This document shows positions 1 through 64,000 of a stretch of 64,000 nt of DNA, piece by piece. The translations under genes were made by a program, and so were the position numbers. The notes under the pieces were generated by a model, which worked only from the letters and a program-made list of their open reading frames with translations, ran no database searches and was not told the origin of the DNA. The first letter of the stretch is position 1. The number at the start of each line of letters is the position of its first letter. This stretch comes from an uncultured Chromatiales bacterium. GTDB lineage: Bacteria; Pseudomonadota; Gammaproteobacteria; SZUA-140. The stretch is from the NCBI GenBank assembly GCA_964388175.1, contig CAYLYS010000004.1, positions 2,347 through 66,346 of the forward strand, written 5' to 3'.

Positions 1-467
1 ATGAAGCTGAGCGCCGGGGTACCCAGCAGCAGAGCCAGCGCCATGATCAACAACTGCTCACCGGTCAGGCCGAACTGCAAGCCCAATAGGGGCGATATCA
101 GCACCAGCGGCGCGCCCGTCACCAGCCAGTGCGCGGCCACCTTGCCGAGCACGAGCAGCGACAGGGGCTGCGGCGCGAGCAACATCTGCTCCAGCGTGCC
201 GTCACTGTAATCCGCGTCGAACAGTCGCCCCAGCGACAGCATCGAGGCGAGCAGCGCGGCAACCCACACCACACCGGGGCCGATGACACCGAGCGTCTGC
301 ATTTCCGGCCCGACACCGAGCGGGAACAGGCTGACCACGATGACGAAAAAGAACAAGCCGGTCATGACGTCGACCGGACGGCGGCCTGCCAGCATCAGAT
401 CACGCGCCAGCACACACTGCAACACGCCCAGCATTCCGCCACCGGATCCGCCGCCGGTATCGCTCAT
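1..467 (-). CDS. ccmB: Heme exporter protein B (CcmB), N-terminal part; gene runs off the window start
   Basis: Manual translation of the minus strand from ATG at 467..465 gives MSDTGGGSGGGMLGVL..., and the conserved CcmB motif LFDADYSDGTLEQ lies near 199-234. The ATG overlaps the ccmA stop (ATGA). It is not in the ORF track because no stop falls inside the window. Confidence 0.75.
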   Translation of the reverse strand, partial: MSDTGGGSGGGMLGVLQCVLARDLMLAGRRPVDVMTGLFFFVIVVSLFPLGVGPEMQTLGVIGPGVVWVAALLASMLSLGRLFDADYSDGTLEQMLLAPQPLSLLVLGKVAAHWLVTGAPLVLISPLLGLQFGLTGEQLLIMALALLLGTPALSF

Positions 468-1084
468 GCGCCCATCCTGATCTGTTTCATGACGGCGGCG
501 CCGATAGACACCTGCTGGTGGGTCGTCAGCACGACCAGTCCATCCCGTTCCAGATGCGTTCTGATTGCCGATTGCAACAGTTCGACCGCGCCGCTGTCGA
601 GCGCGGTGAACGGTTCATCGAGCACCCACAATCGCGCCTTGCTGAGCAGCAACCGCGCCAGTCCTACCCGGCGCTTCTGCCCCTGCGACAGCACTTTCGC
701 AGGCAAATCCTCCAAACCCGTCAGCCCCATGCGGGCCAGTGCCGCCAGGACTTCTTCTTCGCCGGCTGGATACCCGCCCAGCCGGCTGCCGATGTGCAGA
801 TTCTCCAAGCCGCTCAAATCATCCTTCAGGGCATGATGATGACCGCAGTAGAGCAGTTCGGCTCGGAAGAGCTCGCCCAATGCGCGGATATCCTCTCCGC
901 CCCAGAGAACGCGGCCATCGGCCGGCAAGGCCAGGCCGCAGATCATGCGCAGCAGGGTGGTCTTGCCGCTGCCGTTCGGACCGTTGACGTACAGCAGCTC
1001 GCCCGCCCGCAATTCGAAATCCAGACCGGAAAACAGACTGCGATCACCACGGACCGCGGCCAGCGCGGCACCGTTCAGCATCAC
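464..1084 (-). CDS. ccmA: Cytochrome c biogenesis heme exporter ATP-binding protein CcmA (System I)
   Basis: 206 aa. Walker A GPNGSGKTT, ABC signature LSQGQKRR and Walker B LWVLDEP. Length and order (ccmA then ccmB) are typical. Confidence 0.85.
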   Translation of the reverse strand: MMLNGAALAAVRGDRSLFSGLDFELRAGELLYVNGPNGSGKTTLLRMICGLALPADGRVLWGGEDIRALGELFRAELLYCGHHHALKDDLSGLENLHIGSRLGGYPAGEEEVLAALARMGLTGLEDLPAKVLSQGQKRRVGLARLLLSKARLWVLDEPFTALDSGAVELLQSAIRTHLERDGLVVLTTHQQVSIGAAVMKQIRMGA

Positions 1085-1202
1085 TCAGACCTCGCCCCCG
1101 CAACCGAACGCGCGATATTTTATCATATGTGATTCGAGTTGTAGGGCATGGAGCGAGGAAGGCCCGCTGAAATCGGGGTTTATATTACGCAAGATGACCC
1201 TG

Positions 1203-1254
1203 AGAAGATAGCGGGGAAGATAGCGGGAGAAGGCCACGGCGAAGATAGCCGCAG
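1203..1254. repeat. Four tandem 13-bp direct repeats (GAAGATAGCGGGG / GAAGATAGCGGGA / degenerate GAAGGCCACGGC / GAAGATAGCCGCA) in the ccmA-moxR divergent intergenic region
   Basis: Read directly at 1203-1254 with 13-bp periodicity. It sits about 100 bp upstream of the moxR start. Confidence 0.5.
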
Positions 1255-1353
1255 CCTGCGCGCGGCTGCCCGCCATGACAGCGAAGCGGACGGCGCTGCG
1301 TGCCCTTTCCATGCTTTTCTAGTATCTTGCTAGCTTCTCTTTTGCAGAGCCTC

Positions 1354-2331
1354 ATGAATACCGGAATCGATTCACTGCGCAGACACATCGAACGCGAGAT
1401 CGTCGGTCAGTCTCATCTGATAGAGCGTTTGATGGTCGGTCTGCTCAGCGGCGGGCACATGCTGATCGAGGGCGTGCCCGGCCTGGCAAAAACCACCGCG
1501 GTGCGCACGCTCGCCGGCGGACTGGCATTGAGCTTTCAGCGCATCCAGTTCACTCCCGACATGATCCCGGGCGATATCACCGGCTCGGACATCTATCTCC
1601 CCCAGGAAGGATTCTTCCGCTTTTCCCCCGGACCGGTGTTCAGCGACATCGTGCTCGCCGACGAAATCAACCGCGCACCGCCCAAGGTACAGTCGGCCTT
1701 GCTCGAAGCGATGCAGGAACGCCAGATCACCGTCGGCGGCAACAGCCACGCGCTGTCCGAGATCTTCATGGTTATCGCCACCCAAAATCCGCTCGAACAG
1801 GAAGGGACCTATCCCCTGCCCGAAGCCCAGCTCGACCGTTTCCAGCTGAAGCTCCGCGTCGATTACCCCGCCGCCGAAGACGAACTGCAGATGCTGCGCC
1901 TGGACCACCGCCGCGGCAGCACAGCATCCGCGCCGGCCATACCGTCAGTCACATCTGAAGCCGCGCCGCCGCTCACGCGCGAGGGCCTGCTCGCCGCGCG
2001 GCAGGCGGTGCGGGCCGTCTATCTCGACGAGATGCTGGAACGCTACATCGTCGCCCTGGTCGGCGCAACGCGCGCCGCGGCGCAATGGGACGAGGAGCTC
2101 GGCACCTGGATCGGACACGGCGCCTCCCCGCGCGCCAGCCTGGCGCTGGCGCATACCGCGCGGGCGCGCGCCTATCTCGGCGGCCGCGATTTCGTCGAGC
2201 CGGACGATATCGTCGCACTGGCGTCCGAGGCACTGGGGCACCGCATCGGCCTGACCTTCACCGCGCGCGCCGCGGGCGTGGACGAAGCGCAGGCCGTCGC
2301 CCGCATCGTCGCATGCGTACCGATACCCTGA
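1354..2331 (+). CDS. MoxR-family AAA+ ATPase
   Basis: GVPGLAKTT Walker A, DEINRAPPKVQSALLEAMQE and the MoxR-typical IATQNP motif. Start chosen at MNTGIDSLRR (internal M of ORF 1300..2331). Confidence 0.85.
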   Translation: MNTGIDSLRRHIEREIVGQSHLIERLMVGLLSGGHMLIEGVPGLAKTTAVRTLAGGLALSFQRIQFTPDMIPGDITGSDIYLPQEGFFRFSPGPVFSDIVLADEINRAPPKVQSALLEAMQERQITVGGNSHALSEIFMVIATQNPLEQEGTYPLPEAQLDRFQLKLRVDYPAAEDELQMLRLDHRRGSTASAPAIPSVTSEAAPPLTREGLLAARQAVRAVYLDEMLERYIVALVGATRAAAQWDEELGTWIGHGASPRASLALAHTARARAYLGGRDFVEPDDIVALASEALGHRIGLTFTARAAGVDEAQAVARIVACVPIP

Positions 2332-3212
2332 GCGCCGCGCGGCGCGATGCGCCGCTGATCGGCGACGAGGAACTCGAACGCCTGCGTCTGCTCGCCCTGC
2401 AATACCGCGCGCGCCGCCATGCCGTGGGCGCCGTGGCCGGCGGCCGCCCCGGCCGGCGCCGCGGCGCCGGCATGGACCTGCACGACACCCGCCCCTACCA
2501 AGCGGGCGACGATGTCCGCCACCTGGACTGGCGCGCCACCGCGCGCAGCGGCAAACCCCTTACCAAGGTATTCATCGCCGAACACAGTCACGATATCTGC
2601 CTGCTCATCGACCGCCGGCCCGGCATGCTGTTCGGCACCCGGCATGAACTCAAGGCAACGACGGCGGCGCGCCTGGCCGCGACGCTCGCTTTCCACACTC
2701 TCGCCGACCATGGCGCCGTATCGGGGCTGGTGCTTGCCGGCGGTGCGCGCTATTTTCCGCCGCGCAAGACAGCGGCCGGCGTATTGCCGCTGCTGCGCGC
2801 CGCGGTCGCAGCGCCCGGCGATCAGGCCATCGACGGCACCGTAATGCCGACCGCCGCACCGCCCGTAACGCCCGCCCTGCTCTACATCATCAGCGATTTT
2901 CGCGATGTCATTCAGAGCGCAGCCACCGTGGCGGACTATGTGCCCGCCGGGCAGCGCGCCGCGGTAGCCGTGCGTATCGTCGATGAAGCGGAGCAGCGCC
3001 TGCCGGCAGCGGGCATCCTGCGGCTGGTAGCGCCCGAAGGCGGCGCCCCGATCGAGGTCGACACGCGCGATCCGGAACTGCGCCGGCGCTATCAGGCGCT
3101 TGCCGCGCAGCGCAGCGCCGAACTCGCGCGGCAGTGCGCGTTGCACGGCATCACGCTGCACACCATCACCAATTGCCGTGATCTGCATCCGCAGATCGAA
3201 GCCCTGCTGTAA
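2313..3212 (+). CDS. DUF58-family protein (MoxR-associated, VWA-like)
   Basis: Conserved DUF58 core: YQAGDDVRHLDWRATARSGKPLTKVF. It overlaps the moxR 3' end and continues the operon. Confidence 0.8.
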   Translation: MRTDTLSAARRDAPLIGDEELERLRLLALQYRARRHAVGAVAGGRPGRRRGAGMDLHDTRPYQAGDDVRHLDWRATARSGKPLTKVFIAEHSHDICLLIDRRPGMLFGTRHELKATTAARLAATLAFHTLADHGAVSGLVLAGGARYFPPRKTAAGVLPLLRAAVAAPGDQAIDGTVMPTAAPPVTPALLYIISDFRDVIQSAATVADYVPAGQRAAVAVRIVDEAEQRLPAAGILRLVAPEGGAPIEVDTRDPELRRRYQALAAQRSAELARQCALHGITLHTITNCRDLHPQIEALL

Positions 3213-3703
3213 TGGACGCCGCCGCGCCGATCGAAACCCTGGCCGCCCTGGCCGACATCGAGATCCCGGCGCCGCCCGCGCCGGCGACACCGCTGCTGGC
3301 GCTGAGTGTGCTCATTCTGATACTGGCAGCAGCGGCGCTATGGCTGCTGCTCAGCCGCCGACGCAAGCCACCGCAAACACCGACACCTCATCCATCGACA
3401 CTGGCCGACGAAGCGCTGCGACGCCTGGATGCGCTGCATGAGGAGTGGCGCGCGGGAAAAACGGAAGATCGCGAAACCGCCTACCGCTTGTGCGCGCTGC
3501 TGCGCATCGGCATGACATTGCACAGACTCGATCCGGCCCTGCCACCAGCGTGCGCGCCGGCGGCGGAATGGTCGGCGTGCCTGCATGCGCTGCGCCGGCC
3601 ACGCTATAGCGCGCACGGCGGCGCCATCGATGCGGCGGTCTTCGAATCGATACGGCACTGGCTGGCGGCGCATCGCACCGGAACGGAAGCCGCCCATGTT
3701 TGA
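3212..3703 (+). CDS. Small membrane protein of the Bat/MoxR operon (DUF4381-like)
   Basis: One hydrophobic helix (LLALSVLILILAAAALWLLL). Its position between the DUF58 and VWA genes is conserved in bat-like operons. TAATG start/stop overlap. Confidence 0.5.
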   Translation: MDAAAPIETLAALADIEIPAPPAPATPLLALSVLILILAAAALWLLLSRRRKPPQTPTPHPSTLADEALRRLDALHEEWRAGKTEDRETAYRLCALLRIGMTLHRLDPALPPACAPAAEWSACLHALRRPRYSAHGGAIDAAVFESIRHWLAAHRTGTEAAHV

Positions 3704-4673
3704 CTTCGGTGCGCCTGCATGGCTGATTCTCCTGCCGCTGCCCGCACTGCTGTGGCGACTGCGCAGCCGGCAGCACAACGAAGGCGCGCTGATCCATCCG
3801 CTGACGCAGCTCATCGGCACGCTGCCGGCCGGCAGACGCAACACGCTGATCTCGCCGCATGCGCTGTGGGTCATCGGCTGCGCACTGCTGATCCTCGCCC
3901 TGGCGCGGCCGCAGTGGCTGGACAACGACGCCGCCAGGCTCGATCCCGGCCACAACATCGTTTTCGCCGTCGACGTATCGGGCTCGATGCGCGCGCTCGA
4001 CTACCTCGACGGCGACCAGCGCATCAGTCGCCTGGACAAGGTCAAACAATCGCTCGAGCGCTTCCTGCGCAACGGCAGCGCGATGCGCGCCGGCATCATC
4101 GTCTTCGCCGACGATGCCGCCACGCTGTTGCCGCTGACCCATGATCTGGCGCTCGCCGCCGAGATGAGCACGGAAATAAACAGCAGCCTGGCCGGCGAGC
4201 GCACCGCCATCGGCAACGCCATCGCGCTCGCCGTGCAGCGACTGGAACACACGCCGGGCGAGGCGCGCATCCTGGTGCTGCTCAGCGACGGCACCGATAC
4301 CGCCGGCACCATCCGCCCGGCCGACGCCGCCGAACTGGCGCGGGCGCATGATGTGCGCATCTACACCGTTGCCTTCGGCAGCACCGGCAGAGTACCGTTT
4401 CCGCTCGGCAACGGCGAAGTGATCTACCGCGAACTGCCGCCGGACAGCGCGCTGCTCGAAGCACTGGCGCAGCACACCGGCGGGGTTCACTTCAGCGTGC
4501 GCGAAGCAAGCGATATGGACGCCATCCTGGAGCAGATACATGCGCTGGAAAAAACCCGCATTCCCGCACCCGCGCCGGCATGGCAATGGTACTGGCTGCC
4601 GGCGCTGCTCGGACTGCTCTGCGTGCTGCATGCCGAATACCGCCGCCAGCGGGAAATGACGAACGCACGATGA
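3696..4673 (+). CDS. VWA-domain protein BatA-like (membrane anchored)
   Basis: N-terminal TM segment, then a VWA MIDAS motif (VFAVDVSGSM ... LLSDGTDT). Internal ATG at 3696 in frame with ORF 3585..4673. Confidence 0.75.
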   Translation: MFDFGAPAWLILLPLPALLWRLRSRQHNEGALIHPLTQLIGTLPAGRRNTLISPHALWVIGCALLILALARPQWLDNDAARLDPGHNIVFAVDVSGSMRALDYLDGDQRISRLDKVKQSLERFLRNGSAMRAGIIVFADDAATLLPLTHDLALAAEMSTEINSSLAGERTAIGNAIALAVQRLEHTPGEARILVLLSDGTDTAGTIRPADAAELARAHDVRIYTVAFGSTGRVPFPLGNGEVIYRELPPDSALLEALAQHTGGVHFSVREASDMDAILEQIHALEKTRIPAPAPAWQWYWLPALLGLLCVLHAEYRRQREMTNAR

Positions 4674-6439
4674 ACGCGCCCTGGTCGATCGCCCTGCAAT
4701 ATCCCGCCGGCCTGCTGCTGCTGCCGCTCTGCGGTGCGGTATTCCTGCTCCTGCGCCGCATCCGCCCCTGGACCGCTTTTGCCGAAGCACGCCTGCTGCC
4801 CTGGTTGATACCCCGGCTGATACCCCGACGGATACCGGGAGCAGCGCATGACGGCAGCCGCCGACTGATCGTTACCGCCTGGCTGCTGATCGCCGTTGCC
4901 GTCAGCGGCCCCTATCTGACCGCCGGTGGTGAAAAACCGGCGCGTCCCGCGCTCGATATCGCATTGGTGATGGATATCTCGCCCTCGATGACGGCGAACG
5001 ATCTCGCTCCCGATCGCCTGCAGCGCGCCCGCCTGGAAGCCTACGATCTGCTGCACCGGCTGGGCGGCAACCGTGTCGCCCTCATCGCCTATTCCGGCTA
5101 CGCTTACCGCGTCCTGCCGCTGACCCATGATCTCCCGCTGGTACGCGGCCATATCGAAGCGCTCGATCCGACGCTGACGCGACACCATGGCAGCAACCTG
5201 GTACAGGCGCTCGAATTCGCCGCGCAGGCGTTGACGGCATCCGCCGACGGCGGACGCGCCATCATCCTGTTGAGCGATGGCGAAAGCACGGACGGCGCCG
5301 AAGTCATGGCAACGGCCGAACGGTTCACGGCCCGCGGCATTCCGGTATTCGCACTCGGTGTGGGTACGACGGCAGGAGCGCCCGTGTCCGCCGGCAGCGG
5401 TCATATCCGCCGGCCCGACGGCAGTCCGGTCGTCTCGCGCCTCGACCGTGCGCTGCTGACCGCGATCGCCGCGCGCAGCGGCGGGCGGTATGCCGACGTA
5501 CGATCGGACGACGCCGACAGCGCGCACCTGCTCGCCGGCATCGCACGCTTGACGCCGCAGCATCCGGGACCGGCCACGCCCGCCGGCTATCCGCTCCATC
5601 CCTGGCTGCTCGCCGCCGCGCTCGTTCTCCTGCTGCTCGGCGGCCGGCGCTACCGTCCGCCTTCACGCACACTGGCTTCAGCGCTGGTGTTCGCCATTAC
5701 CTTCGCCGGCGCCGGCCTTCCCGACACCGCCTTCGCCGCCGGCTGGGAAGAGCGTGCCGCCCACCGCGCGCTGCAGGACGGCGACTATGACCGCGCCGCC
5801 ACCCTGTACGAAAGCATCGGCGGATACACCGGCCACATGGGCGCGGGCGCCGCCGCCTACCGGCGCGGCGCGTGGATGGAAGCGCGCGCCCTGTATCAAA
5901 CGGCATCCGCGCTTGCCAACGACGACACCGAACGCGCACTCGCCTACTACAACGAGGCGAACGCGCTTGCCCGCATGGGCCAGGTGCGCAAGGCCATCGC
6001 GCGGCTGGACGCTGCGCTGGCCTTGCATCCGAATCATGTCCGCGCCGCGCTCAACCGCGACCTGCTGCAGCGCGCGCTGGAACGCAAGGAAGCGCGTATC
6101 GGGGAAGAAACGATACTGCCGCGCATCGACGACGGCGTCGCCGACAGTGGCGCTGCCGGGTCGATCGACACCACTGCGGCGTCGGCCAGCCACAGCCGTG
6201 GGGAAGCCGGCGCCACGCCCGACCCCAGCGATCGCCCTGCGCTACCGGAAACGGCGTCGGCCATCCTCGCTGCCGATGCCGAAGAGACGCCGGCGCGCGC
6301 GATGCCGCTGCGTACAGCCGGCGACACCGCCGCGCTTGCCGCCGGCACGCTGCGTGACGATCCGCGCGAGGTGCTGCGCCATCGCTTCATGGTCATGGAT
6401 GCGAACCGCGTCCGCCTGCCGGAGCCGCAGACATGGTGA
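4670..6439 (+). CDS. VWA-domain protein fused to C-terminal TPR repeats (BatB/BatC-like)
   Basis: VWA motif DIALVMDISPSM ... LLSDGESTDG. The C-terminus has TPR-like repeats (YRRGAWMEARALYQTA ... YYNEANALARMGQVRKAIARLDAAL). ATGA overlap with the previous gene. Confidence 0.75.
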   Translation: MNAPWSIALQYPAGLLLLPLCGAVFLLLRRIRPWTAFAEARLLPWLIPRLIPRRIPGAAHDGSRRLIVTAWLLIAVAVSGPYLTAGGEKPARPALDIALVMDISPSMTANDLAPDRLQRARLEAYDLLHRLGGNRVALIAYSGYAYRVLPLTHDLPLVRGHIEALDPTLTRHHGSNLVQALEFAAQALTASADGGRAIILLSDGESTDGAEVMATAERFTARGIPVFALGVGTTAGAPVSAGSGHIRRPDGSPVVSRLDRALLTAIAARSGGRYADVRSDDADSAHLLAGIARLTPQHPGPATPAGYPLHPWLLAAALVLLLLGGRRYRPPSRTLASALVFAITFAGAGLPDTAFAAGWEERAAHRALQDGDYDRAATLYESIGGYTGHMGAGAAAYRRGAWMEARALYQTASALANDDTERALAYYNEANALARMGQVRKAIARLDAALALHPNHVRAALNRDLLQRALERKEARIGEETILPRIDDGVADSGAAGSIDTTAASASHSRGEAGATPDPSDRPALPETASAILAADAEETPARAMPLRTAGDTAALAAGTLRDDPREVLRHRFMVMDANRVRLPEPQTW

Positions 6440-8100
6440 GCCGGCGCCTGCCGGCATTCGTCCTGCTGCTGCTCACACTCAGCGGCGGCACGGCCTTCGC
6501 CGCCGAGTTCATCGCCGAGGTGGACAGAAAGGAACTCTACGTCAACGAACACGTGTTGCTCACGCTGTCGCTGAGCGACAGCGACACACGGCTGCGCGCC
6601 GAGGGCGTATCGCCCAACATCGACCTGACCGTGCTCAGCGATGATTTCGATCTGGGCACGCCGCAAGCCGATTTCCGCTTCAACATCGATCGCGGCCGGG
6701 GCCGATCGACTTCCAGCATCACCCTCGCGCTCTTTCCGCGCACGCCGGGGCGCGCGCGCATCCCGAGCTTCAGCGCGGACGGCGCCAGCACCGCGCCGAT
6801 CGAACTGCGCGTGCTGCCGCTGCCGGCCGACTCCACGCCGGAAGTATTCGCCCGCAGCGGCATTCTGCGCGATCGGCTCTACGTCGGTGAACAGACCCTG
6901 CTTTACCTGGATCTGTATCACCGCGTGGACATCGCCAGCGCCCGCTTCGGCGGCGCGCTCGATTCGCGTCCGCGCCTCGCGATCGAAGCGCATGCGCTGC
7001 CGGTCGAAGAACGCAGCGAAAACGTTTCCGGCATCAGCTATCGGGTGACCCGCAGCGCCTGGGCGGTCAGTCCGGTGAGCGGCGAAGATGTGACACTGCT
7101 GCTGCCGGACATCTGGATCGAAACCCGGCAGGGCCGCCAGTGGCGATTGCCCTTCAGCGAGGAACGCATCGACGTGCGTCCGCTCGCCGATGACGCACAG
7201 ACCCGGCCTGCCGCGATCGGGAAACCGCAGATCGAAATGCGCGCGCCCGAGACGATCGTCGTCGGTGAGGCCACGCCATGGGAGTTCGTCCTGCGCAGCC
7301 ATACCGCACTCAATGCGCTGCCGTCGAGCGCGCCGTTGCATGCCGCAGCGGACGGCCTGCGGGTATACATGGATCCGCCGCTCAAGCGCCTGGAAACAGT
7401 GGCCGGCGCGGCGGATGGCGCAGTGAACGATGCGGTCGAAAGCACGGTCGTCTACCGCGGATTTCTGCTCGCCGACGCCGCCGGCGACTATCTCACGCCG
7501 ACCATCAGCCTGCCCTACTACGACACGGCCAGCGACCGCGTCGAAATCCTGGAGGTCGCGGGCAGCGCTTTGCGGGCGCTGCCCGCGCCGACGCTTGCCG
7601 GCAACGCCATGGCGCTTCCCGCGGCGGAATCAGCGCCACCCGGCGCAGAGGTGCGCGGCGCCCACGGCATCTGGCCTTGGCTGACGGCAACGCTGGCGCT
7701 GCTGTGGGTTGCCACGCTCGGGGGATGGTTATGGCAAAGCGGTATCGTGCGCGCCAGGCACGCCGTGGTGAAACCGCGCGCCGCGGCGACCGGCAGTGAC
7801 GGCGACCCACTGCAGCGACTGCTCGCCGCGCTCGACGCGCGCACGCTGGAACAGGGACTGCGCAATTGGCTCACGGCATACGGGCCGGACGACGCCGTCG
7901 AAAATGCGGTGCGCGCGGTACAGCGCCGGCGCTATCATCCGCATCGCGCGGATGCAAACGGCGACGATGATGTAAATAAAGCGGTGGCTGAAGCGCTACG
8001 CTGCCTGGACGGCAGAATCGTACGGGCGGAAACGCCTGTTCCATCACGCGATATCTGGTCCCCCGCCGCCTTCCATCCCGGCAGGACACGGGCGCCTTAG
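6433..8100 (+). CDS. BatD-like (oxygen-tolerance) protein with signal peptide and C-terminal TM
   Basis: 555 aa. Signal peptide LLLLTLSGGTAFA, a long extracytoplasmic domain and a C-terminal hydrophobic helix (WPWLTATLALLWVATLGGWLW). Terminal position in the MoxR-VWA operon. Confidence 0.65.
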   Translation: MVSRRLPAFVLLLLTLSGGTAFAAEFIAEVDRKELYVNEHVLLTLSLSDSDTRLRAEGVSPNIDLTVLSDDFDLGTPQADFRFNIDRGRGRSTSSITLALFPRTPGRARIPSFSADGASTAPIELRVLPLPADSTPEVFARSGILRDRLYVGEQTLLYLDLYHRVDIASARFGGALDSRPRLAIEAHALPVEERSENVSGISYRVTRSAWAVSPVSGEDVTLLLPDIWIETRQGRQWRLPFSEERIDVRPLADDAQTRPAAIGKPQIEMRAPETIVVGEATPWEFVLRSHTALNALPSSAPLHAAADGLRVYMDPPLKRLETVAGAADGAVNDAVESTVVYRGFLLADAAGDYLTPTISLPYYDTASDRVEILEVAGSALRALPAPTLAGNAMALPAAESAPPGAEVRGAHGIWPWLTATLALLWVATLGGWLWQSGIVRARHAVVKPRAAATGSDGDPLQRLLAALDARTLEQGLRNWLTAYGPDDAVENAVRAVQRRRYHPHRADANGDDDVNKAVAEALRCLDGRIVRAETPVPSRDIWSPAAFHPGRTRAP

Positions 8101-8142
8101 CGACGCCCGGATAGATATTCCGGTATAGATCCCGGGATACGC

Positions 8143-8844
8143 TTAAGGACCCGCCAGTTCCCGCTCGACGAGCGCATCGACCGTTTGCAACAGGCTTTCG
8201 ACGTTGGCAGCCATGCTGGCGTCGACGCGATACCGGCCATTGACGATGAAACTCGGCGCGCCGGCGAGCTCATAGCGACGGCTGACGGTCTGCGCATTGC
8301 GCACCTTCGCGCTCACCGCGCTGCTGCGGAAAACGCTGAGGAAGCGCGTCCGGTCCACGCCATGCTCGGCGAAGAAAGCGGCAAGCTCTTCTTCCCTGTC
8401 CAGTGCGCGGCCGTGACGATGCAGCGCATTGTACAAAGGCATGTGTATGCGATCGAGAACGCCCAGCGCCTCGGCGGCAAAGAAAGCGCGTGCGTAATAA
8501 ACCATGTGACTGCCGATCACCGCCGGCAGACGCCGGAAAGTGACGTTCTCTTGCCGGCTGTTTATCCAGCGCTCGAGCGCCGGCTCCACCATGAAGCAGG
8601 TCTGGCAGTCATACCAGAGGAACTCGATGACCTCTACCGTTCCGGATGCGGCTTCCACGCTCTGCGGCTCGGCCAGTTCCTTGTAACTGGTGCCGGGAAT
8701 CAAACCCTGCCCGCCCTGCGCCCAGGCGCCGCCACAACACCACAGCGTGAGCAGCAGCGCAGCGGCACACAGGCGCGCGGACACCCGTCCGGACATCCTC
8801 GACCGTTCCATCACCGCGCTCATCCCGCTCACTACTGGCTGCAT
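8143..8844 (-). CDS. DsbA-family thiol:disulfide oxidoreductase (true start probably an internal Met around 8796)
   Basis: Thioredoxin-fold CxxC active site (WYDCQTCF) in a periplasmic protein of about 210 aa with signal peptide LCAAALLLTLWCCGGAWA. Same strand as and immediately downstream of ccsA and the TPR gene. Confidence 0.7.
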   Translation of the reverse strand: MQPVVSGMSAVMERSRMSGRVSARLCAAALLLTLWCCGGAWAQGGQGLIPGTSYKELAEPQSVEAASGTVEVIEFLWYDCQTCFMVEPALERWINSRQENVTFRRLPAVIGSHMVYYARAFFAAEALGVLDRIHMPLYNALHRHGRALDREEELAAFFAEHGVDRTRFLSVFRSSAVSAKVRNAQTVSRRYELAGAPSFIVNGRYRVDASMAANVESLLQTVDALVERELAGP

Positions 8845-8854
8845 CGCCGGCTCC

Positions 8855-9613
8855 TCATCGGCCTATGGGTATGGTCAGATCCCGCGCCGCCGAAGCACTA
8901 CCTGGAGCAGCGACCGGCGCATCACGATCCGGCAGATTGCGGTCCACCCATTCACGGGTTCTTTCTTCTATCCACTGACGCTCGTGCTCCGGCAAGGGGC
9001 CGCGCGCGATCCGCACATCCCACTCCCACAGCGCCGAGCGCGCCTGACGCACGAAAGGATCGTCCTCTGGCGCGAGATGGATATAAGTGCGCATCGCACC
9101 CAGGGCGCCTTCCAGATCCTCGAGCGCTTCCAGCGCCACCGCCAATCCCCAATAGGCATTGCCCTGAAAAGGCTGCAGTTCGGTGGCGGCGAGGAAGAAA
9201 TCGCGCGCCGTGTCGTAACGCTCGAGTCCGAGCAGCGCATAGCCGAGATTGACATAGGCCTCCGGCAGACGCGGAGAGAGCGCGATGACGCGCTCGAGCG
9301 CGACGATGGCTTCCTCGTACCGGCGCGCGTGCAGCATGACCACGGCCTGCTCGAAACGCTGCTCGATCTCGGCCATGCGCGGATCGACCGGCGCCTGGCG
9401 CGATGTCTCTTGCCGCGCCGGCTGCTGCGGCTGCACCGCGGAAGCCGCCGCGACGACACGTGACGGCGATTGTCCGGGAAGATGCGCATTGAGCAGCAGC
9501 GATTTCAGATCGGGCCGCATCGCCAGCATGAAGATGGTGCACAGGATGATGCCGACGATGCTGAGCGACAGCGCCGATATCGCCGATTCATGCGGGTGCC
9601 GGCGCACGCTCAT
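8855..9613 (-). CDS. Membrane-anchored TPR-repeat protein
   Basis: N-terminal TM helix (ISALSLSIVGIILCTIFMLA), then TPR-like repeats (YEEAIVALERVIALSPRLPEAYVNLGYALLGLERYDTARDFF ... GNAYWGLAVAL). ATGA overlap with the ccsA stop. Confidence 0.6.
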   Translation of the reverse strand: MSVRRHPHESAISALSLSIVGIILCTIFMLAMRPDLKSLLLNAHLPGQSPSRVVAAASAVQPQQPARQETSRQAPVDPRMAEIEQRFEQAVVMLHARRYEEAIVALERVIALSPRLPEAYVNLGYALLGLERYDTARDFFLAATELQPFQGNAYWGLAVALEALEDLEGALGAMRTYIHLAPEDDPFVRQARSALWEWDVRIARGPLPEHERQWIEERTREWVDRNLPDRDAPVAAPGSASAARDLTIPIGR

Positions 9614-10470
9614 ATCACGCCCTTGTGCGCCGCTTCGCTGTAGAACGGCGTACCGAAATAGGTGAAGAAGGCGAAAGCGAACACGCCGATGATGGTCGCC
9701 GCGCCCACGCGCGGCGCAATGTTATAGGTGAAGCGCACGTGGATGGCGAGACCGAGCAGCAGCCAGTTGAGAAACGACGAGGTTTCGAGCGCATCCCAGG
9801 CCCAGTAGCGTCCCCAGGCATCCTGGGCCCAGACCGCGCCGGCGATCAGCATCAGGCTTTCGAAAACCAGCGCCAGCAGCATGAAGCGCCAGGCCACGGT
9901 ATCGAGTACGTCGTCGCCGGGCATGTGGCGGAAGAGATAGCGGAAACCTACCACGTCGCGCAACAGAATGATGCCGGCAAGACCGGTGCCGATGAGGCAA
10001 AAAGCGAGGAAGAATTTGCCGAAAATGACGTGCGCCCATTTCCAGTCGTGATAATAGGTCGGCGGGAAGGGGCTGGCGGCGGGATCGACCGTCACCACCC
10101 AGGCGCTCATGACCAGCAGGATCGGCAACACCACGACGGCTGTCGGCCTGATCAGGGGAATGCGCCAATAGACCACGGTGTATACCAGCCCGAGACTGAA
10201 CAGCTGGCTGATGAGCAGTTCGAACAGATCGACGAAAGGTCCGTGCCCCACCCGCAGCCAGCGCTCCGTCAGGGCGATCGTCAGCAGAATGACCGCCGCG
10301 GCGAGCAGCGTGAGCACATAGGTTTCCGGACGCCGGGAAAGCACGGCAGCGGTGCTGGTACGTCCTCCCGCGCGCAGTACGCCATGGGCGGCCAGCGCCA
10401 TTGCCAGCGCATAGCTGGCTATGCCCGCATACAGCCATGGCAGTTCCGACACCATGGTTTCCGTGTTCAT
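9610..10470 (-). CDS. ccsA: Cytochrome c-type biogenesis protein CcsA/ResC (System II heme-handling, WWD domain)
   Basis: Tryptophan-rich WWD motif WGRYWAWDALE and polytopic membrane topology. Start at MNTETMVSEL (ATG 10470, with GAGAGGA upstream). ATGA overlap with the resB stop. Confidence 0.85.
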   Translation of the reverse strand: MNTETMVSELPWLYAGIASYALAMALAAHGVLRAGGRTSTAAVLSRRPETYVLTLLAAAVILLTIALTERWLRVGHGPFVDLFELLISQLFSLGLVYTVVYWRIPLIRPTAVVVLPILLVMSAWVVTVDPAASPFPPTYYHDWKWAHVIFGKFFLAFCLIGTGLAGIILLRDVVGFRYLFRHMPGDDVLDTVAWRFMLLALVFESLMLIAGAVWAQDAWGRYWAWDALETSSFLNWLLLGLAIHVRFTYNIAPRVGAATIIGVFAFAFFTYFGTPFYSEAAHKGVI

Positions 10471-11498
10471 AGCGTTTTTCCTCTCGCCACATCGGATGCC
10501 GCATGCTTGCGGTCGGCCTCGCGGGCAATGGCATAGGTATGAACGGTGCCGAACTTGCGCCAGAAATGCGCGGCGAGCCCGAATACCGTGATGAACGCGA
10601 CGATGAACAGCCACTGCAAGGTCGGATCATAATACAACTTATAGCCCATCCAGCTCGACAGACGCTCATAACGCAGAAAACCGTCATCGAGCCGGATCGA
10701 TTGCCCCTGCGCCAGCTCCACGCGCTCATCTCCTGCGCGCACCACCAGCATGCCGCGCGCGTTCGCCGGCTCCAGGCGCCAGTCGGTCTGCGGATCCATG
10801 CCCGTTTCCAGTTGCAGCCAGAAGCGGATTTCCTGATCTCCCGGCCCCGGCACCCAGCGGTTCGCCTGGCGATGCTCGAACAGCGGATACGAGGGCATGT
10901 GAATGGCGCCGGTGACGGGCACGCCGGCGTCCGGCGTCCAGGTCAGGATGGCGGCAAAACCTTTGTTGAACGTGGTATAGAAGCGATAGCCGTCGAGCAC
11001 CAGCGGCGTATGGTCGCCGATCACCCGATGCTCCCAACCACCGCGGCCATCGGCAACGGCAATCTGGCTGCGCGTCGCGCCGCGCACCATGCCCGTGGAG
11101 TAATCGATGGCATACGGCCCCTGCAGGAAGTGCACGCGCTCGAAGTTGCCGCGGTGCCAGAGCCCCGTGCGGACATCGATCATGTCATCCGGTGAAAATG
11201 CCTGGCCTTCGGCGAGTTCGACGTTGGCTTCGAGGTAGGTCAGCCGGCCGATCGCAACGAGAACGGCGATGGCCAGCAGGCCGATATGGAACACCAGCAG
11301 GCCGCCGCGGCGGTTGATGCGCGGATCGGTGATGATGGCAGCGCACAGATTGATGGACAGCACGGTCAGCGGCGCAACCAACACCCAGACCGGCGTATCG
11401 ACAGGGTTGTCGTAGTTCAGCGCCGCACCCAAGCCGAGGAACACCATACCGAAAACGGTCAGACGCGTCGACGCGAGTTTGCGCAGAGCGCCACTCAT
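10467..11498 (-). CDS. resB: Cytochrome c biogenesis protein ResB/CcsB (System II)
   Basis: About 343 aa. N-terminal TM helices, a large periplasmic domain and a C-terminal TM, as in ResB. Start MSGALRKL at 11498 overlaps the undecaheme stop. Directly upstream of ccsA. Confidence 0.75.
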   Translation of the reverse strand: MSGALRKLASTRLTVFGMVFLGLGAALNYDNPVDTPVWVLVAPLTVLSINLCAAIITDPRINRRGGLLVFHIGLLAIAVLVAIGRLTYLEANVELAEGQAFSPDDMIDVRTGLWHRGNFERVHFLQGPYAIDYSTGMVRGATRSQIAVADGRGGWEHRVIGDHTPLVLDGYRFYTTFNKGFAAILTWTPDAGVPVTGAIHMPSYPLFEHRQANRWVPGPGDQEIRFWLQLETGMDPQTDWRLEPANARGMLVVRAGDERVELAQGQSIRLDDGFLRYERLSSWMGYKLYYDPTLQWLFIVAFITVFGLAAHFWRKFGTVHTYAIAREADRKHAASDVARGKTL

Positions 11499-14251
11499 GG
11501 CAGGTTCACGCAGGCCTCGTTGCTGTTGTTCATCCAATCGACGCCGACGATGGCGTTGCCGGGCGGGCCGGCCGAACCGCAGTTGACGTCCAGCCACTCG
11601 CCGCTGCGGGCGAAGCTGCGGATCTTCAGCGCGGAACCGAGATAGTAAGGCCCCTGATAATAGCGCCCGGTGCCGGACGACGCGAAACCGCTGTAGCGCA
11701 CCTGGGTACCCGGCGGCAGCTCGGCTTCCAGGCCGACGTCGTTGAGGTTGGCGAGGAAGGTCTTGTTCTTCCAGCCGTGCGGAATGGCGATGTGGCAATA
11801 GGTGCAGCGGAAATTCTGCACCACGAAGGCATGGCCCACATGCAGATTGACGCCGAGGAACTGCAGGCAGCCGCCACCTCCCACCGCGCGGCGGAATCCA
11901 CTCAACACCACGTCCGGATTGGGCGACAGCACGCCACGCGCATAGTTCTTGGGATCATGGCAGCGGAAGCACAGGTGATTGGCCGAATCCTCCTCAGTAG
12001 GACGCAAAGTGTTTGTTCCAGTCTGATCGTTCCAGTTGCCCTTGAGCAGGAAATTCTCGTCCGAACCGTGCGGTCCCCAGGGGAAACCATGCTCCCCACC
12101 CTCTGGCACCACGGTGTCACCCCGCGTACGTGAACCATGGCAGTCCGTGCAATACATGGTCTGCGTACCGACCGCCGTATTGAAGGGCGGACGCCAGGCA
12201 TTGCCGTCCGCGCCGCGCACCGCCGGCGTCCGTCCGGTCGGCTGCAGCGTGGGATGCCATGAGCGATGGTTGTTGGTGACGTAGTCGACCAGATTGCCCT
12301 GCGGATCGAGGCGCGAGAACGTCACCACGCCCTGGCCGCCGGAATCGGTCACCGTCGCCGGCACCGGCGCCTGTGCGCCGATATAGGCGCCGGTCGGCGT
12401 TCCCGGCGTGACCTCGCCCTGATGATCGCGCGGCGACTGGAACTCCATGCCCTGGTTGGTGTAATTGAACAGGGAGTTGGTGCCCGCCGGCGTCAGCCCG
12501 GAGGTATATCCCAGCGGCGGCGGAATATCGTAGGCGTAATTCGAGTGGCACTTCATGCACAGCTGATACTCGCGCGTCAGATACGGCGCGCTGACATCGG
12601 TGCTGCCGCCGACACCGGGATCGCCACGCTTGACCTGGAAATCGACCGGAATGCTGCCGAAGGCGGTATTGGCGTAGACCGGCTCGACGCCCCAGATGCC
12701 GCGCAGCACGCCCGAGGCGAGATTGCTCGGCGGAATGCCCGGCGTATGCTCGTGCGTCGGACCCGGATCGGGCACCGTCGGATCGGCGTTGAACAGACGG
12801 GTGCGCTGCACGCGATGCGGATTGTGGCAGTCGGTGCATTCGGCATGACGATTGGCGAGACCGCCGAGGCCGAGCAGTTCGCGCGACTCGATGAAATCCT
12901 GGCCGCGCTGCATGCCCTGCGTCGCGTCGTCGCCGGTGCCGATGTTGTGTACCTCACCCCCCGACAGTTGATCGGTGTTCGAGATCGGCATGTGCCGCGC
13001 CATGGTGGTGAAGTCAGTCTTGATGTCCGGAACTTCGAAGGCCGGATTGCTATTCGGACTGTTCTGTCCCTGCAGCGTCTGCGCGGTCGGCGGCCCGACG
13101 GCAGGATCGCCATGGCAGGCATAGCACACGTTTTCGATCGAGGGGTTGCCGCCCTGGCGGGCGCCGGTGACCGGATCGAGAGGGCCGTCGGTGCCTTCGC
13201 GCAGGATGCGCCGCGAACCCTGTACCGTGTGCGGATCGTGGCAGTTCAGACAGGCCGCCTGCCACACGCGCGTGCCGCGCGGGAATTCGCGCAGATCGGC
13301 GGCCTCGTTCGTATAACGCTCATCCGCCACCGCCGGATTGGCGTGCGCCGAACCGGCCCAGCCTTCCTTGTCGTGGCAGGCGAGGCAGATGATGTCGCGC
13401 TGCGCATCGAACTGTCCCTGCACCGGCGGCTGCTGCTGGAAGCGGTTCACGCGCAGGAACTTGATGTTCTCGCCCGGTACCTGCGAACGCAGATGGGGAT
13501 CGTGGCAGGTGATGCACTCCACCTTGGGACCGACGCCGTCGGCATCGCGTTCGAGCGGCAGATACTGGCCGCGCGGCAGCGGCTGGCGCGCTTCTCCGTC
13601 GATACGGCGCACGCGCTCATCCAGCCATGGCACCGAATTGGGATCGAACAGCTCGCCGTCACGCGCCGCCTGGGCGCTGTCGTAGGTGAAGGAGATCGGA
13701 TGGTCGTTGCTGAGATCGACGCCGAGATGACGGGTGAAGCCGGTCGTCACGCCGTGTCCCTGCGGTATCGTTCCCGGCGGTGAGCTGTCGCCGGCAGGGA
13801 AGGTGAACGGTACCGTGCGACCATCGCGGTTGGGCTGATCGCGATTGAGCACGTTGACCGCGCCGAGGGCAATAGTGCCGTCGTGGCACGACAGACACAG
13901 CTTGGACCGGCCCGTGGGCTGGCCGAGGTCGGTGGCGTCGATGGAACTCGATGAATACGGAATATAGGCCGTCTGCCGCAACTCGCGGTTCCACAGCGGC
14001 GCGTTCTGCGCGGGCGTCGCGCCGTGCGGCGTGTGGCAGAACACGCAGATCTGCGACTCTTCCGTGGCGAAGGCGCGGCGTTCGGTGCCGTCGGGGAGCG
14101 TGATACCAGCGGGCGGAACCGTGGCGGAGAAATTGTGCCGGGTGTTGGCGATGTCGGAGATCGGGGCCGCCGCCGACGCCCACATCGTCCACAGCGCGGC
14201 ACCGATACAGATGGCGGCGCCGGCGACAAAGGTAGACCAGCGACGCATCAC
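11495..14251 (-). CDS. Undecaheme c-type cytochrome, 918 aa, secreted
   Basis: Signal peptide and 11 CxxCH motifs, several in the form CxxCH(D/N)PH: CVFCH, CLSCH, CITCH, CLACH, CLNCH, CYACH, CTDCH, CMKCH, CTDCH, CFRCH, CTYCH. The N-terminal about 90 aa are homologous to the tetraheme protein at 22706..23545. Confidence 0.85.
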   Translation of the reverse strand: MMRRWSTFVAGAAICIGAALWTMWASAAAPISDIANTRHNFSATVPPAGITLPDGTERRAFATEESQICVFCHTPHGATPAQNAPLWNRELRQTAYIPYSSSSIDATDLGQPTGRSKLCLSCHDGTIALGAVNVLNRDQPNRDGRTVPFTFPAGDSSPPGTIPQGHGVTTGFTRHLGVDLSNDHPISFTYDSAQAARDGELFDPNSVPWLDERVRRIDGEARQPLPRGQYLPLERDADGVGPKVECITCHDPHLRSQVPGENIKFLRVNRFQQQPPVQGQFDAQRDIICLACHDKEGWAGSAHANPAVADERYTNEAADLREFPRGTRVWQAACLNCHDPHTVQGSRRILREGTDGPLDPVTGARQGGNPSIENVCYACHGDPAVGPPTAQTLQGQNSPNSNPAFEVPDIKTDFTTMARHMPISNTDQLSGGEVHNIGTGDDATQGMQRGQDFIESRELLGLGGLANRHAECTDCHNPHRVQRTRLFNADPTVPDPGPTHEHTPGIPPSNLASGVLRGIWGVEPVYANTAFGSIPVDFQVKRGDPGVGGSTDVSAPYLTREYQLCMKCHSNYAYDIPPPLGYTSGLTPAGTNSLFNYTNQGMEFQSPRDHQGEVTPGTPTGAYIGAQAPVPATVTDSGGQGVVTFSRLDPQGNLVDYVTNNHRSWHPTLQPTGRTPAVRGADGNAWRPPFNTAVGTQTMYCTDCHGSRTRGDTVVPEGGEHGFPWGPHGSDENFLLKGNWNDQTGTNTLRPTEEDSANHLCFRCHDPKNYARGVLSPNPDVVLSGFRRAVGGGGCLQFLGVNLHVGHAFVVQNFRCTYCHIAIPHGWKNKTFLANLNDVGLEAELPPGTQVRYSGFASSGTGRYYQGPYYLGSALKIRSFARSGEWLDVNCGSAGPPGNAIVGVDWMNNSNEACVNLP

Positions 14252-15312
14252 GCCTCACCCAGGAGTTGGAATATCATGATACGACCGTTGAAAGCATCAG
14301 CGACGTAGATCCGGTCACGGTGATCCGTCCAGACCCCGGCGGGCAGATAGAACTCTCCGATGCCACTGCCGGAACCTCCGATGGCCAGCAGCAGCTCCCC
14401 TCCATCGTTGAATACTAACAGATGGTCATAATAGGATTCCACCACATAGACATTGCCGTGAGAATCCACCGCAACGCCTTTGGGCCGCGGCATATCGCCG
14501 ACGAAAAGGCCACGCCGGCCGAATTCGCGCACGAATTTTCCGTCGGCATCGAAAATCTGCACTCTCGCATTCAGTGTATCGGTGACGATGAGGCGATCGT
14601 CGACGTAGGTGAGATACGTCGGCGCATTGAATTCACCCGCGCCTTCGCCGTGCGCACCGATGCGTCCGAGCAGCTCGCCGGCATCGCTGAAAATCTTGAC
14701 GTCGTGCGCCTGTGCATCGGCGACGAAGATCCGTCCGCGCGCCGCGTCGCGCACCACGCCGACCGGACGCTCCACTTGGCCGAGACCGATGCTGCCGCGC
14801 GGTTCGCCATCAGCACCGAGGCGCACGATCACCTTCAGATCCGCATCGGCGACCAGGATCTCGCCGTTGGCGCCGGGCGCGATGCCGACCGGCGTCATGA
14901 AACGCACCATCGGCCCGGCCGCCTGCCACAGCAACAGCTTGCCCTGTGCTTCGTCGAAAACGAAAATCGCCCCCCGGCTGACGTCGGTGACGAAGATGCG
15001 TCCGTCCTCGCCGACGAAACCGTTCTGCGGCCGCTGCAGGATCATCGGCGTATGCTTGGAACTGCCCAGCCCGACGACCCAGCTCAGCAAACGGCTGCCG
15101 ATACTGCTCACCTTGGACGAAGAAAAATTCTCCTCACCGGTGAGCTGACCGACCAGCGCATAGCGGGCCGTATCCGGCGCCTGGGGCCAGCGGAAACGCT
15201 CGTCTCCGGCGTATTCATACTGCAGCGTGGCGGGTCCGCTGGCGCATCCGGCCATGAACAGACACAGGAACAGAACGAACGGCAGTCCCGCGCGTGCCTG
15301 ACGCACGCTCAT
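14248..15312 (-). CDS. NHL-repeat (six-bladed beta-propeller) lipoprotein
   Basis: Lipobox FMAGC and six NHL-like repeats (e.g. GRIFVADAQAHDVKIF, DRLIVTDTLNARVQIFD, GNVYVVESYYDHLLVF, DRIYVADAFNGRIMIF). ATGA overlaps on both sides. Confidence 0.8.
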   Translation of the reverse strand: MSVRQARAGLPFVLFLCLFMAGCASGPATLQYEYAGDERFRWPQAPDTARYALVGQLTGEENFSSSKVSSIGSRLLSWVVGLGSSKHTPMILQRPQNGFVGEDGRIFVTDVSRGAIFVFDEAQGKLLLWQAAGPMVRFMTPVGIAPGANGEILVADADLKVIVRLGADGEPRGSIGLGQVERPVGVVRDAARGRIFVADAQAHDVKIFSDAGELLGRIGAHGEGAGEFNAPTYLTYVDDRLIVTDTLNARVQIFDADGKFVREFGRRGLFVGDMPRPKGVAVDSHGNVYVVESYYDHLLVFNDGGELLLAIGGSGSGIGEFYLPAGVWTDHRDRIYVADAFNGRIMIFQLLGEA

Positions 15313-16361
15313 CGCACCGCCGGCTCCGCGTCGACAGGCGCCGCCCCCGGCCAGGACGCCAGTGTCAGAATCTGAATGCGGCGGTTCAGGCTGTCGGCGA
15401 CATAGAGGAATCCTTCGTCCAGCCACAGGTCGGTGATGCGGCGGAAGCGGCCCGGCGCCGAACCGTGCCCACCGATGACGCCGATCAATTGGCTGCCCTG
15501 ATAGACCTTGATGTCGTCGCTGAGATAATCCGCGACGAAGGCGCGCTGCTGATGATCGACGACGATCGCCGTGGGGAAGGTAACGGTATCCTGTTGGAAC
15601 GATTCCCGGTACGCGCCATCCGGGCCCATGACCTGGACCCGCGCCGGACCATAGCGGGTGGCGATGTAATAGCCTGCCGGCCCTTGCGCCAGCGCGGTGA
15701 TGCCGAGAAAACGTCCCGCCCCCGCGCCACGCACGCCGATCGCACCCGACAGCAGTCCGGCAGGGTTGTACACCAGCACGTCATCGTTGAAACCATCGGC
15801 GATGAATACATAACCGGTATCGTCGTTGACCACCACGTTCATCGGACGACCGATGTTGATGCGGTCCTCGATGGTTCTGAGCAGGCGGCCATCGGCATCG
15901 AAATGCAAAACCCGGGCGCCGTCGGTATCGGCGAGGTAGAACGACAGATCGCGGTTGAGATGGATATCGGCGGCGTTGCCATGCAGAACGCCCTTGAGAT
16001 CGAGGACCATGCTCAGGCGGTCGAGGCGCCTGTCATATCTGAACAACTGCTGGTGACCGGCATCGACGATGTAGACCAGATGGCCTTTCGCCGCCACCGC
16101 CACGGGTTGCAGCAGCTGCGTGGAGATCGGCCCCGTCAGCATCTGCCATTCTCCGCTGCCGCTGGGCGCGCTGTCGAGCACCTGCCAAAGCTCGCCCGGC
16201 CCGGTCTGCGCCATGGTTTGCGGCGCCGGAGGCGCCGACGGCGGGGCGAAACGGGCAACATCCTCGCGCGTCAAGGCACAGGCCTGCAGCAGCAGGGCGA
16301 GCGCGGCGAAGATCAGCGCAGCAGGGTAACGTCTTGGGGTACGGAATGACATCTGCCGCAA
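15309..16361 (-). CDS. NHL-repeat beta-propeller lipoprotein (second copy)
   Basis: Lipobox LLQAC and NHL-like repeats (GHLVYIVDAGHQQLFRYD, LSFYLADTDGARVLHFD, GYVFIADGFNDDVLVY, GFLYVADSLNRRIQIL). The start (16361 or 16352) overlaps the 3' end of the upstream triheme gene by about 40-50 nt. Confidence 0.75.
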   Translation of the reverse strand: MRQMSFRTPRRYPAALIFAALALLLQACALTREDVARFAPPSAPPAPQTMAQTGPGELWQVLDSAPSGSGEWQMLTGPISTQLLQPVAVAAKGHLVYIVDAGHQQLFRYDRRLDRLSMVLDLKGVLHGNAADIHLNRDLSFYLADTDGARVLHFDADGRLLRTIEDRINIGRPMNVVVNDDTGYVFIADGFNDDVLVYNPAGLLSGAIGVRGAGAGRFLGITALAQGPAGYYIATRYGPARVQVMGPDGAYRESFQQDTVTFPTAIVVDHQQRAFVADYLSDDIKVYQGSQLIGVIGGHGSAPGRFRRITDLWLDEGFLYVADSLNRRIQILTLASWPGAAPVDAEPAVR

Positions 16362-16924
16362 TTCAGCGTGGGAGAGAATGCGACCTTACCATGACAAACG
16401 CCACAGAAGTCGCCCTGGATGATCGCCGACATGGAAACCGGATTGGCGCCGGCTTGCGGAATGAAGATCGCAGGATGGCAATTGGCGCATGTCAGCCACT
16501 CCGTATGCTGCAGATGGGGAAACCGCACCCACGGCATGGACTGCGTATTCCTGAAAATGATATCGAAATCGACCGGGAACATGTCCATGCTGCCGTCGAG
16601 CGAGGTGCGCGGCTCGATCAGCCTGCGCTCCAATGTCTTCACCCAGTCGATCTGCCCGGAACCATCGCGCGGGAAACCGGCCATGGCCTCATACGGCTGC
16701 TGCAGAACGGCAACCGCTTCGCCGCTGGGATCATGGATGCCGTCCTCCGCGACCGGAGCGATATCGCCGCGCATCTGGAAATGGGCGCCGCGCGACCACA
16801 ATGGCGCATCCTGCTCCTGTTGCGGGAATACGCTGCCCGCGGCACCCGCTGCCGCACTGACCGTCAAGGCCGCACATAGCGCCAGCAGACGCCACGCGCT
16901 CAGCGGATGCCCTCTTTTCATCAT
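16313..16924 (-). CDS. Triheme c-type cytochrome (c7/c3-like), periplasmic, copy A
   Basis: Signal peptide, then FPHLQHTEWLTCANCH, CGVCHGK and CGRCHS: three CxxCH motifs with distal His ligands in c7-like spacing. Paralogous to 18614..19264. Confidence 0.8.
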   Translation of the reverse strand: MMKRGHPLSAWRLLALCAALTVSAAAGAAGSVFPQQEQDAPLWSRGAHFQMRGDIAPVAEDGIHDPSGEAVAVLQQPYEAMAGFPRDGSGQIDWVKTLERRLIEPRTSLDGSMDMFPVDFDIIFRNTQSMPWVRFPHLQHTEWLTCANCHPAIFIPQAGANPVSMSAIIQGDFCGVCHGKVAFSPTLNCGRCHSVPQDVTLLR

Positions 16925-18507
16925 CTCACGCCCATCGCCTGCAAAGCGCGCTGAATATTGCTGGTGGCGCCCTGCAGCATGAGTATGGCTTCCTGGTAAT
17001 TACCGCGCGCGGCCTCGGGTTCGGACAAGGCCTTGACCTCTCTCGCCCGGTCGATGAACGGCATGATCAGCTTTCTGGTCTGCTCATTGGGTTCGCGCTG
17101 CTGAATGGCGAGCGGCACCAATCCTTCATAACCGAGGTAGCGCGACAGCTCGTATTCATATTCATCGCGTGGCGTCTGAAACACCAGTTCATGCACGATG
17201 GTCTGTTCGGCCAGCATCTCGGTCAGCGCCGTAGTCAGCGTATTCTGGGCGCCGCCCAGCATGCTGATCGCCTCGTTGTACTTGCCGTCATCGGCAAGCG
17301 ACCTGGCGTTGCTCATGACGCTCTCGATCTGCTTCAGATCGACGGCGCGGACGTTGCTTCGCCCCTTGTTCTTGACCATCTGCTCGTAGTTGCGGCGGTA
17401 CGAGGCCTCGAACCCCTGCACACCCTCATACATCTCCAGGAAACGGGCGCGCTCGGCCTCGCCGCGCGATTCCTGAGGCACCAGCAGGGAAGACTCGCTC
17501 ATCAGCCGCATGGCATCTTCGACCAGAGGCAGCGCATTCTGCTGTTCGCCGGCGGACAGCGCGCCGCGGGCTTGCTCGAAACGCTGCTGCGCATCGCGGT
17601 AGAGAGCGAGCGCGGTCTCGTTGCCGCTGTCGCGGATGCGCGCGGCAGCCGGCGACTGATTGATGAACATGTCGGCGAACTGAATCTTCTGCTGGATCTG
17701 CTGCGCCGATACGTTGCGCTGCTGCGCGCTCTGTGCACCCGCATCCGCGGTTCCCGGCATCTTGCCGCCGCGAGCGGCCTGCAGCTCGGCGATGGACAGA
17801 TTCTCCTGCCCCTCATTGACGATGTAGATCGGGCCACCCATGTTCCGGTGGTTTCGGCACTGGTAATAGAGCAGATCCGGCGCCTGCGCACTCGGCGTGA
17901 ACGTCACCACACCTTCATAGATGAACTGGCCGCTGACGCCATCGACATAGGTCGCGGCACCCCAGCCGACCTCGCTGCCGGAAAGGTAGAAATCGTGCTG
18001 TATGCCGGCATTGACGCTGAAACGATAGGTCTTGCCTCTCACCATCACCAGCGGCTTGCCCTGCACGCCATTGACTACGAATCCCATGCGATGGCCGACG
18101 CCATAGTAGGGATGCGAAGTATCCTTGGTCTCGGTGACGACATTGAACAGGAAAGGCGAGCTCGGCGGCGCCTCGCGCGCCGGCACCGCGGCAGGGACAG
18201 GAACGGATGAAGGCGCCGACGCCGACTCGGCTGGAACCGGAGCTGGTGCCGCTTCCACCGTCGCCGCGGAGGGTTCGGGTTGCAGCGGCACGACCTCGGC
18301 GACAGGCGTCTCCTCGGCGGGCGCTGGCTGGAGAAGCGCCGACGATGGGATGACCACTGTCACCTCCTGGGGCGAAGCAGCAACGGCAGACGGCGCCGAC
18401 GCTGCGGTCGGAGCGGAAGCAGGCGCATCGCTTCCGGTCGTGGCGCAGGCGGACAGCGTCAGCGCGATGATTGCCGGGAACAGCAGGCTAGGGAAACGGG
18501 ATCGCAT
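16921..18507 (-). CDS. Lipoprotein with Pro/Ala-rich linker, cupredoxin-like (putative type-1 copper) domain and long alpha-helical C-terminal domain
   Basis: Lipobox LTLSAC with a strong SD (AGGGAGGA) before ATG 18507. About 110 aa P/A/S-rich linker. Domain with candidate copper ligands (His in IQHDFY; C-x2-H-x2-M in YYQCRNHRNMGG). About 300 aa Q/A/R/E-rich helical tail. Confidence 0.55.
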   Translation of the reverse strand: MRSRFPSLLFPAIIALTLSACATTGSDAPASAPTAASAPSAVAASPQEVTVVIPSSALLQPAPAEETPVAEVVPLQPEPSAATVEAAPAPVPAESASAPSSVPVPAAVPAREAPPSSPFLFNVVTETKDTSHPYYGVGHRMGFVVNGVQGKPLVMVRGKTYRFSVNAGIQHDFYLSGSEVGWGAATYVDGVSGQFIYEGVVTFTPSAQAPDLLYYQCRNHRNMGGPIYIVNEGQENLSIAELQAARGGKMPGTADAGAQSAQQRNVSAQQIQQKIQFADMFINQSPAAARIRDSGNETALALYRDAQQRFEQARGALSAGEQQNALPLVEDAMRLMSESSLLVPQESRGEAERARFLEMYEGVQGFEASYRRNYEQMVKNKGRSNVRAVDLKQIESVMSNARSLADDGKYNEAISMLGGAQNTLTTALTEMLAEQTIVHELVFQTPRDEYEYELSRYLGYEGLVPLAIQQREPNEQTRKLIMPFIDRAREVKALSEPEAARGNYQEAILMLQGATSNIQRALQAMGVR

Positions 18508-18560
18508 TCCTCCCTCATATACTCTGGCATACATTCGGGCACACACTCAGACAGACATCC

Positions 18561-18596
18561 GGCGGAGACAGAAGGCCCGCCCTGAACGGGCGGGCC
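18561..18596 (-). terminator. GC-rich hairpin (GGCCCGCCC-TGAAC-GGGCGGGCC) followed on the transcript by a U-rich tract (UUCUGUCUCC); candidate intrinsic terminator or attenuator
   Basis: Perfect 9-bp stem read at 18574-18596, 18 nt downstream of the triheme B stop codon and upstream of the cupredoxin gene RBS. Confidence 0.4.
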
Positions 18597-18613
18597 TGAC
18601 TACCAAAACAATT

Positions 18614-19264
18614 TTATCTCCAAGGATTCTTGACGGTCGCCTCGCTCAACGGTGGCTTCCAGTCCGCGGGCTTGGGCTTGGAATGACACTTCCCGCAGGT
18701 CGTCGTGGTCACCGGGAAGGACACCTTGCCATGGCACACGCCGCATTTCTCACCCAGCAGAATAGCAGACATGTTGATCTGATTGGATCCCGCCTGCGGC
18801 ACGAAGATCGCCGGATGGCAGTTCGAGCAGAACAGCCATTCCGTATGCTGCCGATGCGGGAACACCACATCCGGCATCGATGCCTTCACCGGTCTGACGA
18901 TATCGAGATCCATGACGAAGGGCTCTTCCGATGAATCGATGCGATCCCAGCGCGGGCGCAGCAGACCTTGATCCAGCGCCTGCACCCAGTCGATACGGTT
19001 GCCGAACACGGTACGCGGCAATCCCTGATAGGCTTCTTCCGGCGGCTGCAGCGAGAAGGTCGCCTCGTTGCTGGTGTCGTGGATACCGTCTTCCCACGGC
19101 GGCGGATTGGCGCTGTCACGCTTCTTCAGGTTGACGTTGAACTCATTGGCGGAAGAAACGCGCGATTCCTGCGCCGATACCGACTGTATCTGCCAAGGCA
19201 GCGCAAAAACCACCAGTGCAGCGGACAGACCGAGTGCGATCGAGACTTTCTTGATGATATTCAT
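18614..19264 (-). CDS. Triheme c-type cytochrome (c7/c3-like), copy B
   Basis: Signal peptide, then FPHRQHTEWLFCSNCH, CGVCHGK and CGKCHSK. Clear paralog of copy A (shared DGIHD, IDWVQAL and HTEWL blocks). Confidence 0.8.
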   Translation of the reverse strand: MNIIKKVSIALGLSAALVVFALPWQIQSVSAQESRVSSANEFNVNLKKRDSANPPPWEDGIHDTSNEATFSLQPPEEAYQGLPRTVFGNRIDWVQALDQGLLRPRWDRIDSSEEPFVMDLDIVRPVKASMPDVVFPHRQHTEWLFCSNCHPAIFVPQAGSNQINMSAILLGEKCGVCHGKVSFPVTTTTCGKCHSKPKPADWKPPLSEATVKNPWR

Positions 19265-19287
19265 GGCTCACTCTCTCCCGTCCGTCA

Positions 19288-19737
19288 TTATTGCTGCGAC
19301 TGTGCGCCGGCTGCGGGGTCCAGCGGCTTGAATGCCGGGGCCACGAGACGCTGCACGGTGCTGCCGTGGAAGTGAGTGGGAGTGCCGGGAATACCGGAAT
19401 GGCACATGGCACAGTTTTCGACCGACCAGGCCACCTCGCCGTTGTGGCAGGCGCCGCAGAACTGGCCGTCCACGATCTTGGCCATCGTGATCTGATTACC
19501 GCCCGCCTTGAACTGGAAGCCCAGGTCGGCGTGGCAAACCTTGCAGCGGAAACGCACGCGATGGAACCAGTGCGGGAACACCACTGGACGCATGGCCGCG
19601 GCATCGGAATAGTTATTGATGACGACGTCGCCGTATTCCGCCTGTGCTGGCTGCGGCGCCGCCCATATCCACAAACCGATCAGGAGCCCCGCAAACAGCG
19701 AGATGCGCGCAGGCATCCGAGAGATCATCGATGGCAT
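19288..19737 (-). CDS. Triheme c-type cytochrome, copy C (divergent, 149 aa)
   Basis: Signal peptide, then FPHWFHRVRFRCKVCH, CGACHNG and CAMCHSG. Same heme spacing logic but low identity to A and B. Confidence 0.8.
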   Translation of the reverse strand: MPSMISRMPARISLFAGLLIGLWIWAAPQPAQAEYGDVVINNYSDAAAMRPVVFPHWFHRVRFRCKVCHADLGFQFKAGGNQITMAKIVDGQFCGACHNGEVAWSVENCAMCHSGIPGTPTHFHGSTVQRLVAPAFKPLDPAAGAQSQQ

Positions 19738-19814
19738 AACAAACCCCTCCTACTTGCTTTCCAACCTTTATTTTTTATGCAGACACAGGCCTGGCCGGGC
19801 GAGCGAATCCGGGC

Positions 19815-21578
19815 TCAGAAACGACGGTTTATCTGAAAATAGATAATATTGTAATTGTCGTCATTCTGATCGCCGGAGAAACTGATGTAGCGCCAGCTCA
19901 GACTGGTATCCACCAGCCCGATCACGTAGTCCAGTCGGTTCTCCCACTCTGCGCGGTCTATCCCCTCGTCCGTGGCCGCGCGCGCAATACGCAAATCCGA
20001 GTTGAACCGAAGCTGGGCTATGTCGAACAAGCCCATGTGCCGGTAGGTCACCTGGCCGGTTGCGGTTACTGTATCATTATCCCGCAGCCCGTTGAAGTCC
20101 CGGCTCACCATTTGCACCGTCAGATTTCCGCTCAACATGCTGTACAGACTGAGCGTCTGATTGCGCATGAACTGCAGATTGGCGAATTGCTGATTGTCGT
20201 CCTGATCGCCGAATCCGCGGGAATCCGACAATGTCAGGTGGATCATCGTCGTCCCGCTCTCACCGTGCCGGTCCCATGACAGGCTGCCGGTGTGATCCAG
20301 GCGCTGGGTATTGATATCATCGGCCGTATCCGCCGTTTGATAAACCGTGCTAACCGACTGGCTCAGACTCAGGCGGAAAGTCCCCCGTCCATCCGTCATC
20401 CACATGCGCTGCGCATCGTGCCCGAGGCGGACCAGCCCGGTCAGCAAGTCCTCGCTGCCGGTATTCTGGTTCTGGGCCGATGCCTGAGCATGCCAGTTAT
20501 AGGTGAAATGGGTGAAAAGCGGGCGCAGATCGGATTGATAGAGCGCGCCGAGGCGCTGCCGGGAGGTCATATCCACACCGGCGGTATTGGTGTCCGTGAC
20601 ATCGACATTGGCGTCGAAACGCAGATTCTTCGTGTACTGATAAAAAGCGCCGGCGGTGGCGCTGACGCTGGCCTGATCGATCTCCCTGCCAGCGTTACTC
20701 GCCGCCATGTCGAAGAGGCGCACGCCCGCGCTCACCGACAGCGGTCTGTCGACCGGCCGCCAGAACAGAAAGCTCGACACCTGGGTATACGTTATATCCG
20801 CCCTGGCCAGATTGGTGCTGCCGGGCGCCTGTGCCGACCGGGTATCGGAATCGTAGTAGCTGACCATGGTATCGAAGCGCAGCGCCCGATCCGGATGGTA
20901 GAAGTGCTCGACGTTGAGCAGCTTGATATCGTTGTCCTGATCGATGGTCGCCAGCTCTATTTGCTGGTAGCTGGTCCTGGCGCTCAGGGTATGCTGCGGG
21001 CGGCGCATATTGTATTCCAGCCCGATCAGCTGATCCTTGTAGCTCTCGATACCGCGCGACTCCCAGGTGCCATGATCGAAGCGCAACTGAAAACGATCGC
21101 CGACTTCGGTCAGATAGCTCTGGCGCAGCGACAGCCGCCGCGTCTGAAAGTCATAACTGCTGAGCCCGGACACGGGATTGGGCAGCGTGACCGAATCGAC
21201 GCGGCTGTCGCTCATGCGGTAGGACAGCGAAAAAGGGGTACGGCTTTGCGGCAGGACGTTGAGATCGAGATCGAGACCGAGAATGGTCGTGCGCGATGAG
21301 GCGCCCGCATCATAGCTGCTGGCATCCTGGGTCGCGCGCAGCCCCGCGGACAGATTGGCGAACCACGGCTCCCACAGATAGGCCTGCGCGTTCAGCGCGG
21401 CACGCAACTGGTTGCTGTGCGCATCGCTGTTGTCGCTGCCCGTGATCGAACGGAAGGTATAGCCGACACTGCCGGAAACGTCGCTCACTCCGACCGCCGC
21501 CGCCGCAGCCTGCGCACTCCACAGCGCCGCGGCCACCGCGCACAGCATCGAACCGAGTTGACGCTTCCCCTCTGGCAT
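19815..21578 (-). CDS. Putative outer-membrane beta-barrel protein (587 aa, no heme-binding motif)
   Basis: Signal peptide (MLCAVAAALWSAQAAAAAV). Sequence rich in alternating hydrophobic/polar stretches and Y/W/F. C-terminal aromatic residue (...YFQINRRF). Only one Cys in the whole protein, so no CxxCH. Confidence 0.55.
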   Translation of the reverse strand: MPEGKRQLGSMLCAVAAALWSAQAAAAAVGVSDVSGSVGYTFRSITGSDNSDAHSNQLRAALNAQAYLWEPWFANLSAGLRATQDASSYDAGASSRTTILGLDLDLNVLPQSRTPFSLSYRMSDSRVDSVTLPNPVSGLSSYDFQTRRLSLRQSYLTEVGDRFQLRFDHGTWESRGIESYKDQLIGLEYNMRRPQHTLSARTSYQQIELATIDQDNDIKLLNVEHFYHPDRALRFDTMVSYYDSDTRSAQAPGSTNLARADITYTQVSSFLFWRPVDRPLSVSAGVRLFDMAASNAGREIDQASVSATAGAFYQYTKNLRFDANVDVTDTNTAGVDMTSRQRLGALYQSDLRPLFTHFTYNWHAQASAQNQNTGSEDLLTGLVRLGHDAQRMWMTDGRGTFRLSLSQSVSTVYQTADTADDINTQRLDHTGSLSWDRHGESGTTMIHLTLSDSRGFGDQDDNQQFANLQFMRNQTLSLYSMLSGNLTVQMVSRDFNGLRDNDTVTATGQVTYRHMGLFDIAQLRFNSDLRIARAATDEGIDRAEWENRLDYVIGLVDTSLSWRYISFSGDQNDDNYNIIYFQINRRF

Positions 21579-21626
21579 GAATTGCGTATCCCACGTCGGC
21601 CGCCCCGCGGCCTATTCAAGTTGTTA

Positions 21627-22622
21627 TTATTCCGATGGCAACGAATCGGCCGCGCCCACGCCGATCAATTCCTCGTTGACCGTGATCGCCGTCGTCTCAT
21701 GCAGGCGCGCCAGTGCATCCTGCCATGCGCGCTCGCTCAGCTCCCGGTGCAACAGATCACCGGCGCGCTCCGCCACCAGATCGAATGCGTTCAGCTGCGG
21801 AACGACGCGCTCGTCCAGCCGGAAAAGCGCATAGCCCTGCAGCATCTGCAGCGGCGCCGAGAACGTGCCGGGCTGCATGGCATCCAGCACCTCCTGCGCC
21901 TCGCGCGCCAGCATGCCCTTGTGGACATAGCCGAGATCACCGCCCTGCGCCGCCGATCCATCCGCCGAATGCAGCCGCGCCAGATCGGAAAATGACGCTC
22001 CGTCTTTCAGTTTCGCATACAGGCGCTGCGCCTCTTCCTGCGCCGCCTCCCATACAGCGCCACCGGACCAGGGTTCGACCCTGAGCAGTATCATCGACAC
22101 ACGCAGGCGTTCCGGCGTCGTGAATTTGTCCGGCTGCGCCCGGTAATACGCCAGCACGGCCTCCCGATCCGGCGCCGGCACCTGCTCGATCCGCTGCCGC
22201 AGCTGCGCGATGACGCTGTCCCCCATCAACTGCGCCCGCAGGGCTTCGCGCGCGGCAACCGGGTCGGCGCTGGCGGCGATGCGCTCGGTCAGCATGGTCA
22301 TCCGGGCATCCATCCACCGCTCATCCGGCGCGATGCCCTGGCGTTCCGCCTCCTGCAGCAACAGCAATCTGTCGACCATCGCCGCGGCGACTTCACGCCG
22401 GAAGGCAGCGATATCGGCGGCGGGCACCTGACCATGATAGAAGCGCTGTCGGACGCCGGCATGGAAATTCGCCTCGAATTCATCGATCGGGATCACCGTT
22501 CCGCCGACCACGGCAAAGACATCGGCACGATCCGGCGTTTCCTCCTGCTTGTCCTCCACACCGGCATGGCCCGCTGTCGTCAGCAGCAGAAACAAGGCCA
22601 TCGTGATCGAGAAAATCCGCAT
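21627..22622 (-). CDS. Periplasmic peptidyl-prolyl cis-trans isomerase (SurA/PpiD-like parvulin)
   Basis: Signal peptide MRIFSITMALFLLLTTAGHA, a SurA-like N-terminal chaperone region and a parvulin signature (SDGSAAQGGDLGYVHKGMLAREAQEVL ... FSAPLQMLQGYALFRL). The start could also be the Met at 22634. Confidence 0.7.
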   Translation of the reverse strand: MRIFSITMALFLLLTTAGHAGVEDKQEETPDRADVFAVVGGTVIPIDEFEANFHAGVRQRFYHGQVPAADIAAFRREVAAAMVDRLLLLQEAERQGIAPDERWMDARMTMLTERIAASADPVAAREALRAQLMGDSVIAQLRQRIEQVPAPDREAVLAYYRAQPDKFTTPERLRVSMILLRVEPWSGGAVWEAAQEEAQRLYAKLKDGASFSDLARLHSADGSAAQGGDLGYVHKGMLAREAQEVLDAMQPGTFSAPLQMLQGYALFRLDERVVPQLNAFDLVAERAGDLLHRELSERAWQDALARLHETTAITVNEELIGVGAADSLPSE

Positions 22623-22705
22623 CCGAGAATACATGCCAGTCCGGAGCCATGGGGCGGCGGCATTCTGCCCGCAGCATGCCCTGCCGCCCAGGTAGCGCTC
22701 GCCCG

Positions 22706-23545
22706 TCATTTATTGTGGCAAGTCAGACACACTGAACTGCCCACGGGGTCTACGCGCAAAAACAGAGGGTTGTAATCGACATGGGGATCATGGCAGGAAG
22801 CGCATTCCACATAGGGCTGCGGTTCGCCGACGAACACCCCGCGCGTTGCGACCCGGGTGTACAGCTTCATGTCGGACTTTTCGAAATCCGACGATCCCCC
22901 GACGGTACGGGTGTTGACCCACCAGAATCTTTCGCTGCCGACGATCTTGGTTTCCGCCTGATGGAAATCCGGATCGCGCCCCGGCCCGTGCGGATTGGCC
23001 TGGGAATAGCCGCCGCCGGCATACTGCACCGAAACCGGATGATCGTCGCGCAGATCCTTGCCGAGATTGGTGATGACCGTCACCGGGCCGATCCGCCCGC
23101 CCACCGGCGCGGCCTGGCCGCTCCAGACTCCCGCCCTGAAGGCCCAGTTCTCCGCGCCCGAGCCCGGCTCGTTGATCAGTGCGTCCATGGCCTGCGTCCC
23201 GTCGTGACAGGACAGGCAGGCGATCGATACCGAGCCGATCGGCTCGATGGCCGCATCGAGACTGGTGGAACCCAGCTGGTCATAGGTGGTGAATCCGGCA
23301 CTGCCGGGATCGATGTAGCGATTCCACAGAGGAACGGCGACCGAGGCATCGGCGCCGTGCGGCGTATGGCAGAAAACGCAGATCTCCGACGTGCCGCTGA
23401 AATTGCTCGCGGCATTGACGCCGGTACTGCCAAGATTATGCTTGGTATTGAAGATACCGGCGTTGACGGCGTGCGCCGACAGCAGTACGGCCCCGAGCAT
23501 GAGAACCAGCCAGGAACGTCTGCAAGTATGGTGACTTGCTCGCAT
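22706..23545 (-). CDS. Tetraheme c-type cytochrome, secreted
   Basis: Signal peptide and CVFCHTPHG, CLSCHDG, CASCHDPH, CLTCHNK. The N-terminal module NTKHN...CVFCHTPHG...PLWNR...CLSCHDG matches the N-terminus of the undecaheme. Confidence 0.8.
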   Translation of the reverse strand: MRASHHTCRRSWLVLMLGAVLLSAHAVNAGIFNTKHNLGSTGVNAASNFSGTSEICVFCHTPHGADASVAVPLWNRYIDPGSAGFTTYDQLGSTSLDAAIEPIGSVSIACLSCHDGTQAMDALINEPGSGAENWAFRAGVWSGQAAPVGGRIGPVTVITNLGKDLRDDHPVSVQYAGGGYSQANPHGPGRDPDFHQAETKIVGSERFWWVNTRTVGGSSDFEKSDMKLYTRVATRGVFVGEPQPYVECASCHDPHVDYNPLFLRVDPVGSSVCLTCHNK

Positions 23546-23581
23546 TGTTGCTTTTCATCCCCCTCTGGTCGCCGTGACCGG

Positions 23582-23611
23582 CGGACCACCCCACCGACGC
23601 CGGGTGGTCCG
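23582..23611 (-). promoter_or_regulatory. Hairpin (CGGACCACCC - 10 nt loop - GGGTGGTCCG) in the leader between the porin gene and the first cytochrome gene
   Basis: Perfect 10-bp inverted repeat read directly. No U-tract follows; a GAGGGGGAT SD for the tetraheme gene lies downstream. Confidence 0.35.
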
Positions 23612-23670
23612 GGAACTTTACCATACTTTCCGATCGATCAGCATCACGAACGCTCGCGCTCGGCGCGTGC

Positions 23671-24777
23671 TCACAGCCCCAGGTTGAAACGATGGATGAT
23701 ACCGGCGGAAACGGTGCTGACATCCTTGCCCGACGCTGCCGGACGAATCACGCTGCCGGCATCGTCATGATCGGGATGCAGGGCATAGCCGGACTGATCA
23801 TCATTCAGCAGGGTCGCGCCGATCAGATAGAACTCCGTGCGCGGCGACATCGCATAGGAAAACCCGAGCGCCACCATCTGCGCGCCGCTGTCGGGACGCT
23901 GATCCAGTTCGCCCAACTGACCATAGGCCAGCTTCCAGGTGAAATTGCCTGCCACATGCGACAGGCTGCCGTACCAGGCATCGCGCTCGCCATCACCGCC
24001 GGCAAGGCGGCTGCCGTTGTCGGCCTGCTCCCAGATCAGCGCGGCGCGCGTGCCCTGGCCGAAATCCCAGCCGAACACCGCTTTCGTCGCCGAGGCATCA
24101 CGCTGATCGACGGCTTCGACCTGGCCCAGCTTTTCATAACCGATACCGAGATACAGCGGGCCGCTGACGAAGGCCAGCGTGGCGCTGTAACCGTTGAGAT
24201 CGGAAGCCTCGTCCGTACGCGGCAGTTCGTCGCGCTCACGGTCGGCGATGTAGGCGAGCGCGAAACGGATGCGCCTCTGCTCCGGCGTGGCATAGTACAG
24301 AATGTTCCGCGCCCGCTCATTGAACAGCGACTGTCCGTCGACGGCGCCGACGATGGCGCTGTGATCGGCACGGGTATTGCGGAAGATATCCAACTCGTCG
24401 CTCAGCGCGCGATAAGGCGTGACGTGACGCCCGGCCAGCAGCACGCCGAGACTGCCCTCGAGCCCGAGGAAACTGTCACGCCCCTCTTCACTCCAGGCGC
24501 CATCGTCGAGATCGACGCCCTGCTCGAACTGCCAGATGACGGAAAGCCGGTCGCGCAGACGCTCGCTGCCACGCAAACCGATGAACGACTTGTTGCTGCT
24601 CACCAGCAAAGCGTATTTTTTGACCGGCTCCTCTCCCGCAAGCGCATCGCCGTTGCCGATGACATCCACCGAGACGTGCGCCGTGCCATAGAGCTCGATC
24701 GCACTCTGTGCCGCTCCCGGCAGCGTGAGCGCCGCGATTGCCAGACACCATATCGGCGCTTTGGAATTCATATTCAC
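23671..24777 (-). CDS. General porin (Gram-negative trimeric porin family)
   Basis: Signal peptide LAIAALTLPGAAQSA, 16-strand-porin-like amphipathic pattern and C-terminal ...HRFNLGL. Confidence 0.7.
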   Translation of the reverse strand: MNMNSKAPIWCLAIAALTLPGAAQSAIELYGTAHVSVDVIGNGDALAGEEPVKKYALLVSSNKSFIGLRGSERLRDRLSVIWQFEQGVDLDDGAWSEEGRDSFLGLEGSLGVLLAGRHVTPYRALSDELDIFRNTRADHSAIVGAVDGQSLFNERARNILYYATPEQRRIRFALAYIADRERDELPRTDEASDLNGYSATLAFVSGPLYLGIGYEKLGQVEAVDQRDASATKAVFGWDFGQGTRAALIWEQADNGSRLAGGDGERDAWYGSLSHVAGNFTWKLAYGQLGELDQRPDSGAQMVALGFSYAMSPRTEFYLIGATLLNDDQSGYALHPDHDDAGSVIRPAASGKDVSTVSAGIIHRFNLGL

Positions 24778-24941
24778 TCCAGTCAGATAGCCAGGGGAAA
24801 GTAGTCAAGGGGGCAAGATACAAGATAGGCGACGCCGGACACAAGCCGGGATGCGGCCAGATGCGCGCAGGTCCCATACCGCCATAAAAAAAGCCGGGCA
24901 CGAGGCCCGGCTTTTCACTACAGGTACTACTTCGCGTCGGA

Positions 24942-25943
24942 TCAGAAACGAACCACGGCGCTGAGGATGACGGAGTCGTCGTCCGAGTTGGCACCAACGA
25001 GGATCGGATCGCCGAAGGGATCGAAGTCCAAACCGAACTCGCTGTCCAGGTTACGCCATTCCAGACGCAGATCCAGATTGCTGGTCGCCTGCCAGTTGGC
25101 ACCCACCGTGAACGCGGTCGTCTCCGCACCACCGTCGAGCTCCACCATGTCATAGCGCAGCGTCAGGCCGACGACATCGTTCAGCTTCAGCTTGGCACCC
25201 ACCGAGTAGGCGTTGTCCAGGACTTCCGAGGCGGTCAGGTAGTCCACGAAGAACGTGGTGGCGACCGAGCCCAGATCCAGGGTGTAGTCGGCGTTGAAGT
25301 TGATCAGGTTCTCGAAGCCCGCATCCTGGGTCAGGACACCGAGGGCCAGGTTCAGGCCGGGGACGGCTTCACCGCGGACATGGGCGAGGAAAGAGTTTTC
25401 TTCATCCACGCCACCGATGTCGTTCAGCGCCGCCACGGTGATCTTGGCCGGACCGGCGTTCAGGCCGACCGCGACACCTTCGATGTTGTTCTGGTACAGC
25501 TCGGTCGAGAAATCCAGCACTTCGGAGATCAGGCTGCGGCTGTAGGTGCTCTTGTTCGGGGCATCCTGCTTCTCGTAACCCAGCGGGTTGTTGAAGCGAC
25601 CGATCTTGACCGTGGCCAGATCGTTGACGCGCCAGGCACCGAACATCTGCTCGATCTCGACCGTCTCTTCGCCAGGGCTGTAACGGCTGTTCAGATCCAG
25701 ATCGATGCGGCCATAGAGATCGTCGGCAATCTTGGCACCGAAGCTCACTTCGCCTTCGGTGTGGAACTTGCGCTCAGTCTCGTTGACGCCACCGGCTTCG
25801 CCGGCATCGTCGGTAATATAGAAGGAGGTTTCAGCGTGACCGTTGACGCTCAGGCCAATCTTGTTGTCATCGCCGTGAGCGAAGGCGGCGCCGCTGGCAC
25901 CGAAAGCGCTGGCAACGGCCAGAACTAGAAGTCGCTTGTTCAT
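24942..25943 (-). CDS. General porin, second copy
   Basis: Signal peptide MNKRLLVLAVASAFGASGAAFA and C-terminal ...SAVVRF. The porin-like composition is distantly similar to the neighbouring porin. Confidence 0.7.
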   Translation of the reverse strand: MNKRLLVLAVASAFGASGAAFAHGDDNKIGLSVNGHAETSFYITDDAGEAGGVNETERKFHTEGEVSFGAKIADDLYGRIDLDLNSRYSPGEETVEIEQMFGAWRVNDLATVKIGRFNNPLGYEKQDAPNKSTYSRSLISEVLDFSTELYQNNIEGVAVGLNAGPAKITVAALNDIGGVDEENSFLAHVRGEAVPGLNLALGVLTQDAGFENLINFNADYTLDLGSVATTFFVDYLTASEVLDNAYSVGAKLKLNDVVGLTLRYDMVELDGGAETTAFTVGANWQATSNLDLRLEWRNLDSEFGLDFDPFGDPILVGANSDDDSVILSAVVRF

Positions 25944-26255
25944 TCTGTTGTCTCTCCCTTGCACAAGGTTGTTATAGGCACGTTCTCATCAAACGTGCGG
26001 CATTTATATAACACGAGAGATAAATATGCAACACTATTTTGCCATTCATTTCAGCTTATTAAGATTGTTTTTGCAAAAATACAACAGCAGTTGTGCGCAA
26101 GATGCAAAAAGCGTCACACCCCAAGATGTAGGGGGAAGCGACGCGGGAAGACGCAAGATGTACCAATGGGATGGGGTATCGGGCTTGCCGAAGCGGGCTA
26201 CGGAAACGAACAAGGCCCTGTCGCAGGGCCTTGTTCGTTGTCGTCACATGTATTT

Positions 26256-26328
26256 GGCTGGGGGACTAGGATTCGAACCTAGATTAACGGAGTCAGAGTC
26301 CGTTGTCCTACCATTGGACGATCCCCCA
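26256..26328 (-). tRNA. tRNA-Gln (anticodon CUG), 3' CCA encoded
   Basis: Manual fold of the reverse complement: 7-bp acceptor stem UGGGGGA/UCCCCCA, anticodon loop CUCUGAC, T-arm GGTTCGAATCC and terminal GCCA. Confidence 0.85.
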
Positions 26329-26418
26329 AGTTCGTCGAAACGAGATTGCAGGAGGAAAGGGAAAGCCAGACCTCGAACGAACGGGAACGCGCCGCAGCGC
26401 CGCTCCCGTTCGCCTGCA

Positions 26419-26808
26419 TCAGCGCTTCGAGTACTGCGGACGCTTTCTGGCCTTGTGCAGACCGACCTTCTTGCGCTCGACGATGCGCGCATCGCGGGTC
26501 AGGTAACCGTGCTGGCGCAGCGCCTTCTTCTTGGTCTCGTCATAGGCCAGGATGGCACGCGCCAGACCGTGGCGGATGGCGCCGGCCTGACCGCTGGTGC
26601 CGCCGCCGCGGACGGTCACATTGACGTCGATCTGGCCGCCGAGATCGGTCGTCTGCAACGGCTGGCGCACGATCATGCGCGCCGTCTCACGTCCGAAATA
26701 GATGTCCAGCGGACGCCCGTTGACAATGATATTACCGGCGCCGCGGGTGACGAAAACGCGCGCGGTGGAGCTTTTGCGGCGTCCTGTGGTGCAGATGGTC
26801 TGCGTCAT
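26419..26808 (-). CDS. rpsI: 30S ribosomal protein S9
   Basis: 129 aa ending ...[11 protein letters not shown]. Highly conserved S9. Confidence 0.9.
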
Positions 26809-26826
26809 CTCGATCTATCCTGCTTT

Positions 26827-27255
26827 TTAGATTTCCAGGGTCTTCGGCTGCTGGGCGGCATGCTCGTGCGTGCCGTTGGCATACACGCGCAGCTTGCGGA
26901 ACATATCCCGCCCCAGCGGATTCTTCGGCAGCATGCCCTTGACGGCCAGTTCGATGATGCGCTCGGGCTGCCGCTCCAGCATCTCCTCGAAGCGCGTGGC
27001 GCGCATGTTACCGATATAGCCGGTGTGCTGATAATAGGTCTTGTCCAGAACCTTGTTGCCGCTGACGCGGACCTGGGCGGCGTTGACCACGACGATGTAG
27101 TCGCCCGTATCCACGTTCGGGGTGTATTCGGCCTTGTGCTTGCCGCGCAGGCGCTTGGCGATCTCGCTGGCGAGACGGCCGAGGGTCTTGCCGGCCGCAT
27201 CCACCACGTACCAGTCACGCTTGACGGTTTCCGGTTTGGCGCTGAAGGATTTCAT
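26827..27255 (-). CDS. rplM: 50S ribosomal protein L13
   Basis: [33 protein letters not shown]... Conserved L13. Start at an internal Met of the ORF. Confidence 0.9.
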
Positions 27256-27367
27256 CGTACTGAAACCTCGAAAAAACACGGGTTGCGAGGGGTTGCCCCC
27301 ATCCAAAGAGCGAGGATTCTACAGAATCGGCGGCCGCTAGGCAAGAAGGACAGCCTCCCGGGCGGGC

Positions 27368-27724
27368 TCAGATCTGCAAGCGCTCGACGACCCGGCCGCC
27401 GATTAGGTGTTCGGCGACGATCTCGTCCACGTCGCGCTCATCGCGATAGCTGTACCACACGCCCTCGGGATAAACGACGATCACCGGCCCCTGCCCGCAG
27501 CGGCCCAGACAGCCGGCCATATTGACCCGGACGCCATCCCGCCCCGCCAGCCCCAGCTCCTTGACCCGGGCCTTGGCGTAATCGCGCAGGCGGCGGGCAC
27601 CATGATCCTCGCAGCAGGCACGGCCGTCCTCGCGCTGATTGGTGCAGAAAAAAATGTGGCGGCGGTAAAACACCCGACGAAGATACAAGAGAAAAGGCGC
27701 CGGATACAAGAGAACGGGCGGCAT
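27368..27724 (-). CDS. Thioredoxin-like [2Fe-2S] ferredoxin (start uncertain)
   Basis: Cys pattern HIFFCTNQR...ACCEDHGA...MAGCLGRCGQGP...VVYPEGVWY, typical of NuoE-like 2Fe-2S ferredoxins. Confidence 0.5.
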   Translation of the reverse strand: MPPVLLYPAPFLLYLRRVFYRRHIFFCTNQREDGRACCEDHGARRLRDYAKARVKELGLAGRDGVRVNMAGCLGRCGQGPVIVVYPEGVWYSYRDERDVDEIVAEHLIGGRVVERLQI

Positions 27725-27740
27725 CCTGTATCCTGATGAC

Positions 27741-29048
27741 TTGTACGCGATCCCGCGCGCAGCTACGCTGTGCCCCTGGAAACGGTCCCGCTCCTTGAAT
27801 CTTCGCCAATCGATAAAATCCGAAGCCGATCTCTGCGTCAAATGCGGCCTGTGCCTGCCGCACTGCCCGACCTACGGCATCAGCCGCGACGAGGGCGAAT
27901 CCCCGCGCGGACGGATCGCACTGATGCAGGCGCTGGCCGATGACGCACTGCCCCCCGGCGGCCGCCTGGATTTCCACCTCGACCGCTGTCTCGGCTGCCG
28001 CGCCTGCGAACGGGCCTGCCCGTCGCGGGTGGAATACGGACGCCTGTTGGAAGCGGGCCGGGCGCTGGCCGCCGAACGGCGCGGGGCCCGCCGCCCCCCG
28101 CTGACGCTCCGATTCCTCGCCGCCGGCGGACTTGCCCGCGCCGCCACCGTATTGCGCCTGTATCAGCGCAGCGGTCTGCAAAAGCTGATGCAAGGCTCAC
28201 GCCTGCTGTCGCTGCTCGGGCTGGAGCGGATGGACCGTCTGCTGCCGCCGCTGCCGCCGCGCACACGCCTGCGCGCCCACTATCGCCACATTGCCGCCGA
28301 CAAGCGTGGCGACGTCGCGCTGTTCACCGGCTGCATGGGCAACGTGCTGGAACAGGATGCATTGCAGGCCGCCATCAGGCTGTTGACGATCGGCGGTTAC
28401 GACGTGCACGTGCCGCGCGCCCAGGCCTGCTGCGGCGCCTTGCACCGCCACGCCGGCGATCTCGCCGGCGCGGAAGCGCTGGCGCGACGCAACCTGGAAA
28501 CATTCAATGCGCTGCCGGGAGCGACGCCGGTCTACACCGCGAGCGGTTGCGGCGCGGCGCTGTCGGAATACGCGCGCTGGCCAGGCGTCGGCAATGCGCC
28601 GCTGGCGGCATTCTCCACTGCGCCGAGCGATCTGTGCAGCCTGCTAGAAGGCGTCGACTGGCCGGATACAGTGTCCTTCCAGCCGCCGCCGACACGGGTC
28701 GCCGTGCACGACCCCTGCTCGCTGCGCAACGTGCTGCGTACGCACGAAGCGCCTTACCGTTTGCTGCGCCGCTGCATGCCAGGCCTCGACCTGGTCGCGC
28801 TCGACGGCAATGCGCGTTGCTGCGGCGGCGCCGGCGCCTATCTGCTGAACCAGCCCGACATGGCCGACAGGCTGCGCACCGACAAAATCGAAGCGCTGCG
28901 GCGCTCGGGCGCGGGCATCGTCCTCAGCTCCAACACGGGGTGCGCCATGCAACTGGGCGCCGCGGCGCGCGCGGCGGGACTCGACATCACGGTCATGCAT
29001 CCGGTCACGCTGCTCGCGCGCCAACTGCATACGGACCGAAGGGACTGA
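27741..29048 (+). CDS. (Fe-S)-binding protein with two CCG domains, GlcF/heterodisulfide-reductase-D-like
   Basis: N-terminal 2x[4Fe-4S] motifs (CVKCGLCLPHCP; CLGCRACERACP) and C-terminal CCG motifs (CCGALH; CCGGAGAY). Confidence 0.7.
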   Translation: MYAIPRAATLCPWKRSRSLNLRQSIKSEADLCVKCGLCLPHCPTYGISRDEGESPRGRIALMQALADDALPPGGRLDFHLDRCLGCRACERACPSRVEYGRLLEAGRALAAERRGARRPPLTLRFLAAGGLARAATVLRLYQRSGLQKLMQGSRLLSLLGLERMDRLLPPLPPRTRLRAHYRHIAADKRGDVALFTGCMGNVLEQDALQAAIRLLTIGGYDVHVPRAQACCGALHRHAGDLAGAEALARRNLETFNALPGATPVYTASGCGAALSEYARWPGVGNAPLAAFSTAPSDLCSLLEGVDWPDTVSFQPPPTRVAVHDPCSLRNVLRTHEAPYRLLRRCMPGLDLVALDGNARCCGGAGAYLLNQPDMADRLRTDKIEALRRSGAGIVLSSNTGCAMQLGAAARAAGLDITVMHPVTLLARQLHTDRRD

Positions 29049-29102
29049 CTGGGCCGACAAGACTGAAAGGGATCGGTGCGCAACGCGCACGGAGGGAAGC
29101 GG

Positions 29103-29756
29103 CTAGACCCGATAAGCGGTATGAGTCATCACCTTGGACACCAGCCGCATCAAGCCGCGCAGCGGCGCGGGCAGCGGCGCGGCGCCCGCCTCCAGCGCCA
29201 CCGTGCCGTGATGCATTTCATCTTCCTTCATCTGCTGCAAGATCGCGCGACTGCGGCCATCCGCGGCGGGCAGGCGGGACAGATGGCCGCCCAGGTGCTC
29301 GACCACCTGGCGCTCGGTTTCGACGATGAAGCCCAGACTCCACTTATCGCCAGTCCAGCCGGCCAGCGCGCCGATGGCGAAAGAACCGGCGTACCAGACG
29401 GGATTGAGGACGCTGGTGCGGCCACCGAGTTCATCGATGCGCTGCGCGCACCAGCGCAGGTGATCATTCTCCTCCAGCGCCGCCTGCTCCATCTTATCGC
29501 GCACACCGGGCAACCGGGCCGTCAACGCCTGCCCCTGATAAAGCGCCTGCGCGGAAACCTCGCCCGCGTGATTGACGCGCATCAGCCGCGCCACCTCGCG
29601 GCTCTCCTCCGCGCCCAGCTCGGCGTGCGGATGCGCGGCGGCGGGATAGTCGCGACCGGACACCGGCGGCCGGCCGAAGACGGTGCGCACGCCGCGGTCG
29701 AGGCCGACCAGAATGCGGTCGGCCAGACTGTAGCGGCGCAGCTCCGCATCGCTCAT
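29103..29756 (-). CDS. coq7: Demethoxyubiquinone hydroxylase Coq7 (di-iron)
   Basis: Di-iron carboxylate motifs (HAGEVSAQALYQGQ; ENDHLRWC; ETERQVVEHL). 217 aa. Confidence 0.8.
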   Translation of the reverse strand: MSDAELRRYSLADRILVGLDRGVRTVFGRPPVSGRDYPAAAHPHAELGAEESREVARLMRVNHAGEVSAQALYQGQALTARLPGVRDKMEQAALEENDHLRWCAQRIDELGGRTSVLNPVWYAGSFAIGALAGWTGDKWSLGFIVETERQVVEHLGGHLSRLPAADGRSRAILQQMKEDEMHHGTVALEAGAAPLPAPLRGLMRLVSKVMTHTAYRV

Positions 29757-29763
29757 GGCCGGA

Positions 29764-30570
29764 TCACACCTTCCTCAGGTTGCGACCGTAGAAGATCTCG
29801 CTCATCTCGCGCTGCAGCTGACGCTTGATCTGTCGCTGCTCGGTCTCATCGAGATCCTTCTTGCCGGTGCCGAACAGATAATTATCGAGATCGAATTCCT
29901 TCAGGATCATCTTGCTGTGAAAGATGTTCTCCTGATAGACGTTGACGTCGATGATCTGATAGCGGTCACGCGTATCCTTCGACAGATAGTTCTGGATCGA
30001 ATTGATCTTGTGATCGATGTAATGCTTCTTGCCCTTGACGTCACGGGTAAAACCGCGCACGCGATAATCCATCGTGACGATATCCGATTCGAAACTGTGA
30101 ATCAGATAGTTCAGCGCGCGCAGCGGCGAAACCCGGCCGCAGGTCGCCACGTCGATATCGACGCGGAACGTGCTGATGCCGTTGTCCGGGTGACTCTCGG
30201 GATAGGTATGCACCGAGAGATGGCTCTTGTCGAGATGCGCCAGGACAACATCGGGCAGCGGTCCCGGCACTTCCGCATCCGCACCCTCGATGGCACCTGC
30301 AACCGGCTCCTCGGCGATCAACATGGTCACACTCGCGCCCTGCGGATCGTAATCCTGGTGCGCGATGTTGAGTATGGTGGCGCCGATGATCTCGGAAACG
30401 TTGGTGAGAATCTGCGTCAGGCGCTCGGCATTGTAGGCCTCATCGATGTATTCGATGTACTCGCGTCTGTGCCGCGCGGTCTTCGCGTAGCAGATATCGT
30501 AGATGTTAAAGCTGAGGCTCTTGGTGAGATTGTTGAAGCCGTGCAATCTCAATTTTCTTCGTTTCGACAT
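29764..30570 (-). CDS. speD: S-adenosylmethionine decarboxylase proenzyme (SpeD type)
   Basis: [26 protein letters not shown]... and the conserved cleavage region ...AEEPV. Near-collinear with enterobacterial SpeD. Confidence 0.85.
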
Positions 30571-30662
30571 CGTACATAAAGCCTCTCGGCAGCGTGACAA
30601 AGGCGCATATCCTAGCATACCTGCCAACCGCGCATCACCACCCGGAACGGGGCGGCGGACGG

Positions 30663-31043
30663 TCAGCGGGACAACTGCCCGGCCAGCGGCGGGTGATGGA
30701 TCATCTGCACGGTATTGCCGTCCGGATCACGGCAGTAGAAGCTGCGGGCGCCGTCGCGGTGGGTACGCGGCGGGGCGCCCACCGCGACGCCGTGGGCGCT
30801 CAGGAAACGGTACCAGTCATCGACCGCCCGGGCGTCGTCCAGCACAAAGCCGATGTGATCAAGCCGTTGAAAATCCGACGGTTGAAAACCGTCGGCGGCG
30901 CGATGCAGCGCCAGATTGTCCACGCCCGAACTGAGATAGACATTATCCGGATCCGGGCGCCACTCCACCGCCATGCCCAGCAGCTCGACGTAGAAGTGCT
31001 CGGTCCGCTCGAACTCCGTGACGGTGAGCGCGACATGGCGCAT
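30663..31043 (-). CDS. VOC/glyoxalase-family protein
   Basis: [24 protein letters not shown]...HIGFVLDD...[12 protein letters not shown]. Start at an internal Met of the ORF. Confidence 0.6.
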
Positions 31044-31089
31044 GCCGGCGGTGGGAGCCGGCCGGCCCGCAGCGGTGCCGTCAGCCGCG

Positions 31090-31524
31090 TCAGGCGCTGT
31101 CATCGGCGGCAGGCACGATCTCGTAGTCGTGGGTGATCTCGACCCCCGCCCGGCCCAGCATGATCGAGGCCGAGCAGTACTTTTCCGCGGAGAGCGCGAT
31201 CGCACGCTGCACCGCGCTGTCGCTCACGCCATTGCCGCGCACGATGAAATGAATATGGATGCGGATGAATACGCGCGGCGGCTCCGGCGCCCGCTCGGCC
31301 TCTATTTCCGCCACGCAGTCTTCCACCGGCTGGCGCGATTTCTTCAGAATCTGCACCACATCGTAAGCGGTGCAGCCGCCGGCACCGATCAGCATCAGCT
31401 CCATCGGCCGCACGCCCATGTTCCGTCCGCCGCCGTCGGCAGGGCCGTCGATCACCACGGGATGTCCGCTATCGGACTCGCCGATGAACTGCACCCCTTC
31501 GATCCACTTCACACGCGCCTTCAT
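31090..31524 (-). CDS. OsmC/Ohr-family peroxiredoxin-like protein
   Basis: 144 aa with two conserved Cys (GAGGCTAYD; KYCSAS). Confidence 0.75.
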
Positions 31525-31615
31525 TAAACTTCTTCCCCGCTATACCGATAACCATTGCGAATCAACGCCTGCGGCGGCCTGCGCCGCCTCATCCGGGCGT
31601 ACGCGAGGAATTATC

Positions 31616-32254
31616 ATGACGCAATTACGGCGAAAAATCATCACTCCCACCGTCGAAAGATTCCTGGCGCACTGCCACCGCCGACGCTATCCCACCAAGA
31701 GCGTCATCATCTACCGAGGTGATGCGCCGACCTCTCTTTACTACATCGTAGAGGGTTCGGTGGCGGTGCTGCACGAGGACGACGACGGTCGGGAAATCGT
31801 TCTGGCCTACCTCAACGCCGGTGACTTCTTCGGCGAGATGGGCCTGTTCGATCGCAACAACTCCGGGCGCAGCGCCTGGGTGCGCTCGCGCACGCAATGC
31901 GAGCTGGCGGAAATCAATTATGACAAGTTCCGTCAGATGGCCGCGCAGTACCCCGACATCCTGTTCGAACTCGCCACGCAGATGGCGCTGCGGCTGCGCC
32001 GCACCAGCAGCATGGTGGGACGTCTGGCTTTCATGGACGTCGCCGGGCGCGTCGCACGCACGCTGCTCGAACTGTGCCAGCAACCGGATGCCATGACTCA
32101 TCCCGACGGCATGCAGATCCGCATCACCCGCCAGGAGCTCGGCCGCATCGTCGGCTGCTCGCGCGAAATGGTCGGCCGCGTGCTGAAGAATCTCGAAGCC
32201 CAGAACCTGATTTCCGTCAAAGGAAAAACCATCGTCGTCTTCGGCACGCGCTAG
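31616..32254 (+). CDS. crp: cAMP-receptor-protein family transcription regulator (Crp/Vfr)
   Basis: cNMP-binding ([21 protein letters not shown]...[10 protein letters not shown]) and an HTH ([31 protein letters not shown]) almost identical to the Crp/Vfr recognition helix. Confidence 0.85.
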
Positions 32255-32266
32255 CCGACCCGAACC

Positions 32267-33520
32267 ATGCAAAGGAATGCCCGGATGCATCACCGCAAGT
32301 CATCCCTCATCATCGCTGCCGGACTGCTGCTGGCGAGCACCGCCGGCGCCAGCCCCAACGGCACCGTGCTCGAACCCCGCGCGCTCGGCATGGGTGGCAC
32401 CGGCGTCGCCATCGCCAACGGCAGCGGTGCGCCATTGCTGAACCCGGCGCTGCTCGCCCTGCCCTCGTCCCGCGATCGCTTCAGCATCAGCCTGCCCATC
32501 GGCGGCAGAGCGCAGGATCCCGACGATCTGATCGACGCCATCGACGATTTCAACGCGCAGCAGCCGATATCGGCGTTCCGCGAAGCGGTGCGGGTTTATA
32601 CCGAAGTACAGAGTGCAAGCACAGCCGCGGAGGTCGCCACGCAGGGTGAAGCCCTGATGCAGCACTTCAGTGCGCTGTCGAACAAGGATCTGCAGGGAGA
32701 GGGTCTGGCGGCGCTGATCATCAGCAAGCCGGGACAGCGGCTGGGCGTCTCCGCCTTCGCCCGCGCCTACCTCAGTGGCGGCGCGGGCGCCCGCATCAGC
32801 GATGCCGATCTGTCGCTCACCCAGGATGCCATCGACGAGGCGCTGTCCTCACAGACCATCGTCGATCCGACGGGCGATTTCACCTCGGAGGTGAACATCC
32901 GCGCCGCCGGCATCGCCGAAGCCGGGCTGTCGTTCGCCACGCGGCTGGAGGCGCTCGCCGGCATCGCTGTCGGCGTCAGCCCGAAGTACGTTCAGGTCCG
33001 CACCTATGACTATGGCTTCGTCGGCAGCGATCTGGACGACGTCGAGATCGAATGGGGTGAGGGACAGCGTACCGACAGCAATTTCAACGTCGATGTCGGT
33101 ATCGCCAAGGAATGGGGCAACGGTTGGGTAACGGCGCTCGCCGCCCATAATCTGATCACGCAGGAATACCGCACCGTGCGCAACAACGTGGTGAAGATCA
33201 AGCCGCAGGCACGCCTCGGCATCGCCCGGCGCGGAGAAACGCTGACGCTGGCGCTCGATCTCGATCTCAACGAGAACGAACCCGTCGGCATCGGCAGCGC
33301 CAGCCGCTACGCCAGCGCCGGCATCGAACTGAACCTGCTGCACGCGCTGCAGCTGCGCGCCGGCTATCGCCACAATCTCAGTGATGTGCCGTCCAACCGG
33401 GAAACCGGCATGGCGTCGGTCGGTCTCGGCCTGTCGCTGTTCGGCGTACGCATGGATGCGGCCGTCGCCGGCAACAGCGATGAAGTGAACGCCGCGCTGC
33501 AACTCGGCTTCGGTTTCTGA
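32267..33520 (+). CDS. Outer-membrane beta-barrel transporter, FadL/TodX- or TraF-like
   Basis: Signal peptide, N-terminal glycine-rich NPA motif (GMGGTGVAIANGSGAPLLNPALLAL) and C-terminal ...LQLGFGF. Confidence 0.55.
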   Translation: MQRNARMHHRKSSLIIAAGLLLASTAGASPNGTVLEPRALGMGGTGVAIANGSGAPLLNPALLALPSSRDRFSISLPIGGRAQDPDDLIDAIDDFNAQQPISAFREAVRVYTEVQSASTAAEVATQGEALMQHFSALSNKDLQGEGLAALIISKPGQRLGVSAFARAYLSGGAGARISDADLSLTQDAIDEALSSQTIVDPTGDFTSEVNIRAAGIAEAGLSFATRLEALAGIAVGVSPKYVQVRTYDYGFVGSDLDDVEIEWGEGQRTDSNFNVDVGIAKEWGNGWVTALAAHNLITQEYRTVRNNVVKIKPQARLGIARRGETLTLALDLDLNENEPVGIGSASRYASAGIELNLLHALQLRAGYRHNLSDVPSNRETGMASVGLGLSLFGVRMDAAVAGNSDEVNAALQLGFGF

Positions 33521-33526
33521 AGTAGC

Positions 33527-34327
33527 TCAGTCCGCGAACAGGCCGGCCAGCGCCGCGCCCGGATCCCCGGCGCGCATGAACGCCTCGCCGACCAGAAAGA
33601 CATGAACACCGGCATCGCGCATGCGCGCCACGTCCGCCCGCGTGTGAATGCCGCTCTCGGTCACCAGCAGGCGGTCATCCGGAATCCGGTCGACGAGATC
33701 GAGCGTGGTTTCGAGCCGGGTATCGAAGGTGCGCAGATCGCGGTTATTGATGCCGATCAGCGGCGCGCCCAGCGTCAGCGCGCGCTCCAGCTCATCGGCA
33801 TCATGCACCTCCACCAGCACGCTCATGCCGAGATGCGCGGCCAGGCCCGCATACTCGACCAGTTGCGCATCGCCGAGCGCCGCCACGATCAGCAGAATGC
33901 AATCGGCACCGAGCAGGCGTGACTCGTAGACCTGATAGGCGTCGACCATGAAATCCTTGCGCAGCACGGGCAGGGCGCAGGCCGCACGGGCAAGGCGCAG
34001 GTGTTCATCATCGCCCTGGAAGTAGTCGCGATCGGTCAGCACGGAAAGACAGGCGGCGCCGTGCCGCTCATAAGACGCGGCAATGTCATCGGGACGGAAA
34101 TCGGTGCGCAGCAGACCGCGGCTGGGTGAAGCGCGCTTGATCTCGGCGATCACCGCCGCCTCGCCGGCGGCAAGCCGCGACGAGAGTGCGCCGAAGAAGT
34201 CCCGCGGCGGCGGCATGCCCGTCAGGCGCGCGCTCAGCTCCCGCAAGGGCAAAGCACCGCTGCGCTCGGTCACCTCTTCCGCTTTGCGGCGCAGAATGCG
34301 CCTGAGAATATCCGCAGAATCGCTCAT
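33527..34327 (-). CDS. trpC: Indole-3-glycerol phosphate synthase
   Basis: [11 protein letters not shown]...LRKDF...GINNRDL motifs. Confidence 0.85.
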
Positions 34328-34344
34328 ATCGTCGTCGACACCGG

Positions 34345-35379
34345 TCAGAAGGATTGCGTCAAACGGACCAGATCGTCCAGACGCGTCCGGCCTTCGCCGC
34401 TGGCGATCGCATCGCGCGCGCGCACGATGCCTTCGCCCAGCGTCGCGCTCAGCCCGGCGGCATAGATGGCGGCGCCGGCATTGAGCGCAACGACGTCGCT
34501 CGCCGGACCGGGAACACCATCGAGCACCTGCAGCACGCGCTGCAGGCTCTCGCCCGGATCGCTCACTACCAGCGCCTCGATCGGCGCGGTGTCAAAGCCG
34601 AAGTCCTCCGGGCCCACTTCGTAGACCGTCAGTTCGCCAGCGCGCATTTCGGCAATGCGTGTCGCCCCACTGATGCTGATCTCATCCATGCCTTCGGCGG
34701 AATGCACGACCAGCACATGCCGGCTGCCGAGCCGGTCCATCACGCGCGCCACCGGTTGCAGCCAGCGCTCGGCGAACACGCCGATGACCTGGTTGGGCAC
34801 ATCGGCGGGATTGGTCAGCGGGCCAAGCAGATTGAACAGCGTACGCACGCCCATCTCACGGCGCGGCCCGATGGCGTGCTTCATCGCGCCATGATGCGCC
34901 GGCGCGAACATGAAACCGACGCCGACCTGATCGACACATGCCGCCACCTGCGCCGGCGTGAGATCGAGCCTGACGCCGGCCGCTTCGAGCAGATCGGCGC
35001 TGCCGCTGCGGCTGGAAACCGAGCGGTTGCCGTGTTTGGCCACGCGCCCGCCGGCGGCAGCGACGACGAACGCGCTGGCGGTGGAAATATTGAACGTGCG
35101 CGCACCGTCGCCGCCAGTGCCGCAGGTATCGACCAGATACTGCTTGTCGAGTTCGACGCGTACCGCCAGCTCGCGCATCAGGCGCGCCGCCGCGGTGATC
35201 TCATCGACAGTCTCACCCTTCATGCGCAGACCGATCAGGAAACCGCCGATCTGCGCCGGCGTCGCTTGCCCGGTCATCACCAGGCGCATTACCGCGCCCA
35301 TTTCGGTTTCGCTGAGATTACGGCCTTCGGTCAGCGCGCGGATGGCGGCCGTCATGTCCATGGCGATATCCGTACTCAT
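34345..35379 (-). CDS. trpD: Anthranilate phosphoribosyltransferase
   Basis: [27 protein letters not shown]...[23 protein letters not shown] overlap with trpG. Confidence 0.85.
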
Positions 35380-35972
35380 GCCCGCGTCCCCGCATCCGAG
35401 GTCAGGAAATTGCGCAGCAGCTGATGTCCGCACTGGGTCAGAATCGATTCGGGATGAAACTGCACGCCCTCGATCGCCAGCGTCCTGTGACGCACACCCA
35501 TGATCTCATCCACCGCGCCGGCTTCATCGACGGTCCAGGCGGTCAATTCGAGGCATGCGGGCAACGTCGCCGGCTCGATGACCAGCGAATGGTAACGCGT
35601 CGCCTCGAAGGGGATGGGCAGATCGCGGAACACGCCGGCGCCGCGATGATGGATCATCGAAGTCTTGCCGTGCATGAGCACGCGCGCATGACCGATGCGC
35701 GCGCCGAACACCTGACCGATGGACTGATGCCCCAGGCAGACGCCGAGGATCGGCACCCGTCCGCCCAGGCGGCGAATGAGCTCCATGGAAACGCCGGCAT
35801 CATCGGGCGTGCCCGGCCCCGGTGAGATCACCAGGTGAGACGGCGCCATGCGCTCGACGGTCTCGACGTCGGTGCGATCGTTGCGCAGCACTTCCACCTC
35901 CACGCCCAGCTCGCCGAAATACTGGACGAGGTTGTAGGTGAAGGAGTCGTAATTGTCGATCATCAAAAGCAT
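35376..35972 (-). CDS. trpG: Anthranilate synthase component II (glutamine amidotransferase)
   Basis: [19 protein letters not shown]...GVCLGHQ...HPES. Confidence 0.85.
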
Positions 35973-36069
35973 GGCTGAAAAGTAAGAACTCGACGGTGAA
36001 ATGTCAAAAAAAGGTTGAAAGAGCGCAGACCGGCCGACACCCCCGGCGCAAGCGCGCCGGCGCGCCCGC

Positions 36070-37557
36070 TCACAGACCGTCGCTGACCAGGGATACCGCC
36101 CTGAAAATCGCCCGCCCCTTGTTCATGGTTTCATCCCATTCCGACGCCGGCACCGAATCGGCGACGATACCGGCGCCGACCTGGATGCGCAGGCGGCCGT
36201 CCTTGATCACGGCGGTGCGGATGGCGATCGCGGTATCCATATTGCCATTCCAGCCGATGTAGCCCACTGCGCCGGCGTAAATGCCGCGCCGCGCCGGTTC
36301 GAGTTCGTCGATGATCTCCATCGCCCGCACCTTGGGCGCGCCGGAAACGGTGCCCGCCGGGAAGGTCGCGCGCAGGACGTCGATCGCGCCGAAGCCGGTG
36401 CGCAGCCGGCCGGTGACATTGGACACGATGTGCATGACGTGCGAATAACGCTCGATCGCCATGCGCTCGGTGAGCTGCACGGAGCCGGTCTGCGCGACGC
36501 GGCCGACGTCGTTGCGGCCGAGGTCGATCAGCATCAGATGCTCGGCGCGCTCCTTGGGATCGGCGAGCAGTTCCTGCTCCAGTTGCCGGTCCTGCGCGTC
36601 ATCGCCGCCGCGCGGGCGGGTACCGGCGATCGGGCGCACGGTGACCAGATTGTCCTCCAGCCGCACCAGGATCTCGGGCGAGGAACCGACGATATGGAAA
36701 TCGCCGAGATCGAGATAGTACATATAAGGCGAGGGATTCAGGCCGCGCAGGCCGCGATAGAGATCGAGCGGCGCGGCCTGGTAGGGAATGCTGAGGCGTT
36801 GCGACAGCACCACCTGCATGACGTCGCCGTCGACGATGTATTCCTTGATGCGATCGACCGCCGCCTCGAAGCGCTCGCGGCTGAATTCGGAGACGAAATC
36901 CTGCTCGCCGACGCGCGGCGGCCGGTCCGTGCCGGCGACACCGCGGCGGCGCGGCACCGCCTGATCAAGGCGCGCCTCCAGCGCATCGAGCGCCTGCTGT
37001 GCGCGGGCGCAGGCATCCCCGGCGCCCCCGGCATCGGCATCGACGTAAAGTACGATGTACAGTTTGCCGGCGAGATTATCGAACACCAGCACTCGCTCGC
37101 TCAGCATGAGCAGAATGTCCGGCGTATCGGCGGCGGGGGCATCCGCTTCGGCGAGCCGCGGCTCGATATAGCGCACGGTATCGTAGCCGAAATAACCGAC
37201 CAGGCCGCCGCTGAAACGCGGCAAGCCGTGCACGGGAGCGGCGCGGAAGCGCGCGCGGAACGCTTCGATCCAGGACAGCGGGTCCGCGGTTTCCTCTCGC
37301 TCGACTTCCTGCCCGTCCACCAGCAGCGAAACCACGCCGCCGCTGACCTTGATCACCTGGCGGCAGGGCAGGCCGATGATCGAATAGCGCCCCCACTTCT
37401 CGCCGCCCTGCACGGATTCGAACAGGTAGCTGTAGGGGCCTTCGGCCAGTTTGAGGTAGGTGCTGAGCGGCGTGTCGAGATCGGCGAGGACCTCGCGCAT
37501 GACAGGAATGTGGGTATAGCCGGCCTGGCTGAGCGCGGCGAACGCCTCAGGCGTCAT
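36070..37557 (-). CDS. trpE: Anthranilate synthase component I
   Basis: 495 aa with the chorismate-binding C-terminal domain (...[20 protein letters not shown]...). Confidence 0.85.
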
Positions 37558-38284
37558 TGCCGAGCTGCCGCGCGCGCGGCGACGCAGATGCGGTTGCCGC
37601 GAGCAGATCCTGCAGAGCCTCCAGCGTATCGATCACGACATCCGGATTCGCATCGCGGATGTCGTGGCCGTGATTGTAGCCGTAAGGAACGCAGACCACG
37701 GCAAACCCCGCCGCGCGTGCGGCGCGGACGTCGTTGATGGAATCACCGATCATCAGCGCATCTTCCGGCGCGACGCCGAAAAAACGCGCCGCATGCAGCA
37801 GCGGCTCGGGGTCCGGTTTCTGCCGCGTCAGCGTATCGCCGCTGATGACGATGTCGAAATCATCGAACATGCCGAGGGCCTGCAACAGCGGTTCGGTATA
37901 ACGCGCCGGCTTGTTGGTCACGCAGCCAACGCGGTAACCCGCCTGCTTGAGGAAGGCAAGCCCGGCAAGCACGCCGGGATAGGGACGGCTGAGCTCGCAG
38001 ACATTGCTTTCATAAGCCTGCAGAAAGATCGGATAGGCGCGCCGGAACAGCGCTTCGTCGGGTTCGCCGTCGAGACGATCGATCAGAGCGCGGCGCACCA
38101 GACGCTCGGCGCCGTTGCCGATCCATTGCCGTACGCTGGGTTCGCCCCGCTCGGGCATGTCCAGCTCGCGCATCATGACATCGACGGCATGGGCGAGATC
38201 GGGCACGGTGTCGACCAGCGTGCCATCGAGGTCGATGAGGATCAGTTCAGGGCGCGTCAGCGCCGTGGATGCGGCTTGGTTCAT
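37547..38284 (-). CDS. gph: Phosphoglycolate phosphatase (HAD superfamily)
   Basis: [13 protein letters not shown]...CVTNKP...[15 protein letters not shown]. Confidence 0.75.
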
Positions 38285-38314
38285 GGGAAGGAATCCGTTG
38301 CGAAGAAGGCCGGA

Positions 38315-38989
38315 TCAGCGCTTGGCGCGCGCCAGTTCGGCGCGCATGGCGTCGATGGTGGCCTTGTAGTCGGGCGTGTTGAAAATGGCGGAACCGGCGA
38401 CGAAAGTATCGGCACCCGCTTCGGCAATCGCGCGGATGTTGTCGACCTTCACCCCGCCGTCTATTTCCAGGCGGATGTTGCGCCCGCTGTCGTCGATGAT
38501 GCGACGCGCCTCGCGCAGCTTGTCGAGTGCGGCGGGAATGAAACTCTGCCCGCCGAAACCGGGGTTCACCGACATCAGCAACACCATGTCGACCTTGTCG
38601 AGCACGTATTTCAGATAGTCGAGCGGCGTTGCCGGGTTGAACACCAGGCCGGACTTGCAGCCGTGATCGCGGATGAGCTGCAGGCTGCGATCGACGTGCT
38701 CGGAACCCTCGGGGTGGAAAGTGATGTAATTGGCGCCGGCCTTGGCGAAATCGGGAATGATGCGATCGACCGGCTTGACCATCAGGTGTACGTCGATCTC
38801 GGCCTTGATGCCGTGCTTGCGCAGCGCCTCGCACACCAGCGGACCGATGGTCAGGTTCGGCACATAGTGGTTATCCATCACATCGAAATGGATGATATCG
38901 GCACCCGCATCGAGCACGCGGGTGACTTCCTCGCCCAGGCGGGCGAAATCCGCCGACAGTATCGAAGGGGCGATGAAATACTCGTTCAT
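38315..38989 (-). CDS. rpe: Ribulose-phosphate 3-epimerase
   Basis: [17 protein letters not shown]...[17 protein letters not shown]... Confidence 0.85.
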
Positions 38990-39167
38990 AGAAAACACCT
39001 CGATCAAAACACGGGAATGACCGACCAGGAGACAAATTTACCCGATCGGGCCTGAATTTTCACCGCCTGAATTCATTGCCTGATTCATTGGGGGGACACA
39101 GAAACGAGGAGGCGCCCTCCCCCGCACACGGGGAAAAGGCGCCTCGCTTTCGGATTCAGCAGGACGA

Positions 39168-40211
39168 TCAGGCGGATGCGCGCACCAGCCCGTACTTGAC
39201 TAGGGTCCGGCGCACCGCATAGGCGGCGATGCCGAACACCACTAGGGTGACGACGATATCGAACATCGAGGTCATCGGCACATGGTAGTAGGCCGGGTCG
39301 ACCGTACCGGAGATCCAGGTGTAACGCTCCAGCCACGTGCCGATGAGGATGAAGAAGGCCACCGTGGTGATGGTCACCGGATTGTGCCGGTTCTTGGTGA
39401 ACACCAGCGTCAACAGCGGTATGACGAACTTGAACGCCAGGAATGTCCACCAGATCGGGCCGAGGCCTTCACGCATCATATGGTCGTAACGCGCCATTTC
39501 CTCCGGCAGGCGTCCGTACCACATGATCAGGTACTGCGTGAAGTACAGATACGTCCACAGGATGGTCATGGCGAGCATGAACTGCGCCATGTAATTGAAG
39601 ATCTTGGTCTCGAACGGCTGCGTCAGACGGCCCGAGCGATAGATGAAGAACAGGAAAATGGTGAAGAACGCCAGGAACATATGGAAATTGCTCTGGAAAT
39701 GATATGCCCCGTAGCTGGCGCTGTGCCAGTTCGGCCACATGGTCATTTCGAAGTCCCAGGCCACCATCGAACCGTAAAAGAAGTACATGAACGGAATCAG
39801 CAGGGCGATATTGCGGAAACGCCGCTGCGCGCGATAGCTGGAATCGACCTCGCTCAGATACTGATAGCGGATGAACAGACCGCACAGGGCGACGACGAAG
39901 AGGAAGCCGACGATCTGGCGCGTCACCAGGAAGGTGTAGTTGTGCCAGCCCGGCAGGTGATGCTCGGGGTCATGGTCGTTCAGCTGACCGTACCACTGGA
40001 ACGTGCTGTCGCCGTTGGCGAGCAGAATGATCAGCAGAATGCCGGCGATCGGGAACAGCGCGGCAAAGGAACATGCCAGCTTGCGCACCTGGAAACGCCA
40101 CTGACCATTGCACAGATGCAGCACCGCCGACAACACGATCCCACCCAGGGCGATATAGAGCAGCATCAGGAAATTCGTCGTCAATACAGACCAGCTGCCA
40201 AAATTCTCCAT
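39168..40211 (-). CDS. actF: Alternative Complex III subunit ActF (polytopic membrane protein)
   Basis: 347 aa multi-TM protein in last position of the act operon. Confidence 0.65.
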   Translation of the reverse strand: MENFGSWSVLTTNFLMLLYIALGGIVLSAVLHLCNGQWRFQVRKLACSFAALFPIAGILLIILLANGDSTFQWYGQLNDHDPEHHLPGWHNYTFLVTRQIVGFLFVVALCGLFIRYQYLSEVDSSYRAQRRFRNIALLIPFMYFFYGSMVAWDFEMTMWPNWHSASYGAYHFQSNFHMFLAFFTIFLFFIYRSGRLTQPFETKIFNYMAQFMLAMTILWTYLYFTQYLIMWYGRLPEEMARYDHMMREGLGPIWWTFLAFKFVIPLLTLVFTKNRHNPVTITTVAFFILIGTWLERYTWISGTVDPAYYHVPMTSMFDIVVTLVVFGIAAYAVRRTLVKYGLVRASA

Positions 40212-40247
40212 CGCTCTTCTAGCCTCTCGTAAACGGTTATCGACTGG

Positions 40248-40817
40248 TCACTGCGCCCTGGCGGCGGTTCTGACCGCGGACTCGGCATCCTGTACCAGTC
40301 CGTTACGCATATAGTTGACGATATGCCAGCGCTCATCGCTGGCCAGGTCGTTGCTGCCGCGCTGGTCGGCACGATTCTGCGGCGCCCCGTAGGCCGGCAT
40401 CAGGAAACTGCCGAAGGTAATGGTGCCGTACAGCCAGCCTTCGGTCAGCGTCTTCTGGATACGATCGTCGAGCAGCGGCGGCGCGCCGATCTTGCCGGAG
40501 ACGGGAGAATCCCCCGCGCCGGTGAGACCGTGACAGGCGGCGCAGTAGATCTTGAACAGCGTACGGCCCTGATCGATCGAAGCGGCACTGGCCGGAATCG
40601 GGTTGCTCAGCGTATCGGCCTCTTCACGGCTCGCGACGACGGTCGGCAGACCGTCGAGGGGCACGGACCGCTTCGGAAACGGATACATCTCCAGCCGGTC
40701 CGCCGACACCGGTGCCTGCGGTTCGATGGCGGGCTGATCGACCATATCGGTCGACCAGGGCCAGGCCCACGCCATAGCCGGGAAGAAAACCGCCAGTACT
40801 GCGAACCTGTACTTCAT
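40248..40817 (-). CDS. actE: Alternative Complex III monoheme cytochrome c subunit ActE
   Basis: Signal peptide and a single CAACH motif. Position after actD. Confidence 0.7.
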   Translation of the reverse strand: MKYRFAVLAVFFPAMAWAWPWSTDMVDQPAIEPQAPVSADRLEMYPFPKRSVPLDGLPTVVASREEADTLSNPIPASAASIDQGRTLFKIYCAACHGLTGAGDSPVSGKIGAPPLLDDRIQKTLTEGWLYGTITFGSFLMPAYGAPQNRADQRGSNDLASDERWHIVNYMRNGLVQDAESAVRTAARAQ

Positions 40818-41341
40818 GACTTGCCCTCTTCCCGGATTTCGAGCGCCTGATGCTCGTTGAACAGGCGCTTGATCGGTTCGATGTATTTCTCTTCCAGCTC
40901 GAGCTCGATGCCGACCTGATCGACGGTGACCTTCTCACTGTAGGGTTGCTTGCGTGGACGCAGCAGACGCGCCGTGATCAGCAGTCCTGCCAGCGTGAAC
41001 AGCACGCTGAACATGATCATGATCTCGTAAGTCAGCACGAAGTTCGACGGCAGCGCGACCACCGGCTTGCCGCCCTGCGGCTGCACCAGGAAGCTTGCCT
41101 GCGACGAAGCCAGGAACAGGAAGCCGAAAACCGTGCCGAAGATGGCGCCGCACAGGGTGAACTTGCGGATGTGGCTGGGACGGTCGCCCAGCAGTTCCAC
41201 CAGTTCCGGATGTTCGATCGGCGAGATCACCGTGACGTCGTCGACCGATACCCCCGGCACCTTGAAGCTGCGGATCTCCGAGATCACCGTCATGGCCTCG
41301 GAAAAATTGCTGTACAGGGCCAATATGCGCTTTTTCTTCAT
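40814..41341 (-). CDS. actD: Alternative Complex III subunit ActD
   Basis: 175 aa with a single TM segment. ATGA overlaps on both sides. Position between actC and actE. Confidence 0.6.
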   Translation of the reverse strand: MKKKRILALYSNFSEAMTVISEIRSFKVPGVSVDDVTVISPIEHPELVELLGDRPSHIRKFTLCGAIFGTVFGFLFLASSQASFLVQPQGGKPVVALPSNFVLTYEIMIMFSVLFTLAGLLITARLLRPRKQPYSEKVTVDQVGIELELEEKYIEPIKRLFNEHQALEIREEGKS

Positions 41342-41344
41342 GAC

Positions 41345-42796
41345 TCAGGCTCCCTCATATCCCGGTGGTGCATCCGGACGTCTGGCGGCAGTGCTGGCCG
41401 AGCGGCTATGCATGACCGATGCGAGATCCTTCTGCGCCAGATGTCGGCGATGCGCGATCATTTCCTTCACTTCGTACATGGAGACCGAGGGAATGACCTT
41501 GACGAAAACCAGGAACAGCAGACCGAACCAGCCGAAGCTGCCGAGCACGATCGCGAGCGAAGTCCAGGTCGGCCAGAACACATCGAAGGCAAACGGATGA
41601 TAGCCCTGGGCCAGGGTCGGCGACACGATCATCCAGCGCTCGAGCCACATGCCGTAGTTGAGCAGGATCGACACGATGAACATGATCGGAATGCTGCGGC
41701 GGAAGCGCTCGACCGCCAGCATGAACGGCAGCACCGAACCGCAGAACAGCATCTGCCAGAACCAGACCGCGTACGGGCCGGTGAACTTGTCGATCAGCAG
41801 TTCCTTGTCGACCGCGTTATGGCCGTACCACACCGAGGCGAACTCGATGTAGGTCAGGTAGCTCCACACCATGGCGATGGCGAAGGTGAGCTTGCACGTC
41901 TTCTCGAGAATCGGAATCGTCATGTACGCTTCGAAGCGGAAGTAGTAGCGCAGCAGCACGAACAGCGTGATGATGCCGGCGCAGCCCGAATAGAGGGCGC
42001 CCGCGACGAAGTAGGGCGGGAAGCTGGTGATGTGCCAGCCGGGCATGATCGACATGGCGAAGTCGGAGGCCACGATCGAGTGCACCGACACCGCCAGCGG
42101 AATCAGGAAGCACGCCATCACCAGATAGGCGACGCGGAAATTGCGCCACTGGCGGTCGTCGCCGCGCCAGCCGAGGGCGAGCACGGAATAGAGCTTCCTG
42201 CGCCAGCCGCGCGCCGTGTCGCGCACGATGGCGAGATCGGGAATCGAGCCCATGAACAGGAACAGCGAGGACGCCGTCAGATAGGTGGTGATGGCGAAGG
42301 CATCCCACAGCAGCGGCGAACGGAAATTGGGCCAGATGCCGCGATCGCTGAAATACGGCAGCACCCAGTACATGTTCCACAACCGACCGAGATGGATGAC
42401 GGGAAAGAGCATCGCCGTCATCAGGGTGAACGTGGTCATCGCCTCGGCGAAACGGTAGATCGGCTTGCGCCAGTCCGCATGGATGATATGCAGGATGGCG
42501 GACAGCAGCGTTCCGGAATGGCTCATGCCGATCCAGAAGATGAAGGTTGCGATGTAGAGGTTCCACATGTGCGGCCAGTTCTTGGCCACACCCATACCGG
42601 TCCGGTACTGGTGGATCTCGGCCGCCAGTCCTATGCCGAGCAGCCCGAGGCAGATGACGACGGAAACCCAGTACCCCATGCGCGGGTTTTCCATCGAACG
42701 AAGAACGTCTTCGTTGATTTTAGCCCAGCGGATATCTTCGTTGATATCCTTCTCCTGCTCCGGGGTCATAACGGCAGTGGTATTGGTATTGGTCAT
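41345..42796 (-). CDS. actC: Alternative Complex III quinol-interacting membrane subunit ActC (NrfD/PsrC family)
   Basis: 483 aa NrfD-like polytopic protein. Confidence 0.8.
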   Translation of the reverse strand: MTNTNTTAVMTPEQEKDINEDIRWAKINEDVLRSMENPRMGYWVSVVICLGLLGIGLAAEIHQYRTGMGVAKNWPHMWNLYIATFIFWIGMSHSGTLLSAILHIIHADWRKPIYRFAEAMTTFTLMTAMLFPVIHLGRLWNMYWVLPYFSDRGIWPNFRSPLLWDAFAITTYLTASSLFLFMGSIPDLAIVRDTARGWRRKLYSVLALGWRGDDRQWRNFRVAYLVMACFLIPLAVSVHSIVASDFAMSIMPGWHITSFPPYFVAGALYSGCAGIITLFVLLRYYFRFEAYMTIPILEKTCKLTFAIAMVWSYLTYIEFASVWYGHNAVDKELLIDKFTGPYAVWFWQMLFCGSVLPFMLAVERFRRSIPIMFIVSILLNYGMWLERWMIVSPTLAQGYHPFAFDVFWPTWTSLAIVLGSFGWFGLLFLVFVKVIPSVSMYEVKEMIAHRRHLAQKDLASVMHSRSASTAARRPDAPPGYEGA

Positions 42797-42838
42797 GGCA
42801 AGCTCGATTTTCCGCTGCTTGTATATGTTTTATCGGGT

Positions 42839-43711
42839 TCAGACTTCGCGAACCCGCTCCAGGAACAGCACGCAGGGATCGGTATTCAGGCCTTCGAATA
42901 CGCGGTAGCCGCGCAGCTCCGGATTCTGCTTGCGCTGGCGCGTCTTGCCGAGCTCGACCTGATGCGTCTTCCACAGCCGCGCCGCCTCGGTGTCACCGAC
43001 ACCGCCGCCCGGCGTATGGAGCGTGAGCAGATCGCCGAACACCACGGCGCCGGTCGCGCAGGTCTGCGCGCAGGCAACGTTGACCTCACCGTCGCGCACC
43101 TTGCGGTTTTCCATCGCCGCGCGATCCTTGACCACGCGGATGCGCTGCACGCAGAAGGTGCACTTTTCCATCACACCCTTGTCACGCACGCTGAGGTCCG
43201 GATTGAGCTGCATATGCAGCGGCGCCGGCCAGGAGCTCTCGTAGTAGGAGAAGAAATTGAAATAACGCAGGCGATAGGGGCAGTTGTTGGAGCAGTAGCG
43301 CGAGCCGATACAGCGGTTGTAGACCTGGGCATTGAGGCCGTCGGGCGTATGATAGGTCGCCGCCACCGGACACACCGGCTCGCAGGTCGCCGCATTGCAT
43401 TGCTGGCAGCACATCGGCAGGAAGCTGGCGCCGTAGTGCGGGTAATCGGCGACCTTCTCATCGCCGAGATCCGGCTCGTCCCAGTAGCGCTCGATGCGCA
43501 GCCAGCTCATGGCGTGGCCCTTGGAGGAACGCTCCTTGCCGACGACGGCCAGATTGTTCTCGGCGTAGCAGGAGGTCACGCAGGCGCCGCAGCCGGTGCA
43601 CTTGTTGAGATCGATGACCATGCCCCACATGTGCTCATACTTGTGGTGGCCACCCTGCTCGTGCCCCTTGCGGTAGTCGGACCAGTTCTCGATGATGTTC
43701 TGTAAGGACAT
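42839..43711 (-). CDS. actB2: Alternative Complex III iron-sulfur subunit ActB2
   Basis: Multiple 4Fe-4S cysteine clusters (CTGCGACVTSC; CCQQCNAATCEPVCP; CIGSRYCSNNCP; CTFCVQR...CAQTCATGA). Confidence 0.75.
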   Translation of the reverse strand: MSLQNIIENWSDYRKGHEQGGHHKYEHMWGMVIDLNKCTGCGACVTSCYAENNLAVVGKERSSKGHAMSWLRIERYWDEPDLGDEKVADYPHYGASFLPMCCQQCNAATCEPVCPVAATYHTPDGLNAQVYNRCIGSRYCSNNCPYRLRYFNFFSYYESSWPAPLHMQLNPDLSVRDKGVMEKCTFCVQRIRVVKDRAAMENRKVRDGEVNVACAQTCATGAVVFGDLLTLHTPGGGVGDTEAARLWKTHQVELGKTRQRKQNPELRGYRVFEGLNTDPCVLFLERVREV

Positions 43712-45948
43712 TACGCTCTCCTTCCTTCGGTGCGCTCGAACCGGTCGGCGGTGACGGTGACGACCAGCTTGCGCCCGACCTGTGTTTCGCTGCCGCCAAT
43801 GATGACCAGCTGATCCTCACCGGCACGCTTCTTGGTGTCGCGCACGAAGGCGGCGGAAACGCGGGTGGCGTGATGGGCGAGCTCGCCGGTCTTGGCGTCG
43901 CGCACATCGGCGAGAATGCTGAAGGGATTGACCCCGCGGTCCTTGGCGTAGCGTCCGTAGGCCTTGTGCCCCTGACCCACCGGCACGGCGATCGCATCGG
44001 GATGCATGCCCTTGTAGACGTAGACGCGCACGTCGATACTGCCCTGCTCGGAGCTGATCTTGAGCAGATCGCCGGTCTGCACACCGAGGCGGGAGGCCGT
44101 AACGGGGTGCATCTCGGCCCAGGAATCCCACACCACCTTGCTGATGGCGTCGGGCAGCTCCTGCAGCCAGGGGATATTGGCGTGGCGGCCGTCCCACAGA
44201 CTGGCATTGGCCGAAGGCAGCAGGAAGTACGAACCCGAAGCGATCGTCGGCTCGGCGACCTGGAACGATACCGGACGCGCCGGCAGCGCGGTCGACGGCG
44301 CGTCGCCGAGATCCAGCACGCCCTTCTGGCGCACCGCCGCCCAGAACGCGGAATCGCTCTGCGCCGCGCCGCGGAAACGCGCCGGCAGCGCGACGAAGGC
44401 ATGCGCCAGATAAGCGTAGTAGTCTTCGTAACCGGCGTAGTCCGCATCGCCGCGCAGCTTGAGCAGGCTCAGCACGAGATCGCCGAAACCGCGGGTTTCC
44501 GGGTAAAGCGGCTCCATCACCGGCTGTTGCACGGCGATGAACATACGCTCGGGCTGGGTGGCGGTCACGTGCGTGCCCCAGTCCTCGAGCGGCGAGTAGA
44601 GCGGCAGGATGAGATCGGCCTGCAGCGAGGTCTCGTCCTCGAAATGCGAGAAGGCGACCTTGAACGGCACCGCCGCCAGACGCTCCTGCACGCGCAACGC
44701 TTCGGGCGCGGTGAAAATCGGATTGGCGCCCTTGATGAAAACCACATCGAAACGCTTTTCTTCCAACCCCTGCACGAAATCCGTCAGAGCGCGGTTGCTG
44801 CCGGTACGCGCCCGCAGCTGCGGGAACGGCAGGCCCTCGCCGGAAACGATGGTACGGCCGACGTTGCCGAGGATGAGATTCAGCGTCATCGCGGCGGCAA
44901 CGCTGTCATAGCCGCGCTCGTGGCCCTCGGCCGAGGCACCGGCGAGCACCAGGCTCGGCGCGCGCTCGTGGAGCAGCTCGGCGATGCGCTTGATGTGCTC
45001 TTCGGAAGTGCCGGTGATCGCCGCGGCCTTGGCGGCATCGTAACTGCGGATCTGCGCCTGCACGTCGGCGGGCAGGAAGGAAATATCACGGCCATGGCTG
45101 CCGGCAAGCACATTGGCGATGGCGAGCGCGAGCACGCCTTCGGCGCCCGGGCGCACCGGCACCCACAGATCGGCATTGGCGCCGGTCATGGTCATCTTCG
45201 GCTCGGCGACCAGCAGCACGCCGCGCGGCGAACTGCGGAAATCGCCGTAGCGGCGGGAATTCGATACCGATCCGCCCCAGGTGCCGAGGAAATCGGCGCC
45301 AAAGGACAGCACGACGCTGGCCTTGTCGATCGCCAGGCGCGGATTTTCCTCGCCCAGCATGTCGCGGCATACCGCGCGCCACACCGACAGATTGATCGCT
45401 TCGTAGACGTAGTGATTCTCGGAGCCGATCGCCTCCATCAAGGCATCGACCAGCACCGCCTGGTGGCCGCTGACGGTATCGGTCAGCCAGGCGAAACGGC
45501 TGCCGTCGAGACCGGAGTCGGGGCCGACCTTCTCGCGCAGCAGGGTAAGCGCCTCGTCCCAGCTAATGTCGGCATAACCGTTACCGCGGCGCACGCGGGG
45601 GCGCGTGATGCGGTCGGGATTGTAGTGCGACTGCAGGCCCGCCTGCCCCATGGCGCACAGGCCACCCTTGTTCAGGGGAGAATCCGGGTTTCCTTCCAGC
45701 TTGATTACACGGCCTTCGCGGACACGCGCCTGCACACCGCAGGCCGAAGGGCACTGCTGGCAGGTGGTGGCATACGACACGCCGATACCGGGGATGACGT
45801 ATTCCTCCGGAGCGACATAGGAAACCACATGGTTGCGGCCTTCCCGCTGGGTTATGTAGCTGGGCCGGTCACAGGCGGCGACCGCGACGCCGGCGCCGGT
45901 CCATCCCATCACCTTGATGAATTCTCTGCGTTTCATTTTGAGACTCAT
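43711..45948 (-). CDS. actB1: Alternative Complex III molybdopterin-oxidoreductase-like subunit ActB1 (Tat signal)
   Basis: Twin-arginine motif KRREFIKVMGWTGAGVAVAA, an N-terminal Cys cluster (CQQCPSACG...C) and the length and architecture of a cofactor-less MopB-like domain. Confidence 0.75.
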   Translation of the reverse strand: MSLKMKRREFIKVMGWTGAGVAVAACDRPSYITQREGRNHVVSYVAPEEYVIPGIGVSYATTCQQCPSACGVQARVREGRVIKLEGNPDSPLNKGGLCAMGQAGLQSHYNPDRITRPRVRRGNGYADISWDEALTLLREKVGPDSGLDGSRFAWLTDTVSGHQAVLVDALMEAIGSENHYVYEAINLSVWRAVCRDMLGEENPRLAIDKASVVLSFGADFLGTWGGSVSNSRRYGDFRSSPRGVLLVAEPKMTMTGANADLWVPVRPGAEGVLALAIANVLAGSHGRDISFLPADVQAQIRSYDAAKAAAITGTSEEHIKRIAELLHERAPSLVLAGASAEGHERGYDSVAAAMTLNLILGNVGRTIVSGEGLPFPQLRARTGSNRALTDFVQGLEEKRFDVVFIKGANPIFTAPEALRVQERLAAVPFKVAFSHFEDETSLQADLILPLYSPLEDWGTHVTATQPERMFIAVQQPVMEPLYPETRGFGDLVLSLLKLRGDADYAGYEDYYAYLAHAFVALPARFRGAAQSDSAFWAAVRQKGVLDLGDAPSTALPARPVSFQVAEPTIASGSYFLLPSANASLWDGRHANIPWLQELPDAISKVVWDSWAEMHPVTASRLGVQTGDLLKISSEQGSIDVRVYVYKGMHPDAIAVPVGQGHKAYGRYAKDRGVNPFSILADVRDAKTGELAHHATRVSAAFVRDTKKRAGEDQLVIIGGSETQVGRKLVVTVTADRFERTEGRRA

Positions 45949-46000
45949 ATGGAAACCATCCCATTCCGGCTGCGCGTCATCGGTCCACTGCTGCGCGGCA

Positions 46001-46663
46001 TCATTTATGACACTTCCAGCAGTCGAACGGACCTTCGTTGGCCTGGTGGCAACGCTGGCAGAAACCCATCGTCAAAGGCTTGACCTTCTCCGCCACGGTC
46101 ATGTTCTTCACATCGCCGTGACAGAAGGCGCAGACTTCCTGTACACGCTCGACCGGGAGATCCTCATTGTCGAAAACGAAGCGCTTGAGGTGCTTCTCGT
46201 GGGTGAAGTGCACGTAGTCCGGCAGATCGTGAACCTTGTTCCACGGCGGCGGCTCGCGCTTTTCCCAATACTCGGTGAGCTGCTGAATGCGCGGCTTGTC
46301 GGTGGCGATGACCAGATGGCAACCCATGCATTTGCTCAGCGGCGGTATGCCCGCGACCTTGCTGCGACGCGCATAGCTGTGGCAATACATGCAGTTGATG
46401 CCATTGTCCTTGACATGGACATCGTGCGGGAATTCGATCGGCTGCTCGACGTGCTTGCCCGAATAGCTGCCCTTGGGAGGAACCGCATTGGGCACGCCGT
46501 TCTGGGCCTGGGCAGGCATGGCATAAAGCGCGAATGCCGCAATCATCATCAGCGCGAACAGCAGGGGGAACAAACGGGTACTGATGCCGCCTGCCGCCTC
46601 TGCGCGTGGACAGGACGAATGCCCTGAGAATAGTAGTCCCGTGACTGACATCTCTCCCCTCAA
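46001..46663 (-). CDS. actA: Alternative Complex III pentaheme cytochrome c subunit ActA (start uncertain)
   Basis: Five CxxCH motifs (CMYCH, CMGCH, CAFCH, CQRCH, CWKCH) after an N-terminal membrane anchor. First gene of the act operon. Confidence 0.8.
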   Translation of the reverse strand: MRGEMSVTGLLFSGHSSCPRAEAAGGISTRLFPLLFALMMIAAFALYAMPAQAQNGVPNAVPPKGSYSGKHVEQPIEFPHDVHVKDNGINCMYCHSYARRSKVAGIPPLSKCMGCHLVIATDKPRIQQLTEYWEKREPPPWNKVHDLPDYVHFTHEKHLKRFVFDNEDLPVERVQEVCAFCHGDVKNMTVAEKVKPLTMGFCQRCHQANEGPFDCWKCHK

Positions 46664-47143
46664 CTTCTGCTATTAAATCTGTATGAGACCAGGCAACGCC
46701 GGCCATGCCCAAAGACCGTACCTGCGGAATAAATTTCTACATACCGAGCGATCACCAGCGCCCCTGCCATCACGAGGGTGACCTTGAGCAACTCAATGTA
46801 TTTAGCAGTGTGAAATCGCCGGAAGAAACCCCGCGAGCGATGCCTCCTCGTGCCGCCGATTGGATGCCCCTTCTGCTGCAACGCCGATCTCACCGGATCG
46901 TTACGCGCTGCTCATCCATGCTCTAACGGCCTGTTTTTAACAACTTATCAAGTGAAGGGGAATCCTAGATCAATATGCTCGGATATGTCAACGCTGATAT
47001 CCCGCGCCTGCGCGCATGACTTCATCATCAACTGCACGATATTAACTGCACGATTCGTACAGGCTTATGCATGCATCGCAGAAGCACAGGGAGCATCGTT
47101 CCCGTATCACCAGAGGCGCATCAATAACATTGTGCGCGCCGAT

Positions 47144-47169
47144 GCGCATACCTCAAATGAGGTATGCGC
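47144..47169. promoter_or_regulatory. Perfect palindrome GCGCATACCTC-AAAT-GAGGTATGCGC in the 500-bp act/nif3 intergenic region
   Basis: 11-bp arms read directly. Located 4 nt beyond the nif3 stop (minus strand) and inside the long AT-richer region upstream of actA. Either a terminator stem for nif3 or a dimeric-regulator operator. Confidence 0.4.
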
Positions 47170-47172
47170 GGC

Positions 47173-47931
47173 TCATACCGGGTTATCTATATCGATGAAA
47201 CGGAAATCGACCGCGCAGTGCGTGCGCAGATGCGCACCCACGGCCTGCACGCCGTAACGCTCCGTCGCATGATGACCGGCGGCGAAATAATGAATGCCGG
47301 CTTCACGCGCGACATGCGTGGTGCGCTCGGAGATTTCGCCGCTGATATAGGCATCGACTCCCGCCGCGGCGGCCACGTCGATGTAATCCTGCGCCGCGCC
47401 GGTGCACCAGGCCACCGTGCGCAGAACATCGGGGCCGCCGGCAATGTGCAGCGGCACTCGTCCGAGCCGCGCCGCGATATGCTGCGCGAACAGCGCCGGC
47501 GCGCACGGCGCGGACAAGCGCCCATGCAGCACCAGGTCGGTGCGTGCACCGGCGGCGAGCACGCCGTCGGACTGTATATCCAGTACCCGCGCCAACTGCG
47601 CATTGTTGCCGAGCTCGGCATGCGCATCGAGCGGGAGATGATAGGCGAAGAGCGATATGCCGTGCTGGAGCAGCAGGCGCAGACGGCGCTGCTTGATGCC
47701 GCGCACACGCGCGTCCTCACCCTTCCAGAACCAGCCGTGATGGACCAGCAGCGCATCGGCGCCGGCGTCGACCGCGGCCTCGATCAGCGCCAGGCTCGCC
47801 GTCACGCCACCGACGATGCGCCTTATCTCGGGACGGCCCTCGACCTGCAGACCATTGGGCGCGTAGTCGGTGAAACGAGCCGGTTCCAGCAGCGTTTCGA
47901 GACAGGCTTCAAGTTCATTCAAGGTAACCAT
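47173..47931 (-). CDS. Nif3-family dinuclear-metal-centre protein (YqfO/YbgI-like)
   Basis: 252 aa with the conserved His-rich motifs of the Nif3 family (LLVHHG; AYHLPLDAH; AAGHHATE). Confidence 0.8.
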   Translation of the reverse strand: MVTLNELEACLETLLEPARFTDYAPNGLQVEGRPEIRRIVGGVTASLALIEAAVDAGADALLVHHGWFWKGEDARVRGIKQRRLRLLLQHGISLFAYHLPLDAHAELGNNAQLARVLDIQSDGVLAAGARTDLVLHGRLSAPCAPALFAQHIAARLGRVPLHIAGGPDVLRTVAWCTGAAQDYIDVAAAAGVDAYISGEISERTTHVAREAGIHYFAAGHHATERYGVQAVGAHLRTHCAVDFRFIDIDNPV

Positions 47932-48002
47932 GGTGGTCCGCTTCCTTCCGCTCAGCGCACGATGCGCGCAATCACATGGCGCTGTGCTAGAGTATCCCGG
48001 GC

Positions 48003-49151
48003 ATGAACATAAGAAAACTTTTCCCCTATTTCAGCCAAGGCATCGTCATCGGCCTGATCATCGGTCTGGCCGCGATCGCGCTCGGCACACTGCTGGTAGC
48101 GAACAAAAGACCGCAGGTCGAATTCCGGGAAAGCGAACGCCGGGAAGCTTCATCGTCGGCGCTGACCGGCCCTGTTTCCTATGCCGCCGCGGTGGAAATG
48201 GCCGCGCCCGCGGTCGTCAACATCCATACCACGAAAACCGTGGCACGCCGCGGCGCGCTGCCGTTCGAAGACCCCGCCTTCCAACGCTTCTTCGAGGAAT
48301 TCCTGCCGCGAGAACGCCAGCAGACCAACCTCGGCTCCGGCGTCATCGTCAATGAGCGCGGCTATATTCTGACCAACAACCACGTCATCGACGGCGCCGA
48401 TGAAATCCTCGTCGCCCTGCACGACGGCCGCACCGCCCGCGCCAATATCGTCGGCCGCGATCTGGAAAGCGATCTCGCCGTGCTCAAGATCCCCATGAAC
48501 GGCCTGCCCACGATCGTACTCGGCGATTCGGAAAGCCTGCGGGTGGGAGACGTCGTGCTCGCCATCGGCAATCCCTTCGGCGTCGGCCAGACCGTGACCC
48601 AGGGCATCGTCAGCGCCACCGGCCGGCACCAGCTCGGCATTTCCACTTTCGAGAATTTCATTCAGACCGATGCCGCGATCAACCCCGGCAATTCGGGTGG
48701 AGCGCTGATCAATCCCTACGGCGAGATCGTCGGCGTGAATACCGCCATTTTTTCGCGCAGCGGCGGTTCGCAGGGCATCGGCTTCGCCATCCCCACCAGC
48801 ATCGCCAAGATCGTCATGACGCAGATCATCGAGCACGGCGAAGCGATACGCGGCTGGCTCGGCATCGAGATCCAGACCCTGAGCCCCGAGCTGGCGGAGT
48901 CGTTCGGCATACCGGACACCTCCGGCCTCATCATTGCCGGCGTACTGCCCGAAGGCCCGGCGGCGCGCGCGCAGTTGCAGCCCGGCGACGTCATCACGCA
49001 CATCAACGGCCAGAAAATCGAGGACGCCCGCTTCGCACTCAATCTCATCGCCCAGACCGTGCCCGGCAGCACCATCAAGCTGCGCGGCATACGCAACGGC
49101 AGGGCGATCGAGATCGAAGCGACGGTGAGCAAACGTCCGCAGCCGAGCTGA
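48003..49151 (+). CDS. DegS/AlgW-like periplasmic serine endoprotease with one PDZ domain
   Basis: N-terminal TM anchor, catalytic triad context (TNNHV...D...GNSGGAL) and a single C-terminal PDZ domain. 382 aa. Confidence 0.85.
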   Translation: MNIRKLFPYFSQGIVIGLIIGLAAIALGTLLVANKRPQVEFRESERREASSSALTGPVSYAAAVEMAAPAVVNIHTTKTVARRGALPFEDPAFQRFFEEFLPRERQQTNLGSGVIVNERGYILTNNHVIDGADEILVALHDGRTARANIVGRDLESDLAVLKIPMNGLPTIVLGDSESLRVGDVVLAIGNPFGVGQTVTQGIVSATGRHQLGISTFENFIQTDAAINPGNSGGALINPYGEIVGVNTAIFSRSGGSQGIGFAIPTSIAKIVMTQIIEHGEAIRGWLGIEIQTLSPELAESFGIPDTSGLIIAGVLPEGPAARAQLQPGDVITHINGQKIEDARFALNLIAQTVPGSTIKLRGIRNGRAIEIEATVSKRPQPS

Positions 49152-49223
49152 GCGCAGCCGCGGGAAGGCCAGAGTTTCCTTCCAGCTCACCAAACCCGAT
49201 CCCCCGATCGATAATCAGGCGAA

Positions 49224-49961
49224 CTAGACCACTCCCTCCTCTTCTTCCTCGTCCTCCGCGCGCTTGCGCACGTAGAAACGCGACAGCACCACGCCCAGTT
49301 CGAACAATAGCCACATCGGAATCGCCAGCAGCGTCTGCGAGATGACATCGGGCGGCGTGAGCAGCATGCCGACGACGAAAGCACCGACGATGACGTAGGG
49401 GCGCTTCGCCACCAGTTGCTGCGGCGTGGTAGCGCCGGCCCATACCAGCACGATGGTGATGATCGGCACCTGGAAGGCGATGCCGAAGGCAAAGAAGATG
49501 GTCAGCACGAAACTGAGATAGTTGCTGATATCGGTCATCACCGTCACGCCTTCGGGCGCGATGGCAAGGAAGAAACCGAACACCAGCGGGAAGAGGACGA
49601 AATAGGCGAACAGCGCGCCGCCGTAGAACAGCGCGACGCTCGCCACCAGCAGGGGTAAAGCCAAACGGCGCTCGCTGCGGTACAGACCCGGCGCAATGAA
49701 ACGCCAGACCTGATGCAGGATGTACGGCATGACGAGAAACACCGCCAGCACCATGGTGAATTTGAACGGCACCAGAAACGGCGCCGCGACCTGGGTGGCG
49801 ATCATCGTGGTGCCCTGCGGCATGCGCTCGATCAGCGGCAGGGCGAGCAGGCTGTAGAACCGGTTGGCGAACGGCGCCATCAGCAGGAACAGCGCGGTGA
49901 CCGCCACGATGATGCGCAGAAGCCGCGAGCGCAGCTCCAGCAAGTGGGCCATCAGCGGCAT
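49224..49961 (-). CDS. tatC: Twin-arginine translocase subunit TatC
   Basis: [15 protein letters not shown]... and six TM helices. Follows tatB. Confidence 0.85.
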
Positions 49962-49989
49962 GTCCGCGCCGCCGGGGGAATGGTTCCGG

Positions 49990-50397
49990 CTAGCGCCCAC
50001 TGTCTTCCCGCCGACTGCCGGACGACGGTGCGTCTTGCCGCGAGGATTCTGCCGCGGCAGCGCCTATTGCAGCGGCGTCCGGCGCGGCAGCACCGCTCTC
50101 CCCCGCCTGCCTGCCGCGCGCCGGATCATCGAGCGCATCGATCGATACGGTCGCGCGCGCCTCTTCCAGCGCCTTGTGCAGCTCGGCGAGTTCGGTCTCG
50201 CGCTCGACCAGGCGCTTGATCTCCTCGGCCCGGGCGACTTCGCGGCTGAACTCCTCCTTGAACTCGCCCGCCACCTTGCGTGCCTGGGAAACCCAGGCGC
50301 TGACGCCGCGGATCAAGCCCGGCAATTCCTTCGGGCCGACGACCACCAGCGCCACGATGGCGATCAGCACCATCTCCCAAAAACCGATATCGAACAT
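49990..50397 (-). CDS. tatB: Twin-arginine translocase subunit TatB
   Basis: [26 protein letters not shown]... TatA/B N-terminal helix followed by a long charged tail. Confidence 0.8.
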
Positions 50398-50489
50398 GGA
50401 TCACTCACTCCGGCGCCGCCGGCGCGGCGCGGAACAGGCCCGCTGCGTGCCATGCGGCACCAGCGCGCACGGGCGGAACGACGGCGGGA

Positions 50490-50726
50490 TCAGACCTTTT
50501 CGTTTTCCTTGGACTCGACCTGACCCTCGATGACACGCTCGGATTTACCGCGCTCCATCTGTTCCTGGGCCAACTCGGTCTCGTCCTGCCCCGGTTCGCG
50601 GACGGAATCGCGAAAGCCCTTGACCGCGCCGCCGAGATCCTTGCCCACGCTGCGCAGTCTCTTCGTGCCGAACAGCAGCAGCACGATCAGCAGAATGATC
50701 AGCAATTGCCAGACGCTAATTCCCAT
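50490..50726 (-). CDS. tatA: Twin-arginine translocase subunit TatA
   Basis: [24 protein letters not shown]... 78 aa. Confidence 0.85.
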
Positions 50727-50804
50727 GACTCCGCACCTCTCAAGTGTTCGTCTTCAATCGCCCCGGCCACCGTGCCGTCGGCGTGCAGCCCGCGTACGGA
50801 CCGG

Positions 50805-51122
50805 CTAGCGCCGGCGCGCCGCCTTTTCCTCGATGCCGGATTGCCCGAAACGCGTGGCGAGTTCGGCGAGAACCTGCTCCGGACCGAGCCCGCGGCGGGC
50901 GAGCATGACCAGCGTATGGAACCACAGATCCGCCGCCTCATGAACGAGTGCGCGATCGTCGTTACCCATCGCGGCGATGATGAATTCGCTCGCCTCCTCG
51001 CCGACCTTCTTCAGGACCGCCTCAGGTCCCTTGGCATACAGTCCGGCGACATACGAGGTCTGCGGATCGGCGCCCTTGCGCTGCTCCAGCACCGCCGCCA
51101 GGTCTTTCAGCACTTCGTCCAT
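50805..51122 (-). CDS. hisE: Phosphoribosyl-ATP pyrophosphatase
   Basis: 105 aa; ...SYVAGLYAKG...EEASEFIIAA...EAADLWFH. Confidence 0.85.
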   Translation of the reverse strand: MDEVLKDLAAVLEQRKGADPQTSYVAGLYAKGPEAVLKKVGEEASEFIIAAMGNDDRALVHEAADLWFHTLVMLARRGLGPEQVLAELATRFGQSGIEEKAARRR

Positions 51123-51179
51123 ATGATTTCCCAGTACCGCTGCCAGTGCCGCTGTGGATACAGGAGATCTTATCGCGTT

Positions 51180-51587
51180 TCAGCGCTCCGGAGCACCATA
51201 TATGTCCGCCGGATCCTTCAGCACCGGATCGACGACCTGCCAGCCGTCCTCTCCCAAGCGGCGGTAGAGACAGCTTTCACGCCCAGTATGGCAGGCAACG
51301 CCGCCATGCTGGTCGATCATCAGCAGGATCACGTCGCCGTCGCAGTCGAGGCGGATCTCATGCACCTGCTGCACGTGGCCGGACTCCTCGCCTTTGCGCC
51401 ACAGCCGGGCGCGCGAGCGCGACCAGTACACCGCCCGGCCGCTCGCCACCGTTTCGAGCAGCGCATCCCGGTTCATCCATGCCACCATCAGCACCCGGCC
51501 GCTGCGATGATCCTGGGCAACCGCGGTCACCAGTCCGTCGGCATTCCAGCGCACCTCATCCAGCCATCGCTCGCTCATCGTCGGCAC
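51180..51587 (-). CDS. hisI: Phosphoribosyl-AMP cyclohydrolase
   Basis: GLVTAVAQD...WMNRDAL...WSRSR..LW.KGE.SG..Q...I..DCDGD. Confidence 0.85.
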
Positions 51588-51598
51588 GGCATGCGTCC

Positions 51599-52390
<792 letters not shown>

Positions 52391-52401
52391 GTTGCCGGAT
52401 C

Positions 52402-53136
52402 TCAGCCGCGGCCGTCGACGTAGCGCCGGGCTTCGGCGAAATCGAGCCGGCCTTCGTAGAGCGCGCGCCCGAGCACCGCGCCCATCACGCCCTCGCCCTC
52501 CACCGTACACAGCGCCTCGATGTCGCCCATGCCGGCGATGCCGCCCGAGGCGATGATCGGAATGCGCACCGAACGCGCCAGCCGCACCGTCGCATCGACA
52601 TTGACGCCGCTCAGCATGCCGTCGCGACTGATGTCGGTATAAATGATGGCCGATACGCCGTCGCGCTCGAAATGCTGGGCGATATCGATGACGTCGTGAT
52701 TGGACAACTTGGACCAGCCATCGATCGCCACCTTGCCGTCGCGGGCATCAAGGGCGACGATGATATGGCCGGGAAACGATACCGCCGCATCGGCGACGAA
52801 GTGCGGCTCATTGACCGCCGTGGTGCCGATGATGACGAAACTGACGCCATTGTCGAGATAGGTTTCGATCGCCTCATCGTCGCGAATGCCGCCGCCGACC
52901 TGCAGCGGTACGTCGGGATAGGCATCGACGATGTCGCGGATCACCCGCGCATTGATCGGCCGGCCGGCGGTGGCGCCGTTCAGGTCGACGATGTGCAGGC
53001 GCTGCGCGCCCGCCTCGACCCAGCGCCCGGCGGTCGCCACCGGATCGTCGGAAAACACTGTCGAATCGTCCATCCTGCCCTGGCGCAAACGCACGCACTG
53101 CCCGTCCTTGATATCGATCGCTGGTATCAGCAGCAT
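52402..53136 (-). CDS. hisA: Phosphoribosylformimino-5-aminoimidazole carboxamide ribotide isomerase
   Basis: [17 protein letters not shown]...LHIVDLNGA. Confidence 0.9.
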
Positions 53137-53190
53137 GACCTTACCTCATTACAAATGTGTGTAATTCCGTCGCTGTACGATACGCCGGGC

Positions 53191-53835
53191 TCAGGCACTG
53201 CCGTCCCAGCGGATGAAGTTCGACAGCAATGTGAGGCCGGCGCGCTGGCTTTTCTCCGGGTGGAACTGCACCGCGAAGACATGTCCGGCGGCGACGGCGG
53301 ATGCAAAGCGAACGCCGTAATCGGTGCTGCCGGCGACCACGTCCGCGGTGGCCGGCTTCACATAGTAGCTGTGGACAAAATAGAAATGGCTGTCCTGCGG
53401 CACACTTTCCCACAGCGGATGCACCACGGTCTGGCACACCCGGTTCCAGCCCATGTGCGGCACCTTCAGCGCCGGCTCTCCCGCCGCGGGGGCGGTGACG
53501 GGGAAACGCGGGACTTCGCCGGCGATGATGCCGAGCCCGGGCGTTCCGCCGTTTTCCTCACTGTGATCCATGAGCGCCTGCATGCCCAGGCAAATGCCGA
53601 GAAAGGGGCGGGTGGCCGCCGCCTCGCGCACCGCATCGATCAGGTCGAGCCGGCGCAATTCCGCCATGCAATCGCGCAGCGCGCCGACGCCCGGCAGCAC
53701 CACGCGGTCGGCAGCCAGCACGCTCGCACCGTCGCTGGCGACACGGATGCGCGCATCGCCGCTCACGTGCTCCAGCGCCTTGCACACGGAACGGATGTTG
53801 CCCATTCCGTAGTCGATGACTACTACCGTCGTCAT
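53191..53835 (-). CDS. hisH: Imidazole glycerol phosphate synthase glutaminase subunit
   Basis: VVIDYGMGNIRSV...GICLGMQ...HSYY...FHPEKS. Confidence 0.9.
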   Translation of the reverse strand: MTTVVVIDYGMGNIRSVCKALEHVSGDARIRVASDGASVLAADRVVLPGVGALRDCMAELRRLDLIDAVREAAATRPFLGICLGMQALMDHSEENGGTPGLGIIAGEVPRFPVTAPAAGEPALKVPHMGWNRVCQTVVHPLWESVPQDSHFYFVHSYYVKPATADVVAGSTDYGVRFASAVAAGHVFAVQFHPEKSQRAGLTLLSNFIRWDGSA

Positions 53836-53878
53836 ACAGCTGTTGCCATGGTGCGGGGTCGAAACGGAAATACTGGAT

Positions 53879-54475
53879 TCAGAGACTGCCCTTGGTCGAC
53901 GGCAGGATACCCTGCCCGCGCGGATCCGCCTCTACCGCCGCGCGCAAGGCGCGCCCGAATGCCTTGAAGATCGTTTCGGCGATGTGATGGACATTGATCC
54001 CGCGCAGGCAATCGATATGAACGGTGGCCAAGGCGTGATTGGTGAACGCACGGAAGAATTCCTGGAACAGATCGACGTCCATATTGCCGACCTGGGCACG
54101 GGGGAAGACCACGTGATATTCCAGCCCGGGGCGGCCGGACAGATCGATCACCACGCGCGACAGCGCCTCGTCGAGCGGCACATAGGCATGGCCGTAGCGA
54201 CGGACGCCTTCCTTGCTGCCGAGCGCGCGCGCCACCGCCTGGCCGAGCACGATGCCGACGTCTTCCACGGTATGGTGGTCGTCGATGTGCACGTCACCCA
54301 CGGCATGCACGGTGATGTCGATCATGCCGTGGCGGGCGATCTGTTCCAGCATGTGGTTGAGAAAGGGTACCGGGGTCTGGAAATCCGCCTGTCCGGTACC
54401 ATCGAGATTGATCTCGATACGTACGTCGGTCTCTCTCGTCTTGCGGTCGACAACCGCCCTGCGGTCTTGCATCAC
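53879..54475 (-). CDS. hisB: Imidazoleglycerol-phosphate dehydratase
   Basis: [18 protein letters not shown]...[15 protein letters not shown]... 198 aa. Confidence 0.9.
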
Positions 54476-54593
54476 CCCTCCGAAGTCAGGTTCTTATGAT
54501 CTCACAAGCGCCGGCCGCGCGCCTAGGGTCAATCCCCTCTATCCCAATAGAGGGGACCGCCTCTGCTATCCCGCCGTTCGGGACGTGCACGCC

Positions 54594-55742
54594 TCAGCCT
54601 TCCCGCAGCGCCTCGTCCAGCGCGGTGAGAAACGCCGCGTTCTCCTCCGGCGCCCCCACCGTCACCCGCAGGCAATCGGCGAGGCTGGCGCTGCGGCCGA
54701 GATTCTTGATCAGCACGCCGCGCGCGGACAATCCGGCGAAGACCCGCTCCCCCGTCCCGGCGGGGACGCGGAAGAAAATGAAGTTGGCATGGCTCGGCAA
54801 TACCTTGAGCCCGGGCCGGGCGCACAGGGCCCGGTACAGCTGTTCGCGATCGGCGCGGATGCGCGCCGCCTGCGTCTCGAGCATCTCGCGGTGCTCGAGC
54901 GCGAAACGCGCGCTCACCTGGGTCAGCACATTGATGTTGTAGGGCAGACGGATCTTGTCGATCTCGGCGATCAGGGACGGATGGCCGGCAAGCAAACCGA
55001 GACGCAACCCCGCCAGACCCATCTTGGACAGCGTGCGCAGAATCAGCAGCTGCGGATAATCGCGCAGCCAGGGCATCATCGTCGTCCCCGAAAACGACTG
55101 ATAGGCTTCGTCCACCACCACCAGCCCCGGCGCCGCTTCGATCACGCGCCGCACGGCGTCGGCATCGAACAGGCAGCCGCTCGGATTATTGGGATAGTCG
55201 AGCAGGATCACGGCCGGCCGGTGCGCCGCGATCGCCGCCAGCATGGCATCGACGTCGAGACTGAAATCCTCCGCACGCAGGGGCACGCCGATGAACTCAA
55301 GCCCGGCGAAGCACGAGATCATGCGATACATGCTGAATGCCGGATCCGGCGCCAGCGCCTTGCGCCCCGGCCCGGCGAGCGCGAGCGCGATCATCTGGAT
55401 GAGTTCATCGGACCCGTTGCCGAGCATGATCTCCGACCCCGCCGGCACCGCGCAAAAATCACGCAGACTGGCCATGAGCTGCTGCGGCGCGGGATCCGGA
55501 TAGCGGTTCAGGCTGACGTCGCGCAGCGCCGCCAGCCATTCCTCCACTACCTCGTCGGGCCAGACATAGGGATTTTCCATGGCATCCAGCTTGATCAGCC
55601 CGGCGGCGGGCGCCACATGATAAGCGTTGAGCGCACGGATCTCGGGCCGTATCCAACGGGTGATACGCTCCTGCAAGGACAATACGGCGTTATCTGCGGA
55701 CATGTCGGCACCGGCTCCCGTGCGCTCAGGATGCTGCATCAT
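54594..55742 (-). CDS. hisC: Histidinol-phosphate aminotransferase (start possibly the internal Met at 55703)
   Basis: Class-II aminotransferase with the PLP-lysine region (...[16 protein letters not shown]...). Operon position. Confidence 0.85.
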
Positions 55743-57033
55743 CGACGCGGTACTCGGCGGACCGGGCGTGCGCCGTCAAGCCCTCACAGCGCGCGAGTGC
55801 GGCGGCGGTCACGCCGAGCGCGGCGGCGCCCTGGCGCGTGCACATGATCAGGCTGGAGCGCTTCTGGAAATCGTACACGCCGAGCGGCGAGGAAAAACGC
55901 GCCGTGCGCGAGGTCGGCAGCACGTGGTTCGGGCCGGCGATGTAGTCGCCGATCGCCTCCGCCGTGTAGCGGCCGAGGAAGATCGCGCCGGCATGGCGGA
56001 CCTTGCGCGCGAGCGCCTGCGGATCGGCGACCGACAGTTCCAGATGCTCGGGGGCGATCAGATTGATCACCTCGGCGGCATCGTCGAGATCGCGCACGTG
56101 GATGAAGGCGGCGCGGCGCGACATCGAGGTCTCGATGATCGCGCGGCGCTCCATTGTCGGCAGCAAACGGGCGATGCTCTCCTGCACGCGGTCGAGATAG
56201 GCCGCATCGGGACAAACGAGAATCGACTGCGCATCCTCATCGTGCTCGGCCTGGGAGAACAGGTCCATCGCCACCCAGTCGGGCGGCGTTTCGCCGTCGC
56301 ATACCACGAGGATTTCCGAAGGCCCGGCGATCATGTCGATGCCGACGGCGCCGTAGACCATGCCCTTGGCGGTGGCGACGTAGATATTGCCCGGACCGAC
56401 GATCTTGTCCACGCGTGGGATCGTTTCCGTGCCGTAGGCGAGCGCGGCCACCGCCTGCGCGCCGCCGACGGCGAACACGCGATCGACGTCAGCAATCACC
56501 GCGGCGGCGAGCACCAGCTCATTGATCGTGCCATCCGGCGTCGGCACCACCATGATCAGTTCGGGCACGCCCGCCACCTTGGCCGGGATCGCATTCATGA
56601 TCACGGTGGAGGGATAGGCGGCCTTGCCGCCGGGGACGTACAGGCCGACGCGATCGAGCGGCGTCACCTGCTGCCCGAGCAGGGTGCCGTCGGCCTCGGT
56701 GTAGGACCAGGAATCGACCTTCTGATGTTCGTGATAGGCACGCACCCGCGCCGCTGCGTATTCGATCGCGGCGCGCTGATCCTGCGCAATGGCGGCCAGC
56801 GCCTGCTGCAGACGGCTGCGGGGAATCTCCAACTGCGCGACGCTCGCTGCCTCCACGCGATCGAAGCGACGCGTGTATTCCAGCACCGCCGCATCACCGC
56901 GCGCGCGCACGTCGGCGAGTATGCCGCGGACACGCTCGTTCACCTCGGCGTCGGAGGTCGATTCCCATGCCAGCAAGGCATCGAGCTCGGCGCGGAAACC
57001 GGCCGCGCGGCTATCCAGACGGCGTATTCTCAT
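55726..57033 (-). CDS. hisD: Histidinol dehydrogenase
   Basis: 435 aa. Conserved ...[11 protein letters not shown]... and HDEDAQS... motifs. Confidence 0.9.
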
Positions 57034-57668
57034 GAGGGCACCACTTCGGCGATGAGCCGGATCAGTTCCTTTATTTTTTCATGTTTCATTTTCATCGCGG
57101 CCTTGTTGACGATGAGCCGGGAGCTGATTTCCATGATCGTTTCCAGCGGTTCGAGACCATTGGCGCGCAGCGTGTTGCCGGTATCGACCAGATCGACGAT
57201 ACGGTCGGCAAGGCCGACCAGCGGCGCCAGCTCCATGGAGCCGTAGAGCTTCACGAGTTCGACCTGCTCGCCGCGCGCGGCGAAGTAACGCCGCGCCGTT
57301 TCCACGTATTTGGTCGCGATGCGCATGCGTACGCCGGGCCCCGGCGCGGTCACCGGTCCCGCCACCATCAGGCGGCAACGCGCGATGTTCAGATCGAGCG
57401 GCTCGTAGAGCCCGTCCCCGCCGTATTCCATCAGCACGTCCTTGCCCGCGATGCCGATGTCTGCCGCGCCGTACTCGACGAAAGTCGGCACATCCGCCGC
57501 GCGGATCACCACCAGCCGCACGTCCTCGCGCGAGGTTTCCAGGATCAGCTTGCGGCTGGTTTCGGGATCCTCGCGCGGCACGATGCCGGCGTGGGCCAGC
57601 AGCGGCATCGCTTCCTTGAAGATGCGCCCCTTGGATACGGCGATGCTGATCGCGCTGTGATGCGTCAT
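57030..57668 (-). CDS. hisG: ATP phosphoribosyltransferase (short form)
   Basis: [18 protein letters not shown]...[14 protein letters not shown]. 212 aa. Confidence 0.9.
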
Positions 57669-57672
57669 CGGT

Positions 57673-58950
<1,278 letters not shown>

Positions 58951-59012
58951 TCATGCTGAATGGGATGCGGCGCCCGGCGCCGGCATGCGCCGGCCGTTCG
59001 GGCGGCTGGGCG

Positions 59013-59261
59013 TCAGACCGGCTGCCCGCTCCGCGCCTGCCACTCCTCGGGCGTATAGGCACGGATCGACAGGGCATGGATCGCGCCACCCATCAGCTCT
59101 CCCAGGGTGGAGTATACCAAGCGGTGTTTCGCGAGCAGACTCTTGCCGCGGAAATCGTCGGCGATGACGATGGCGTCGAAATGGGTGCCATCGCCGCTGA
59201 CCTGCACCTGGCTGCCGGGCATGCCGGCCTCGATCAGGCGCTTGATGTAATCAGGTTCCAT
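59013..59261 (-). CDS. ibaG: BolA-family protein (IbaG/YrbA-like)
   Basis: 82 aa. ...GDGTHFDAIVIADDFRGKSLLAKHRLVY. Position between murA and mlaB, as in enterobacteria. Confidence 0.75.
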   Translation of the reverse strand: MEPDYIKRLIEAGMPGSQVQVSGDGTHFDAIVIADDFRGKSLLAKHRLVYSTLGELMGGAIHALSIRAYTPEEWQARSGQPV

Positions 59262-59571
59262 CTGTCCTCACGCTAAGGGGCAACACGCCGTCCAGCCCGC
59301 TGACCCGGGCCATGTCGAGCATCTGCGACGGCACATTGATGAAAGAGATCTCCTGCCCGGCCGCACGCGCGGCCCTGAACCATTCTATCAACAGGGCGAG
59401 ACCCGCGCTGTCGGCGTGCGCGACGTCCTGCAGATCGAGCTGCAGCGCAGGAACGCCGGCGGCGAACAGGGATCGACTGTGCTCGAGCAGGGCCGGCACG
59501 GTATCGAAGCGCAGCTCGCCGCTGACGAGATAGCTTCCGGACTGCGCCGGATGGGGGCGCACTTCACCCAT
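59251..59571 (-). CDS. mlaB: STAS-domain protein MlaB
   Basis: 106 aa STAS-like protein. Position downstream of mlaC. Confidence 0.6.
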   Translation of the reverse strand: MGEVRPHPAQSGSYLVSGELRFDTVPALLEHSRSLFAAGVPALQLDLQDVAHADSAGLALLIEWFRAARAAGQEISFINVPSQMLDMARVSGLDGVLPLSVRTDGT

Positions 59572-60214
59572 TATCGGGCGCCGGATCGATCAGACCCTGC
59601 CGATTGCGCTCTTCCATGCGCTCGATGAGGGGAGAAAGACCGTTCAGGCGCTTTATCTCCGAGGTGAAAGTGCCGCGATAATTCACCACCACGCTGATGC
59701 CGTCGATGATGACGTCGTACACCTTCCACTCGCCGTCATCGTCGCGATGCAGATTGTAATCGACCGCCACCGGCTTGCCGCTGTCCATGGGGATCTCGGT
59801 CTTGACCGTCGTATCGGTGCTGTTGGGCGTCTCGCGGTACGGAAGAAAATTGATCTTCTGATCCGAATACTTGAGCATCGACGAGGCATAGCTGCGGATC
59901 AGCGTGCGCTGGAACGCATCGCGGAAACGCACGCGCTCATCTTCGCTCGCCTGGCGCCAGTGCCTGCCCAGTACCAGCCGCGAAGCGTAGTCGAAATCGA
60001 AATACGGCAGGAGATATTCCTGCACGAAATCATATATTTTCTCCGGATTGCGCTCGAGCTCGGCGCGGCTCTTCTGCAAGGCGTCGATCGCCTGGTTCGC
60101 CGCCTGCTGCACCAGCACCTGCGCATTGTCCTGGGTATCGGTCTGGGTATTGGCTTGGGCACTGGCCTGGCCCGCCCCCCACAACAACAGCATGAACACC
60201 CCGCACGCGCGCAT
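59564..60214 (-). CDS. mlaC: Phospholipid-binding periplasmic protein MlaC
   Basis: Signal peptide and the MlaC/Tgt2 fold signature (...YDFVQEYLLPYFDFDYASRLVLGRHW...). Confidence 0.8.
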   Translation of the reverse strand: MRACGVFMLLLWGAGQASAQANTQTDTQDNAQVLVQQAANQAIDALQKSRAELERNPEKIYDFVQEYLLPYFDFDYASRLVLGRHWRQASEDERVRFRDAFQRTLIRSYASSMLKYSDQKINFLPYRETPNSTDTTVKTEIPMDSGKPVAVDYNLHRDDDGEWKVYDVIIDGISVVVNYRGTFTSEIKRLNGLSPLIERMEERNRQGLIDPAPDNG

Positions 60215-60285
60215 GAACGCCCGTGCGGATGAAGATGTCTGTATTCGCCATGGATGATGAGTCATTATCGGGATGACCTCCGTCT

Positions 60286-60762
60286 CTACTGATCGGAACT
60301 CGCTCCGTCCGCCATGCTGAGCAGGAAGCGGCCGATCAACTGTTCGAGGACCAGGGCGGACTGTGTCAGCTTGATCCGGTCGCCTTGCTTGAGAAAATCA
60401 TCGGCGCCGCCGGGCTCGAGACCGATGTACTGTTCCCCGAGCAGGCCCGAGGTATAAATGCTGGCCGCCGTATCGACCGGGAAGCGATTGAAGGTCGGAT
60501 CGATGACCATATCCACCTGGGCCTCGTACTCATCCTGATCGTAGCGTATCGCCGTCACCCGCCCGACCCGTACGCCGGCCGCGCTCACCGGGGATTGGAC
60601 GCGCAGCCCGCCGATGTTTTCGAAGCGGGCGGTGAGCTGGTAGCCGTCCCGTATCGACACCGCGCCGAAATTGCTCGCCTTCAGCGCCAGCATGAACAAG
60701 GCAGCGATGCCGGCGGCCACAAAGGCGCCGACGATGATCTCGATCGTTCTTTTGCCAATCAT
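60286..60762 (-). CDS. mlaD: MCE-domain protein MlaD
   Basis: N-terminal TM and an MCE domain. 158 aa. Confidence 0.85.
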   Translation of the reverse strand: MIGKRTIEIIVGAFVAAGIAALFMLALKASNFGAVSIRDGYQLTARFENIGGLRVQSPVSAAGVRVGRVTAIRYDQDEYEAQVDMVIDPTFNRFPVDTAASIYTSGLLGEQYIGLEPGGADDFLKQGDRIKLTQSALVLEQLIGRFLLSMADGASSDQ

Positions 60763-60763
60763 A

Positions 60764-61546
60764 TCAGATATCCCCGAACATCAGCGCCGTCAGCACGAAA
60801 TCGAATATCAGCACGGCCAGAGAGGCGTAGACGACTGTGCGCGTAGTCGCCCGGCTGACACCCTCGGTGGTCGGTACTGCATCGTAACCCTCGAAAACCG
60901 CGATCCAGGTCACGACCAGGCCGAACACGATACTCTTTATGATCCCGTTGAGTACATCATCGTTCCAGTCGACGGCGGCCTGCATCTGCGACCAGTAGGC
61001 GCCCGCATCCACCCCGAGCAGCCCGACACCGACGAAATAACCGCCGAGAATGGCCACCGCACTGAAGATCGCCGCGAGCAATGGCAGCGCAATGATCCCC
61101 GCCAGCAGGCGCGGCGCGACGATGCGGCGCACCGGATCGACCGCCATCATTTCCATGCCCGAAAGTTGCTCGGTCGCCTTCATCAGACCGATTTCCGCGG
61201 TCAGCGCCGATCCCGCCCGACCGGCGAAGAGCAGCGCCGCCACCACCGGACCGAGTTCGCGCACCAGCGCCAGCGCGATCACCGGGCCGAGACTGGATTC
61301 GGCGCCGAAATTGACCAGGGTATTGTACATCTGCAGACCGAGCACCATGCCGACGGTCAGGCCCGAGACCGCGATGACCAGCAGCGACAGCACGCCGACC
61401 GAATAGAGCTGCGCCACCAGCAGATGAAACTGGAACGCCAGCGCCGGCATGCCGGCGAACACCCGCAGCGCGAACAGATTGGCGCGCCCGGTGCGCTCGC
61501 AGAAGCCGATGGCAAGCCGGCCGAGAGACTGCAGCAGACCGATCAT
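60764..61546 (-). CDS. mlaE: ABC permease MlaE
   Basis: 260 aa polytopic permease. Operon position. Confidence 0.85.
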
Positions 61547-62355
61547 GCGAGGAGATCCTCCGCGAGCGGCCGCGCCGGGTAGTGGAACGCCACCGGGCCA
61601 TCGGGCTGCGCCCCCAGGAACTGCTGCACCCAGGGCGACTCGCTGACGGCGAGTTCGCGCGGCGTTCCCTTGCCGATGACCCTGCCGCCGGAAATCAGAT
61701 ACACGTAATCGGAGATCGCCGACACTTCCTGCACGTCGTGCGACACGATGATGCTGGTAAGACCCAGGCTGTCGTTGACCAGGCGGATCAGCTTCATGAT
61801 CACGCCCATGGTGATCGGGTCGAGCCCGGCGAACGGTTCATCGTACATGATCATCATCGGATCGAGGGCGATGGCGCGGGCGAGCGCGACGCGGCGCGCC
61901 ATGCCGCCGGAAAGCTGGGCCGGCATCATGTCACGCGCACCGCGCAGACCGACCGCCTGCAGCTTGAGCAGCACCAGATCGCGGATCATCACCTCGGGCA
62001 GGCGGGTATGCTCGCGCAGCGGATAAGCCACATTGTCGAACACGGTCATGCCGGTGAACAGCGCGCCGCTCTGGAACAGCATGCCGAGGCGCTTGCGCAA
62101 TTCGTAGAGTTTGGCGCGCGACAGCGCGGCGACGTCTTCGCCGTCGACCACCACCGTCCCTTGCTGCGCGCGCAGCTGGCCGCCGATCAGGCGCAGCAGG
62201 GTGGTCTTGCCGGTGCCGCTCGGCCCCATGATCGCGGTCACCTTGCCGCGCATGAAGTCGAAATCGCAGCGGTCGAAAATGACGCGCTCCCCGTAACGAA
62301 AGGAAAGATCGCGGATGACGACGATGTCGTCCTGCTTGCCCATGCCTATGCCCAT
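61543..62355 (-). CDS. mlaF: ABC ATP-binding protein MlaF
   Basis: [32 protein letters not shown] and [11 protein letters not shown]. Nearly collinear with E. coli MlaF. Confidence 0.85.
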
Positions 62356-62367
62356 ACCCGCGCCGCC

Positions 62368-63198
62368 CTAGCCGGCCGGCGCCGCGCCGATGCGGCGATG
62401 GGCAAGCACGGGGAAGCTCCTGCGGATGCGCGCCAGATGATCGCGGTCGTATTCGGCGCTGACCAGCCCGGGTCCATGCGCACGGCGGCCGAGCACGACA
62501 CCCCAGGGATCGACGATCATGCTGTCGCCGTAGGTTTCGCGGCCGTTGCCATGCGTCCCGCCCTGCGCAGCGGCGATCACGTAGCACTGGTTCTCGATCG
62601 CCCTCACGCGCACTAGGATTTCCCAGTGCGCCTTGCCGGTGAAGGCGGTGAACGCGGACGGCGCGGCGATCAGCTCCACGCCCTGCTCCAGCATGGCGCG
62701 AAACACCTCGGGGAAACGCAGGTCGTAACACACCGCCAGGCCGAGACGGCCGAAGGGCGTATCCACAACCACGACGCGACCCCCCGGCACCGTGGTATGG
62801 GACTCCAGATAACGCTCGCCGCTCTGCTCCAGCGTCACGTCGAACAGATGGATCTTGTCGTAGCGCGCCACCCGCGCCCCGCGATCATCGTAAAGCAGGC
62901 AGGCGGCATGGGCGCGCTGCGGATCGGCGCAAGCGAGCGGAATCGTGCCGCCGACGATCCATACACCGTACTGCGCCGCCAGCGCCGCCAGTTCTTTCTG
63001 GATCGGGCCGTCGCCATCGTTTTCGCGAATAGCGAGCTTATCCGCCTCCTTCATGCCCATGAACGCGAAGTTTTCCGGCAGAACCACCAGCCCTGCGCCG
63101 GCCGCGGCAGCCTTTCCGACCAGGCGGCGCGCTTCGGCAAGATTGGCGCCCAGATCCGGACCGGAAACCATCTGTACTGCCACGAGTGTGCGATTCAC
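62368..63198 (-). CDS. Carbon-nitrogen hydrolase (nitrilase-superfamily) protein
   Basis: E-K-C triad context (LVVLPENF; KIHLFD; GLAVCYDLRFPE). Confidence 0.8.
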   Translation of the reverse strand: MNRTLVAVQMVSGPDLGANLAEARRLVGKAAAAGAGLVVLPENFAFMGMKEADKLAIRENDGDGPIQKELAALAAQYGVWIVGGTIPLACADPQRAHAACLLYDDRGARVARYDKIHLFDVTLEQSGERYLESHTTVPGGRVVVVDTPFGRLGLAVCYDLRFPEVFRAMLEQGVELIAAPSAFTAFTGKAHWEILVRVRAIENQCYVIAAAQGGTHGNGRETYGDSMIVDPWGVVLGRRAHGPGLVSAEYDRDHLARIRRSFPVLAHRRIGAAPAG

Positions 63199-63243
63199 TG
63201 CAAAATCCTCCCATCGACGCGGCGGACCCGGGTCGGAGCGAAG

Positions 63244-64000
63244 TTACCTTTTACCAGATTGAACGCTGTCTTGTAAGCGCTCGATGACCGGATCGTGCCA
63301 CGGCCCCTTCACCCGGTAATGCATGCGGGTAATGCGTTCTATATTGTTCTTGAACAAACGCTCCATGAGCAGCAGCGCCGCACCGATAGGCGGACCACCC
63401 ACCACCATGCCGGCAATCGGCAGCCCGGAACCGACACTGGGCACGACGACGATGGACTGATCATAGTTTCTGCCGACGAGATCGATATCGCCACGCGCCT
63501 CGATCCGGGCAGCCGGACCGACCATCACCAGGTCATCGGTCGTCGCCAGGCCATCGCGCACGGCAAAACTGCCGGTGATGCGGTCGAAGCTGAAACCCTT
63601 GGCGAAGAAATCGCTGAAATCGAGCGTCAGCCGCCGCGGCAGCGCCTGCAGACTGATCAGACCGAAGATGCGGCCGGCGCCGGGCTCCACTTCGAGCAGA
63701 CGCCCGTTGGTGATGGTGAGATCCATCGACCCATGCAGGCGGGCCAACGCAAAAGCAGTAGGCGGACCGCGCCAGCGCGCAACGATGGTCGATTGTCCCT
63801 TGCCGCCGCCGATCGAATCGGCATAACCGAAACTGCCCAGCGCGCGGCCGAAATCCTCTGCGGCAAATTCGATGCTGAAGGATGAGAACTGTTCCTCGCC
63901 GGCCCTCACCCAATCGCCGCGGGCGTCGATGCGCATGATCGGAGAATGCAGAGAAAGCTGATCGAGCCGAAGGCCCGCGGCCCGCGGCGAGGCACTCAGC
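63244..64000 (-). CDS. C-terminal portion of a YhdP/AsmA-like large envelope protein (partial, continues beyond window)
   Basis: Reading frame open to the window edge. The C-terminal conserved region of the YhdP family (...RITRMHYRVKGPWHDPVI...). Confidence 0.5.
   Translation of the reverse strand, partial: LSASPRAAGLRLDQLSLHSPIMRIDARGDWVRAGEEQFSSFSIEFAAEDFGRALGSFGYADSIGGGKGQSTIVARWRGPPTAFALARLHGSMDLTITNGRLLEVEPGAGRIFGLISLQALPRRLTLDFSDFFAKGFSFDRITGSFAVRDGLATTDDLVMVGPAARIEARGDIDLVGRNYDQSIVVVPSVGSGLPIAGMVVGGPPIGAALLLMERLFKNNIERITRMHYRVKGPWHDPVIERLQDSVQSGKR

Follow-up and report, generated by a model that had tools for sequence, protein, structure and literature searches.

Relationship to described cytochrome maturation systems

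The locus analyzed here has its closest described counterpart in the "uet" (undecaheme electron transfer) cluster of Tenderia-like bacteria, which are uncultured and occur on cathodes and in sediments and groundwater. In the published cluster, System I comes after uetABCDEFGHIJ-ccsAB-nrfG-batABD (Eddie et al., 2022; bioRxiv 10.1101/2022.05.06.490989). Its authors named the undecahaem cytochrome UetJ, described it as highly expressed, counted ccsAB and the nrfG-like TPR gene among the conserved parts of the cluster, listed the bat genes within the conserved block, and proposed that the System II encoded there besides System I matures the Uet cytochromes (Eddie et al., 2022). On cathodes, the trihaem Uet genes show some of the highest expression levels of all Tenderia genes, and for electroautotrophic Tenderia-like bacteria the cluster is the foremost candidate for taking up electrons from outside the cell.

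Dedicated System II lyases are known from Wolinella succinogenes, in which NrfI and CcsA1 serve particular cytochromes and nrfI lies in the nrfHAIJ operon. In System I, the TPR proteins NrfG and CcmI bind apocytochromes. To our knowledge, no TPR component has been described for System II.

The region studied here is the uet cluster already published for Tenderia-like bacteria. It has the same genes in the same order as that of Candidatus Tenderia electrophaga from uetA to the TPR gene, followed by a Bat/MoxR operon and ccmA, and the role proposed for its maturation genes, in maturing the Uet cytochromes, is also the same. It differs in belonging to another lineage, represented by an uncultured, Chromatiales-like bacterium, and in carrying, like 26 other species-level loci, a DsbA-like (CQTC) gene between the TPR gene and batD that Tenderia lacks. 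This unusual DsbA-type gene is the only new element relative to the published cluster, the description of which contains no occurrence of "dsba" or "disulfide" in its main text (Eddie et al., 2022). As the central idea has been published, the finding alone opens no new question.

Organization of the uet locus

We analyzed a window of 64,000 nucleotides, in which uet genes were called by Pfam and NCBIfam matches, haem motif counts, and gene order. All lie on the minus strand: uetA (22706-23545, tetrahaem), uetB (21627-22709, PpiC/SurA-like), uetC (19815-21578, outer-membrane barrel), uetD (19288-19737, trihaem), uetE (18614-19264, trihaem), uetF (16921-18546), uetG (16313-16924, trihaem c7), uetH (15309-16361) and uetI (14248-15426), both encoding NHL proteins, and the undecahaem cytochrome gene uetJ (11495-14251). 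This order matches the published cluster and three other loci (L001, L003, and the Tenderia-like L165). The 918-residue UetJ contains exactly 11 CXXCH motifs, with no CXXCK or CXnCH variants, and each motif is kept in 65–67 of 67 orthologues; three more cysteines (C795, C891, and C914) are also conserved. The haem motifs of UetA, UetD, UetE, UetG, and UetJ are all canonical CXXCH, none being unusual. The window also encodes a QrcA/ActA-like multihaem cytochrome at 46001-46663.

Four genes follow uetJ on the same strand: a resB/ccsB-like gene (10467-11498, 343 aa, Pfam ResB PF05140), a ccsA/resC-like gene (9610-10470, 286 aa, PF01578), a membrane-anchored TPR gene (8855-9613, 252 aa, generic TPR Pfam matches), and a DsbA-like gene (8143-8844, 233 aa, PF01323). 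Direct reading of the sequence bore out the set uetJ-resB-ccsA-TPR-dsbA and the three gene overlaps described in an earlier note on this DNA. The cytochrome/resB (CCATGAGT), resB/ccsA (CTATGAAC), and ccsA/TPR (ATATGAGC) junctions are each ATGA start/stop overlaps of 4 nt, and 10 nt separate the TPR stop codon from the dsbA ATG. That note's reading of the genes as a System II (ResB/CcsA) module joined to the cytochrome operon is supported, the module sharing an operon with the undecahaem gene.

Conserved linkage of the System II module with uetJ

ResB, CcsA, and the TPR protein are always encoded together in the approximately 90 related loci surveyed. Among the 71 loci that are informative for the upstream side, uetJ lies directly upstream of the module in 57, and 67 contain uet genes; in two to four loci, the stretch upstream of the module lacks uet genes. 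The overlaps are kept in many relatives, namely in 50 of 66 loci for cytochrome/resB, 47 of 86 for resB/ccsA, and 50 of 85 for ccsA/TPR. We consider it probable that the module serves as the maturation section at the end of the uet operon and provides a divergent, catalytically intact System II synthase for the Uet cytochromes. The resB and ccsA genes would share a transcript with uetJ, probably with translational coupling, such that production of the synthase would coincide in time and place with that of the 24-haem Uet cytochrome set, and System I (ccm) would stay the general pathway.

A different reading of the same adjacency is that it reflects co-regulation, with the module acting as a general second synthase for all c-type cytochromes of these autotrophs, which are rich in cytochromes, that provides extra capacity or serves under particular haem or oxygen conditions. 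The canonical CXXCH motifs of the Uet cytochromes are compatible with this reading, as are the 15 distant loci in which the module adjoins the ccm operon to form one biogenesis block and the presence in the window of other multihaem proteins such as the QrcA/ActA-like cytochrome. Such a generalist role would, however, leave the tight and conserved linkage to uetJ, with its 4-nt overlaps, less well accounted for, and the invariant TPR partner suggests recognition of particular clients; we regard this alternative as unlikely.

The preferred reading, a synthase for the Uet cytochromes, finds a precedent in W. succinogenes, where an extra synthase gene is likewise linked to a particular cytochrome and exists besides a general synthase. 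There are two differences. NrfI serves the CXXCK motif of NrfA and CcsA1 the CX15CH motif of MccA, whereas the Uet cytochromes have only CXXCH, so that, unlike for NrfI and CcsA1, a special lyase is not obviously required. In addition, the part of the general pathway falls here to System I rather than to another CcsBA.

Sequence features of the CcsA-like and ResB-like subunits

The CcsA-like protein matches PF01578 with 60.3 bits (cut-off 29.9) and NCBIfam TIGR03144 with 103.6 bits, below the equivalog cut-off of 187.6. Profile alignment with the CcsBA structure 7S9Y from Helicobacter hepaticus places H147 on H761 (P-His1), H244 on H858 (TM-His2), and H282 on H897 (P-His2), while the motif WAQDAWGRYWAWDALETS falls on the WWD domain. 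The WWD motif and these three histidines are at least 95% conserved in 87 sequences and invariant in a 24-sequence alignment (A1). The best species-level match to the CcsA of the window is 79% identical. Hence the protein shares with H. hepaticus CcsBA (7S9Y/7S9Z) the WWD motif, P-His1, P-His2, and TM-His2.

The ResB-like protein is more divergent. It matches PF05140 with 38.9 bits (cut-off 24.6), and only partially, residues 63-176 corresponding to profile positions 150-263 of 486; an NCBIfam search gave no match. All of its best 120 homologues carry a precomputed PF05140 assignment, and it is 59% identical to Tel_16550 of Candidatus Tenderia electrophaga, an orthologue that adjoins the undecahaem gene Tel_16545. 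H71, located in a predicted transmembrane helix, and H115 are invariant among 83 sequences. The AF2 model (pLDDT 87.7) contains four predicted transmembrane helices and a beta-rich periplasmic domain. With Foldseek, its top match in the PDB was CcsBA 7S9Y (E = 9.4e-6), with a TM-score of only 0.29, and the sequence profile had no match among PDB sequences. At 343 residues, the protein is approximately 100–200 residues shorter than textbook ResB.

The two-subunit ResB plus CcsA arrangement is as in canonical System II, and the invariant H71 of ResB, in its predicted transmembrane helix, is a candidate counterpart of TM-His1 (H77) of CcsBA. Divergence from canonical members is nevertheless large, with identities of approximately 13% for the ResB model (Foldseek) and at most about 30% for CcsA (tblastn), and the shortened ResB and the obligatory TPR partner are further differences. 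Unlike the Bacillus subtilis system, in which ResBC goes with ResA and CcdA, the module has a DsbA-derived protein instead; no ResA/CcsX-type thioredoxin and no CcdA/DsbD was found in the module or the annotated part of the window. At the level of annotation, the module encodes CcsB and CcsA as separate, compact subunits that always go with a TPR protein.

In the mechanism that we propose, the two proteins jointly make up a System II holocytochrome c synthase that is divergent yet catalytically intact. The transmembrane histidine pair of ResB H71 and CcsA H244 would be the entry point for haem, which would then be held at a periplasmic WWD site between CcsA H147 and H282, where it would be ligated to CXXCH. 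The sub-equivalog CcsA score, the lack of a PDB sequence match for the ResB profile, the ResB TM-score of 0.29, the generic TPR similarity, and the few loci lacking upstream uet genes count against a dedicated synthase. The CcsA score, together with the short ResB that matches only part of its Pfam model, could also mean that ResB and CcsA are a degenerating remnant or have taken on another task, such as haem export for a purpose other than cytochrome c ligation. We find this very improbable, given that the catalytic histidines and WWD motif are kept over more than 80 species-level genomes at 45–84% overall identity, that the reading frames are intact, and that the operon structure is conserved.

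The TPR protein as a candidate apocytochrome receptor

The TPR protein has a basic N-terminus, a single hydrophobic, putatively transmembrane segment at residues 12-30 according to its hydropathy profile, and TPR repeats at approximately residues 83-190 that are predicted to be periplasmic. Its gene lies 3' of ccsA in every locus with sequence at that position. No match was obtained to the CcmH/CycH TPR family PF23914, to which the CcmI of a relative (L084) scores 69.7 bits, and its best 60 matches in the PDB comprise consensus TPR proteins, OGT, MamA, and others, NrfG not being among those. The earlier note had proposed an accessory holdase; since the TPR protein is an invariant partner of ResB-CcsA, a role as chaperone or holdase is a reasonable guess.

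The most likely function of this single-pass protein would be that of an apocytochrome receptor or holdase, by comparison with CcmI and NrfG. It resembles these System I chaperones in being a periplasm-facing TPR module, here by prediction, that is genetically tied to a haem lyase. It differs from them in having generic TPR matches only, with no specific similarity, and in accompanying a System II synthase. For heterologous expression of the Uet cytochromes, the annotation suggests resB-ccsA-TPR as a minimal co-expression set, with DsbA or a thioredoxin as an optional addition.

A variable DsbA-like or thioredoxin-like gene downstream of the TPR gene

The DsbA-like protein has a signal peptide and matches PF01323 with 56.4 bits. 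It aligns over residues 49-231 with Pseudomonas aeruginosa DsbA (2MBT; phmmer E = 7e-36), such that the DsbA fold with its inserted helical domain is matched over its full length. Its active site reads WYDCQTCF, compared to WYGCPHC in canonical DsbA, and it therefore lacks the CPHC motif that the neighbouring canonical DsbAs carry. Scores against the NCBIfam DsbA equivalogs are far below threshold (59 versus a cut-off of 290). All homologues with at least 47% identity have C(Q/E/R)(T/S)C, and canonical CPHC appears only below 43% identity; within the subfamily, CKTC, CRNC, and CESC each occur in single further members.

The earlier note had listed this gene along with the module. It does follow the TPR gene in the window, but it is not a fixed component. 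In the 73 loci with sequence beyond the TPR gene, the next gene encodes a C(Q/E/R)TC DsbA paralogue in 27 (window included) and a ResA/TlpA-like thioredoxin, a WC(A/P)PC lipoprotein, in 15, all of them distant; no such gene follows in the remaining 31, Tenderia included. Orthologues of the DsbA-like protein were found directly 3' of the TPR gene in these 27 loci and in two further contexts. As DsbA is missing from most lineages and the extra cysteines of UetJ are universal, it is not essential for those cysteines. The DsbA-derived CQTC protein may be a lineage-specific accessory in the thiol-disulfide chemistry of the Uet apoproteins, and would take the slot held by the ResA/TlpA-like thioredoxin in other lineages.

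We tentatively suggest that the uet-linked ResB-CcsA-TPR set constitutes a distinct three-component subtype of System II. The TPR protein would provide client recognition, and the thiol-redox partner could be swapped, the C(Q/E/R)TC protein derived from DsbA standing in, in this lineage, for the ResA/CcsX-type thioredoxin that sister lineages have at this position. Client recognition by a TPR protein is known only from System I (CcmI/NrfG). If this proposal is correct, a DsbA fold has been converted into a cytochrome-specific redox helper, and the natural swap between DsbA and thioredoxin could shed light on the handling of apocytochrome thiols by System II.

Co-occurrence with System I genes and evolutionary origin

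On the far side of the module from uetJ, a MoxR-DUF58-BatA-BatB-BatD operon (1300-8100, plus strand; genes called in the syntenic loci L001, L165, and L166) lies between System II and System I and is convergent with dsbA. Beyond it are ccmA (464-1084, minus strand; NF010061, 246 bits, cut-off 195) and the first 155 codons of ccmB (1-467, minus strand; PF03379, 165.8 bits), which is cut by the window edge. The earlier claim that one genome carries both maturation systems thus holds in the window as far as ccmA and the start of ccmB, and the remaining ccm genes were recovered in relatives. In the closest relative (L085; CcsA 84% and CcmA 80% identical), ccmABCDE and the first part of ccmF precede the end of the contig. 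The full ccmABCDEFGHI set is present in more distant relatives that bear uet genes, and ccmA-I were recovered in L084, L077, and L073.

The same note had raised the horizontal acquisition of the cytochrome cluster together with its own maturase and, as another option, a specialisation of System II for high-flux multihaem substrates, which is a conjecture. System II is unusual in Gammaproteobacteria, and uet clusters have been reported in a few Gallionella and in Leptothrix (Eddie et al., 2022). The GC content of the module equals that of the 35 other genes of the window (0.634 versus 0.641), its GC3 is slightly lower (0.772 versus 0.815), and the codon-usage distance of the four genes (0.81) exceeds those of all 200 random four-gene sets (maximum 0.74), a modest shift that could stem from membrane-protein composition. 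Divergence of CcsA, however, correlates with the divergence of CcmA, MoxR, and BatD, the products of flanking genes (Spearman 0.72–0.83), and the bat and ccm operon neighbourhood is kept from Tenderia to this genome. There was no sign of an integrase, of a boundary flanked by tRNA genes, or of a copy on a plasmid, for which the top match was approximately 30% identical. GC content, divergence, and neighbourhood all argue against a recently acquired genomic island, which we judge improbable; an older acquisition, at the root of the lineage, is conceivable. In the window, the cluster lies among rpsI/rplM, trp, and his genes.

A System II maturation module adjoins the undecahaem cytochrome gene

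Annotation of the window showed that the gene for UetJ, a 918-aa cytochrome with exactly eleven CXXCH motifs (11495-14251, minus strand), is directly followed on the same strand by genes for a 343-aa ResB-like protein (10467-11498; partial match to Pfam PF05140, 38.9 bits), a 286-aa CcsA-like protein (9610-10470; PF01578, 60.3 bits), a 252-aa TPR protein (8855-9613) and, last in the module, a 233-aa DsbA-family protein (8143-8844; PF01323, 56.4 bits). The CcsA-like protein also scores 103.6 bits on NCBIfam TIGR03144, under the equivalog cut-off of 187.6. The cytochrome/resB, resB/ccsA and ccsA/TPR junctions all consist of a 4-nt ATGA start/stop overlap, and 10 nt separate the TPR stop from the dsbA ATG. 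Upstream, on the same strand, the uet genes encode two NHL beta-propeller proteins, three trihaem c7-type cytochromes and one 541-aa protein, and further upstream a 587-aa outer-membrane protein, a PpiC/SurA-like isomerase and a tetrahaem cytochrome. System I is represented by ccmA (464-1084, minus strand; NF010061, 246 bits) and by the first 155 residues of CcmB, which the window start cuts. The module layout claimed in the earlier note is thus confirmed in every detail, from gene identities and overlaps to ccmA and partial ccmB.

A promoter and terminator scan of 7900-24900 gave counts at shuffle level and was uninformative. A GC-rich stem-loop of seven pairs (18575-18591, minus strand) lies within the 67-nt uetE/uetF spacer; it could be an internal attenuator favouring highly expressed trihaem transcripts, with the regional terminator count being at chance level.

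Exactly this arrangement has been named uetABCDEFGHIJ ("undecaheme electron transfer") in Candidatus Tenderia electrophaga, where a ten-gene type-I maturation pathway comes after the uet cluster and System II is described as "not commonly found in Gammaproteobacteria" (Eddie et al., 2022, bioRxiv 10.1101/2022.05.06.490989). The Tenderia undecahaem gene is Tel_16545, and the ResB of the window is 59% identical to Tel_16550. A Tenderia-like contig (L165) has the same order as the window, namely uetC … uetJ, ResB, CcsA, TPR, a convergent BatD…MoxR operon and ccmA. Later work has also noted the uet cluster in some Gallionella. The central interpretation of the earlier note thus re-derives independently a hypothesis already in print: the system has been described before, likewise from bioinformatics alone, and the window contributes a further member, belonging to a sister lineage.

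Linkage to the Uet cytochromes is conserved

More than 1,300 relatives of CcsA are in the database; the top 120 are all at least 60% identical to it, and source-named entries among these 120 are nearly all labelled uncultured Gammaproteobacteria. A scan with one genome per GTDB species located this CcsA clade in 253 species. We fetched the loci of 80 of these, together with metagenome loci, and compared the window proteins with all loci by tblastn. Wherever a locus offered enough sequence, ResB, CcsA and the TPR protein co-occurred. In 71 loci the sequence reached 3 kb or further upstream of resB. UetJ was encoded directly upstream of resB in 57 of these and with another gene between in 7; 3 had other uet genes and no intact UetJ was found, and in 4 no uet gene was found upstream of resB, two of these being contig-edge cases. 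The 4-nt overlaps likewise recur, at uetJ/resB in 50/66, resB/ccsA in 47/86 and ccsA/TPR in 50/85 loci. Since both the linkage to UetJ and the overlaps are conserved across loci, these data support resB-ccsA-TPR being an operonic unit tied to the Uet cytochromes, in which translational coupling is probable.

In some distant relatives, a gene for a ~730-aa lactonase-type 7-bladed beta-propeller lies between UetJ and ResB (L074, 6813-8984; L081, 5332-7563). One CcsA-clade match comes from a contig of 2.7 kb assigned to an "Anaerolineae" bin (L054; WFTO01000176.1). Mis-binning is the probable explanation, rather than presence of the clade in another phylum, since all other titled loci are labelled Gammaproteobacteria, Chromatiales, Chromatiaceae or Tenderia, or in three cases just "Proteobacteria".

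Both maturation systems very likely co-exist

A metagenome scan with CcmA gave the closest relative found, L085 (CcsA 84%, CcmA 80% identity). It shares the resB-ccsA-TPR-dsbA / bat / ccm layout of the window and continues through ccmB, ccmC, ccmD and ccmE to the start of ccmF, inside which its contig ends. Three further loci bearing uet or ccs genes (L084, L077 and L073) contain ccmABCDEFGHI. Given that relatives carry ccm genes beyond ccmA-ccmB, the two systems very likely co-exist in the genome of the window; their co-existence is demonstrated in the relatives only, and the window itself contains ccmA and part of ccmB.

The System II module is separated from the ccm operon by a MoxR-DUF58-BatA-BatB-BatD operon (1300-8100, plus strand), convergent with dsbA and with 43 nt between the facing stops. 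It is absent from this position in 15 distant relatives, ten of which have ccmA within ~1 kb of the module.

Recent horizontal acquisition is not supported

The earlier note had offered horizontal acquisition of the cluster with its own maturase as one option. The GC content of the module matches that of the 35 other window genes (0.634 vs 0.641), and GC3 is slightly lower (0.772 vs 0.815; gene-to-gene SD 0.035). The codon-usage distance of the module (0.81) exceeds that of all 200 random four-gene sets (maximum 0.74), a shift of a size that membrane-protein composition could produce. With GC alike and the codon shift weak, composition is not decisive. Across loci, CcsA identity to the window correlates with that of UetJ (0.73), CcmA (0.72), MoxR (0.83) and BatD (0.81). 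The cluster neighbours rpsI/rplM, trpCDGE, tatBC, hisAHBCDG and murA, and no mobile-element hallmarks or plasmid copies were seen; a plasmid search returned only canonical ccsB genes of ~30% identity or less. GC, the co-varying divergence of flanking genes, the core-gene setting and the absence of mobile hallmarks therefore leave recent acquisition unsupported, and we regard a recent genomic island comprising the Uet cluster and its maturase as improbable. This verdict concerns recent events; an ancient acquisition at the root of the Tenderiales-like clade, beyond the resolution of 20-kb loci, may have taken place.

An Rfam scan of the window detected a single tRNA only (RF00005, 67.5 bits; 26258-26328, minus strand), located between the porin genes and rpsI/rplM with no integrase nearby.

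ResB and CcsA are predicted to form a complete synthase

A 24-sequence CcsA profile aligned to the cryo-EM structure of Helicobacter hepaticus CcsBA (7S9Y; E=2.5e-13), placing H147 on H761 (P-His1), H244 on H858 (TM-His2), H282 on H897 (P-His2) and the motif WAQDAWGRYWAWDALETS on the WWD domain. These three histidines and the motif are conserved at ≥95% in 87 sequences and invariant in the 24-sequence alignment. ResB gave no meaningful match to PDB sequences, whether as a single sequence or as a 23-sequence profile, and a structure model was therefore needed. In the AlphaFold2 model (pLDDT 87.7), four TM helices surround a periplasmic domain rich in beta structure, and the invariant H71 lies within a TM helix. 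The best Foldseek matches of the model in the PDB were CcsBA open (E=9.4e-6), CcmF and CcsBA closed, at low TM-scores of ~0.3, and support for the identity of ResB is weaker than for CcsA. We conclude that the pair is predicted to be a divergent, compact and catalytically complete CcsB/CcsA; a relic or re-purposed pair is a most improbable alternative.

Canonical CXXCH motifs number 21 in UetA, UetE, UetG and UetJ together, and 24 with the trihaem UetD. Searches of UetA, E, G and J for CXXCK and CX3-20CH found none, and unusual haem motifs in these four proteins were rejected as an explanation for a lyase of their own. NrfI and CcsA1, which are dedicated lyases, differ in having clients with non-canonical motifs. 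This contrast favours the main rival explanation, that the module is a non-specific second synthase adding capacity, which we nonetheless consider rather doubtful. The best-supported reading, and in our judgement a reasonably probable one, is that a System II synthase would be made together with the Uet cytochromes, with their 24 haems per set, with help from a TPR receptor in the periplasm and, in the lineage of the window, from a DsbA-derived thiol-disulfide helper, while System I would stay as the general pathway.

The accessory proteins

The TPR protein has a basic N-terminus, one hydrophobic segment (residues 12-30) and then TPR repeats, which by the positive-inside rule would face the periplasm. 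It did not match the CcmH/CycH TPR family, whereas CcmI of a relative did, and its best PDB matches were consensus TPR, OGT and MamA. Because its similarity is generic, filing it as "NrfG" is not supported, and identity with NrfG or NlpI was rejected. Our best guess for its function is reception of apocytochromes, in the manner of NrfG or CcmI.

The DsbA-like protein matches Pseudomonas aeruginosa DsbA with E=7e-36 over residues 49-231, indicating a true DsbA fold, and has the active site WYDCQTCF, compared with the canonical WYGCPHC. In its homologue list every member at least 47% identical has C(Q/E/R)(T/S)C, and canonical CPHC proteins start below 43%. This subfamily occurs directly after TPR in 27 loci and in two further contexts. 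In 15 more distant loci the same slot holds a TlpA/ResA-like lipoprotein with WC(A/P)PC (Pfam AhpC-TSA/Redoxin), followed by ccmA within 1 kb in ten and 2.7 kb in one, with no ccmA match in four; in 31 loci, Tenderia included, it holds nothing, and 13 further loci end at a contig edge. The CQTC protein may oxidise the many cysteines of the apocytochromes or act as their holdase; alternatively, it may be a reductant re-tuned to take the place of ResA. The one unreported detail of the system is this module-specific DsbA paralogue, whose active site is non-canonical and which alternates with a ResA-like thioredoxin; the main text of Eddie et al. (2022) does not describe this alternation, with zero occurrences of "dsba" or "disulfide".

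Beyond its 22 haem-binding cysteines, UetJ has three others, C795, C891 and C914, which lie outside any haem-motif context and are conserved in 65-67 of 67 orthologues. C795, the unpaired one, is upstream of a conserved NlH.gH and may serve as a haem ligand, as an intermolecular link or in some other way; C891 and C914, which could form a disulfide, are within the conserved C-terminal motif nCGSaG.PGN…G..WM….E.C.nlP. As they are conserved irrespective of the presence of DsbA, these cysteines do not explain the DsbA-like gene and were rejected as a sufficient reason for it.

Neighbouring genes

Immediately upstream of uetA, two genes encode porins, one of the Porin_4 family and one an OmpL-like beta-barrel (23671-24777 and 24942-25964, minus strand); they come on top of UetC, the 587-aa barrel encoded within the cluster. 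Adjoining rplM, a gene at 27741-29048 (plus strand) encodes a 435-aa HdrD/GlpC-like protein that combines a 4Fe-4S dicluster domain with two cysteine-rich CCG domains. At a distance of about 15 kb from the uet cluster, a group of genes similar to Alternative Complex III / Qrc (39168-46663, minus strand) encodes a QrcA-like multihaem cytochrome (46001-46663), a QrcB-like molybdopterin-fold subunit (43711-45948), a QrcC-like FeS subunit (42839-43711), a DsrP/NrfD-like membrane subunit (41345-42796) and three smaller ORFs. Its products could plausibly accept electrons from Uet at the inner membrane.

Follow-up and report, generated by a model that had tools for sequence, protein, structure and literature searches.

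The multihaem cytochrome cluster carried by a 64,000-nucleotide stretch of DNA from an uncultured Chromatiales bacterium (hereafter the window) raises the question of whether it encodes a new kind of conduit for extracellular electron transfer, as an earlier note made from the sequence had proposed, and of how its parts could move electrons across the outer membrane. Between positions 11495 and 23545, on the minus strand, ten co-directional genes with 24 CxxCH haem motifs in all (4 + 3 + 3 + 3 + 11 over the cytochrome genes) encode five cytochromes, a haem-free barrel, a PPIase, a copper lipoprotein, and two NHL lipoproteins. The genes are named in Table 1 after those of the uetABCDEFGHIJ-ccsBA-nrfG-bat cluster of Ca. 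Tenderia electrophaga (Eddie et al. 2017 mSystems; 2022 mSphere/bioRxiv 10.1101/2022.05.06.490989).

Organization and conservation of the cluster

The gene positions, shared strand and approximate number of c-type haems given in the earlier note were all confirmed, the last by the CxxCH count, but its figure of eleven genes for this interval was one too high, its own list summing to ten. Start and stop codons overlap, as ATGA or GTGA, at the F/G, H/I, I/J, J/ccsB, ccsB/ccsA, and ccsA/TPR junctions, which bears out the six overlaps that the note had listed as ATGA; at uetG/uetH the shared stretch is larger, about 40 nt and not 4. The A/B junction overlaps as well, provided that the longest UetB start holds, giving translational coupling at seven junctions with A/B included; the true start of UetB is probably an internal ATG near 22634.

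Table 1. Positions of the features discussed, numbered from the first letter of the window
Feature	Position	Strand	Product or description	Basis
uetA	22706..23545	-	Secreted tetrahaem cytochrome, OmcE family	279 aa, 4 CxxCH
uetB	21627..22709	-	Periplasmic SurA-like parvulin PPIase/chaperone	Pfam Rotamase 1e-15, SurA_N_3
uetC	19815..21578	-	Haem-free outer-membrane beta-barrel	587 aa; AF2 28 strands, pLDDT 85.8
uetD	19288..19737	-	Periplasmic c7-type trihaem cytochrome	3 CxxCH; TIGR04257 7.9e-19, PF14522
uetE	18614..19264	-	Trihaem c7-domain cytochrome, N-terminal extension of ~100 aa	3 CxxCH; TIGR04257 1.6e-16
Stem-loop	18575..18591	-	GC-rich, terminator-like site	Directly 3' of uetE
uetF	16921..18546	-	Lipoprotein with Cu-site motif	541 aa; lipobox LSAC
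uetG	16313..16924	-	Trihaem c7-domain cytochrome, UetE paralogue	3 CxxCH; TIGR04257 6.8e-18; ATGA overlap with uetF
uetH	15309..16352/16361	-	NHL beta-propeller lipoprotein	Pfam NHL + DUF5128; lipobox LQAC
uetI	14248..15312	-	NHL six-bladed beta-propeller lipoprotein	DUF5128 3.5e-25, NHL 6e-19; lipobox MAGC
uetJ	11495..14251	-	Undecahaem cytochrome	918 aa, 11 CxxCH
ccsB	10467..11498	-	Short ResB-like protein, System II cytochrome c biogenesis	Pfam ResB 6.4e-10
ccsA	9610..10470	-	System II haem lyase subunit	Pfam Cytochrom_C_asm 2.8e-16
nrfG-like	8855..9613	-	TPR protein	TPR families
DsbA-like	8143..8844	-	Thiol-disulfide oxidoreductase	Pfam DSBA 4.4e-15; CQTC motif
moxR-DUF58-DUF4381-batA-batB-batD	1300..8100	+	Convergent operon	Pfam AAA_3/MoxR, DUF58, DUF4381, VWA x2, BatD
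actA-F	39168..46663	-	Alternative complex III (ACIII)	Pfam ActA c7-like, ActB molybdopterin + Fe-S, ActC NrfD, ActD, ActE cytochrome c

Relatives of UetJ were found in at least 200 species-level genomes, and in a tblastn synteny comparison of 79 loci, the ten-gene order was colinear in 49 of the 52 related loci with enough upstream DNA, so that the arrangement is far beyond chance. The earlier note had allowed for members scattered individually among related genomes; instead, they keep together, which supports its view that the cytochromes, barrel and NHL proteins form a tightly coupled and conserved cluster such as has been suggested to serve extracellular electron transfer. The position of the GC-rich stem-loop 3' of uetE is kept among relatives while its sequence is not, and a hairpin of -20 kcal/mol or stronger occurs within 110 nt 3' of uetE in 78% of 54 loci compared to 0% of shuffles, with hairpins of the same strength 3' of uetA, uetC, and uetJ in 8-24% of loci. 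Long opposite-strand open-reading frames, such as 12266-13783 on the plus strand and 9722-10729 on the minus strand, were set aside as artefacts of the 63% G+C content.

Genes for cytochrome maturation follow uetJ directly. In the 63 loci compared, ccsB is present in 57, ccsA in 56-57, and the nrfG-like TPR gene in 56, and the CcsA HMM matches Geobacter CcsA at 4e-25. Of the 79 loci listed, about 24, the closest relatives (L001-L015) among them, have a DsbA-like gene 3' of nrfG, and this gene is thus part of the uet module in the closer relatives only, while the convergent bat/moxR operon is a conserved neighbour of uet (L001, L002, L004, L073, and others). The alternative complex III, located 16 kb from uet, is a probable inner-membrane partner; in the model for Tenderiales, ACIII is the point of entry to the quinone pool (Eddie et al. 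2022, bioRxiv 10.1101/2022.05.06.490989). The window also contains the Calvin-cycle-associated genes rpe and a phosphoglycolate-phosphatase-like HAD gene, and this gene content, together with ACIII, suggests an autotroph.

Cytochromes, barrel and lipoproteins

By sequence, UetA is clearly homologous to OmcE, the tetrahaem protein from which the solved Geobacter and Desulfuromonas cytochrome filaments are built (PDB 7TFS, 9YUQ; Wang et al. 2022). A phmmer search of the PDB matched UetA to OmcE 7TFS at E=1.5e-24 and to the D. soudanensis OmcE 9YUQ at E=1.7e-23, the match to OmcE consisting of two aligned stretches that together cover the four haem motifs, and the UetA family HMM matches Geobacter OmcE at 1.6e-33. 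Across an alignment of 58 UetA and OmcE sequences, H36, H63, H169, H255, the four CxxCH motifs, and the C-terminal K are invariant. UetA carries an insert of ~60 aa relative to OmcE and shares with the filament-forming protein its length class, the position of the mature N-terminal His, the CHxK end, and the eight His ligands; in OmcE, one distal His goes to the haem of the neighbouring subunit. Nanowire-competent OmcE homologues, recognized operationally by genes for a large barrel and a propeller lipoprotein close by, have been reported in Pseudomonadota (Petersen et al. 2025, bioRxiv 10.1101/2025.10.22.684050), and UetC, UetH, and UetI are encoded in the same cluster as UetA. An AF2 model of UetA, built without haems, was of low confidence, with a pLDDT of 50.8.

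The same four-haem unit is found again in UetJ, which comprises a complete OmcE-like module (residues ~30-296) and a seven-haem extension of ~620 aa. Residues 14-258 match 7TFS at E=1.5e-16, and the module aligns with UetA end to end up to the CLxCHxK terminus at 31% identity (E 4e-24). All 11 CxxCH motifs are invariant in 83 of 84 orthologues, which also contain 30 conserved His, and the best match among GTDB representative genomes is 82% identical. Orthology of UetJ to the nine-haem and eight-haem cytochromes of Geobacter was considered and rejected, as the hhalign probabilities of 97.5 and 83 came from short haem-motif stretches only.

Profile and pairwise comparison show both NHL proteins to be homologous to the NHL lipoprotein whose gene lies next to omcE. 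UetI is 33% identical to the Geobacter omcE-cluster lipoprotein over 326 aa (E 2.6e-45; HMM 2.1e-67), and the UetH family HMM matches it at 4.7e-32. The lipobox Cys is present in all 66 UetI orthologues and in 50 of 66 for UetH. The PPIase gene uetB was found in 43 of 52 related loci.

The AF2 model of UetC is a barrel with short loops, a C-terminal Phe, and no plug domain, and its 28 strands and lack of CxxCH agree with the outer-membrane barrel without a haem motif described earlier; the single Cys of UetC sits in the signal peptide. No Pfam or NCBIfam family matched UetC, MtrB_PioB included. Clustered at 50% identity, the family of UetC itself has 855 representatives. In a Foldseek search, the model was matched best by MtrB (E 2.9e-9, TM 0.49), at 10% sequence identity. 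Homology to the barrel of the Geobacter omcE cluster, which is ~750 aa long compared to 587 aa for UetC, was not detectable by BLAST, HMM or hhalign with a single sequence, a 5-sequence Geobacter profile, or a 140-sequence UetC profile as input, the hhalign probability being 8%, and 4% with the 140-sequence profile. An N-terminal 'SDAHS' motif common to the two barrels is probably a chance resemblance.

Among the trihaem cytochromes, UetD is 71-93% identical among relatives, and the trihaems of Ca. Tenderia electrophaga are among its most highly expressed genes on the cathode. UetF, whose true start is likely an internal ATG at 18507, combines a linker rich in Ala and Pro with a cupredoxin-like domain and, at the C-terminus, a helical domain. 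Its H184, C230, H233, and M236, invariant in 57 of 57 orthologues, form a type-1 copper ligand set with the amicyanin-like spacing C-x2-H-x2-M. The Pfam At5g54830-like domain was matched in all 16 members (best 4e-10), and a PDB profile search returned weak, non-significant matches to laccase (E 0.18) and pseudoazurin (E 0.57).

Possible routes of electrons across the outer membrane

Given these parts, we consider with moderate confidence that this uet orthologue most likely forms a haem conduit that crosses the outer membrane and extends beyond the cell surface, built from OmcE-family components. The plug-less UetC barrel would have to hold a protein, and UetJ, with 11 haems, would be long enough to cross it and act as the wire through the membrane, much as MtrA does inside MtrB. 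Outside the cell, UetA may stack on the N-terminal module of UetJ, as an oligomer or as an OmcE-type filament, and the stack would continue the chain of haems as far as a cathode or mineral. UetH and UetI, as outer-membrane lipoproteins, could assemble or anchor the complex, while UetD, UetE, UetG, and the predicted blue-copper protein UetF would move electrons through the periplasm to acceptors such as ACIII and bc1 or cbb3 oxidases. The CcsBA System II proteins, the TPR and DsbA-like proteins, and the SurA-like UetB would, from the functions of their families, mature the 24-haem load. Electron flow would probably be inward, as electron uptake, in this autotroph-like gammaproteobacterium, with hardware that should be reversible. 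Counted against this explanation are the observation that Tenderia uetJ showed no differential expression with electrode potential, the undetectable homology of UetC to the Geobacter omcE-cluster barrel, and, as regards the inward direction, the expression of the related occ cluster during Mn(III) reduction.

A more specific proposal, which we offer tentatively and hold to be somewhat unlikely as it stands, is that UetA polymerises as an OmcE-type insulated haem filament on the surface of cathode- or iron-oxidising, electron-uptake Gammaproteobacteria, with UetJ as a dedicated terminal subunit joining the filament to UetC or capping its tip. If so, uet would be the first cytochrome-nanowire system in the uptake direction. 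According to Petersen et al. (2025, bioRxiv 10.1101/2025.10.22.684050), omcE operons lack a protein for the base or tip of the filament, and UetJ would be the first candidate for that role. An OmcE-type arrangement could also account for the conductivity over long distances that has been reported in biocathode biofilms of Tenderia. An OmcE-like sequence is, however, no proof of polymerisation, because the ligand pattern is kept in the non-polymerising N-terminal module of UetJ and UetA has more than 7000 protein matches at E<=1e-5.

The published model of Eddie et al. (2022, bioRxiv 10.1101/2022.05.06.490989), taken without any filament, is a plausible minority alternative. On this reading, UetJ, or UetJ with UetA, would sit in UetC as a discrete MtrAB(C)-like complex, with UetA acting as a monomeric extracellular or periplasmic partner whose likeness to OmcE reflects a shared four-haem fold only. 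This is consistent with the 28 strands of UetC and MtrB as its top Foldseek match, with the presence of an OmcE-like module inside UetJ, where polymerisation in the same way is impossible, with the very large size of the Paired_CXXCH family, and with the lack of detectable homology between UetC and the Geobacter barrel. However, UetA keeps the length class, N-terminal His position, CHxK end, and full ligand set of OmcE, an omcE-type NHL lipoprotein is present in the cluster, and Eddie et al. themselves allow for polymers in explaining biocathode biofilm conductivity.

The same hardware could instead run outward and end in the extracellular reduction of Mn(III) or Fe(III) or in electron delivery to an anode, which we regard as improbable. 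OmcE itself works outward in Geobacter, the carriers of uet include the heterotrophs Ramlibacter and Ideonella, and the similar occ cluster of Ca. Dechloromonas occultata, with a 922-aa undecahaem cytochrome, NHL proteins, and a PPIase, is highly expressed during Mn(III) reduction by that organism (bioRxiv 10.1101/695007). However, occ is equated with uet from its published description, the nearest carriers described so far live by cathode or iron oxidation, the context of ACIII, rpe, and the HAD gene is autotroph-like, and a blue-copper protein of high potential in the chain would suit electrons moving in towards oxidases.

That the genes and their accessory proteins form a periplasmic multihaem respiratory complex, reducing or oxidising a substrate such as nitrite, sulfite, tetrathionate or hydroxylamine, is highly improbable and close to refuted: the nrfG-like TPR gene and System II biogenesis are reminiscent of some nrf loci, and UetJ has a weak likeness to NrfB and DmsE-type cytochromes, but this reading is rejected because a motif scan of the cluster found neither CxxCK, another catalytic haem motif, nor CX3-4CH, and because the family scores of UetJ lie far below the NCBIfam cut-offs (NrfB 16.8 vs 166.6; DmsE-type TIGR03508 33.8 vs 192.2), and molybdopterin, sirohaem, and Fe-S catalytic subunits are likewise absent within the cluster, while a periplasmic enzyme needs neither a plug-less 28-strand barrel nor three outer-membrane lipoproteins. 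Orthology to a characterised reductase, which the earlier note had left open, was seen for no member.

Uet is one of few candidate pathways by which lithoautotrophs could draw electrons from solids such as corroding steel, Fe(II) minerals or a cathode, and with its at least 200 species-level genomes it is widespread. For an uptake conduit built from OmcE-family parts, homology to a structurally solved nanowire would make a list of hypothetical proteins experimentally addressable, with UetA as candidate filaments, UetJ as anchor, and the NHL proteins as assembly factors.

Comparison with known clusters and conduits

The gene content of the window matches the published uet cluster of Ca. Tenderia electrophaga gene for gene, and the cluster is therefore, as judged from sequence, another copy of a named cluster and no new kind of system. 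The ten proteins are identical in order and are followed by ccsB, ccsA, and the nrfG-like TPR gene, with the convergent bat/moxR operon (batDBA) adjoining, and the Tenderia cluster likewise has an 11-CxxCH UetJ, a 28-strand UetC, three c7 trihaems, a cupredoxin protein, and two NHL proteins. UetJ is 52-56% identical to its counterparts in MAGs labelled Ca. Tenderia sp. (L042, L048, L052), a comparison from which the type genome CP013099 was left out, and one of these, L048, carries the ten uet genes with their order intact. In contrast to Tenderia, the window belongs to a different uncultured gammaproteobacterial lineage, it has a DsbA-like gene between nrfG and batD and two upstream porin genes, both common to the nearest relatives only, and its UetH has a lipobox, whereas PSORTb placed Tenderia UetH as cytoplasmic.

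The undecaheme electron transfer pathway that the earlier note mentions was thus the correct parallel, the same ten genes being present in Tenderia electrophaga, and its statement that the components were uncharacterised biochemically holds, as the uet literature is without biochemical or genetic work on any Uet protein. To call the type uncharacterised was an overstatement, since uet was named and modelled from 2017 to 2022, was found again in Gallionella (Hoover et al. 2023, PMC10734462), and is probably the counterpart of occ when compared by published description. The occA-S cluster comprises 19 genes with 10 cytochromes (Szeinbaum et al. 2020, bioRxiv 10.1101/695007), and it resembles uet in its extracellular undecahaem OccP, 6-NHL repeat proteins, PPIase, and many cytochromes. 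It is widespread in Betaproteobacteria, where uet loci also occur, in Ramlibacter, Ideonella, and Usitatibacter.

With MtrCAB, MtoAB, and PioAB, uet would share the overall logic, in which a multihaem wire of some ten haems runs inside a large barrel that has no plug, but it lacks a decahaem of the MtrA/DmsE family (TIGR03508, as above), a member of the OmcA/MtrC family (16.6 vs 209), and a match to the MtrB_PioB family, and the predicted UetC has 28 strands rather than 26 and resembles MtrB in structure only. Unlike Cyc2, UetC has no N-terminal CxxCH haem domain, and the scores for Geobacter OmaB/OmbB/OmcB and ExtABCD/ExtKL components are also low (NF041028, the GSU2203 family, 24 vs 325; NF040886, ExtKL, 15.6 vs 250). 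The claim that the cluster resembles none of the characterised conduits therefore stands for the Mtr, Cyc2, and Omb types, with NCBIfam scores far below the cut-offs and a barrel free of haem motif and Pfam match; it fails for OmcE, because UetA is homologous to it, as is UetJ over its first ~296 residues, and UetH and UetI match the omcE-cluster lipoprotein.

Like uet, the Geobacter omcE loci encode a c7 trihaem, ResB, CcsA, multihaem cytochromes, an NHL lipoprotein, OmcE, and a large unannotated barrel. They differ in having no PPIase, cupredoxin protein or fused OmcE-like module, in a barrel without detectable homology to UetC, and in nine- and eight-haem cytochromes that are not UetJ orthologues, whereas uet has no glycosyltransferase genes, a different gene order, and a presumed electron flow opposite to that of the Geobacter system. 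A search of the literature on OmcE with Tenderia, Tenderiales or Uet found no report of a link between the two, and the uet papers make no mention of OmcE. New here, from sequence comparison, are the homology of UetA and of the UetJ module to OmcE and that of UetH and UetI to the omcE-cluster lipoprotein.

Gene content and identity of the uet cluster

Because the window has a G+C content of ~63%, long spurious open reading frames occur on both strands; translation, motif counts and Pfam and NCBIfam scans placed all genuine genes within 8143-23545 on the minus strand. The earlier note had counted eleven genes, but its own list held ten, as found here (uetA-uetJ, encoding UetA-UetJ), while its figure of 24 haem motifs stood. 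The ATGA or GTGA start/stop overlaps it described were seen at uetF/G, H/I, I/J, J/ccsB, ccsB/ccsA and ccsA/TPR. The A/B junction also overlaps, given the longest UetB reading frame, and uetG and uetH overlap by ~40 nt.

Features of the window and products of the uet genes
Feature	Position (nt)	Strand	Length	Annotation
moxR-DUF58-DUF4381-batA-batB-batD operon	1300-8100			convergent
DsbA-like protein	8143-8844	-		thioredoxin fold, CQTC motif; between nrfG and batD
CcsB	10467-11498	-	343 aa	ResB-like
uetA-uetJ	11495-23545	-		ten genes
UetA		-	279 aa	tetrahaem; Paired_CXXCH
UetB		-		SurA-like parvulin PPIase
UetC		-	587 aa	no family match (Pfam, NCBIfam), no haem motif
UetD, UetE, UetG		-	149, 216, 203 aa	c7-type trihaem proteins, one trihaem domain apiece
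UetF		-	541 aa	lipoprotein
UetH, UetI		-		NHL/DUF5128 propeller proteins
UetJ		-	918 aa	11 CxxCH
Stem-loop 3' of uetE	18575-18591	-		GC-rich
General porin genes	23671-24777, 24942-25964	-		directly upstream of uetA; Porin_4; OmpL-like/Porin_O_P
rplM-rpsI	26419-27306	-		
Crp-family regulator gene	31370-32254			
TraF_2 ORF	32267-33520	+	417 aa	Pfam TraF_2, 8.8e-42
trpE/G/D/C	33527-37557	-		
rpe + HAD phosphatase	37547-39007	-		Calvin-cycle-associated pair
Alternative complex III (ACIII) operon, complete	39168-46663	-		16 kb from uet cluster; ActA c7-like multihaem, ActB molybdopterin-like + Fe-S, ActC NrfD, ActD, ActE cytochrome c
hisA/F/H	51599-53835	-		

All three c7 trihaem proteins carry signal peptides, and lipoboxes, kept in orthologues, were present on UetF and both NHL proteins. 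UetC was modelled by AlphaFold2, using a 57-sequence alignment, as a 28-strand outer-membrane barrel with short loops and no plug domain (pLDDT 85.8). In UetF, the H/C/H/M type-1 copper ligand set is invariant; the only Pfam match of its domain is to the At5g54830-like family, with weak matches to laccase and pseudoazurin. Also encoded are a dedicated System II CcsBA, a TPR protein, the DsbA-like protein and the SurA-like PPIase.

This arrangement is that of uetABCDEFGHIJ, described in Ca. Tenderia electrophaga and other Tenderiales (Eddie et al. 2017, 2022; 10.1101/2022.05.06.490989), whose products are a tetrahaem (UetA), a PPIase (UetB), a 28-strand barrel (UetC), trihaems (UetD, UetE and UetG), a cupredoxin (UetF), NHL proteins (UetH and UetI) and an undecahaem (UetJ); ccsA/B, nrfG and batDBA come next. 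Every one of these genes is present in the window in the same order, with the bat genes in the convergent operon, and the locus is another copy of this named but experimentally uncharacterised cluster. The "undecaheme electron transfer" pathway mentioned in the earlier note was the right match, and the type it called uncharacterised already has a name. Eddie et al. list Leptothrix cholodnii among the carriers. The cluster was also reported in Gallionella (Hoover et al. 2023), and occ of Ca. Dechloromonas occultata, which has an undecahaem of 922 aa alongside NHL proteins and a PPIase (Szeinbaum et al. 2020, 10.1101/695007), is, from its published description alone, very probably the same system.

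Conservation and genomic setting

Scanning a single genome for each species returned at least 200 UetJ relatives; the closest among the matches listed was 82% identical, from an uncultured gammaproteobacterium, and Tenderia-labelled MAGs gave 52-56%. Synteny was compared by tblastn of all window proteins against 79 retained loci. Of the 52 that extend 9.9 kb or more upstream of uetJ, 49 had a colinear order and 40 showed all ten genes, so the members are not scattered in related genomes, an outcome the earlier note had set against its reading, and the cluster is a conserved unit. Where downstream DNA sufficed, ccsB, ccsA and nrfG were found in 56-57 of 63 loci.

Several variants were observed. 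Five loci (L064, L071, L072, L074 and L075) carry a tandem uetJ pair, each copy ~48-50% identical to the window UetJ. Two UetF-like genes occur in betaproteobacterial and some other versions (L062, Ramlibacter albus GTP1; L065; L066; L067, Ideonella sp. A 288), and L062, L065 and L067 have an additional trihaem between uetG and the next NHL gene or genes; two of these four carriers are cultured strains that could serve as genetic models. CcsB is short compared to the ~450 aa of Geobacter loci, matches the Pfam ResB model in its middle only, yet is retained in 57 of 63 loci; it appears to be a shortened form of ResB restricted to uet clusters. The DsbA-like gene, present in ~24 of 79 loci including the closest relatives and absent from the published 18-gene uet block, may encode a thiol-redox partner for dedicated System II cytochrome maturation.

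Between uetE and uetF the position of the hairpin is kept and its sequence is not, as seen in the spacers of the 79 loci. In 78% of 54 related loci a hairpin of at least -20 kcal/mol strength, unrelated in sequence from locus to locus, lies no more than 110 nt beyond uetE; shuffled controls gave 0%, and the figure downstream of uetA, uetC or uetJ was 8-24%. A conserved attenuator, or an element that stabilises the mRNA, is suggested; it would fit the trihaems being very highly expressed in Tenderia, and may separate uetA-E from uetF-J as expression units.

The location of the cluster is consistent with a chromosomal rather than a mobile element, given the housekeeping context of rpe/HAD, trp, his and rplM-rpsI genes. 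The first porin gene is 51-65% identical in the closest relatives (L001-L006) and elsewhere weakly conserved (32-37%) or absent. The TraF_2 reading frame adjoins the Crp-family regulator gene; TraF_2 is an outer-membrane beta-barrel family that takes its name from F-plasmid TraF, and no further sign of a conjugative element was present nearby in the window. At the ActF position of the ACIII operon lies a 347-aa reading frame without a Pfam match.

Relation of UetA and UetJ to OmcE filaments

In a phmmer search of the PDB, UetA matched two structures and no others: 7TFS (E 1.5e-24), the Geobacter sulfurreducens OmcE tetrahaem filament, and 9YUQ (E 1.7e-23), the filament of the Desulfuromonas soudanensis OmcE homologue. 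The first ~250 residues of UetJ matched the same pair. An alignment of 58 UetA-type and OmcE-type proteins kept invariant four CxxCH motifs, H36 (within N-T-K-H, near the mature N-terminus), H63, H169, H255 and CHxK at the C-terminus; UetA carries an insert of ~60 residues relative to OmcE. The alignment of UetJ residues 1-296 spans UetA and OmcE in full, down to the closing CLxCHxK, and ~620 further residues hold seven more haems; conservation across 84 orthologues extends to all 11 haem motifs and to 30 histidines. As judged from these alignments, UetJ is a fused OmcE-like module with a seven-haem extension.

The two papers on uet do not mention OmcE, and the few reviews citing both bodies of work leave them unconnected. 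Nanowire-competent OmcE homologues were defined by a neighbouring large barrel and propeller lipoprotein and reported in Pseudomonadota (Petersen et al. 2025, 10.1101/2025.10.22.684050), a study that never names Tenderia, Uet or NHL. What is added here is the homology of uet with OmcE nanowires, especially the UetJ fusion, which leads to concrete, testable predictions.

In the most likely mechanism, UetA would dock onto the OmcE-like module of UetJ and lengthen the haem chain beyond the cell surface, perhaps by forming a filament. A UetA filament anchored by UetJ is a tentative reading, less probable than not, and the main rival is the published uet model without polymerisation. In favour of this rival, UetC is smaller than the barrel of Geobacter omcE clusters and shows no detectable homology to it, and the OmcE-like ligand pattern is retained in UetJ as well, where simple homopolymerisation is impossible. 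Since >7000 proteins resemble UetA, homology alone proves no filament. A respiratory reductase is close to excluded, as the motif count of the uet proteins gave neither CxxCK nor an extended haem motif and scores for NrfB, DmsE, MtrC, GSU2203 and ExtKL fell far under the curated NCBIfam cut-offs.

The trihaems and UetF would carry electrons across the periplasm, and ACIII, where electrons reach the quinones in the model for Tenderiales (Eddie et al.), is proposed as the inner-membrane partner through which electrons taken up via Uet enter the quinone pool. Inward flow is favoured because ACIII, rpe and a phosphoglycolate-phosphatase-like gene lie in the context and because the nearest described carriers oxidise cathodes or iron; outward flow is a less likely alternative, in view of occ expression under Mn(III) reduction (Szeinbaum et al. 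2020) and of the outward function of OmcE. A role of UetB in maturation is plausible given the documented PPIase role for OmcZ, another nanowire cytochrome.

Comparison with Geobacter omcE loci

Five omcE loci, taken from Geobacter and its relatives, all encode, in order, a PpcA-like c7 trihaem, ResB, CcsA, a nine-haem cytochrome, an eight-haem cytochrome, an NHL lipoprotein, OmcE and an unannotated ~750-aa barrel. In a JGI metagenome, one omcE locus (L084) additionally carries, between omcE and the barrel (10850-13537 of that locus), a 521-aa protein without a Pfam match and a second NHL lipoprotein, which fits the two-propeller-lipoprotein pattern described for minimal omcE clusters. UetC did not match the omcE-cluster barrel (hhalign probability 8%, or 4% with a wider profile), and the likeness of UetJ to the nine-haem and eight-haem cytochromes is confined to haem motifs. 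Over 326 residues UetI shares 33% identity with the Geobacter NHL lipoprotein (E 2.6e-45; 2.1e-67 by family HMM), which UetH also matches (HMM 4.7e-32); UetH and UetI are outer-membrane lipoproteins of the omcE-cluster type. CcsA likewise matches its counterpart (HMM 4e-25).

What the first reader, a model, noticed from the sequence alone, without database searches (positions are those of the whole stretch)
11495..14251. Undecaheme cytochrome built from a duplicated module shared with the tetraheme protein; recurring CxxCH(D/N)PH signature
Four of its 11 heme sites have the extended form CxxCH(D/N)PH (CVFCHTPH, CITCHDPH, CLNCHDPH, CTDCHNPH). The first about 90 residues (NTRHNFSATV...CVFCHTPHGA...PLWNRE...CLSCHDGTIA) are collinear with the N-terminus of the 279-aa tetraheme cytochrome at 22706..23545 (NTKHNLGSTG...CVFCHTPHGA...PLWNRY...CLSCHDGTQA). 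This suggests both proteins were assembled from the same diheme start module.

The protein is long (918 aa) relative to its heme count: about 83 aa per heme, against about 35-65 for MtrC/OmcB-type wires. It therefore carries substantial non-heme domains (e.g. residues about 520-660 between hemes 7 and 9). These could be binding or insertion domains.
Basis: seen in the sequence. Interest (0 to 1): 0.7.

Follow-up and report, generated by a model that had tools for sequence, protein, structure and literature searches.

The report
Known UetJ undecaheme cytochrome, OmcE-like head
The gene encodes an ortholog of UetJ/OccP, an already described but biochemically untested 11-heme cytochrome of a conserved extracellular-electron-transfer cluster; its first four hemes form a module related to the Geobacter OmcE "nanowire" subunit, which suggests it could plug into a cytochrome filament.

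Summary
ORF 11495-14251(-) has 11 CxxCH motifs. The whole 279-aa tetraheme protein (22706-23545), not just about 90 residues, aligns collinearly with its residues 3-295 (BLASTP 1e-24; profile 5e-43).

The protein is not new. Gene order around it is exactly the published uetABCDEFGHIJ-ccsBA-TPR cluster of Ca. Tenderia (Eddie 2022), also described as occ/OccP in Ca. Dechloromonas occultata (Szeinbaum 2020). The 918-aa protein is UetJ and the tetraheme protein is UetA. Full-length 11-heme orthologs occur in at least 580 species genomes. CxxCH(D/N)PH is the known "doubled CXXCH" domain (PF09699).

Best reading: an extracellular heme wire, possibly the base or tip adaptor of a UetA filament (inferred). 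There is no sign of an enzyme. This is a new member of a known kind, of moderate interest.

The parts
11495..14251 (-). uetJ/occP ortholog: 918-aa (917 from the ATG at 14248) undecaheme c-type cytochrome with a Sec-type signal peptide
   Evidence: ORF. 11 CxxCH. 50-90% identical full-length homologs. 53-56% identity to Ca. Tenderia MAG orthologs in identical synteny. Published description of UetJ and OccP.
13367..14164 (-). Residues about 30-295: OmcE-type tetraheme module (hemes 1-4), paralogous to UetA. Carries the NTRH, CVFCHTPH, PLWNR, CLSCHDG, NDHP, CITCHDPH, FLR and CLACHDK blocks
11498..13366 (-). Residues 296-918: family-specific 7-heme extension (hemes 5-11). Begins with the invariant GW..SAH303 block. 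Contains a beta-rich heme-poor subdomain (about 520-660) and a C-terminal about 90-aa domain with the conserved C891/C914 pair
   Evidence: No PDB or Pfam relative beyond doubled-CXXCH motifs. 480 cluster representatives, and every complete one also carries the OmcE-like N-terminus. AF2 pLDDT 86-94 and strands in 521-656. Conservation.
22706..23545 (-). uetA: 279-aa tetraheme cytochrome, an OmcE homolog and candidate filament subunit. Ends right after heme 4 (CLTCHNK)
   Evidence: phmmer against 7tfs_A 1.5e-24 and 9yuq_N 1.7e-23. BLASTP against G. sulfurreducens OmcE, 32% over the full length, 3e-28. All 120 listed homologs have 4 hemes.
21627..22709 (-). uetB: SurA/PpiC-type peptidyl-prolyl isomerase
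   Evidence: Pfam Rotamase and SurA_N. Position matches UetB.
19815..21578 (-). uetC: 587-aa putative outer-membrane beta-barrel (no Pfam hit; C-terminal Phe)
   Evidence: No family hit. Conserved in 43 of 57 loci. Predicted to be a 28-strand barrel in Tenderia. No detectable homology to the Geobacter OmcE-cluster 752-aa barrel.
19288..19737 (-). uetD: triheme c7-type cytochrome
   Evidence: TIGR04257 nanowire_3heme at 67.6 bits; PF14522.
18614..19264 (-). uetE: triheme c7-type cytochrome
   Evidence: TIGR04257 at 60.2 bits. Weak hit to Geobacter PpcA, 6e-6.
16921..18546 (-). uetF: about 530-aa lipoprotein-like protein (called a cupredoxin in Tenderia)
   Evidence: Position and synteny. Only sub-threshold Pfam hits.
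16313..16924 (-). uetG: triheme c7-type cytochrome
   Evidence: TIGR04257 at 64.6 bits.
15309..16361 (-). uetH: NHL beta-propeller with a lipobox-like LQAC
   Evidence: Pfam NHL and DUF5128. 6e-12 to the Geobacter OmcE-cluster NHL protein.
14248..15426 (-). uetI: NHL six-bladed beta-propeller (likely start 15312, lipobox-like MAGC). Its stop codon overlaps the uetJ ATG
   Evidence: Pfam DUF5128 6e-25 and NHL. 32% identity, 4.4e-45, to the Geobacter OmcE-cluster NHL protein. Present next to UetJ in 51 of 57 loci. TGATG overlap.
10467..11498 (-). ccsB/resB (likely ATG at 11498, an ATGA overlap with the uetJ stop): system II cytochrome c maturation
   Evidence: Pfam ResB. Start mapping.
9610..10470 (-). 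ccsA: heme-handling cytochrome c assembly protein (ATGA overlap with ccsB)
   Evidence: Pfam Cytochrom_C_asm. 1.5e-18 to Geobacter CcsA of the OmcE locus. Start mapping.
8855..9613 (-). TPR protein (NrfG-like) ending the conserved module
   Evidence: Pfam TPR families. Conserved after ccsA in most loci.

Best explanation
The ORF is an ortholog of UetJ (Ca. Tenderia) / OccP (Ca. Dechloromonas occultata). This is the secreted 11-heme c-type cytochrome of the conserved uetABCDEFGHIJ-ccsBA extracellular-electron-transfer cluster.

Shown here:
- Identity and synteny with the published cluster.
- 11 invariant heme sites, plus 16 further conserved histidines. That is enough for bis-His ligation of every heme, so nothing suggests an open catalytic heme.
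- A two-part anatomy. An N-terminal tetraheme module (residues about 30-295) is homologous to the OmcE nanowire subunit and to the co-encoded UetA. A 7-heme extension (296-918) is unique to this family.

Inferred:
- It acts as an electron wire outside the cytoplasmic membrane. It passes electrons between an external donor or acceptor and the periplasmic triheme cytochromes UetD/E/G, and it is matured by the translationally coupled CcsBA system.
- The most likely specific mechanism (about 30%) is as follows. UetA polymerises like OmcE. UetJ uses its OmcE-like head, including the conserved N-terminal NTxH histidine, to join one end of that filament heme-to-heme. UetA and OmcE end at heme 4, where the next subunit would stack. 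In UetJ the covalently attached hemes 5-11 occupy that position. This would make UetJ a polar base or tip adaptor that links the filament either to the UetC barrel and periplasm or to the substrate.
For: Gene order in the window equals the published Uet order (against the figure legend read). tblastn synteny across 80 loci shows UetI in 51 of 57, UetD in 49 of 57 and UetA in at least 41 of 57 loci with a full flank. There is 53-56% full-length identity to the orthologs in two Ca. Tenderia MAGs. 117 of 120 and 82 of 87 homologs have 11 CxxCH.

OmcE homology of the N-module. UetA homology to OmcE. The NHL propeller is homologous to the OmcE-cluster propeller at 4.4e-45, and ResB/CcsA and a c7 triheme (PpcA) are adjacent in Geobacter too. 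This matches the 'minimal OmcE cluster' (multiheme cytochromes, beta-propeller lipoproteins, OmcE and a large beta-barrel next to resB/ccsB) described in bioRxiv 10.1101/2025.10.22.684050.

UetA and OmcE terminate at CH.K of heme 4, while UetJ continues with the invariant G297-W298-S301-A302-H303. The C-terminal extension is never found without the OmcE-like head. The AF2 model has pTM 0.80.

Expression support from the literature: the undecaheme is highly expressed in cathode-grown Ca. Tenderia (Eddie 2022), and its neighbouring triheme genes are among the most highly expressed genes in that organism (PMC5371394). Several occ-cluster cytochromes are highly expressed during Mn(III) reduction (10.1101/695007).
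Against: There is no biochemical or genetic test of any Uet/Occ protein. Localisation rests on predictors used by others.

Polymerisation of UetA is unproven. I could not establish which OmcE histidine bridges subunits, because the OmcE structure paper is not held and no coordinates are available.

Six of 57 loci carry UetJ-like genes with no other uet gene within 10 kb, and some genomes have 2-3 tandem UetJ paralogs. UetJ may therefore work without an adjacent UetA.

UetC shows no detectable homology to the Geobacter OmcE-cluster barrel. The N-module is the least confident part of the AF2 model (pLDDT 41-69 over residues about 30-190).
Confidence: 0.7

Rival explanations
1. UetJ is a free-standing cell-surface terminal oxidoreductase, functionally like MtrC/UndA. 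It sits on or near the UetC porin and exchanges electrons directly with minerals, electrodes or chelated metals. It has no physical connection to a UetA filament. The OmcE-like head is only an inherited heme-packing scaffold whose N-terminal histidine folds back onto its own heme.
For: Both original papers propose an extracellular terminal reductase or oxidase. Solitary and tandem UetJ paralogs occur without UetA nearby. UetJ-N, UetA and OmcE are three about equally distant, ancient branches (31-33% identity), so no recent co-adaptation is evident. A weak PF22113 MtrC-domain hit scores 35 bits.
Confidence: 0.3
2. UetJ is the trans-outer-membrane conduit. Like MtrA in MtrB, its elongated heme chain threads the large UetC barrel and carries electrons between the periplasmic triheme cytochromes and extracellular UetA.
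Against: The TIGR03508 DmsE/MtrA model scores 33.8 bits against a cut-off of 192. At 918 aa, with beta-rich heme-poor subdomains and a disulfide-bearing C-terminal domain, it is bulkier than MtrA-type wires. The PSORT predictions by others are extracellular.
Confidence: 0.15
3. UetJ itself polymerises head-to-tail into an 11-heme-per-subunit nanowire. The N-terminal histidine of one subunit would ligate a heme in the C-terminal extension of the previous one.
For: It has an OmcE-like head with a conserved donor-type N-terminal His. Solitary and tandem UetJ loci lack UetA. There are 16 conserved non-motif His for 11 hemes, so spare ligands exist.
Against: There is no homology between the C-terminal end and the heme-4 end of OmcE or UetA. 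The globular C-terminal domain with a conserved Cys pair is not obviously a stacking interface. There is no precedent.
Confidence: 0.07
4. The protein is a multiheme enzyme (octaheme nitrite, hydroxylamine or tetrathionate reductase-like) rather than an electron wire.
For: Heme-poor stretches could in principle form a substrate pocket. Conserved M421, M699 and M907, and the surplus histidines, leave the ligation scheme open.
Against: There are no sequence or profile hits to any such enzyme in Pfam, NCBIfam or the PDB, and no fold match. There is no CxxCK or other atypical catalytic heme motif. The genomic context consists entirely of EET, secretion and maturation genes.
Confidence: 0.02

Closest known systems
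UetJ of 'Candidatus Tenderia electrophaga' / Tenderiales (uetABCDEFGHIJ cluster; Eddie et al. 2022, mSphere; bioRxiv 10.1101/2022.05.06.490989)
   Same: 11 CxxCH, about 900 aa and a signal peptide. The neighbour order is identical: UetA tetraheme, PPIase, barrel, 2 trihemes, UetF, triheme, 2 NHL propellers, UetJ, CcsB/CcsA and TPR, with Bat genes nearby. There is 53-56% identity to Ca. Tenderia MAG orthologs.
   Different: This is a different, unnamed gammaproteobacterial lineage. The best database hits are unnamed contigs at 90% identity and a Gammaproteobacteria MAG protein at 82%. Here the bat genes lie on the opposite strand. The Uet paper reports 'no other conserved functional domains' in UetJ and never mentions OmcE.
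OccP of 'Candidatus Dechloromonas occultata' (occA-S cluster; Szeinbaum et al. 2020, bioRxiv 10.1101/695007)
   Same: An extracellular-predicted undecaheme of 922 aa in a cytochrome-rich cluster with 6-NHL repeat proteins. A Dechloromonas locus (L052) has the same uet synteny and 44% identity.
   Different: OccP was proposed as a Mn(III) reductase (electrons flowing out), whereas UetJ was proposed for cathode or iron oxidation (electrons flowing in). Betaproteobacterial clusters carry an extra triheme gene and often an extra UetF-like gene.
OmcE tetraheme nanowire subunit of Geobacter sulfurreducens (PDB 7tfs) and Desulfuromonas soudanensis (probably PDB 9yuq; bioRxiv 10.1101/2025.10.22.684050)
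   Same: Residues about 30-295 share the fold and all eight heme-ligand histidines, plus the PLWNR, DHP and FLR blocks. The cluster shares a homologous NHL propeller, ResB/CcsA and c7 trihemes, and has an analogous large barrel.
   Different: OmcE is 232 aa with 4 hemes and ends at heme 4. UetJ carries a further 620 aa and 7 hemes. Identity is only about 31%. The barrel is not detectably homologous. The host is a proteobacterial probable lithoautotroph rather than a Desulfuromonadia metal reducer. Polymerisation has not been shown.
MtrC/OmcA/UndA outer-surface deca- and undecaheme cytochromes of Shewanella
   Same: A similar heme number (UndA has 11), a similar predicted location and a similar proposed role as a terminal extracellular electron-transfer protein. 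There is a weak PF22113 hit.

Membership tests
UetJ/OccP undecaheme cytochrome family (Uet/Occ cluster) | Eleven CxxCH heme-binding motifs in a protein of about 850-950 aa with an N-terminal signal peptide | tested here: met
   11 CxxCH in 918 aa. Hydrophobic N-terminus followed by ASA/AAP. 117 of 120 close and 82 of 87 distant homologs also have 11.
UetJ/OccP undecaheme cytochrome family (Uet/Occ cluster) | Full-length sequence similarity to UetJ of Tenderia / OccP of Dechloromonas | tested here: met
   56% and 53% identity over residues 12-897 and 12-918 to Ca. Tenderia sp. MAG loci L007 and L008. 44% to an uncultured Dechloromonas locus, L052. The type sequences themselves (Tel_16545, OccP) were not available for a direct comparison.
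UetJ/OccP undecaheme cytochrome family (Uet/Occ cluster) | Synteny: uetA (tetraheme), uetB (PPIase), uetC (barrel), uetD/E (triheme), uetF, uetG (triheme), uetH/I (NHL), uetJ, ccsB/ccsA, TPR | tested here: met
   The window order equals the published order. The same order is found in most of 57 fully flanked loci.
UetJ/OccP undecaheme cytochrome family (Uet/Occ cluster) | Extracellular location and a role in extracellular electron uptake or metal reduction | not testable with these tools
   Only predictions and expression data exist in the literature.
OmcE-type cytochrome nanowire subunits | Sequence and fold homology to OmcE (PDB 7tfs) | tested here: met
OmcE-type cytochrome nanowire subunits | Four CxxCH plus four further conserved heme-ligand histidines | tested here: met
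   H39, H76, H184 and H253 plus the four motif histidines are invariant or nearly so, and they align with the OmcE and UetA histidines. The feature is as defined.
OmcE-type cytochrome nanowire subunits | Small tetraheme protein (about 210-300 aa) ending just after heme 4 | tested here: not met
   UetJ continues for 623 residues with 7 more hemes. The neighbouring UetA does meet this feature. UetJ is therefore not itself an OmcE-type subunit, only a carrier of the module.
OmcE-type cytochrome nanowire subunits | Genomic association with a beta-propeller lipoprotein and a large outer-membrane beta-barrel | tested here: met
   UetI and UetH are homologous to the Geobacter OmcE-cluster NHL protein (4.4e-45 and 6.5e-12). 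The 587-aa UetC is present, but it is not detectably homologous to the Geobacter barrel.
OmcE-type cytochrome nanowire subunits | Polymerisation with inter-subunit histidine-heme ligation | not testable with these tools
   No coordinates and no heme-aware multimer modelling were available. The OmcE structure paper is not held.
MtrC/OmcA/UndA family | Match to the family model (TIGR03507), with pentaheme domains alternating with beta-barrel domains | tested here: not met
MtrA/DmsE periplasmic decaheme family | Match to TIGR03508 above the cut-off | tested here: not met
Octaheme/pentaheme multiheme enzymes (ONR, HAO, NrfA, NrfB) | Sequence or fold match, and an atypical catalytic heme motif | tested here: not met
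   NrfB scores 16.8 bits against a cut-off of 166.6. There are no PDB hits. All motifs are canonical CxxCH.

The most novel reading that the evidence does not exclude
The Uet/Occ cluster of Gamma-, Beta- and Alphaproteobacteria, Nitrospinota and Magnetococcales encodes an OmcE-type cytochrome nanowire system. UetA would be the filament subunit. UetJ would be the long-sought specialised end-piece: an initiator/anchor or a tip. It is an OmcE-like head covalently fused to seven extra hemes that occupy the position of the next subunit. This would make the filament polar and connect it either to the cell, through the UetC barrel and the periplasmic trihemes, or to the substrate. Bacterial cytochrome nanowires would then extend from anaerobic metal reducers to lithoautotrophs that take up electrons. 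It would also give the first candidate answer to how such filaments start or stop.
Probability: 0.25. Interest if true: 0.75.

Novelty: new member of a known kind. Interest (0 to 1): 0.4.

Why it matters
As a gene, this is one more ortholog of a named but uncharacterised family, UetJ/OccP. That family is used as a marker for extracellular electron uptake in Tenderiales, Gallionella and Leptothrix.

The useful addition is the link between two literatures that do not cite each other in the library searched. The Uet/Occ papers report no domain in UetJ. The OmcE nanowire papers ask what caps or anchors the filament and find no candidate in the Desulfuromonadia operons. UetJ is exactly such a candidate: an OmcE-like module with extra hemes, encoded in the same operon as an OmcE homolog.

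If this is true, it makes nanowire initiation and termination directly testable. It would also suggest that conductive cytochrome filaments underlie electron uptake by biocathode and iron-oxidising bacteria. Culturable carriers make genetics feasible, for example Hydrogenophaga sp. RWCD_12 (L045) and Sphaerotilus mobilis DSM 10617 (L058).

Tried and rejected
1. AF2 with a 26-sequence alignment gave pLDDT 36 and was unusable. It was repeated with 118 sequences.
2. Foldseek against the PDB returned nothing. The afdb50 library was unavailable.
3. Whole-module internal duplication in UetJ: a 26-sequence profile suggested that hemes 1-3 correspond to hemes 5-7 (Prob 93%). This shrank to a 50-column diheme unit with an 87-sequence profile and with independent UetA and OmcE profiles. 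I rejected it as motif-driven.
4. Homology of UetC to the Geobacter OmcE-cluster 752-aa barrel: no BLASTP hit, and hhalign gave Prob 0.5%. It is not supported and only analogy remains.
5. Homology of the UetJ extension to the two Geobacter OmcE-cluster multiheme cytochromes: about 96% Prob over about 100 columns to the 9-heme protein. This is motif-prone, so I left it as a weak lead.
6. A stand-alone version of the 7-heme extension: the apparent N-less hits start mid-motif without a signal peptide, so they are truncated gene calls.
7. The OmcE structure paper (PMC9357133) is not held. The bridging histidine could therefore not be identified.
8. PCC3/PCC4 of He et al. 2017 was considered and rejected, because the heme numbers and components differ.
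9. A search for an 'omcS-companion (osc)' cluster paper, recalled from memory, found nothing in the library.

Full report
**1. Observation**

The ORF 11495..14251 on the minus strand is real and encodes 918 aa. It contains exactly eleven canonical CxxCH motifs and no variant motifs. Four motifs have the extended CxxCHxPH form (CVFCHTPH, CITCHDPH, CLNCHDPH, CTDCHNPH) and a fifth is partial (CFRCHDPK).

The likely initiation codon is the ATG at 14248. It overlaps the stop codon of the upstream gene as TGATG. The downstream ccsB and ccsA genes and the TPR gene each overlap their predecessor in the ATGA manner. The genes uetI, uetJ, ccsB, ccsA and the TPR gene therefore look translationally coupled.

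**2. Similarity to the 279-aa tetraheme protein**

BLASTP aligns essentially the whole small protein with residues 3-295 of the large one, at 30% identity and E=1e-24. All four hemes are in register. A profile of the small protein's family matches residues 30-295 with probability 100% and E=4.9e-43.

A joint alignment shows blocks invariant across both families: the His of NTxH, CxxCHTPH, PLWNR, S..CxSCHDG, DHP, CxxCHxxH, FLR and CLxCHxK. The refutation criterion "similarity limited to CxxCH pentapeptides" is therefore not met.

**3. What the motif is**

CxxCH(D/N)PH is the core of the curated "doubled CXXCH" domain. It scores 71 bits against Pfam PF09699 and 58 bits against TIGR01905. It is not a new signature.

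**4. What the locus is**

All genes lie on the minus strand. In transcription order the neighbours are:
- the tetraheme cytochrome
- a SurA/PpiC-type prolyl isomerase
- a 587-aa protein with no family hit that ends in Phe (a putative beta-barrel)
- two triheme c7-type cytochromes
- an approximately 530-aa lipoprotein-like protein
- a third triheme c7-type cytochrome
- two NHL beta-propellers
- the undecaheme cytochrome
- ResB/CcsB, CcsA and a TPR protein

This matches, gene for gene, the uetABCDEFGHIJ-ccsAB-nrfG cluster defined in "Candidatus Tenderia electrophaga" and the order Tenderiales (Eddie et al. 2022; read). [quoted passage not shown]

The same family was described earlier as OccP, a 922-aa undecaheme in the occA-S cluster of "Ca. 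Dechloromonas occultata". Several cytochromes of that cluster were highly expressed during Mn(III) reduction. Uet genes have since been reported in Gallionella and in Leptothrix group 2.

**5. Distribution and conservation**

- A protein search returned more than 4,600 hits. The top 120 are all full length and 50-90% identical. They are mostly unnamed or labelled "cytochrome c3 family protein" from gammaproteobacterial MAGs.
These lie in Gamma-, Beta- and Alphaproteobacteria, Magnetococcales and Nitrospinota.
- They include two Ca. Tenderia MAGs at 56% and 53% identity. They also include isolates such as Hydrogenophaga sp. RWCD_12, Sphaerotilus mobilis DSM 10617 and Aromatoleum evansii KB740.
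- Among 57 loci with a full 10-kb upstream flank, UetI is present in 51, UetD in 49, UetC in 43 and UetA in at least 41. UetA sits a median 9.6 kb upstream, so it often lies at the edge of the flank.
- Heme number is fixed. 117 of 120 close homologs and 82 of 87 distant homologs have 11 CxxCH, and every UetA homolog examined but one has 4.

**6. Anatomy of UetJ: the N-terminal module**

Comparison with solved structures gives only two significant relatives, and both match the N-terminal part only:
- 7tfs_A, the G. sulfurreducens OmcE nanowire: E=1.5e-16 with the single sequence and 6.4e-30 with the family profile.
- 9yuq_N, a 16-chain "putative multiheme cytochrome c": E=3.5e-22 with the profile. 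It is very probably the D. soudanensis OmcE bundle of bioRxiv 10.1101/2025.10.22.684050.

UetA hits the same two entries at 1.5e-24 and 1.7e-23. An OmcE-family profile covers the entire mature OmcE against UetJ residues 30-295, with E=5.5e-34.

UetJ-N, UetA and OmcE are three roughly equidistant branches, 31-33% identical between groups and 47-52% within groups. The duplication is therefore ancient.

**7. Anatomy of UetJ: the C-terminal extension**

UetA and OmcE terminate two residues after the heme-4 CxxCH. UetJ continues with an invariant GW..SAH303 block and seven more hemes.

This 623-residue extension has no relative in Pfam, NCBIfam or the PDB beyond doubled-CXXCH units. An exhaustive search with the extension alone found 480 cluster representatives, 130 of them at E<=1e-30. 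Every complete one begins with the OmcE-like "SDIxNTKHN...CVFCHTPH" head. The apparent head-less hits are truncated gene calls.

The model shows a confident beta-rich subdomain, with strands at 521-541 and 627-656 and pLDDT of 86-94. The last approximately 90 residues form a conserved domain with a conserved Cys891/Cys914 pair. However, the stretch 520-660 includes heme 8, and the aa-per-heme ratio is not exceptional (UetA has 70).

Sixteen non-motif histidines are at least 90% conserved. That is more than the eleven needed for bis-His ligation, so nothing points to an open catalytic heme.

**8. Internal duplication**

A shallow profile suggested that hemes 1-3 correspond to hemes 5-7. With a broader profile, and with independent UetA and OmcE profiles, only a diheme doubled-CXXCH unit of about 50 columns remained. 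"Built from a duplicated module" therefore holds between the two genes, but not as a tetraheme repeat within UetJ.

**9. Relation to the Geobacter OmcE locus**

I fetched the G. sulfurreducens OmcE locus. Its order is: PpcA (triheme c7), ResB, CcsA, a 9-heme cytochrome, an 8-heme cytochrome, an NHL propeller, OmcE, a 752-aa barrel, and then glycosyltransferases.

- The NHL protein is clearly homologous to UetI (32% identity, E=4.4e-45) and to UetH (6.5e-12).
- OmcE matches UetA (3e-28) and UetJ residues 23-295 (6e-25).
- CcsA matches CcsA.
- The barrel shows no detectable homology to UetC.
- The two Geobacter multiheme cytochromes resemble the UetJ extension only weakly.

Petersen et al. describe this "minimal OmcE cluster". 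They already note OmcE homologs with barrel and propeller neighbours in Pseudomonadota. The UetA-OmcE link is thus implicit in the 2025 preprint, although that preprint does not mention Uet.

No paper in the searchable library connects Uet or Occ with OmcE. The same preprint asks what starts or stops an OmcE filament. [quoted passage not shown]

**10. Mechanism**

Shown: the ORF is a UetJ/OccP ortholog with an OmcE-type head and a family-specific 7-heme tail. It is co-encoded and translationally coupled with a dedicated system II maturation pair. It also lies in a cluster with an OmcE-type tetraheme protein, propeller lipoproteins, a putative barrel and three periplasmic-type triheme cytochromes.

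Supported by the literature but untested: it is extracellular. The undecaheme and its neighbouring triheme genes are highly expressed in cathode-grown Tenderia, and several occ-cluster cytochromes are highly expressed in Mn(III)-reducing Dechloromonas.

Inferred: it is an electron wire in an outer-membrane-crossing conduit that can probably run in either direction.

My preferred specific model has a probability of about 0.25-0.3. UetA polymerises like OmcE, and UetJ docks by its homologous head onto one filament end. Its covalently attached hemes 5-11 sit where the next subunit would stack on heme 4. This would make UetJ a polar base or tip adaptor.

**11. Caveats**

- Six of 57 loci have UetJ-like genes with no other uet gene within 10 kb, and some have two or three tandem copies.
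- The N-module is the least confident part of the model.
- I could not determine which OmcE histidine bridges subunits.
- No heme-aware multimer modelling or coordinates were available.

**12. Rivals**

- A free-standing MtrC/UndA-like surface reductase (0.3).
- An MtrA-like trans-barrel conduit (0.15).
- A UetJ homopolymer (0.07).
- A multiheme enzyme (0.02). This rival has no support from Pfam, NCBIfam, PDB sequence or fold searches.

**13. Verdict**

The finding is genuine. It is a new member of a known, named but biochemically uncharacterised family. The signature motif is a known domain. The shared-module idea is right in kind but wrong in extent.

The added value is twofold. First, the head of UetJ, like UetA, is an OmcE nanowire-type module. 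Second, UetJ fits the description of the missing filament end-piece. That hypothesis is testable but unproven. Interest is 0.4.

Noticed in passing
window 39168-46663 (-): An Alternative Complex III-like operon. It comprises a pentaheme cytochrome c (46001-46663), a molybdopterin-family subunit (43711-45948), a 4Fe-4S subunit (42839-43711), an NrfD membrane subunit (41345-42796) and a monoheme cytochrome c (40248-40817). In Tenderia, ACIII expression clusters with that of the undecaheme.
   Followed up: partly
window 4580-8100 (+): BatB-like VWA protein (4580-6439) and BatD (6433-8100). These belong to the bat module that Eddie et al. count as part of the conserved uet region. Here they are on the opposite strand, convergent with the uet operon.
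   Followed up: partly
window 8143-8844 (-): A DsbA-like thioredoxin-fold protein directly downstream of the TPR gene. It is possibly a thiol-redox helper for cytochrome c maturation or for the conserved C891/C914 pair of UetJ.
   Followed up: no
window 23671-25964 (-): Two general-porin-type genes immediately upstream of uetA: Porin_4 at 23671-24777 and an OmpL/PorinO_P-like gene at 24942-25964. A Por1 homolog precedes uetA in only 1 other locus, L004.
   Followed up: partly
window 9610-15426 (-): A chain of overlapping stop and start codons: uetI/uetJ as TGATG at 14248-14250, uetJ/ccsB as ATGA at 11495-11498, ccsB/ccsA at 10467-10470 and ccsA/TPR at 9610-9613. This suggests translational coupling of the undecaheme with its own maturation system.
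   Followed up: partly
L028, L074, L077, L020, L050; L040, L047, L055, L060, L069: Some genomes carry two or three tandem UetJ paralogs. Others carry solitary 11-heme UetJ-like genes with no other uet gene within 10 kb. One Thiohalomonadales MAG has three separate UetJ loci (L041, L047, L055).
   Followed up: partly
L013-L080 (beta/alpha-proteobacterial loci, e.g. L015, L018, L045): Compared with the window and with Tenderia, many clusters have an extra triheme gene (a UetD-like gene after UetG) and a second UetF-like gene. UetH is often too divergent to detect, being found in only 25 of 57 loci.
   Followed up: no
L025 (Gallionella), L071, L056: Rearranged clusters in which a UetA-like tetraheme gene lies much closer to uetJ than in the window: about 2 kb and about 6 kb upstream in L025 and L056. 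In L071 the UetA-like segment directly abuts a truncated uetJ call and may be a split N-terminus.
   Followed up: no
L081 3437-13121 (G. sulfurreducens OmcE locus): The periplasmic triheme PpcA gene lies immediately upstream of resB-ccsA and the OmcE cluster. This parallels the c7-type trihemes UetD/E/G inside the uet cluster. PpcA gives a weak hit to UetE (6e-6).
   Followed up: partly
window 37547-39007 (-): Ribulose-phosphate 3-epimerase and a HAD-family phosphatase sit next to the ACIII operon. This is compatible with an autotrophic (CBB) lifestyle like that proposed for the Tenderiales.
   Followed up: no

Follow-up and report, generated by a model that had tools for sequence, protein, structure and literature searches.

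Three triheme cytochromes encoded together in the analysed window, a 64,000-nucleotide stretch of DNA from an uncultured Chromatiales bacterium, very probably correspond to UetD, UetE and UetG of a uetABCDEFGHIJ cluster and would provide the periplasmic stretch of an inward-directed heme path. This assignment, which is made jointly with the mechanism set out below, is based on synteny together with domain content. Eddie et al. 2022 (bioRxiv 10.1101/2022.05.06.490989, also mSphere 7:e00223-22) described the uetA-J ('undecaheme electron transfer') cluster for 'Ca. Tenderia electrophaga' and the order Tenderiales. It has also been reported in some Gallionella and Leptothrix, and in Tenderia-like bacteria is thought to serve electron uptake from minerals or electrodes (Eddie et al. 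2022, mSphere 7:e00223-22). The literature records no purification, localisation or knockout of a Uet protein from any organism, and the function of the system is a prediction; the three proteins, termed A, B and C, would be ordinary members of this known, so far only predicted, electron-uptake system. The genes and their parts are as follows.

16313-16924, minus strand: A, probable UetG orthologue, long-form triheme cytochrome of 203 aa, with a signal peptide (residues 1 to ~30) and an extension (residues ~56-126, nt 16547-16759)
16343-16546, minus strand: c7-type domain of A (residues 127-194)
18614-19264, minus strand: B, probable UetE orthologue, long-form triheme cytochrome of 216 aa, with a signal peptide and a conserved extension (residues ~57-128, nt 18881-19096)
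18680-18880, minus strand: c7-type domain of B (residues 129-195)
19288-19737, minus strand: C, probable UetD orthologue, short-form triheme cytochrome of 149 aa, with a signal peptide of ~33 aa, a c7-type domain (residues 47-114, nt 19396-19599) and a 35-aa C-terminal tail

The three open reading frames of the original prediction, which a model had made from the DNA letters, were recovered on the minus strand with exactly the same coordinates and lengths (203, 216 and 149 aa). Its description of the products as c7-like triheme cytochromes of common layout also held. Each contains exactly three CxxCH motifs, in the order F-P-H-x-x-H ... CxxCH ... CGxCH ... CxxCH, and A, B and C score 46.5, 43.9 and 57.7 bits against Pfam PF14522 (Cytochrome_C7; curated cut-off 24.8) and 64.6, 60.2 and 67.6 bits against NCBIfam TIGR04257 (curated cut-off 40). 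Profile searches and the CxxCH count agree on a single c7-type domain per polypeptide. As all three carry signal peptides they are predicted to reside outside the cytoplasm, probably in the periplasm, and UetD, UetE and UetG would be exported via a Sec signal peptide.

The genes that surround the trihemes are listed below.

22706-23545, minus strand: UetA orthologue, tetraheme cytochrome (four CxxCH, Paired_CXXCH_1)
21627-22709, minus strand: UetB orthologue, SurA/PpiC-type peptidyl-prolyl isomerase (PF00639, 58.9 bits, and a SurA_N domain)
19815-21578, minus strand: UetC orthologue, putative large beta-barrel of the outer membrane (587 aa, with a signal peptide and a C-terminal Phe)
16921-18546, minus strand: UetF orthologue, cupredoxin-containing lipoprotein, between UetE and UetG (lipobox LTLSAC)
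15309-16361, minus strand: UetH orthologue, NHL-repeat beta-propeller
14248-15426, minus strand: UetI orthologue, NHL-repeat beta-propeller
11495-14251, minus strand: UetJ orthologue, undecaheme cytochrome of 918 aa (eleven CxxCH, Paired_CXXCH_1 and MtrC/MtrF-like domain matches)
8143-11495, minus strand: System II cytochrome c maturation and accessory genes, after the cluster (PF01578, TPR and DSBA matches), resolved in the next four lines
~10467-11495, minus strand: ccsB-like gene
9610 to ~10470, minus strand: ccsA
8855-9613, minus strand: TPR/NrfG-like gene
8143-8844, minus strand: DsbA-like gene

Gene for gene, this order (tetraheme, PPIase, barrel, triheme D, triheme E, cupredoxin, triheme G, two NHL proteins, undecaheme, then ccsB, ccsA and TPR) is that of the published uetABCDEFGHIJ-ccsBA-nrfG cluster (Eddie 2022 Fig. 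2). The likeness to 'Ca. T. electrophaga' covers the number of c7-type trihemes (three) and their short/long/long pattern, their position between the barrel and NHL genes, E and G being separated by the cupredoxin gene, and the flanking tetraheme, PPIase, undecaheme, ccsBA and TPR genes. The present cluster differs in belonging to another organism and in the DsbA-like gene beyond the TPR gene, a feature that it shares with related loci. The whole cluster recurs, in the same order, in no fewer than 15 further gammaproteobacterial MAGs (loci L001-L015 and L020 are syntenic), and the order of the maturation and accessory genes is unchanged in related loci (cf. Eddie 2022 Fig. 2). None of the listed homologues and loci carries the name of a type protein (ALP54625.1, ALP54626.1 and ALP54628.1). 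Partner genes, which had been reported as not seen nearby, lie directly on both sides of the trihemes. The accompanying view that A, B and C do not have NapB/NrfB-type subunits as their top homologues stands; NCBIfam returned no NapB or NrfB match for any of them at E <= 0.01, and no catalytic nap or nrf gene was detected in the neighbourhood with Pfam and NCBIfam profiles.

Several of the neighbours merit comment. The UetC orthologue has no Pfam or NCBIfam match and was assigned by position and orthology; UetC has been predicted to comprise 28 strands enclosing a pore of ~5 nm, and UetF has been called a cupredoxin (Eddie et al. 2022, mSphere 7:e00223-22). The UetF orthologue displays no Pfam domain above cut-off and has no sequence relative in the PDB; its type-1 Cu ligands, H184...C230-x2-H233-x2-M236, are retained in all 13 of the 13 full-length orthologues. 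Its gene is probably translated from the ATG at 18507, upstream of which lies GAGGGAGGA. UetH and UetI match PF01436 and PF17170 and both have lipobox-like N-termini (FMAGC, LLQAC). From uetF to the TPR gene each gene overlaps its neighbour, with the dsbA-like gene following after a 10-nt gap, and the overlaps suggest coupled, stoichiometric production.

A and B are paralogous over nearly their full length (48% identity over 188 aa, E 1e-54). The epithet 'close', used in the original prediction, overstates the relationship, however, as each is more similar to its orthologues (58-83%). The same prediction correctly had C as shorter and divergent: the 149-aa protein shares 41-44% identity with A and B and can be aligned with them only across the ~70-aa heme domain. 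Across related loci identity to the orthologues is 74-94% for UetD, the best-conserved protein of the cluster, 66-83% for UetE and 58-78% for UetG; in the nearest GTDB species-representative genome found the corresponding values are 94, 82 and 78%. UetD, UetE and UetG form three separate, co-diverging clades that share one species topology (within-clade identities of 74, 71 and 63%, compared with 40% between E and G), and the duplication that gave rise to E and G is therefore old.

The 90-130-aa N-terminal extension that had been ascribed to all three proteins is present in A and B, but not in C, where the c7 domain starts at approximately residue 47, immediately after the signal peptide. In A and B the extension spans ~75-100 aa, is conserved with invariant or near-invariant residues, and represents a module that recurs in at least 209 protein clusters. 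Given a diverse alignment, AF2 models the ~75-aa pre-domain with pLDDT > 90, contiguous with the heme domain. Searches by sequence and by Foldseek found no counterpart of the UetE/UetG extension in GSU1996 or anywhere in the PDB. Tandem polymers with 6, 9 or 15 hemes exist among the relatives of this module (P0263, P0265 and P0267).

Judged by its sequence, the heme domain of A, B and C is the 'c7-type' variant typified by GSU1996, with a predicted axial Met for the third heme, and not the PpcA-type c7 that had originally been proposed. Searches of PDB sequences matched GSU1996 (3OV0) with E 1.5e-43 for C and 1.2e-28 for A, while similarity to PpcA-type c7 was marginal (E 0.03-0.6; A, 0.026 to 4HB6, and C, 0.62 to 3H4N). 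Against the individual domains of GSU1996, protein C scored highest with domain C (53.0 bits) and protein A equally with domains C and D (38.5 and 38.9 bits). The AF2 model of A (pLDDT 87-95 over residues 55-200) gave as its top Foldseek match 1RWJ, which is domain C of GSU1996, with a TMt of 0.85, compared with ~0.6 (E ~1.2) for PpcA.

The axial ligands provide a further distinction. In PpcA-type c7 all three hemes are bis-His, the third distal His (His47) being located between heme motifs 1 and 2. A, B and C contain no His at all between CxxCH-1 and CxxCH-2, and display a Met in the homologous region. In 58 of the 59 triheme orthologues this Met is retained together with both distal His and all three CxxCH motifs; in alignments it falls on the first Met of 'TMADM' in GSU1996, at chain positions 209 and 287. 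Both Met209 and Met287 were identified as axial ligands by NMR (PMC10138318). It is thus predicted that heme 3 of A, B and C is His-Met, with the Met embedded in S/T-M-S/A; hemes 1 and 2 of UetD/E/G would be bis-His, with their distal ligands supplied by F-P-H-x-x-H. GSU1996 has a low potential despite its His-Met hemes, so that a high potential suited to electron uptake cannot be assumed for UetD/E/G. The PpcA-type assignment was rejected for all three proteins on the grounds of the missing third distal His and of mature sizes above ~70 aa (~170-185 aa for A and B, and ~116 aa, including the C-terminal tail, for C). The features shared with PpcA-E of Geobacter are three hemes in the same order, F-P-H-x-x-H, the short spacing between hemes 2 and 3 and an inferred role as periplasmic relays. 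With the domains A-D of GSU1996 from Geobacter sulfurreducens (3OV0, 3OUE, 3OUQ and 1RWJ; TIGR04257) the Uet proteins share a ~65-aa triheme domain, the two distal His of F-x-H-x-x-H and, by sequence, a homologous position of the axial Met of the last heme. They differ in having one such domain per polypeptide rather than four in tandem, in the ~75-aa pre-domain of UetE and UetG, and in their context, an outer-membrane uptake cluster in a presumed lithoautotroph as opposed to the periplasm of a metal reducer.

In the mechanism proposed here, an outer-membrane module consisting of the UetC barrel and the UetA tetraheme and/or UetJ undecaheme would draw electrons from a cathode, an Fe(II) mineral or another insoluble donor. 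UetD/E/G would constitute the periplasmic stretch of the heme path, relaying electrons inward, probably through the lipoprotein cupredoxin UetF or in parallel with it, and onward to inner-membrane acceptors such as a cbb3 oxidase, ACIII or bc1. The UetB PPIase, the UetH and UetI NHL lipoproteins and the products of the dedicated CcsBA/TPR/DsbA genes would assemble and hold the complex. The published assignment is likewise periplasmic for UetD/E/G and extracellular for UetA/J (Eddie et al. 2022, mSphere 7:e00223-22); the direction of electron flow is taken from the lifestyle of 'Ca. T. electrophaga' rather than from the present sequence. The logic, in which a barrel, multihemes and periplasmic relays would span the envelope, resembles that of MtrCAB, PioAB and MtoAB. 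The uet system differs from these in that its barrel has no similarity to MtrB detectable with Pfam or NCBIfam, and in the addition of a cupredoxin, two NHL propellers, a PPIase and its own System II maturation genes. It also differs in lacking an MtrA-type decaheme; as Pfam, NCBIfam and CxxCH counts revealed none in the cluster, the barrel-crossing cytochrome could be the trihemes themselves.

The absence of an MtrA-like periplasmic decaheme from the cluster is the starting point for an arrangement in which UetD/E/G are not soluble relays but fixed segments of a trans-outer-membrane wire. Their nine hemes, placed end to end, would form a chain of ~9 nm lying partly inside the wide UetC barrel and standing in for the decaheme MtrA/PioA/MtoA, with the UetE/G extensions and the NHL lipoproteins as interfaces. 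The c7-type domains of GSU1996 can reportedly form a continuous wire of ~3 nm per domain, and the relatives with 6, 9 or 15 hemes in tandem are consistent with such an architecture. Furthermore, in related loci the three trihemes always occur together in a fixed order, and they are among the best-conserved proteins of the cluster (74-94% for UetD against 34-72% for UetC), which fits many fixed contacts. The ~5 nm pore of the predicted 28-strand UetC barrel adds to this case, although, for the part that crosses the membrane, the authors who described the cluster prefer UetA or UetJ (Eddie et al. 2022, mSphere 7:e00223-22). The very high triheme transcript levels discussed below would suit abundant soluble carriers equally well, and a fixed wire is on balance considered unlikely.

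Metatranscriptomics of 'Ca. T. electrophaga' showed that all three trihemes are very highly expressed on the cathode, where they rank with the most strongly expressed genes, and are apparently co-transcribed with uetF, which lies between them (PMC5371394). Such expression, together with the discussion of GSU1996, the closest solved relative, as a capacitor (PMC10138318), might point to a periplasmic electron store that buffers intermittent contact with the donor rather than carrying the main flux. Nine hemes in three small proteins, however, offer little capacity compared with dodecaheme polymers, and the strict 1:1:1 gene set and its operon coupling to the barrel and cupredoxin point to a pathway, making storage as the main role extremely improbable.

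The original prediction had envisaged three independent PpcA-like shuttles of differing potential in a branching or bidirectional network, with no dedicated partners and with differential expression brought about by a hairpin. The signal peptides and c7-like fold accord with this proposal, and the sequences of D, E and G diverge sufficiently to allow different potentials. The trihemes are not a loose set, however, but fixed parts of the uetA-J porin/multiheme cluster, an operon of at least 10 genes that is strictly conserved and includes a barrel, multihemes, a chaperone and maturation genes. Predicted Met ligation and the E/G extension also argue against PpcA-type shuttles, as do the published co-transcription and the finding that the 'Ca. 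T. electrophaga' trihemes undergo no significant potential-dependent change (P > 0.4; PMC5371394). Independent shuttles are therefore regarded as very unlikely. The hairpin itself was confirmed at the predicted position, in the interval that separates the stop codon of B from the following gene.

18574-18596, minus strand: stem-loop of nine G/C base pairs (GGCCCGCCC/GGGCGGGCC) closing a loop of 5 nt, followed by UUCUGUCUCC

The hairpin begins 18 nt past the uetE stop codon, within a gap of 106 nt that is the only long gap in the cluster downstream of uetC. The fold of the 67-nt spacer has a predicted energy of -30.4 kcal/mol (z = -3.5 versus shuffles), and most related loci contain a strong GC hairpin directly after the uetE stop codon, although the sequences differ. 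The tail that follows the hairpin is U-poor, and terminator-like sites are not enriched in the region (13 found versus 10.9 expected in shuffled sequence). Because the hairpin is real and its position conserved, differential expression across it is possible. Within the proposed Uet pathway the element probably determines how abundant uetA-E transcripts are relative to those of uetF-J, through partial termination or 3'-end stabilisation, and is unlikely to act as an on/off gene switch. With respect to the wider surroundings, a BatD gene is located near the uet cluster, and an ACIII-like cluster is present within the same window.

The genes around the three triheme cytochromes in the window follow the order published for uetABCDEFGHIJ, the 'undecaheme electron transfer' cluster of 'Candidatus Tenderia electrophaga', which is followed by ccs genes and nrfG (Eddie et al. 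2022, bioRxiv 10.1101/2022.05.06.490989; mSphere 7:e00223-22). On the basis of this order the trihemes, whose predicted coordinates and lengths were borne out, are UetD, UetE and UetG (ORFs C, B and A, respectively, of the original prediction), while the 541-aa protein encoded between the latter two is UetF. The cluster is a further member of this described system, from a related uncultured gammaproteobacterium, and comprises the following features.

22706-23545, minus strand: UetA, tetraheme cytochrome (4 CxxCH)
21627-22709, minus strand: UetB, SurA/PpiC peptidyl-prolyl isomerase
19815-21578, minus strand: UetC, 587-aa protein without family match, putative barrel
19288-19737, minus strand: UetD (C), triheme cytochrome, 149 aa
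18614-19264, minus strand: UetE (B), triheme cytochrome, 216 aa
16921-18546, minus strand: UetF, 541-aa protein
16313-16924, minus strand: UetG (A), triheme cytochrome, 203 aa
15309-16361, minus strand: UetH, NHL-repeat propeller
14248-15426, minus strand: UetI, NHL-repeat propeller
11495-14251, minus strand: UetJ, 918-aa cytochrome (11 CxxCH)
8143-11495, minus strand: accessory System II maturation set (ccsB-like, ccsA, TPR and DsbA-like genes)

The Uet set was later reported from some Gallionella (PMC10734462) and some Leptothrix (PMC13386937). The system has been described through genomics, transcriptomics and proteomics alone and, as of 2025-2026, is still termed 'predicted'. It is among the few candidate routes, an entirely predicted one, for direct electron uptake from cathodes or Fe(II) minerals by aerobic lithoautotrophs, and the window contributes a further complete and syntenic copy. 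Among species-representative genomes a scan returned 21 related loci, and tblastn with all window proteins revealed an identical gene order in every locus long enough (L001-L015 and L020, from MAGs labelled Chromatiales or Gammaproteobacteria); rearranged versions are present in L016-L019, which derive from one Burkholderiaceae MAG and other MAGs. 'Ca. T. electrophaga' itself is absent from the loci of this species-representative scan and from the homologue lists. Identity to the nearest representatives is 94% for UetD, 82% for UetE, 78% for UetG and 81-82% for UetJ. Among the products of the cluster the cytochromes are the best conserved, with UetD retaining 74-94% identity across loci compared with 34-72% for UetC and 35-61% for UetF. 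Three distant relatives, a Burkholderiaceae, a Rhodospirillales and a gammaproteobacterial MAG, carry an extra adjacent pair of triheme genes, in which a UetG-like long form sits beside a UetD-like short form. These pairs are at 12309-13090 of L016, 1868-2679 of L017 and 1872-2713 of L018; the two forms may act in pairs.

UetD, UetE and UetG each contain exactly three CxxCH motifs and, as read from the sequence, an N-terminal Sec-type signal peptide, which in the AF2 model of UetG corresponds to a helix at residues 9-29. All three score above the curated thresholds of Pfam Cytochrome_C7 (UetG 46.5, UetE 43.9 and UetD 57.7 bits; threshold 24.8) and NCBIfam TIGR04257, 'c(7)-type cytochrome triheme domain' (64.6, 60.2 and 67.6 bits, respectively; threshold 40). 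Readings as NapB/NrfB, cytochrome c3 or DsrJ were rejected, Pfam and NCBIfam returning no match to these families and PF02085 scoring at or below cut-off. UetG and UetE share 48% identity over 188 residues, including the N-terminal part, while the similarity of UetD to either is limited to the heme domain (41-44% identity). The N-terminal extension originally ascribed to all three proteins is a feature of UetE and UetG but not of UetD, in which the heme domain starts at residue 47, straight after the signal peptide, and is followed by a C-terminal tail of 35 aa. In a distance tree the three proteins form three clades, each repeating the same species branching, with mean within-clade identities of 74% (D), 71% (E) and 63% (G), compared with 40% between E and G. 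The E/G duplication is therefore older than the whole group of loci; the two proteins are paralogues, as proposed, but 'close' overstates their relationship.

The heme domains are not of the PpcA type seen in c7 cytochromes of Geobacter. The best PDB sequence matches were the dodecaheme cytochrome GSU1996 of Geobacter sulfurreducens and its fragments (3OV0, E = 1.5e-43 for UetD and 1.2e-28 for UetG; 1RWJ, 1.9e-13 and 4.9e-10, respectively), whereas those to PpcA-type c7 were marginal (E = 0.6 for UetD and 0.026 for UetG). The AF2 model of UetG, built on a diverse alignment of 99 sequences that included distant representatives, had a mean pLDDT of 83.8, reaching 87-95 over residues 55-200; with 55 close homologues the mean was 51. 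Foldseek searches of the PDB with the former model ranked 1RWJ first (E = 6.5e-4, TM 0.85 on target), in contrast to PpcA entries (E ~1.2, TM ~0.6). When 59 triheme proteins encoded in the window and in related loci were aligned with all four domains of GSU1996, both histidines of F-P-H-x-x-H and the three CxxCH motifs proved conserved, and the stretch separating heme motif 1 from motif 2 contained no His. All of the 59 proteins except one carry a Met (M165 in VSMSAI of UetG; ITMAKI in UetD), which lines up with the leading Met of 'TMADM' in GSU1996, residues 209 and 287 counted along the chain, which NMR identified as axial ligands of domains C and D (PMC10138318). The ranking of structural relatives, the missing third distal His and the conserved Met together identify these as GSU1996-type 'c7-type' domains, for which homology predicts bis-His coordination of two hemes and His-Met coordination of one. 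One His-Met heme per triheme is a testable expectation.

The extension of UetE and UetG spans approximately residues 56-126 of UetG and displays the pattern DGIHD...LQxPxEA...FPxDxxGxVDWVxALxxGxIxPR, with invariant or near-invariant residues in this region at D61-G62-I-H-D65, Q75, P85-R86, W94-V95, P105-R106 and M130. No Pfam or NCBIfam model covers it, a PDB sequence search with the extension alone found nothing, and Foldseek matches in the PDB were confined to ~80 columns of the heme domain, leaving a conserved pre-domain with no structural relative in that database. Exhaustive phmmer with residues 40-132 as the sole query retrieved, at E ≤ 1e-3, representatives of at least 209 clusters built at 50% identity. 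Exactly three CxxCH motifs occur in 91 of the best 149 of these, and nearly all relatives with 0 or 1 motif are short fragments or are truncated inside the heme domain. Some relatives are tandem proteins with 6, 9 or 15 hemes in which every repeat has its own pre-domain (P0263, P0265, P0267, P0235), while others are fused to a class I cytochrome c (P0218, P0298, P0304) or to a DUF1566/Lcl-like domain (P0214, from Inmirania thermothiophila); named carriers also include Magnetococcales and Magnetovibrio. The conserved residues, the clusters retrieved and the tandem repeats demonstrate that the extension is not a linker but part of a recurrent triheme module of ~140 aa. A role as extra or inter-subunit heme ligand was weighed for His64 in the DGIHD motif, but such a ligand would not be obligatory, since Arg replaces it in some orthologues.

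The genes that accompany the trihemes encode further candidate redox and anchored components. The probable start codon of UetF is the ATG at 18507, which follows a Shine-Dalgarno sequence of the GGAGG type (GAGGGAGGA), and its lipobox LTLSAC makes it a likely lipoprotein. An N-terminal Ala/Pro-rich linker of ~100 aa in the mature protein precedes a cupredoxin whose type-1 Cu ligands (H184, C230-x2-H233-x2-M236) have amicyanin-like spacing and are kept in 13/13 orthologues checked. This tethered layout resembles that of lipid-modified azurins. A PDB sequence search with UetF found nothing, and its last ~300 aa had no family or PDB sequence match. The N-termini of both propellers, UetI (FMAGC) and UetH (LLQAC), are lipobox-like, which suggests that they are lipoproteins with a membrane anchor; in published work PSORTb classed UetH as 'cytoplasmic'.

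The trihemes combine export signals and c7-type domains with conserved ligand residues, and are encoded in a tightly conserved operon. Its other products include a putative barrel, a pair of larger multihemes, a cupredoxin, proteins resembling chaperones and System II maturation factors of its own. Following Eddie et al., an outer-membrane module of UetC with UetA and/or UetJ would gather electrons from a solid donor, which UetD, UetE and UetG, probably with the involvement of UetF, would carry across the periplasm to inner-membrane complexes. We lean towards this periplasmic relay as the role of the trihemes. The main rival, a doubtful one, starts from the undescribed ~140-aa module of UetE and UetG (pre-domain plus c7-type domain). 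Its pre-domains could dock the three trihemes into a heteromeric nine-heme wire threading or abutting the UetC barrel, the three polypeptides being fixed segments of a 'split MtrA'. The cluster encodes no MtrA-like decaheme, and the three trihemes are co-conserved and very well conserved, both of which favour such a wire. The confidence left over from relay and wire falls to other roles. The current picture is unchanged by these modest additions (the conserved axial Met, the widespread UetE/UetG module, the lipoboxes of UetF, UetH and UetI, and a hairpin conserved in position), which do provide targets for expression and structure work.

The hairpin lies at 18574-18596, as originally noted, 18 nt past the uetE stop codon, and consists of a 9-bp G/C stem closed by a 5-nt loop. 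Its position divides the operon after uetE and falls in the sole long gap among the downstream genes (106 nt, given the UetF start at 18507). Genes overlap their neighbours throughout from uetF to the TPR gene, including a uetG/uetH overlap of ~40-49 nt in the window and related loci; the same holds for uetA and uetB, and a 23-nt interval separates uetD from uetE. Compared with shuffled sequence, the spacer is far more stably folded (z = −3.5), and most related loci have a strong GC hairpin of unrelated sequence at the equivalent place. The tail after the hairpin is U-poor, consensus scans of the region found terminators (13 vs 10.9 expected) and promoters (5 vs 4.6 expected) no more often than by chance, and Rfam reported nothing but one tRNA in the 8-27 kb part of the window. 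The trihemes of 'Ca. T. electrophaga' rank with its most strongly expressed genes and are apparently co-transcribed with the gene between them, the change with electrode potential not being significant (PMC5371394). The proposed differential expression of the trihemes is unlikely as an on/off difference across the hairpin, for which a plausible function is to set transcript ratios or stability.

Two porin genes, 23671-24777 and the porin-like 24942-25964, lie upstream of uetA, an adjacency conserved in related loci. On the downstream side, a BatD-domain gene (6433-8100, plus strand) and other plus-strand ORFs in window 1-8100 converge on the end of the uet region; the conserved module reported for Tenderiales includes batABD, which fits the BatD gene, the only one of the three checked. 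A set resembling Alternative Complex III, which belongs to the electron transport chain proposed for Tenderiales, is encoded at 39168-46663 (minus strand). Its members are a molybdopterin-oxidoreductase-like protein of 745 aa, a 4Fe-4S protein of 290 aa and an NrfD-like membrane protein of 483 aa, together with several small ORFs. A tRNA gene (26258-26328) and rpsI with rplM (26419-27306), also on the minus strand, adjoin the porin/uet region on its upstream side. The porin-like gene is followed by a canonical intrinsic terminator (GCCGGGC-loop-GCCCGGC and seven U, within 24778-24941), and a long GC hairpin is located between the porin gene and uetA (23546-23670).
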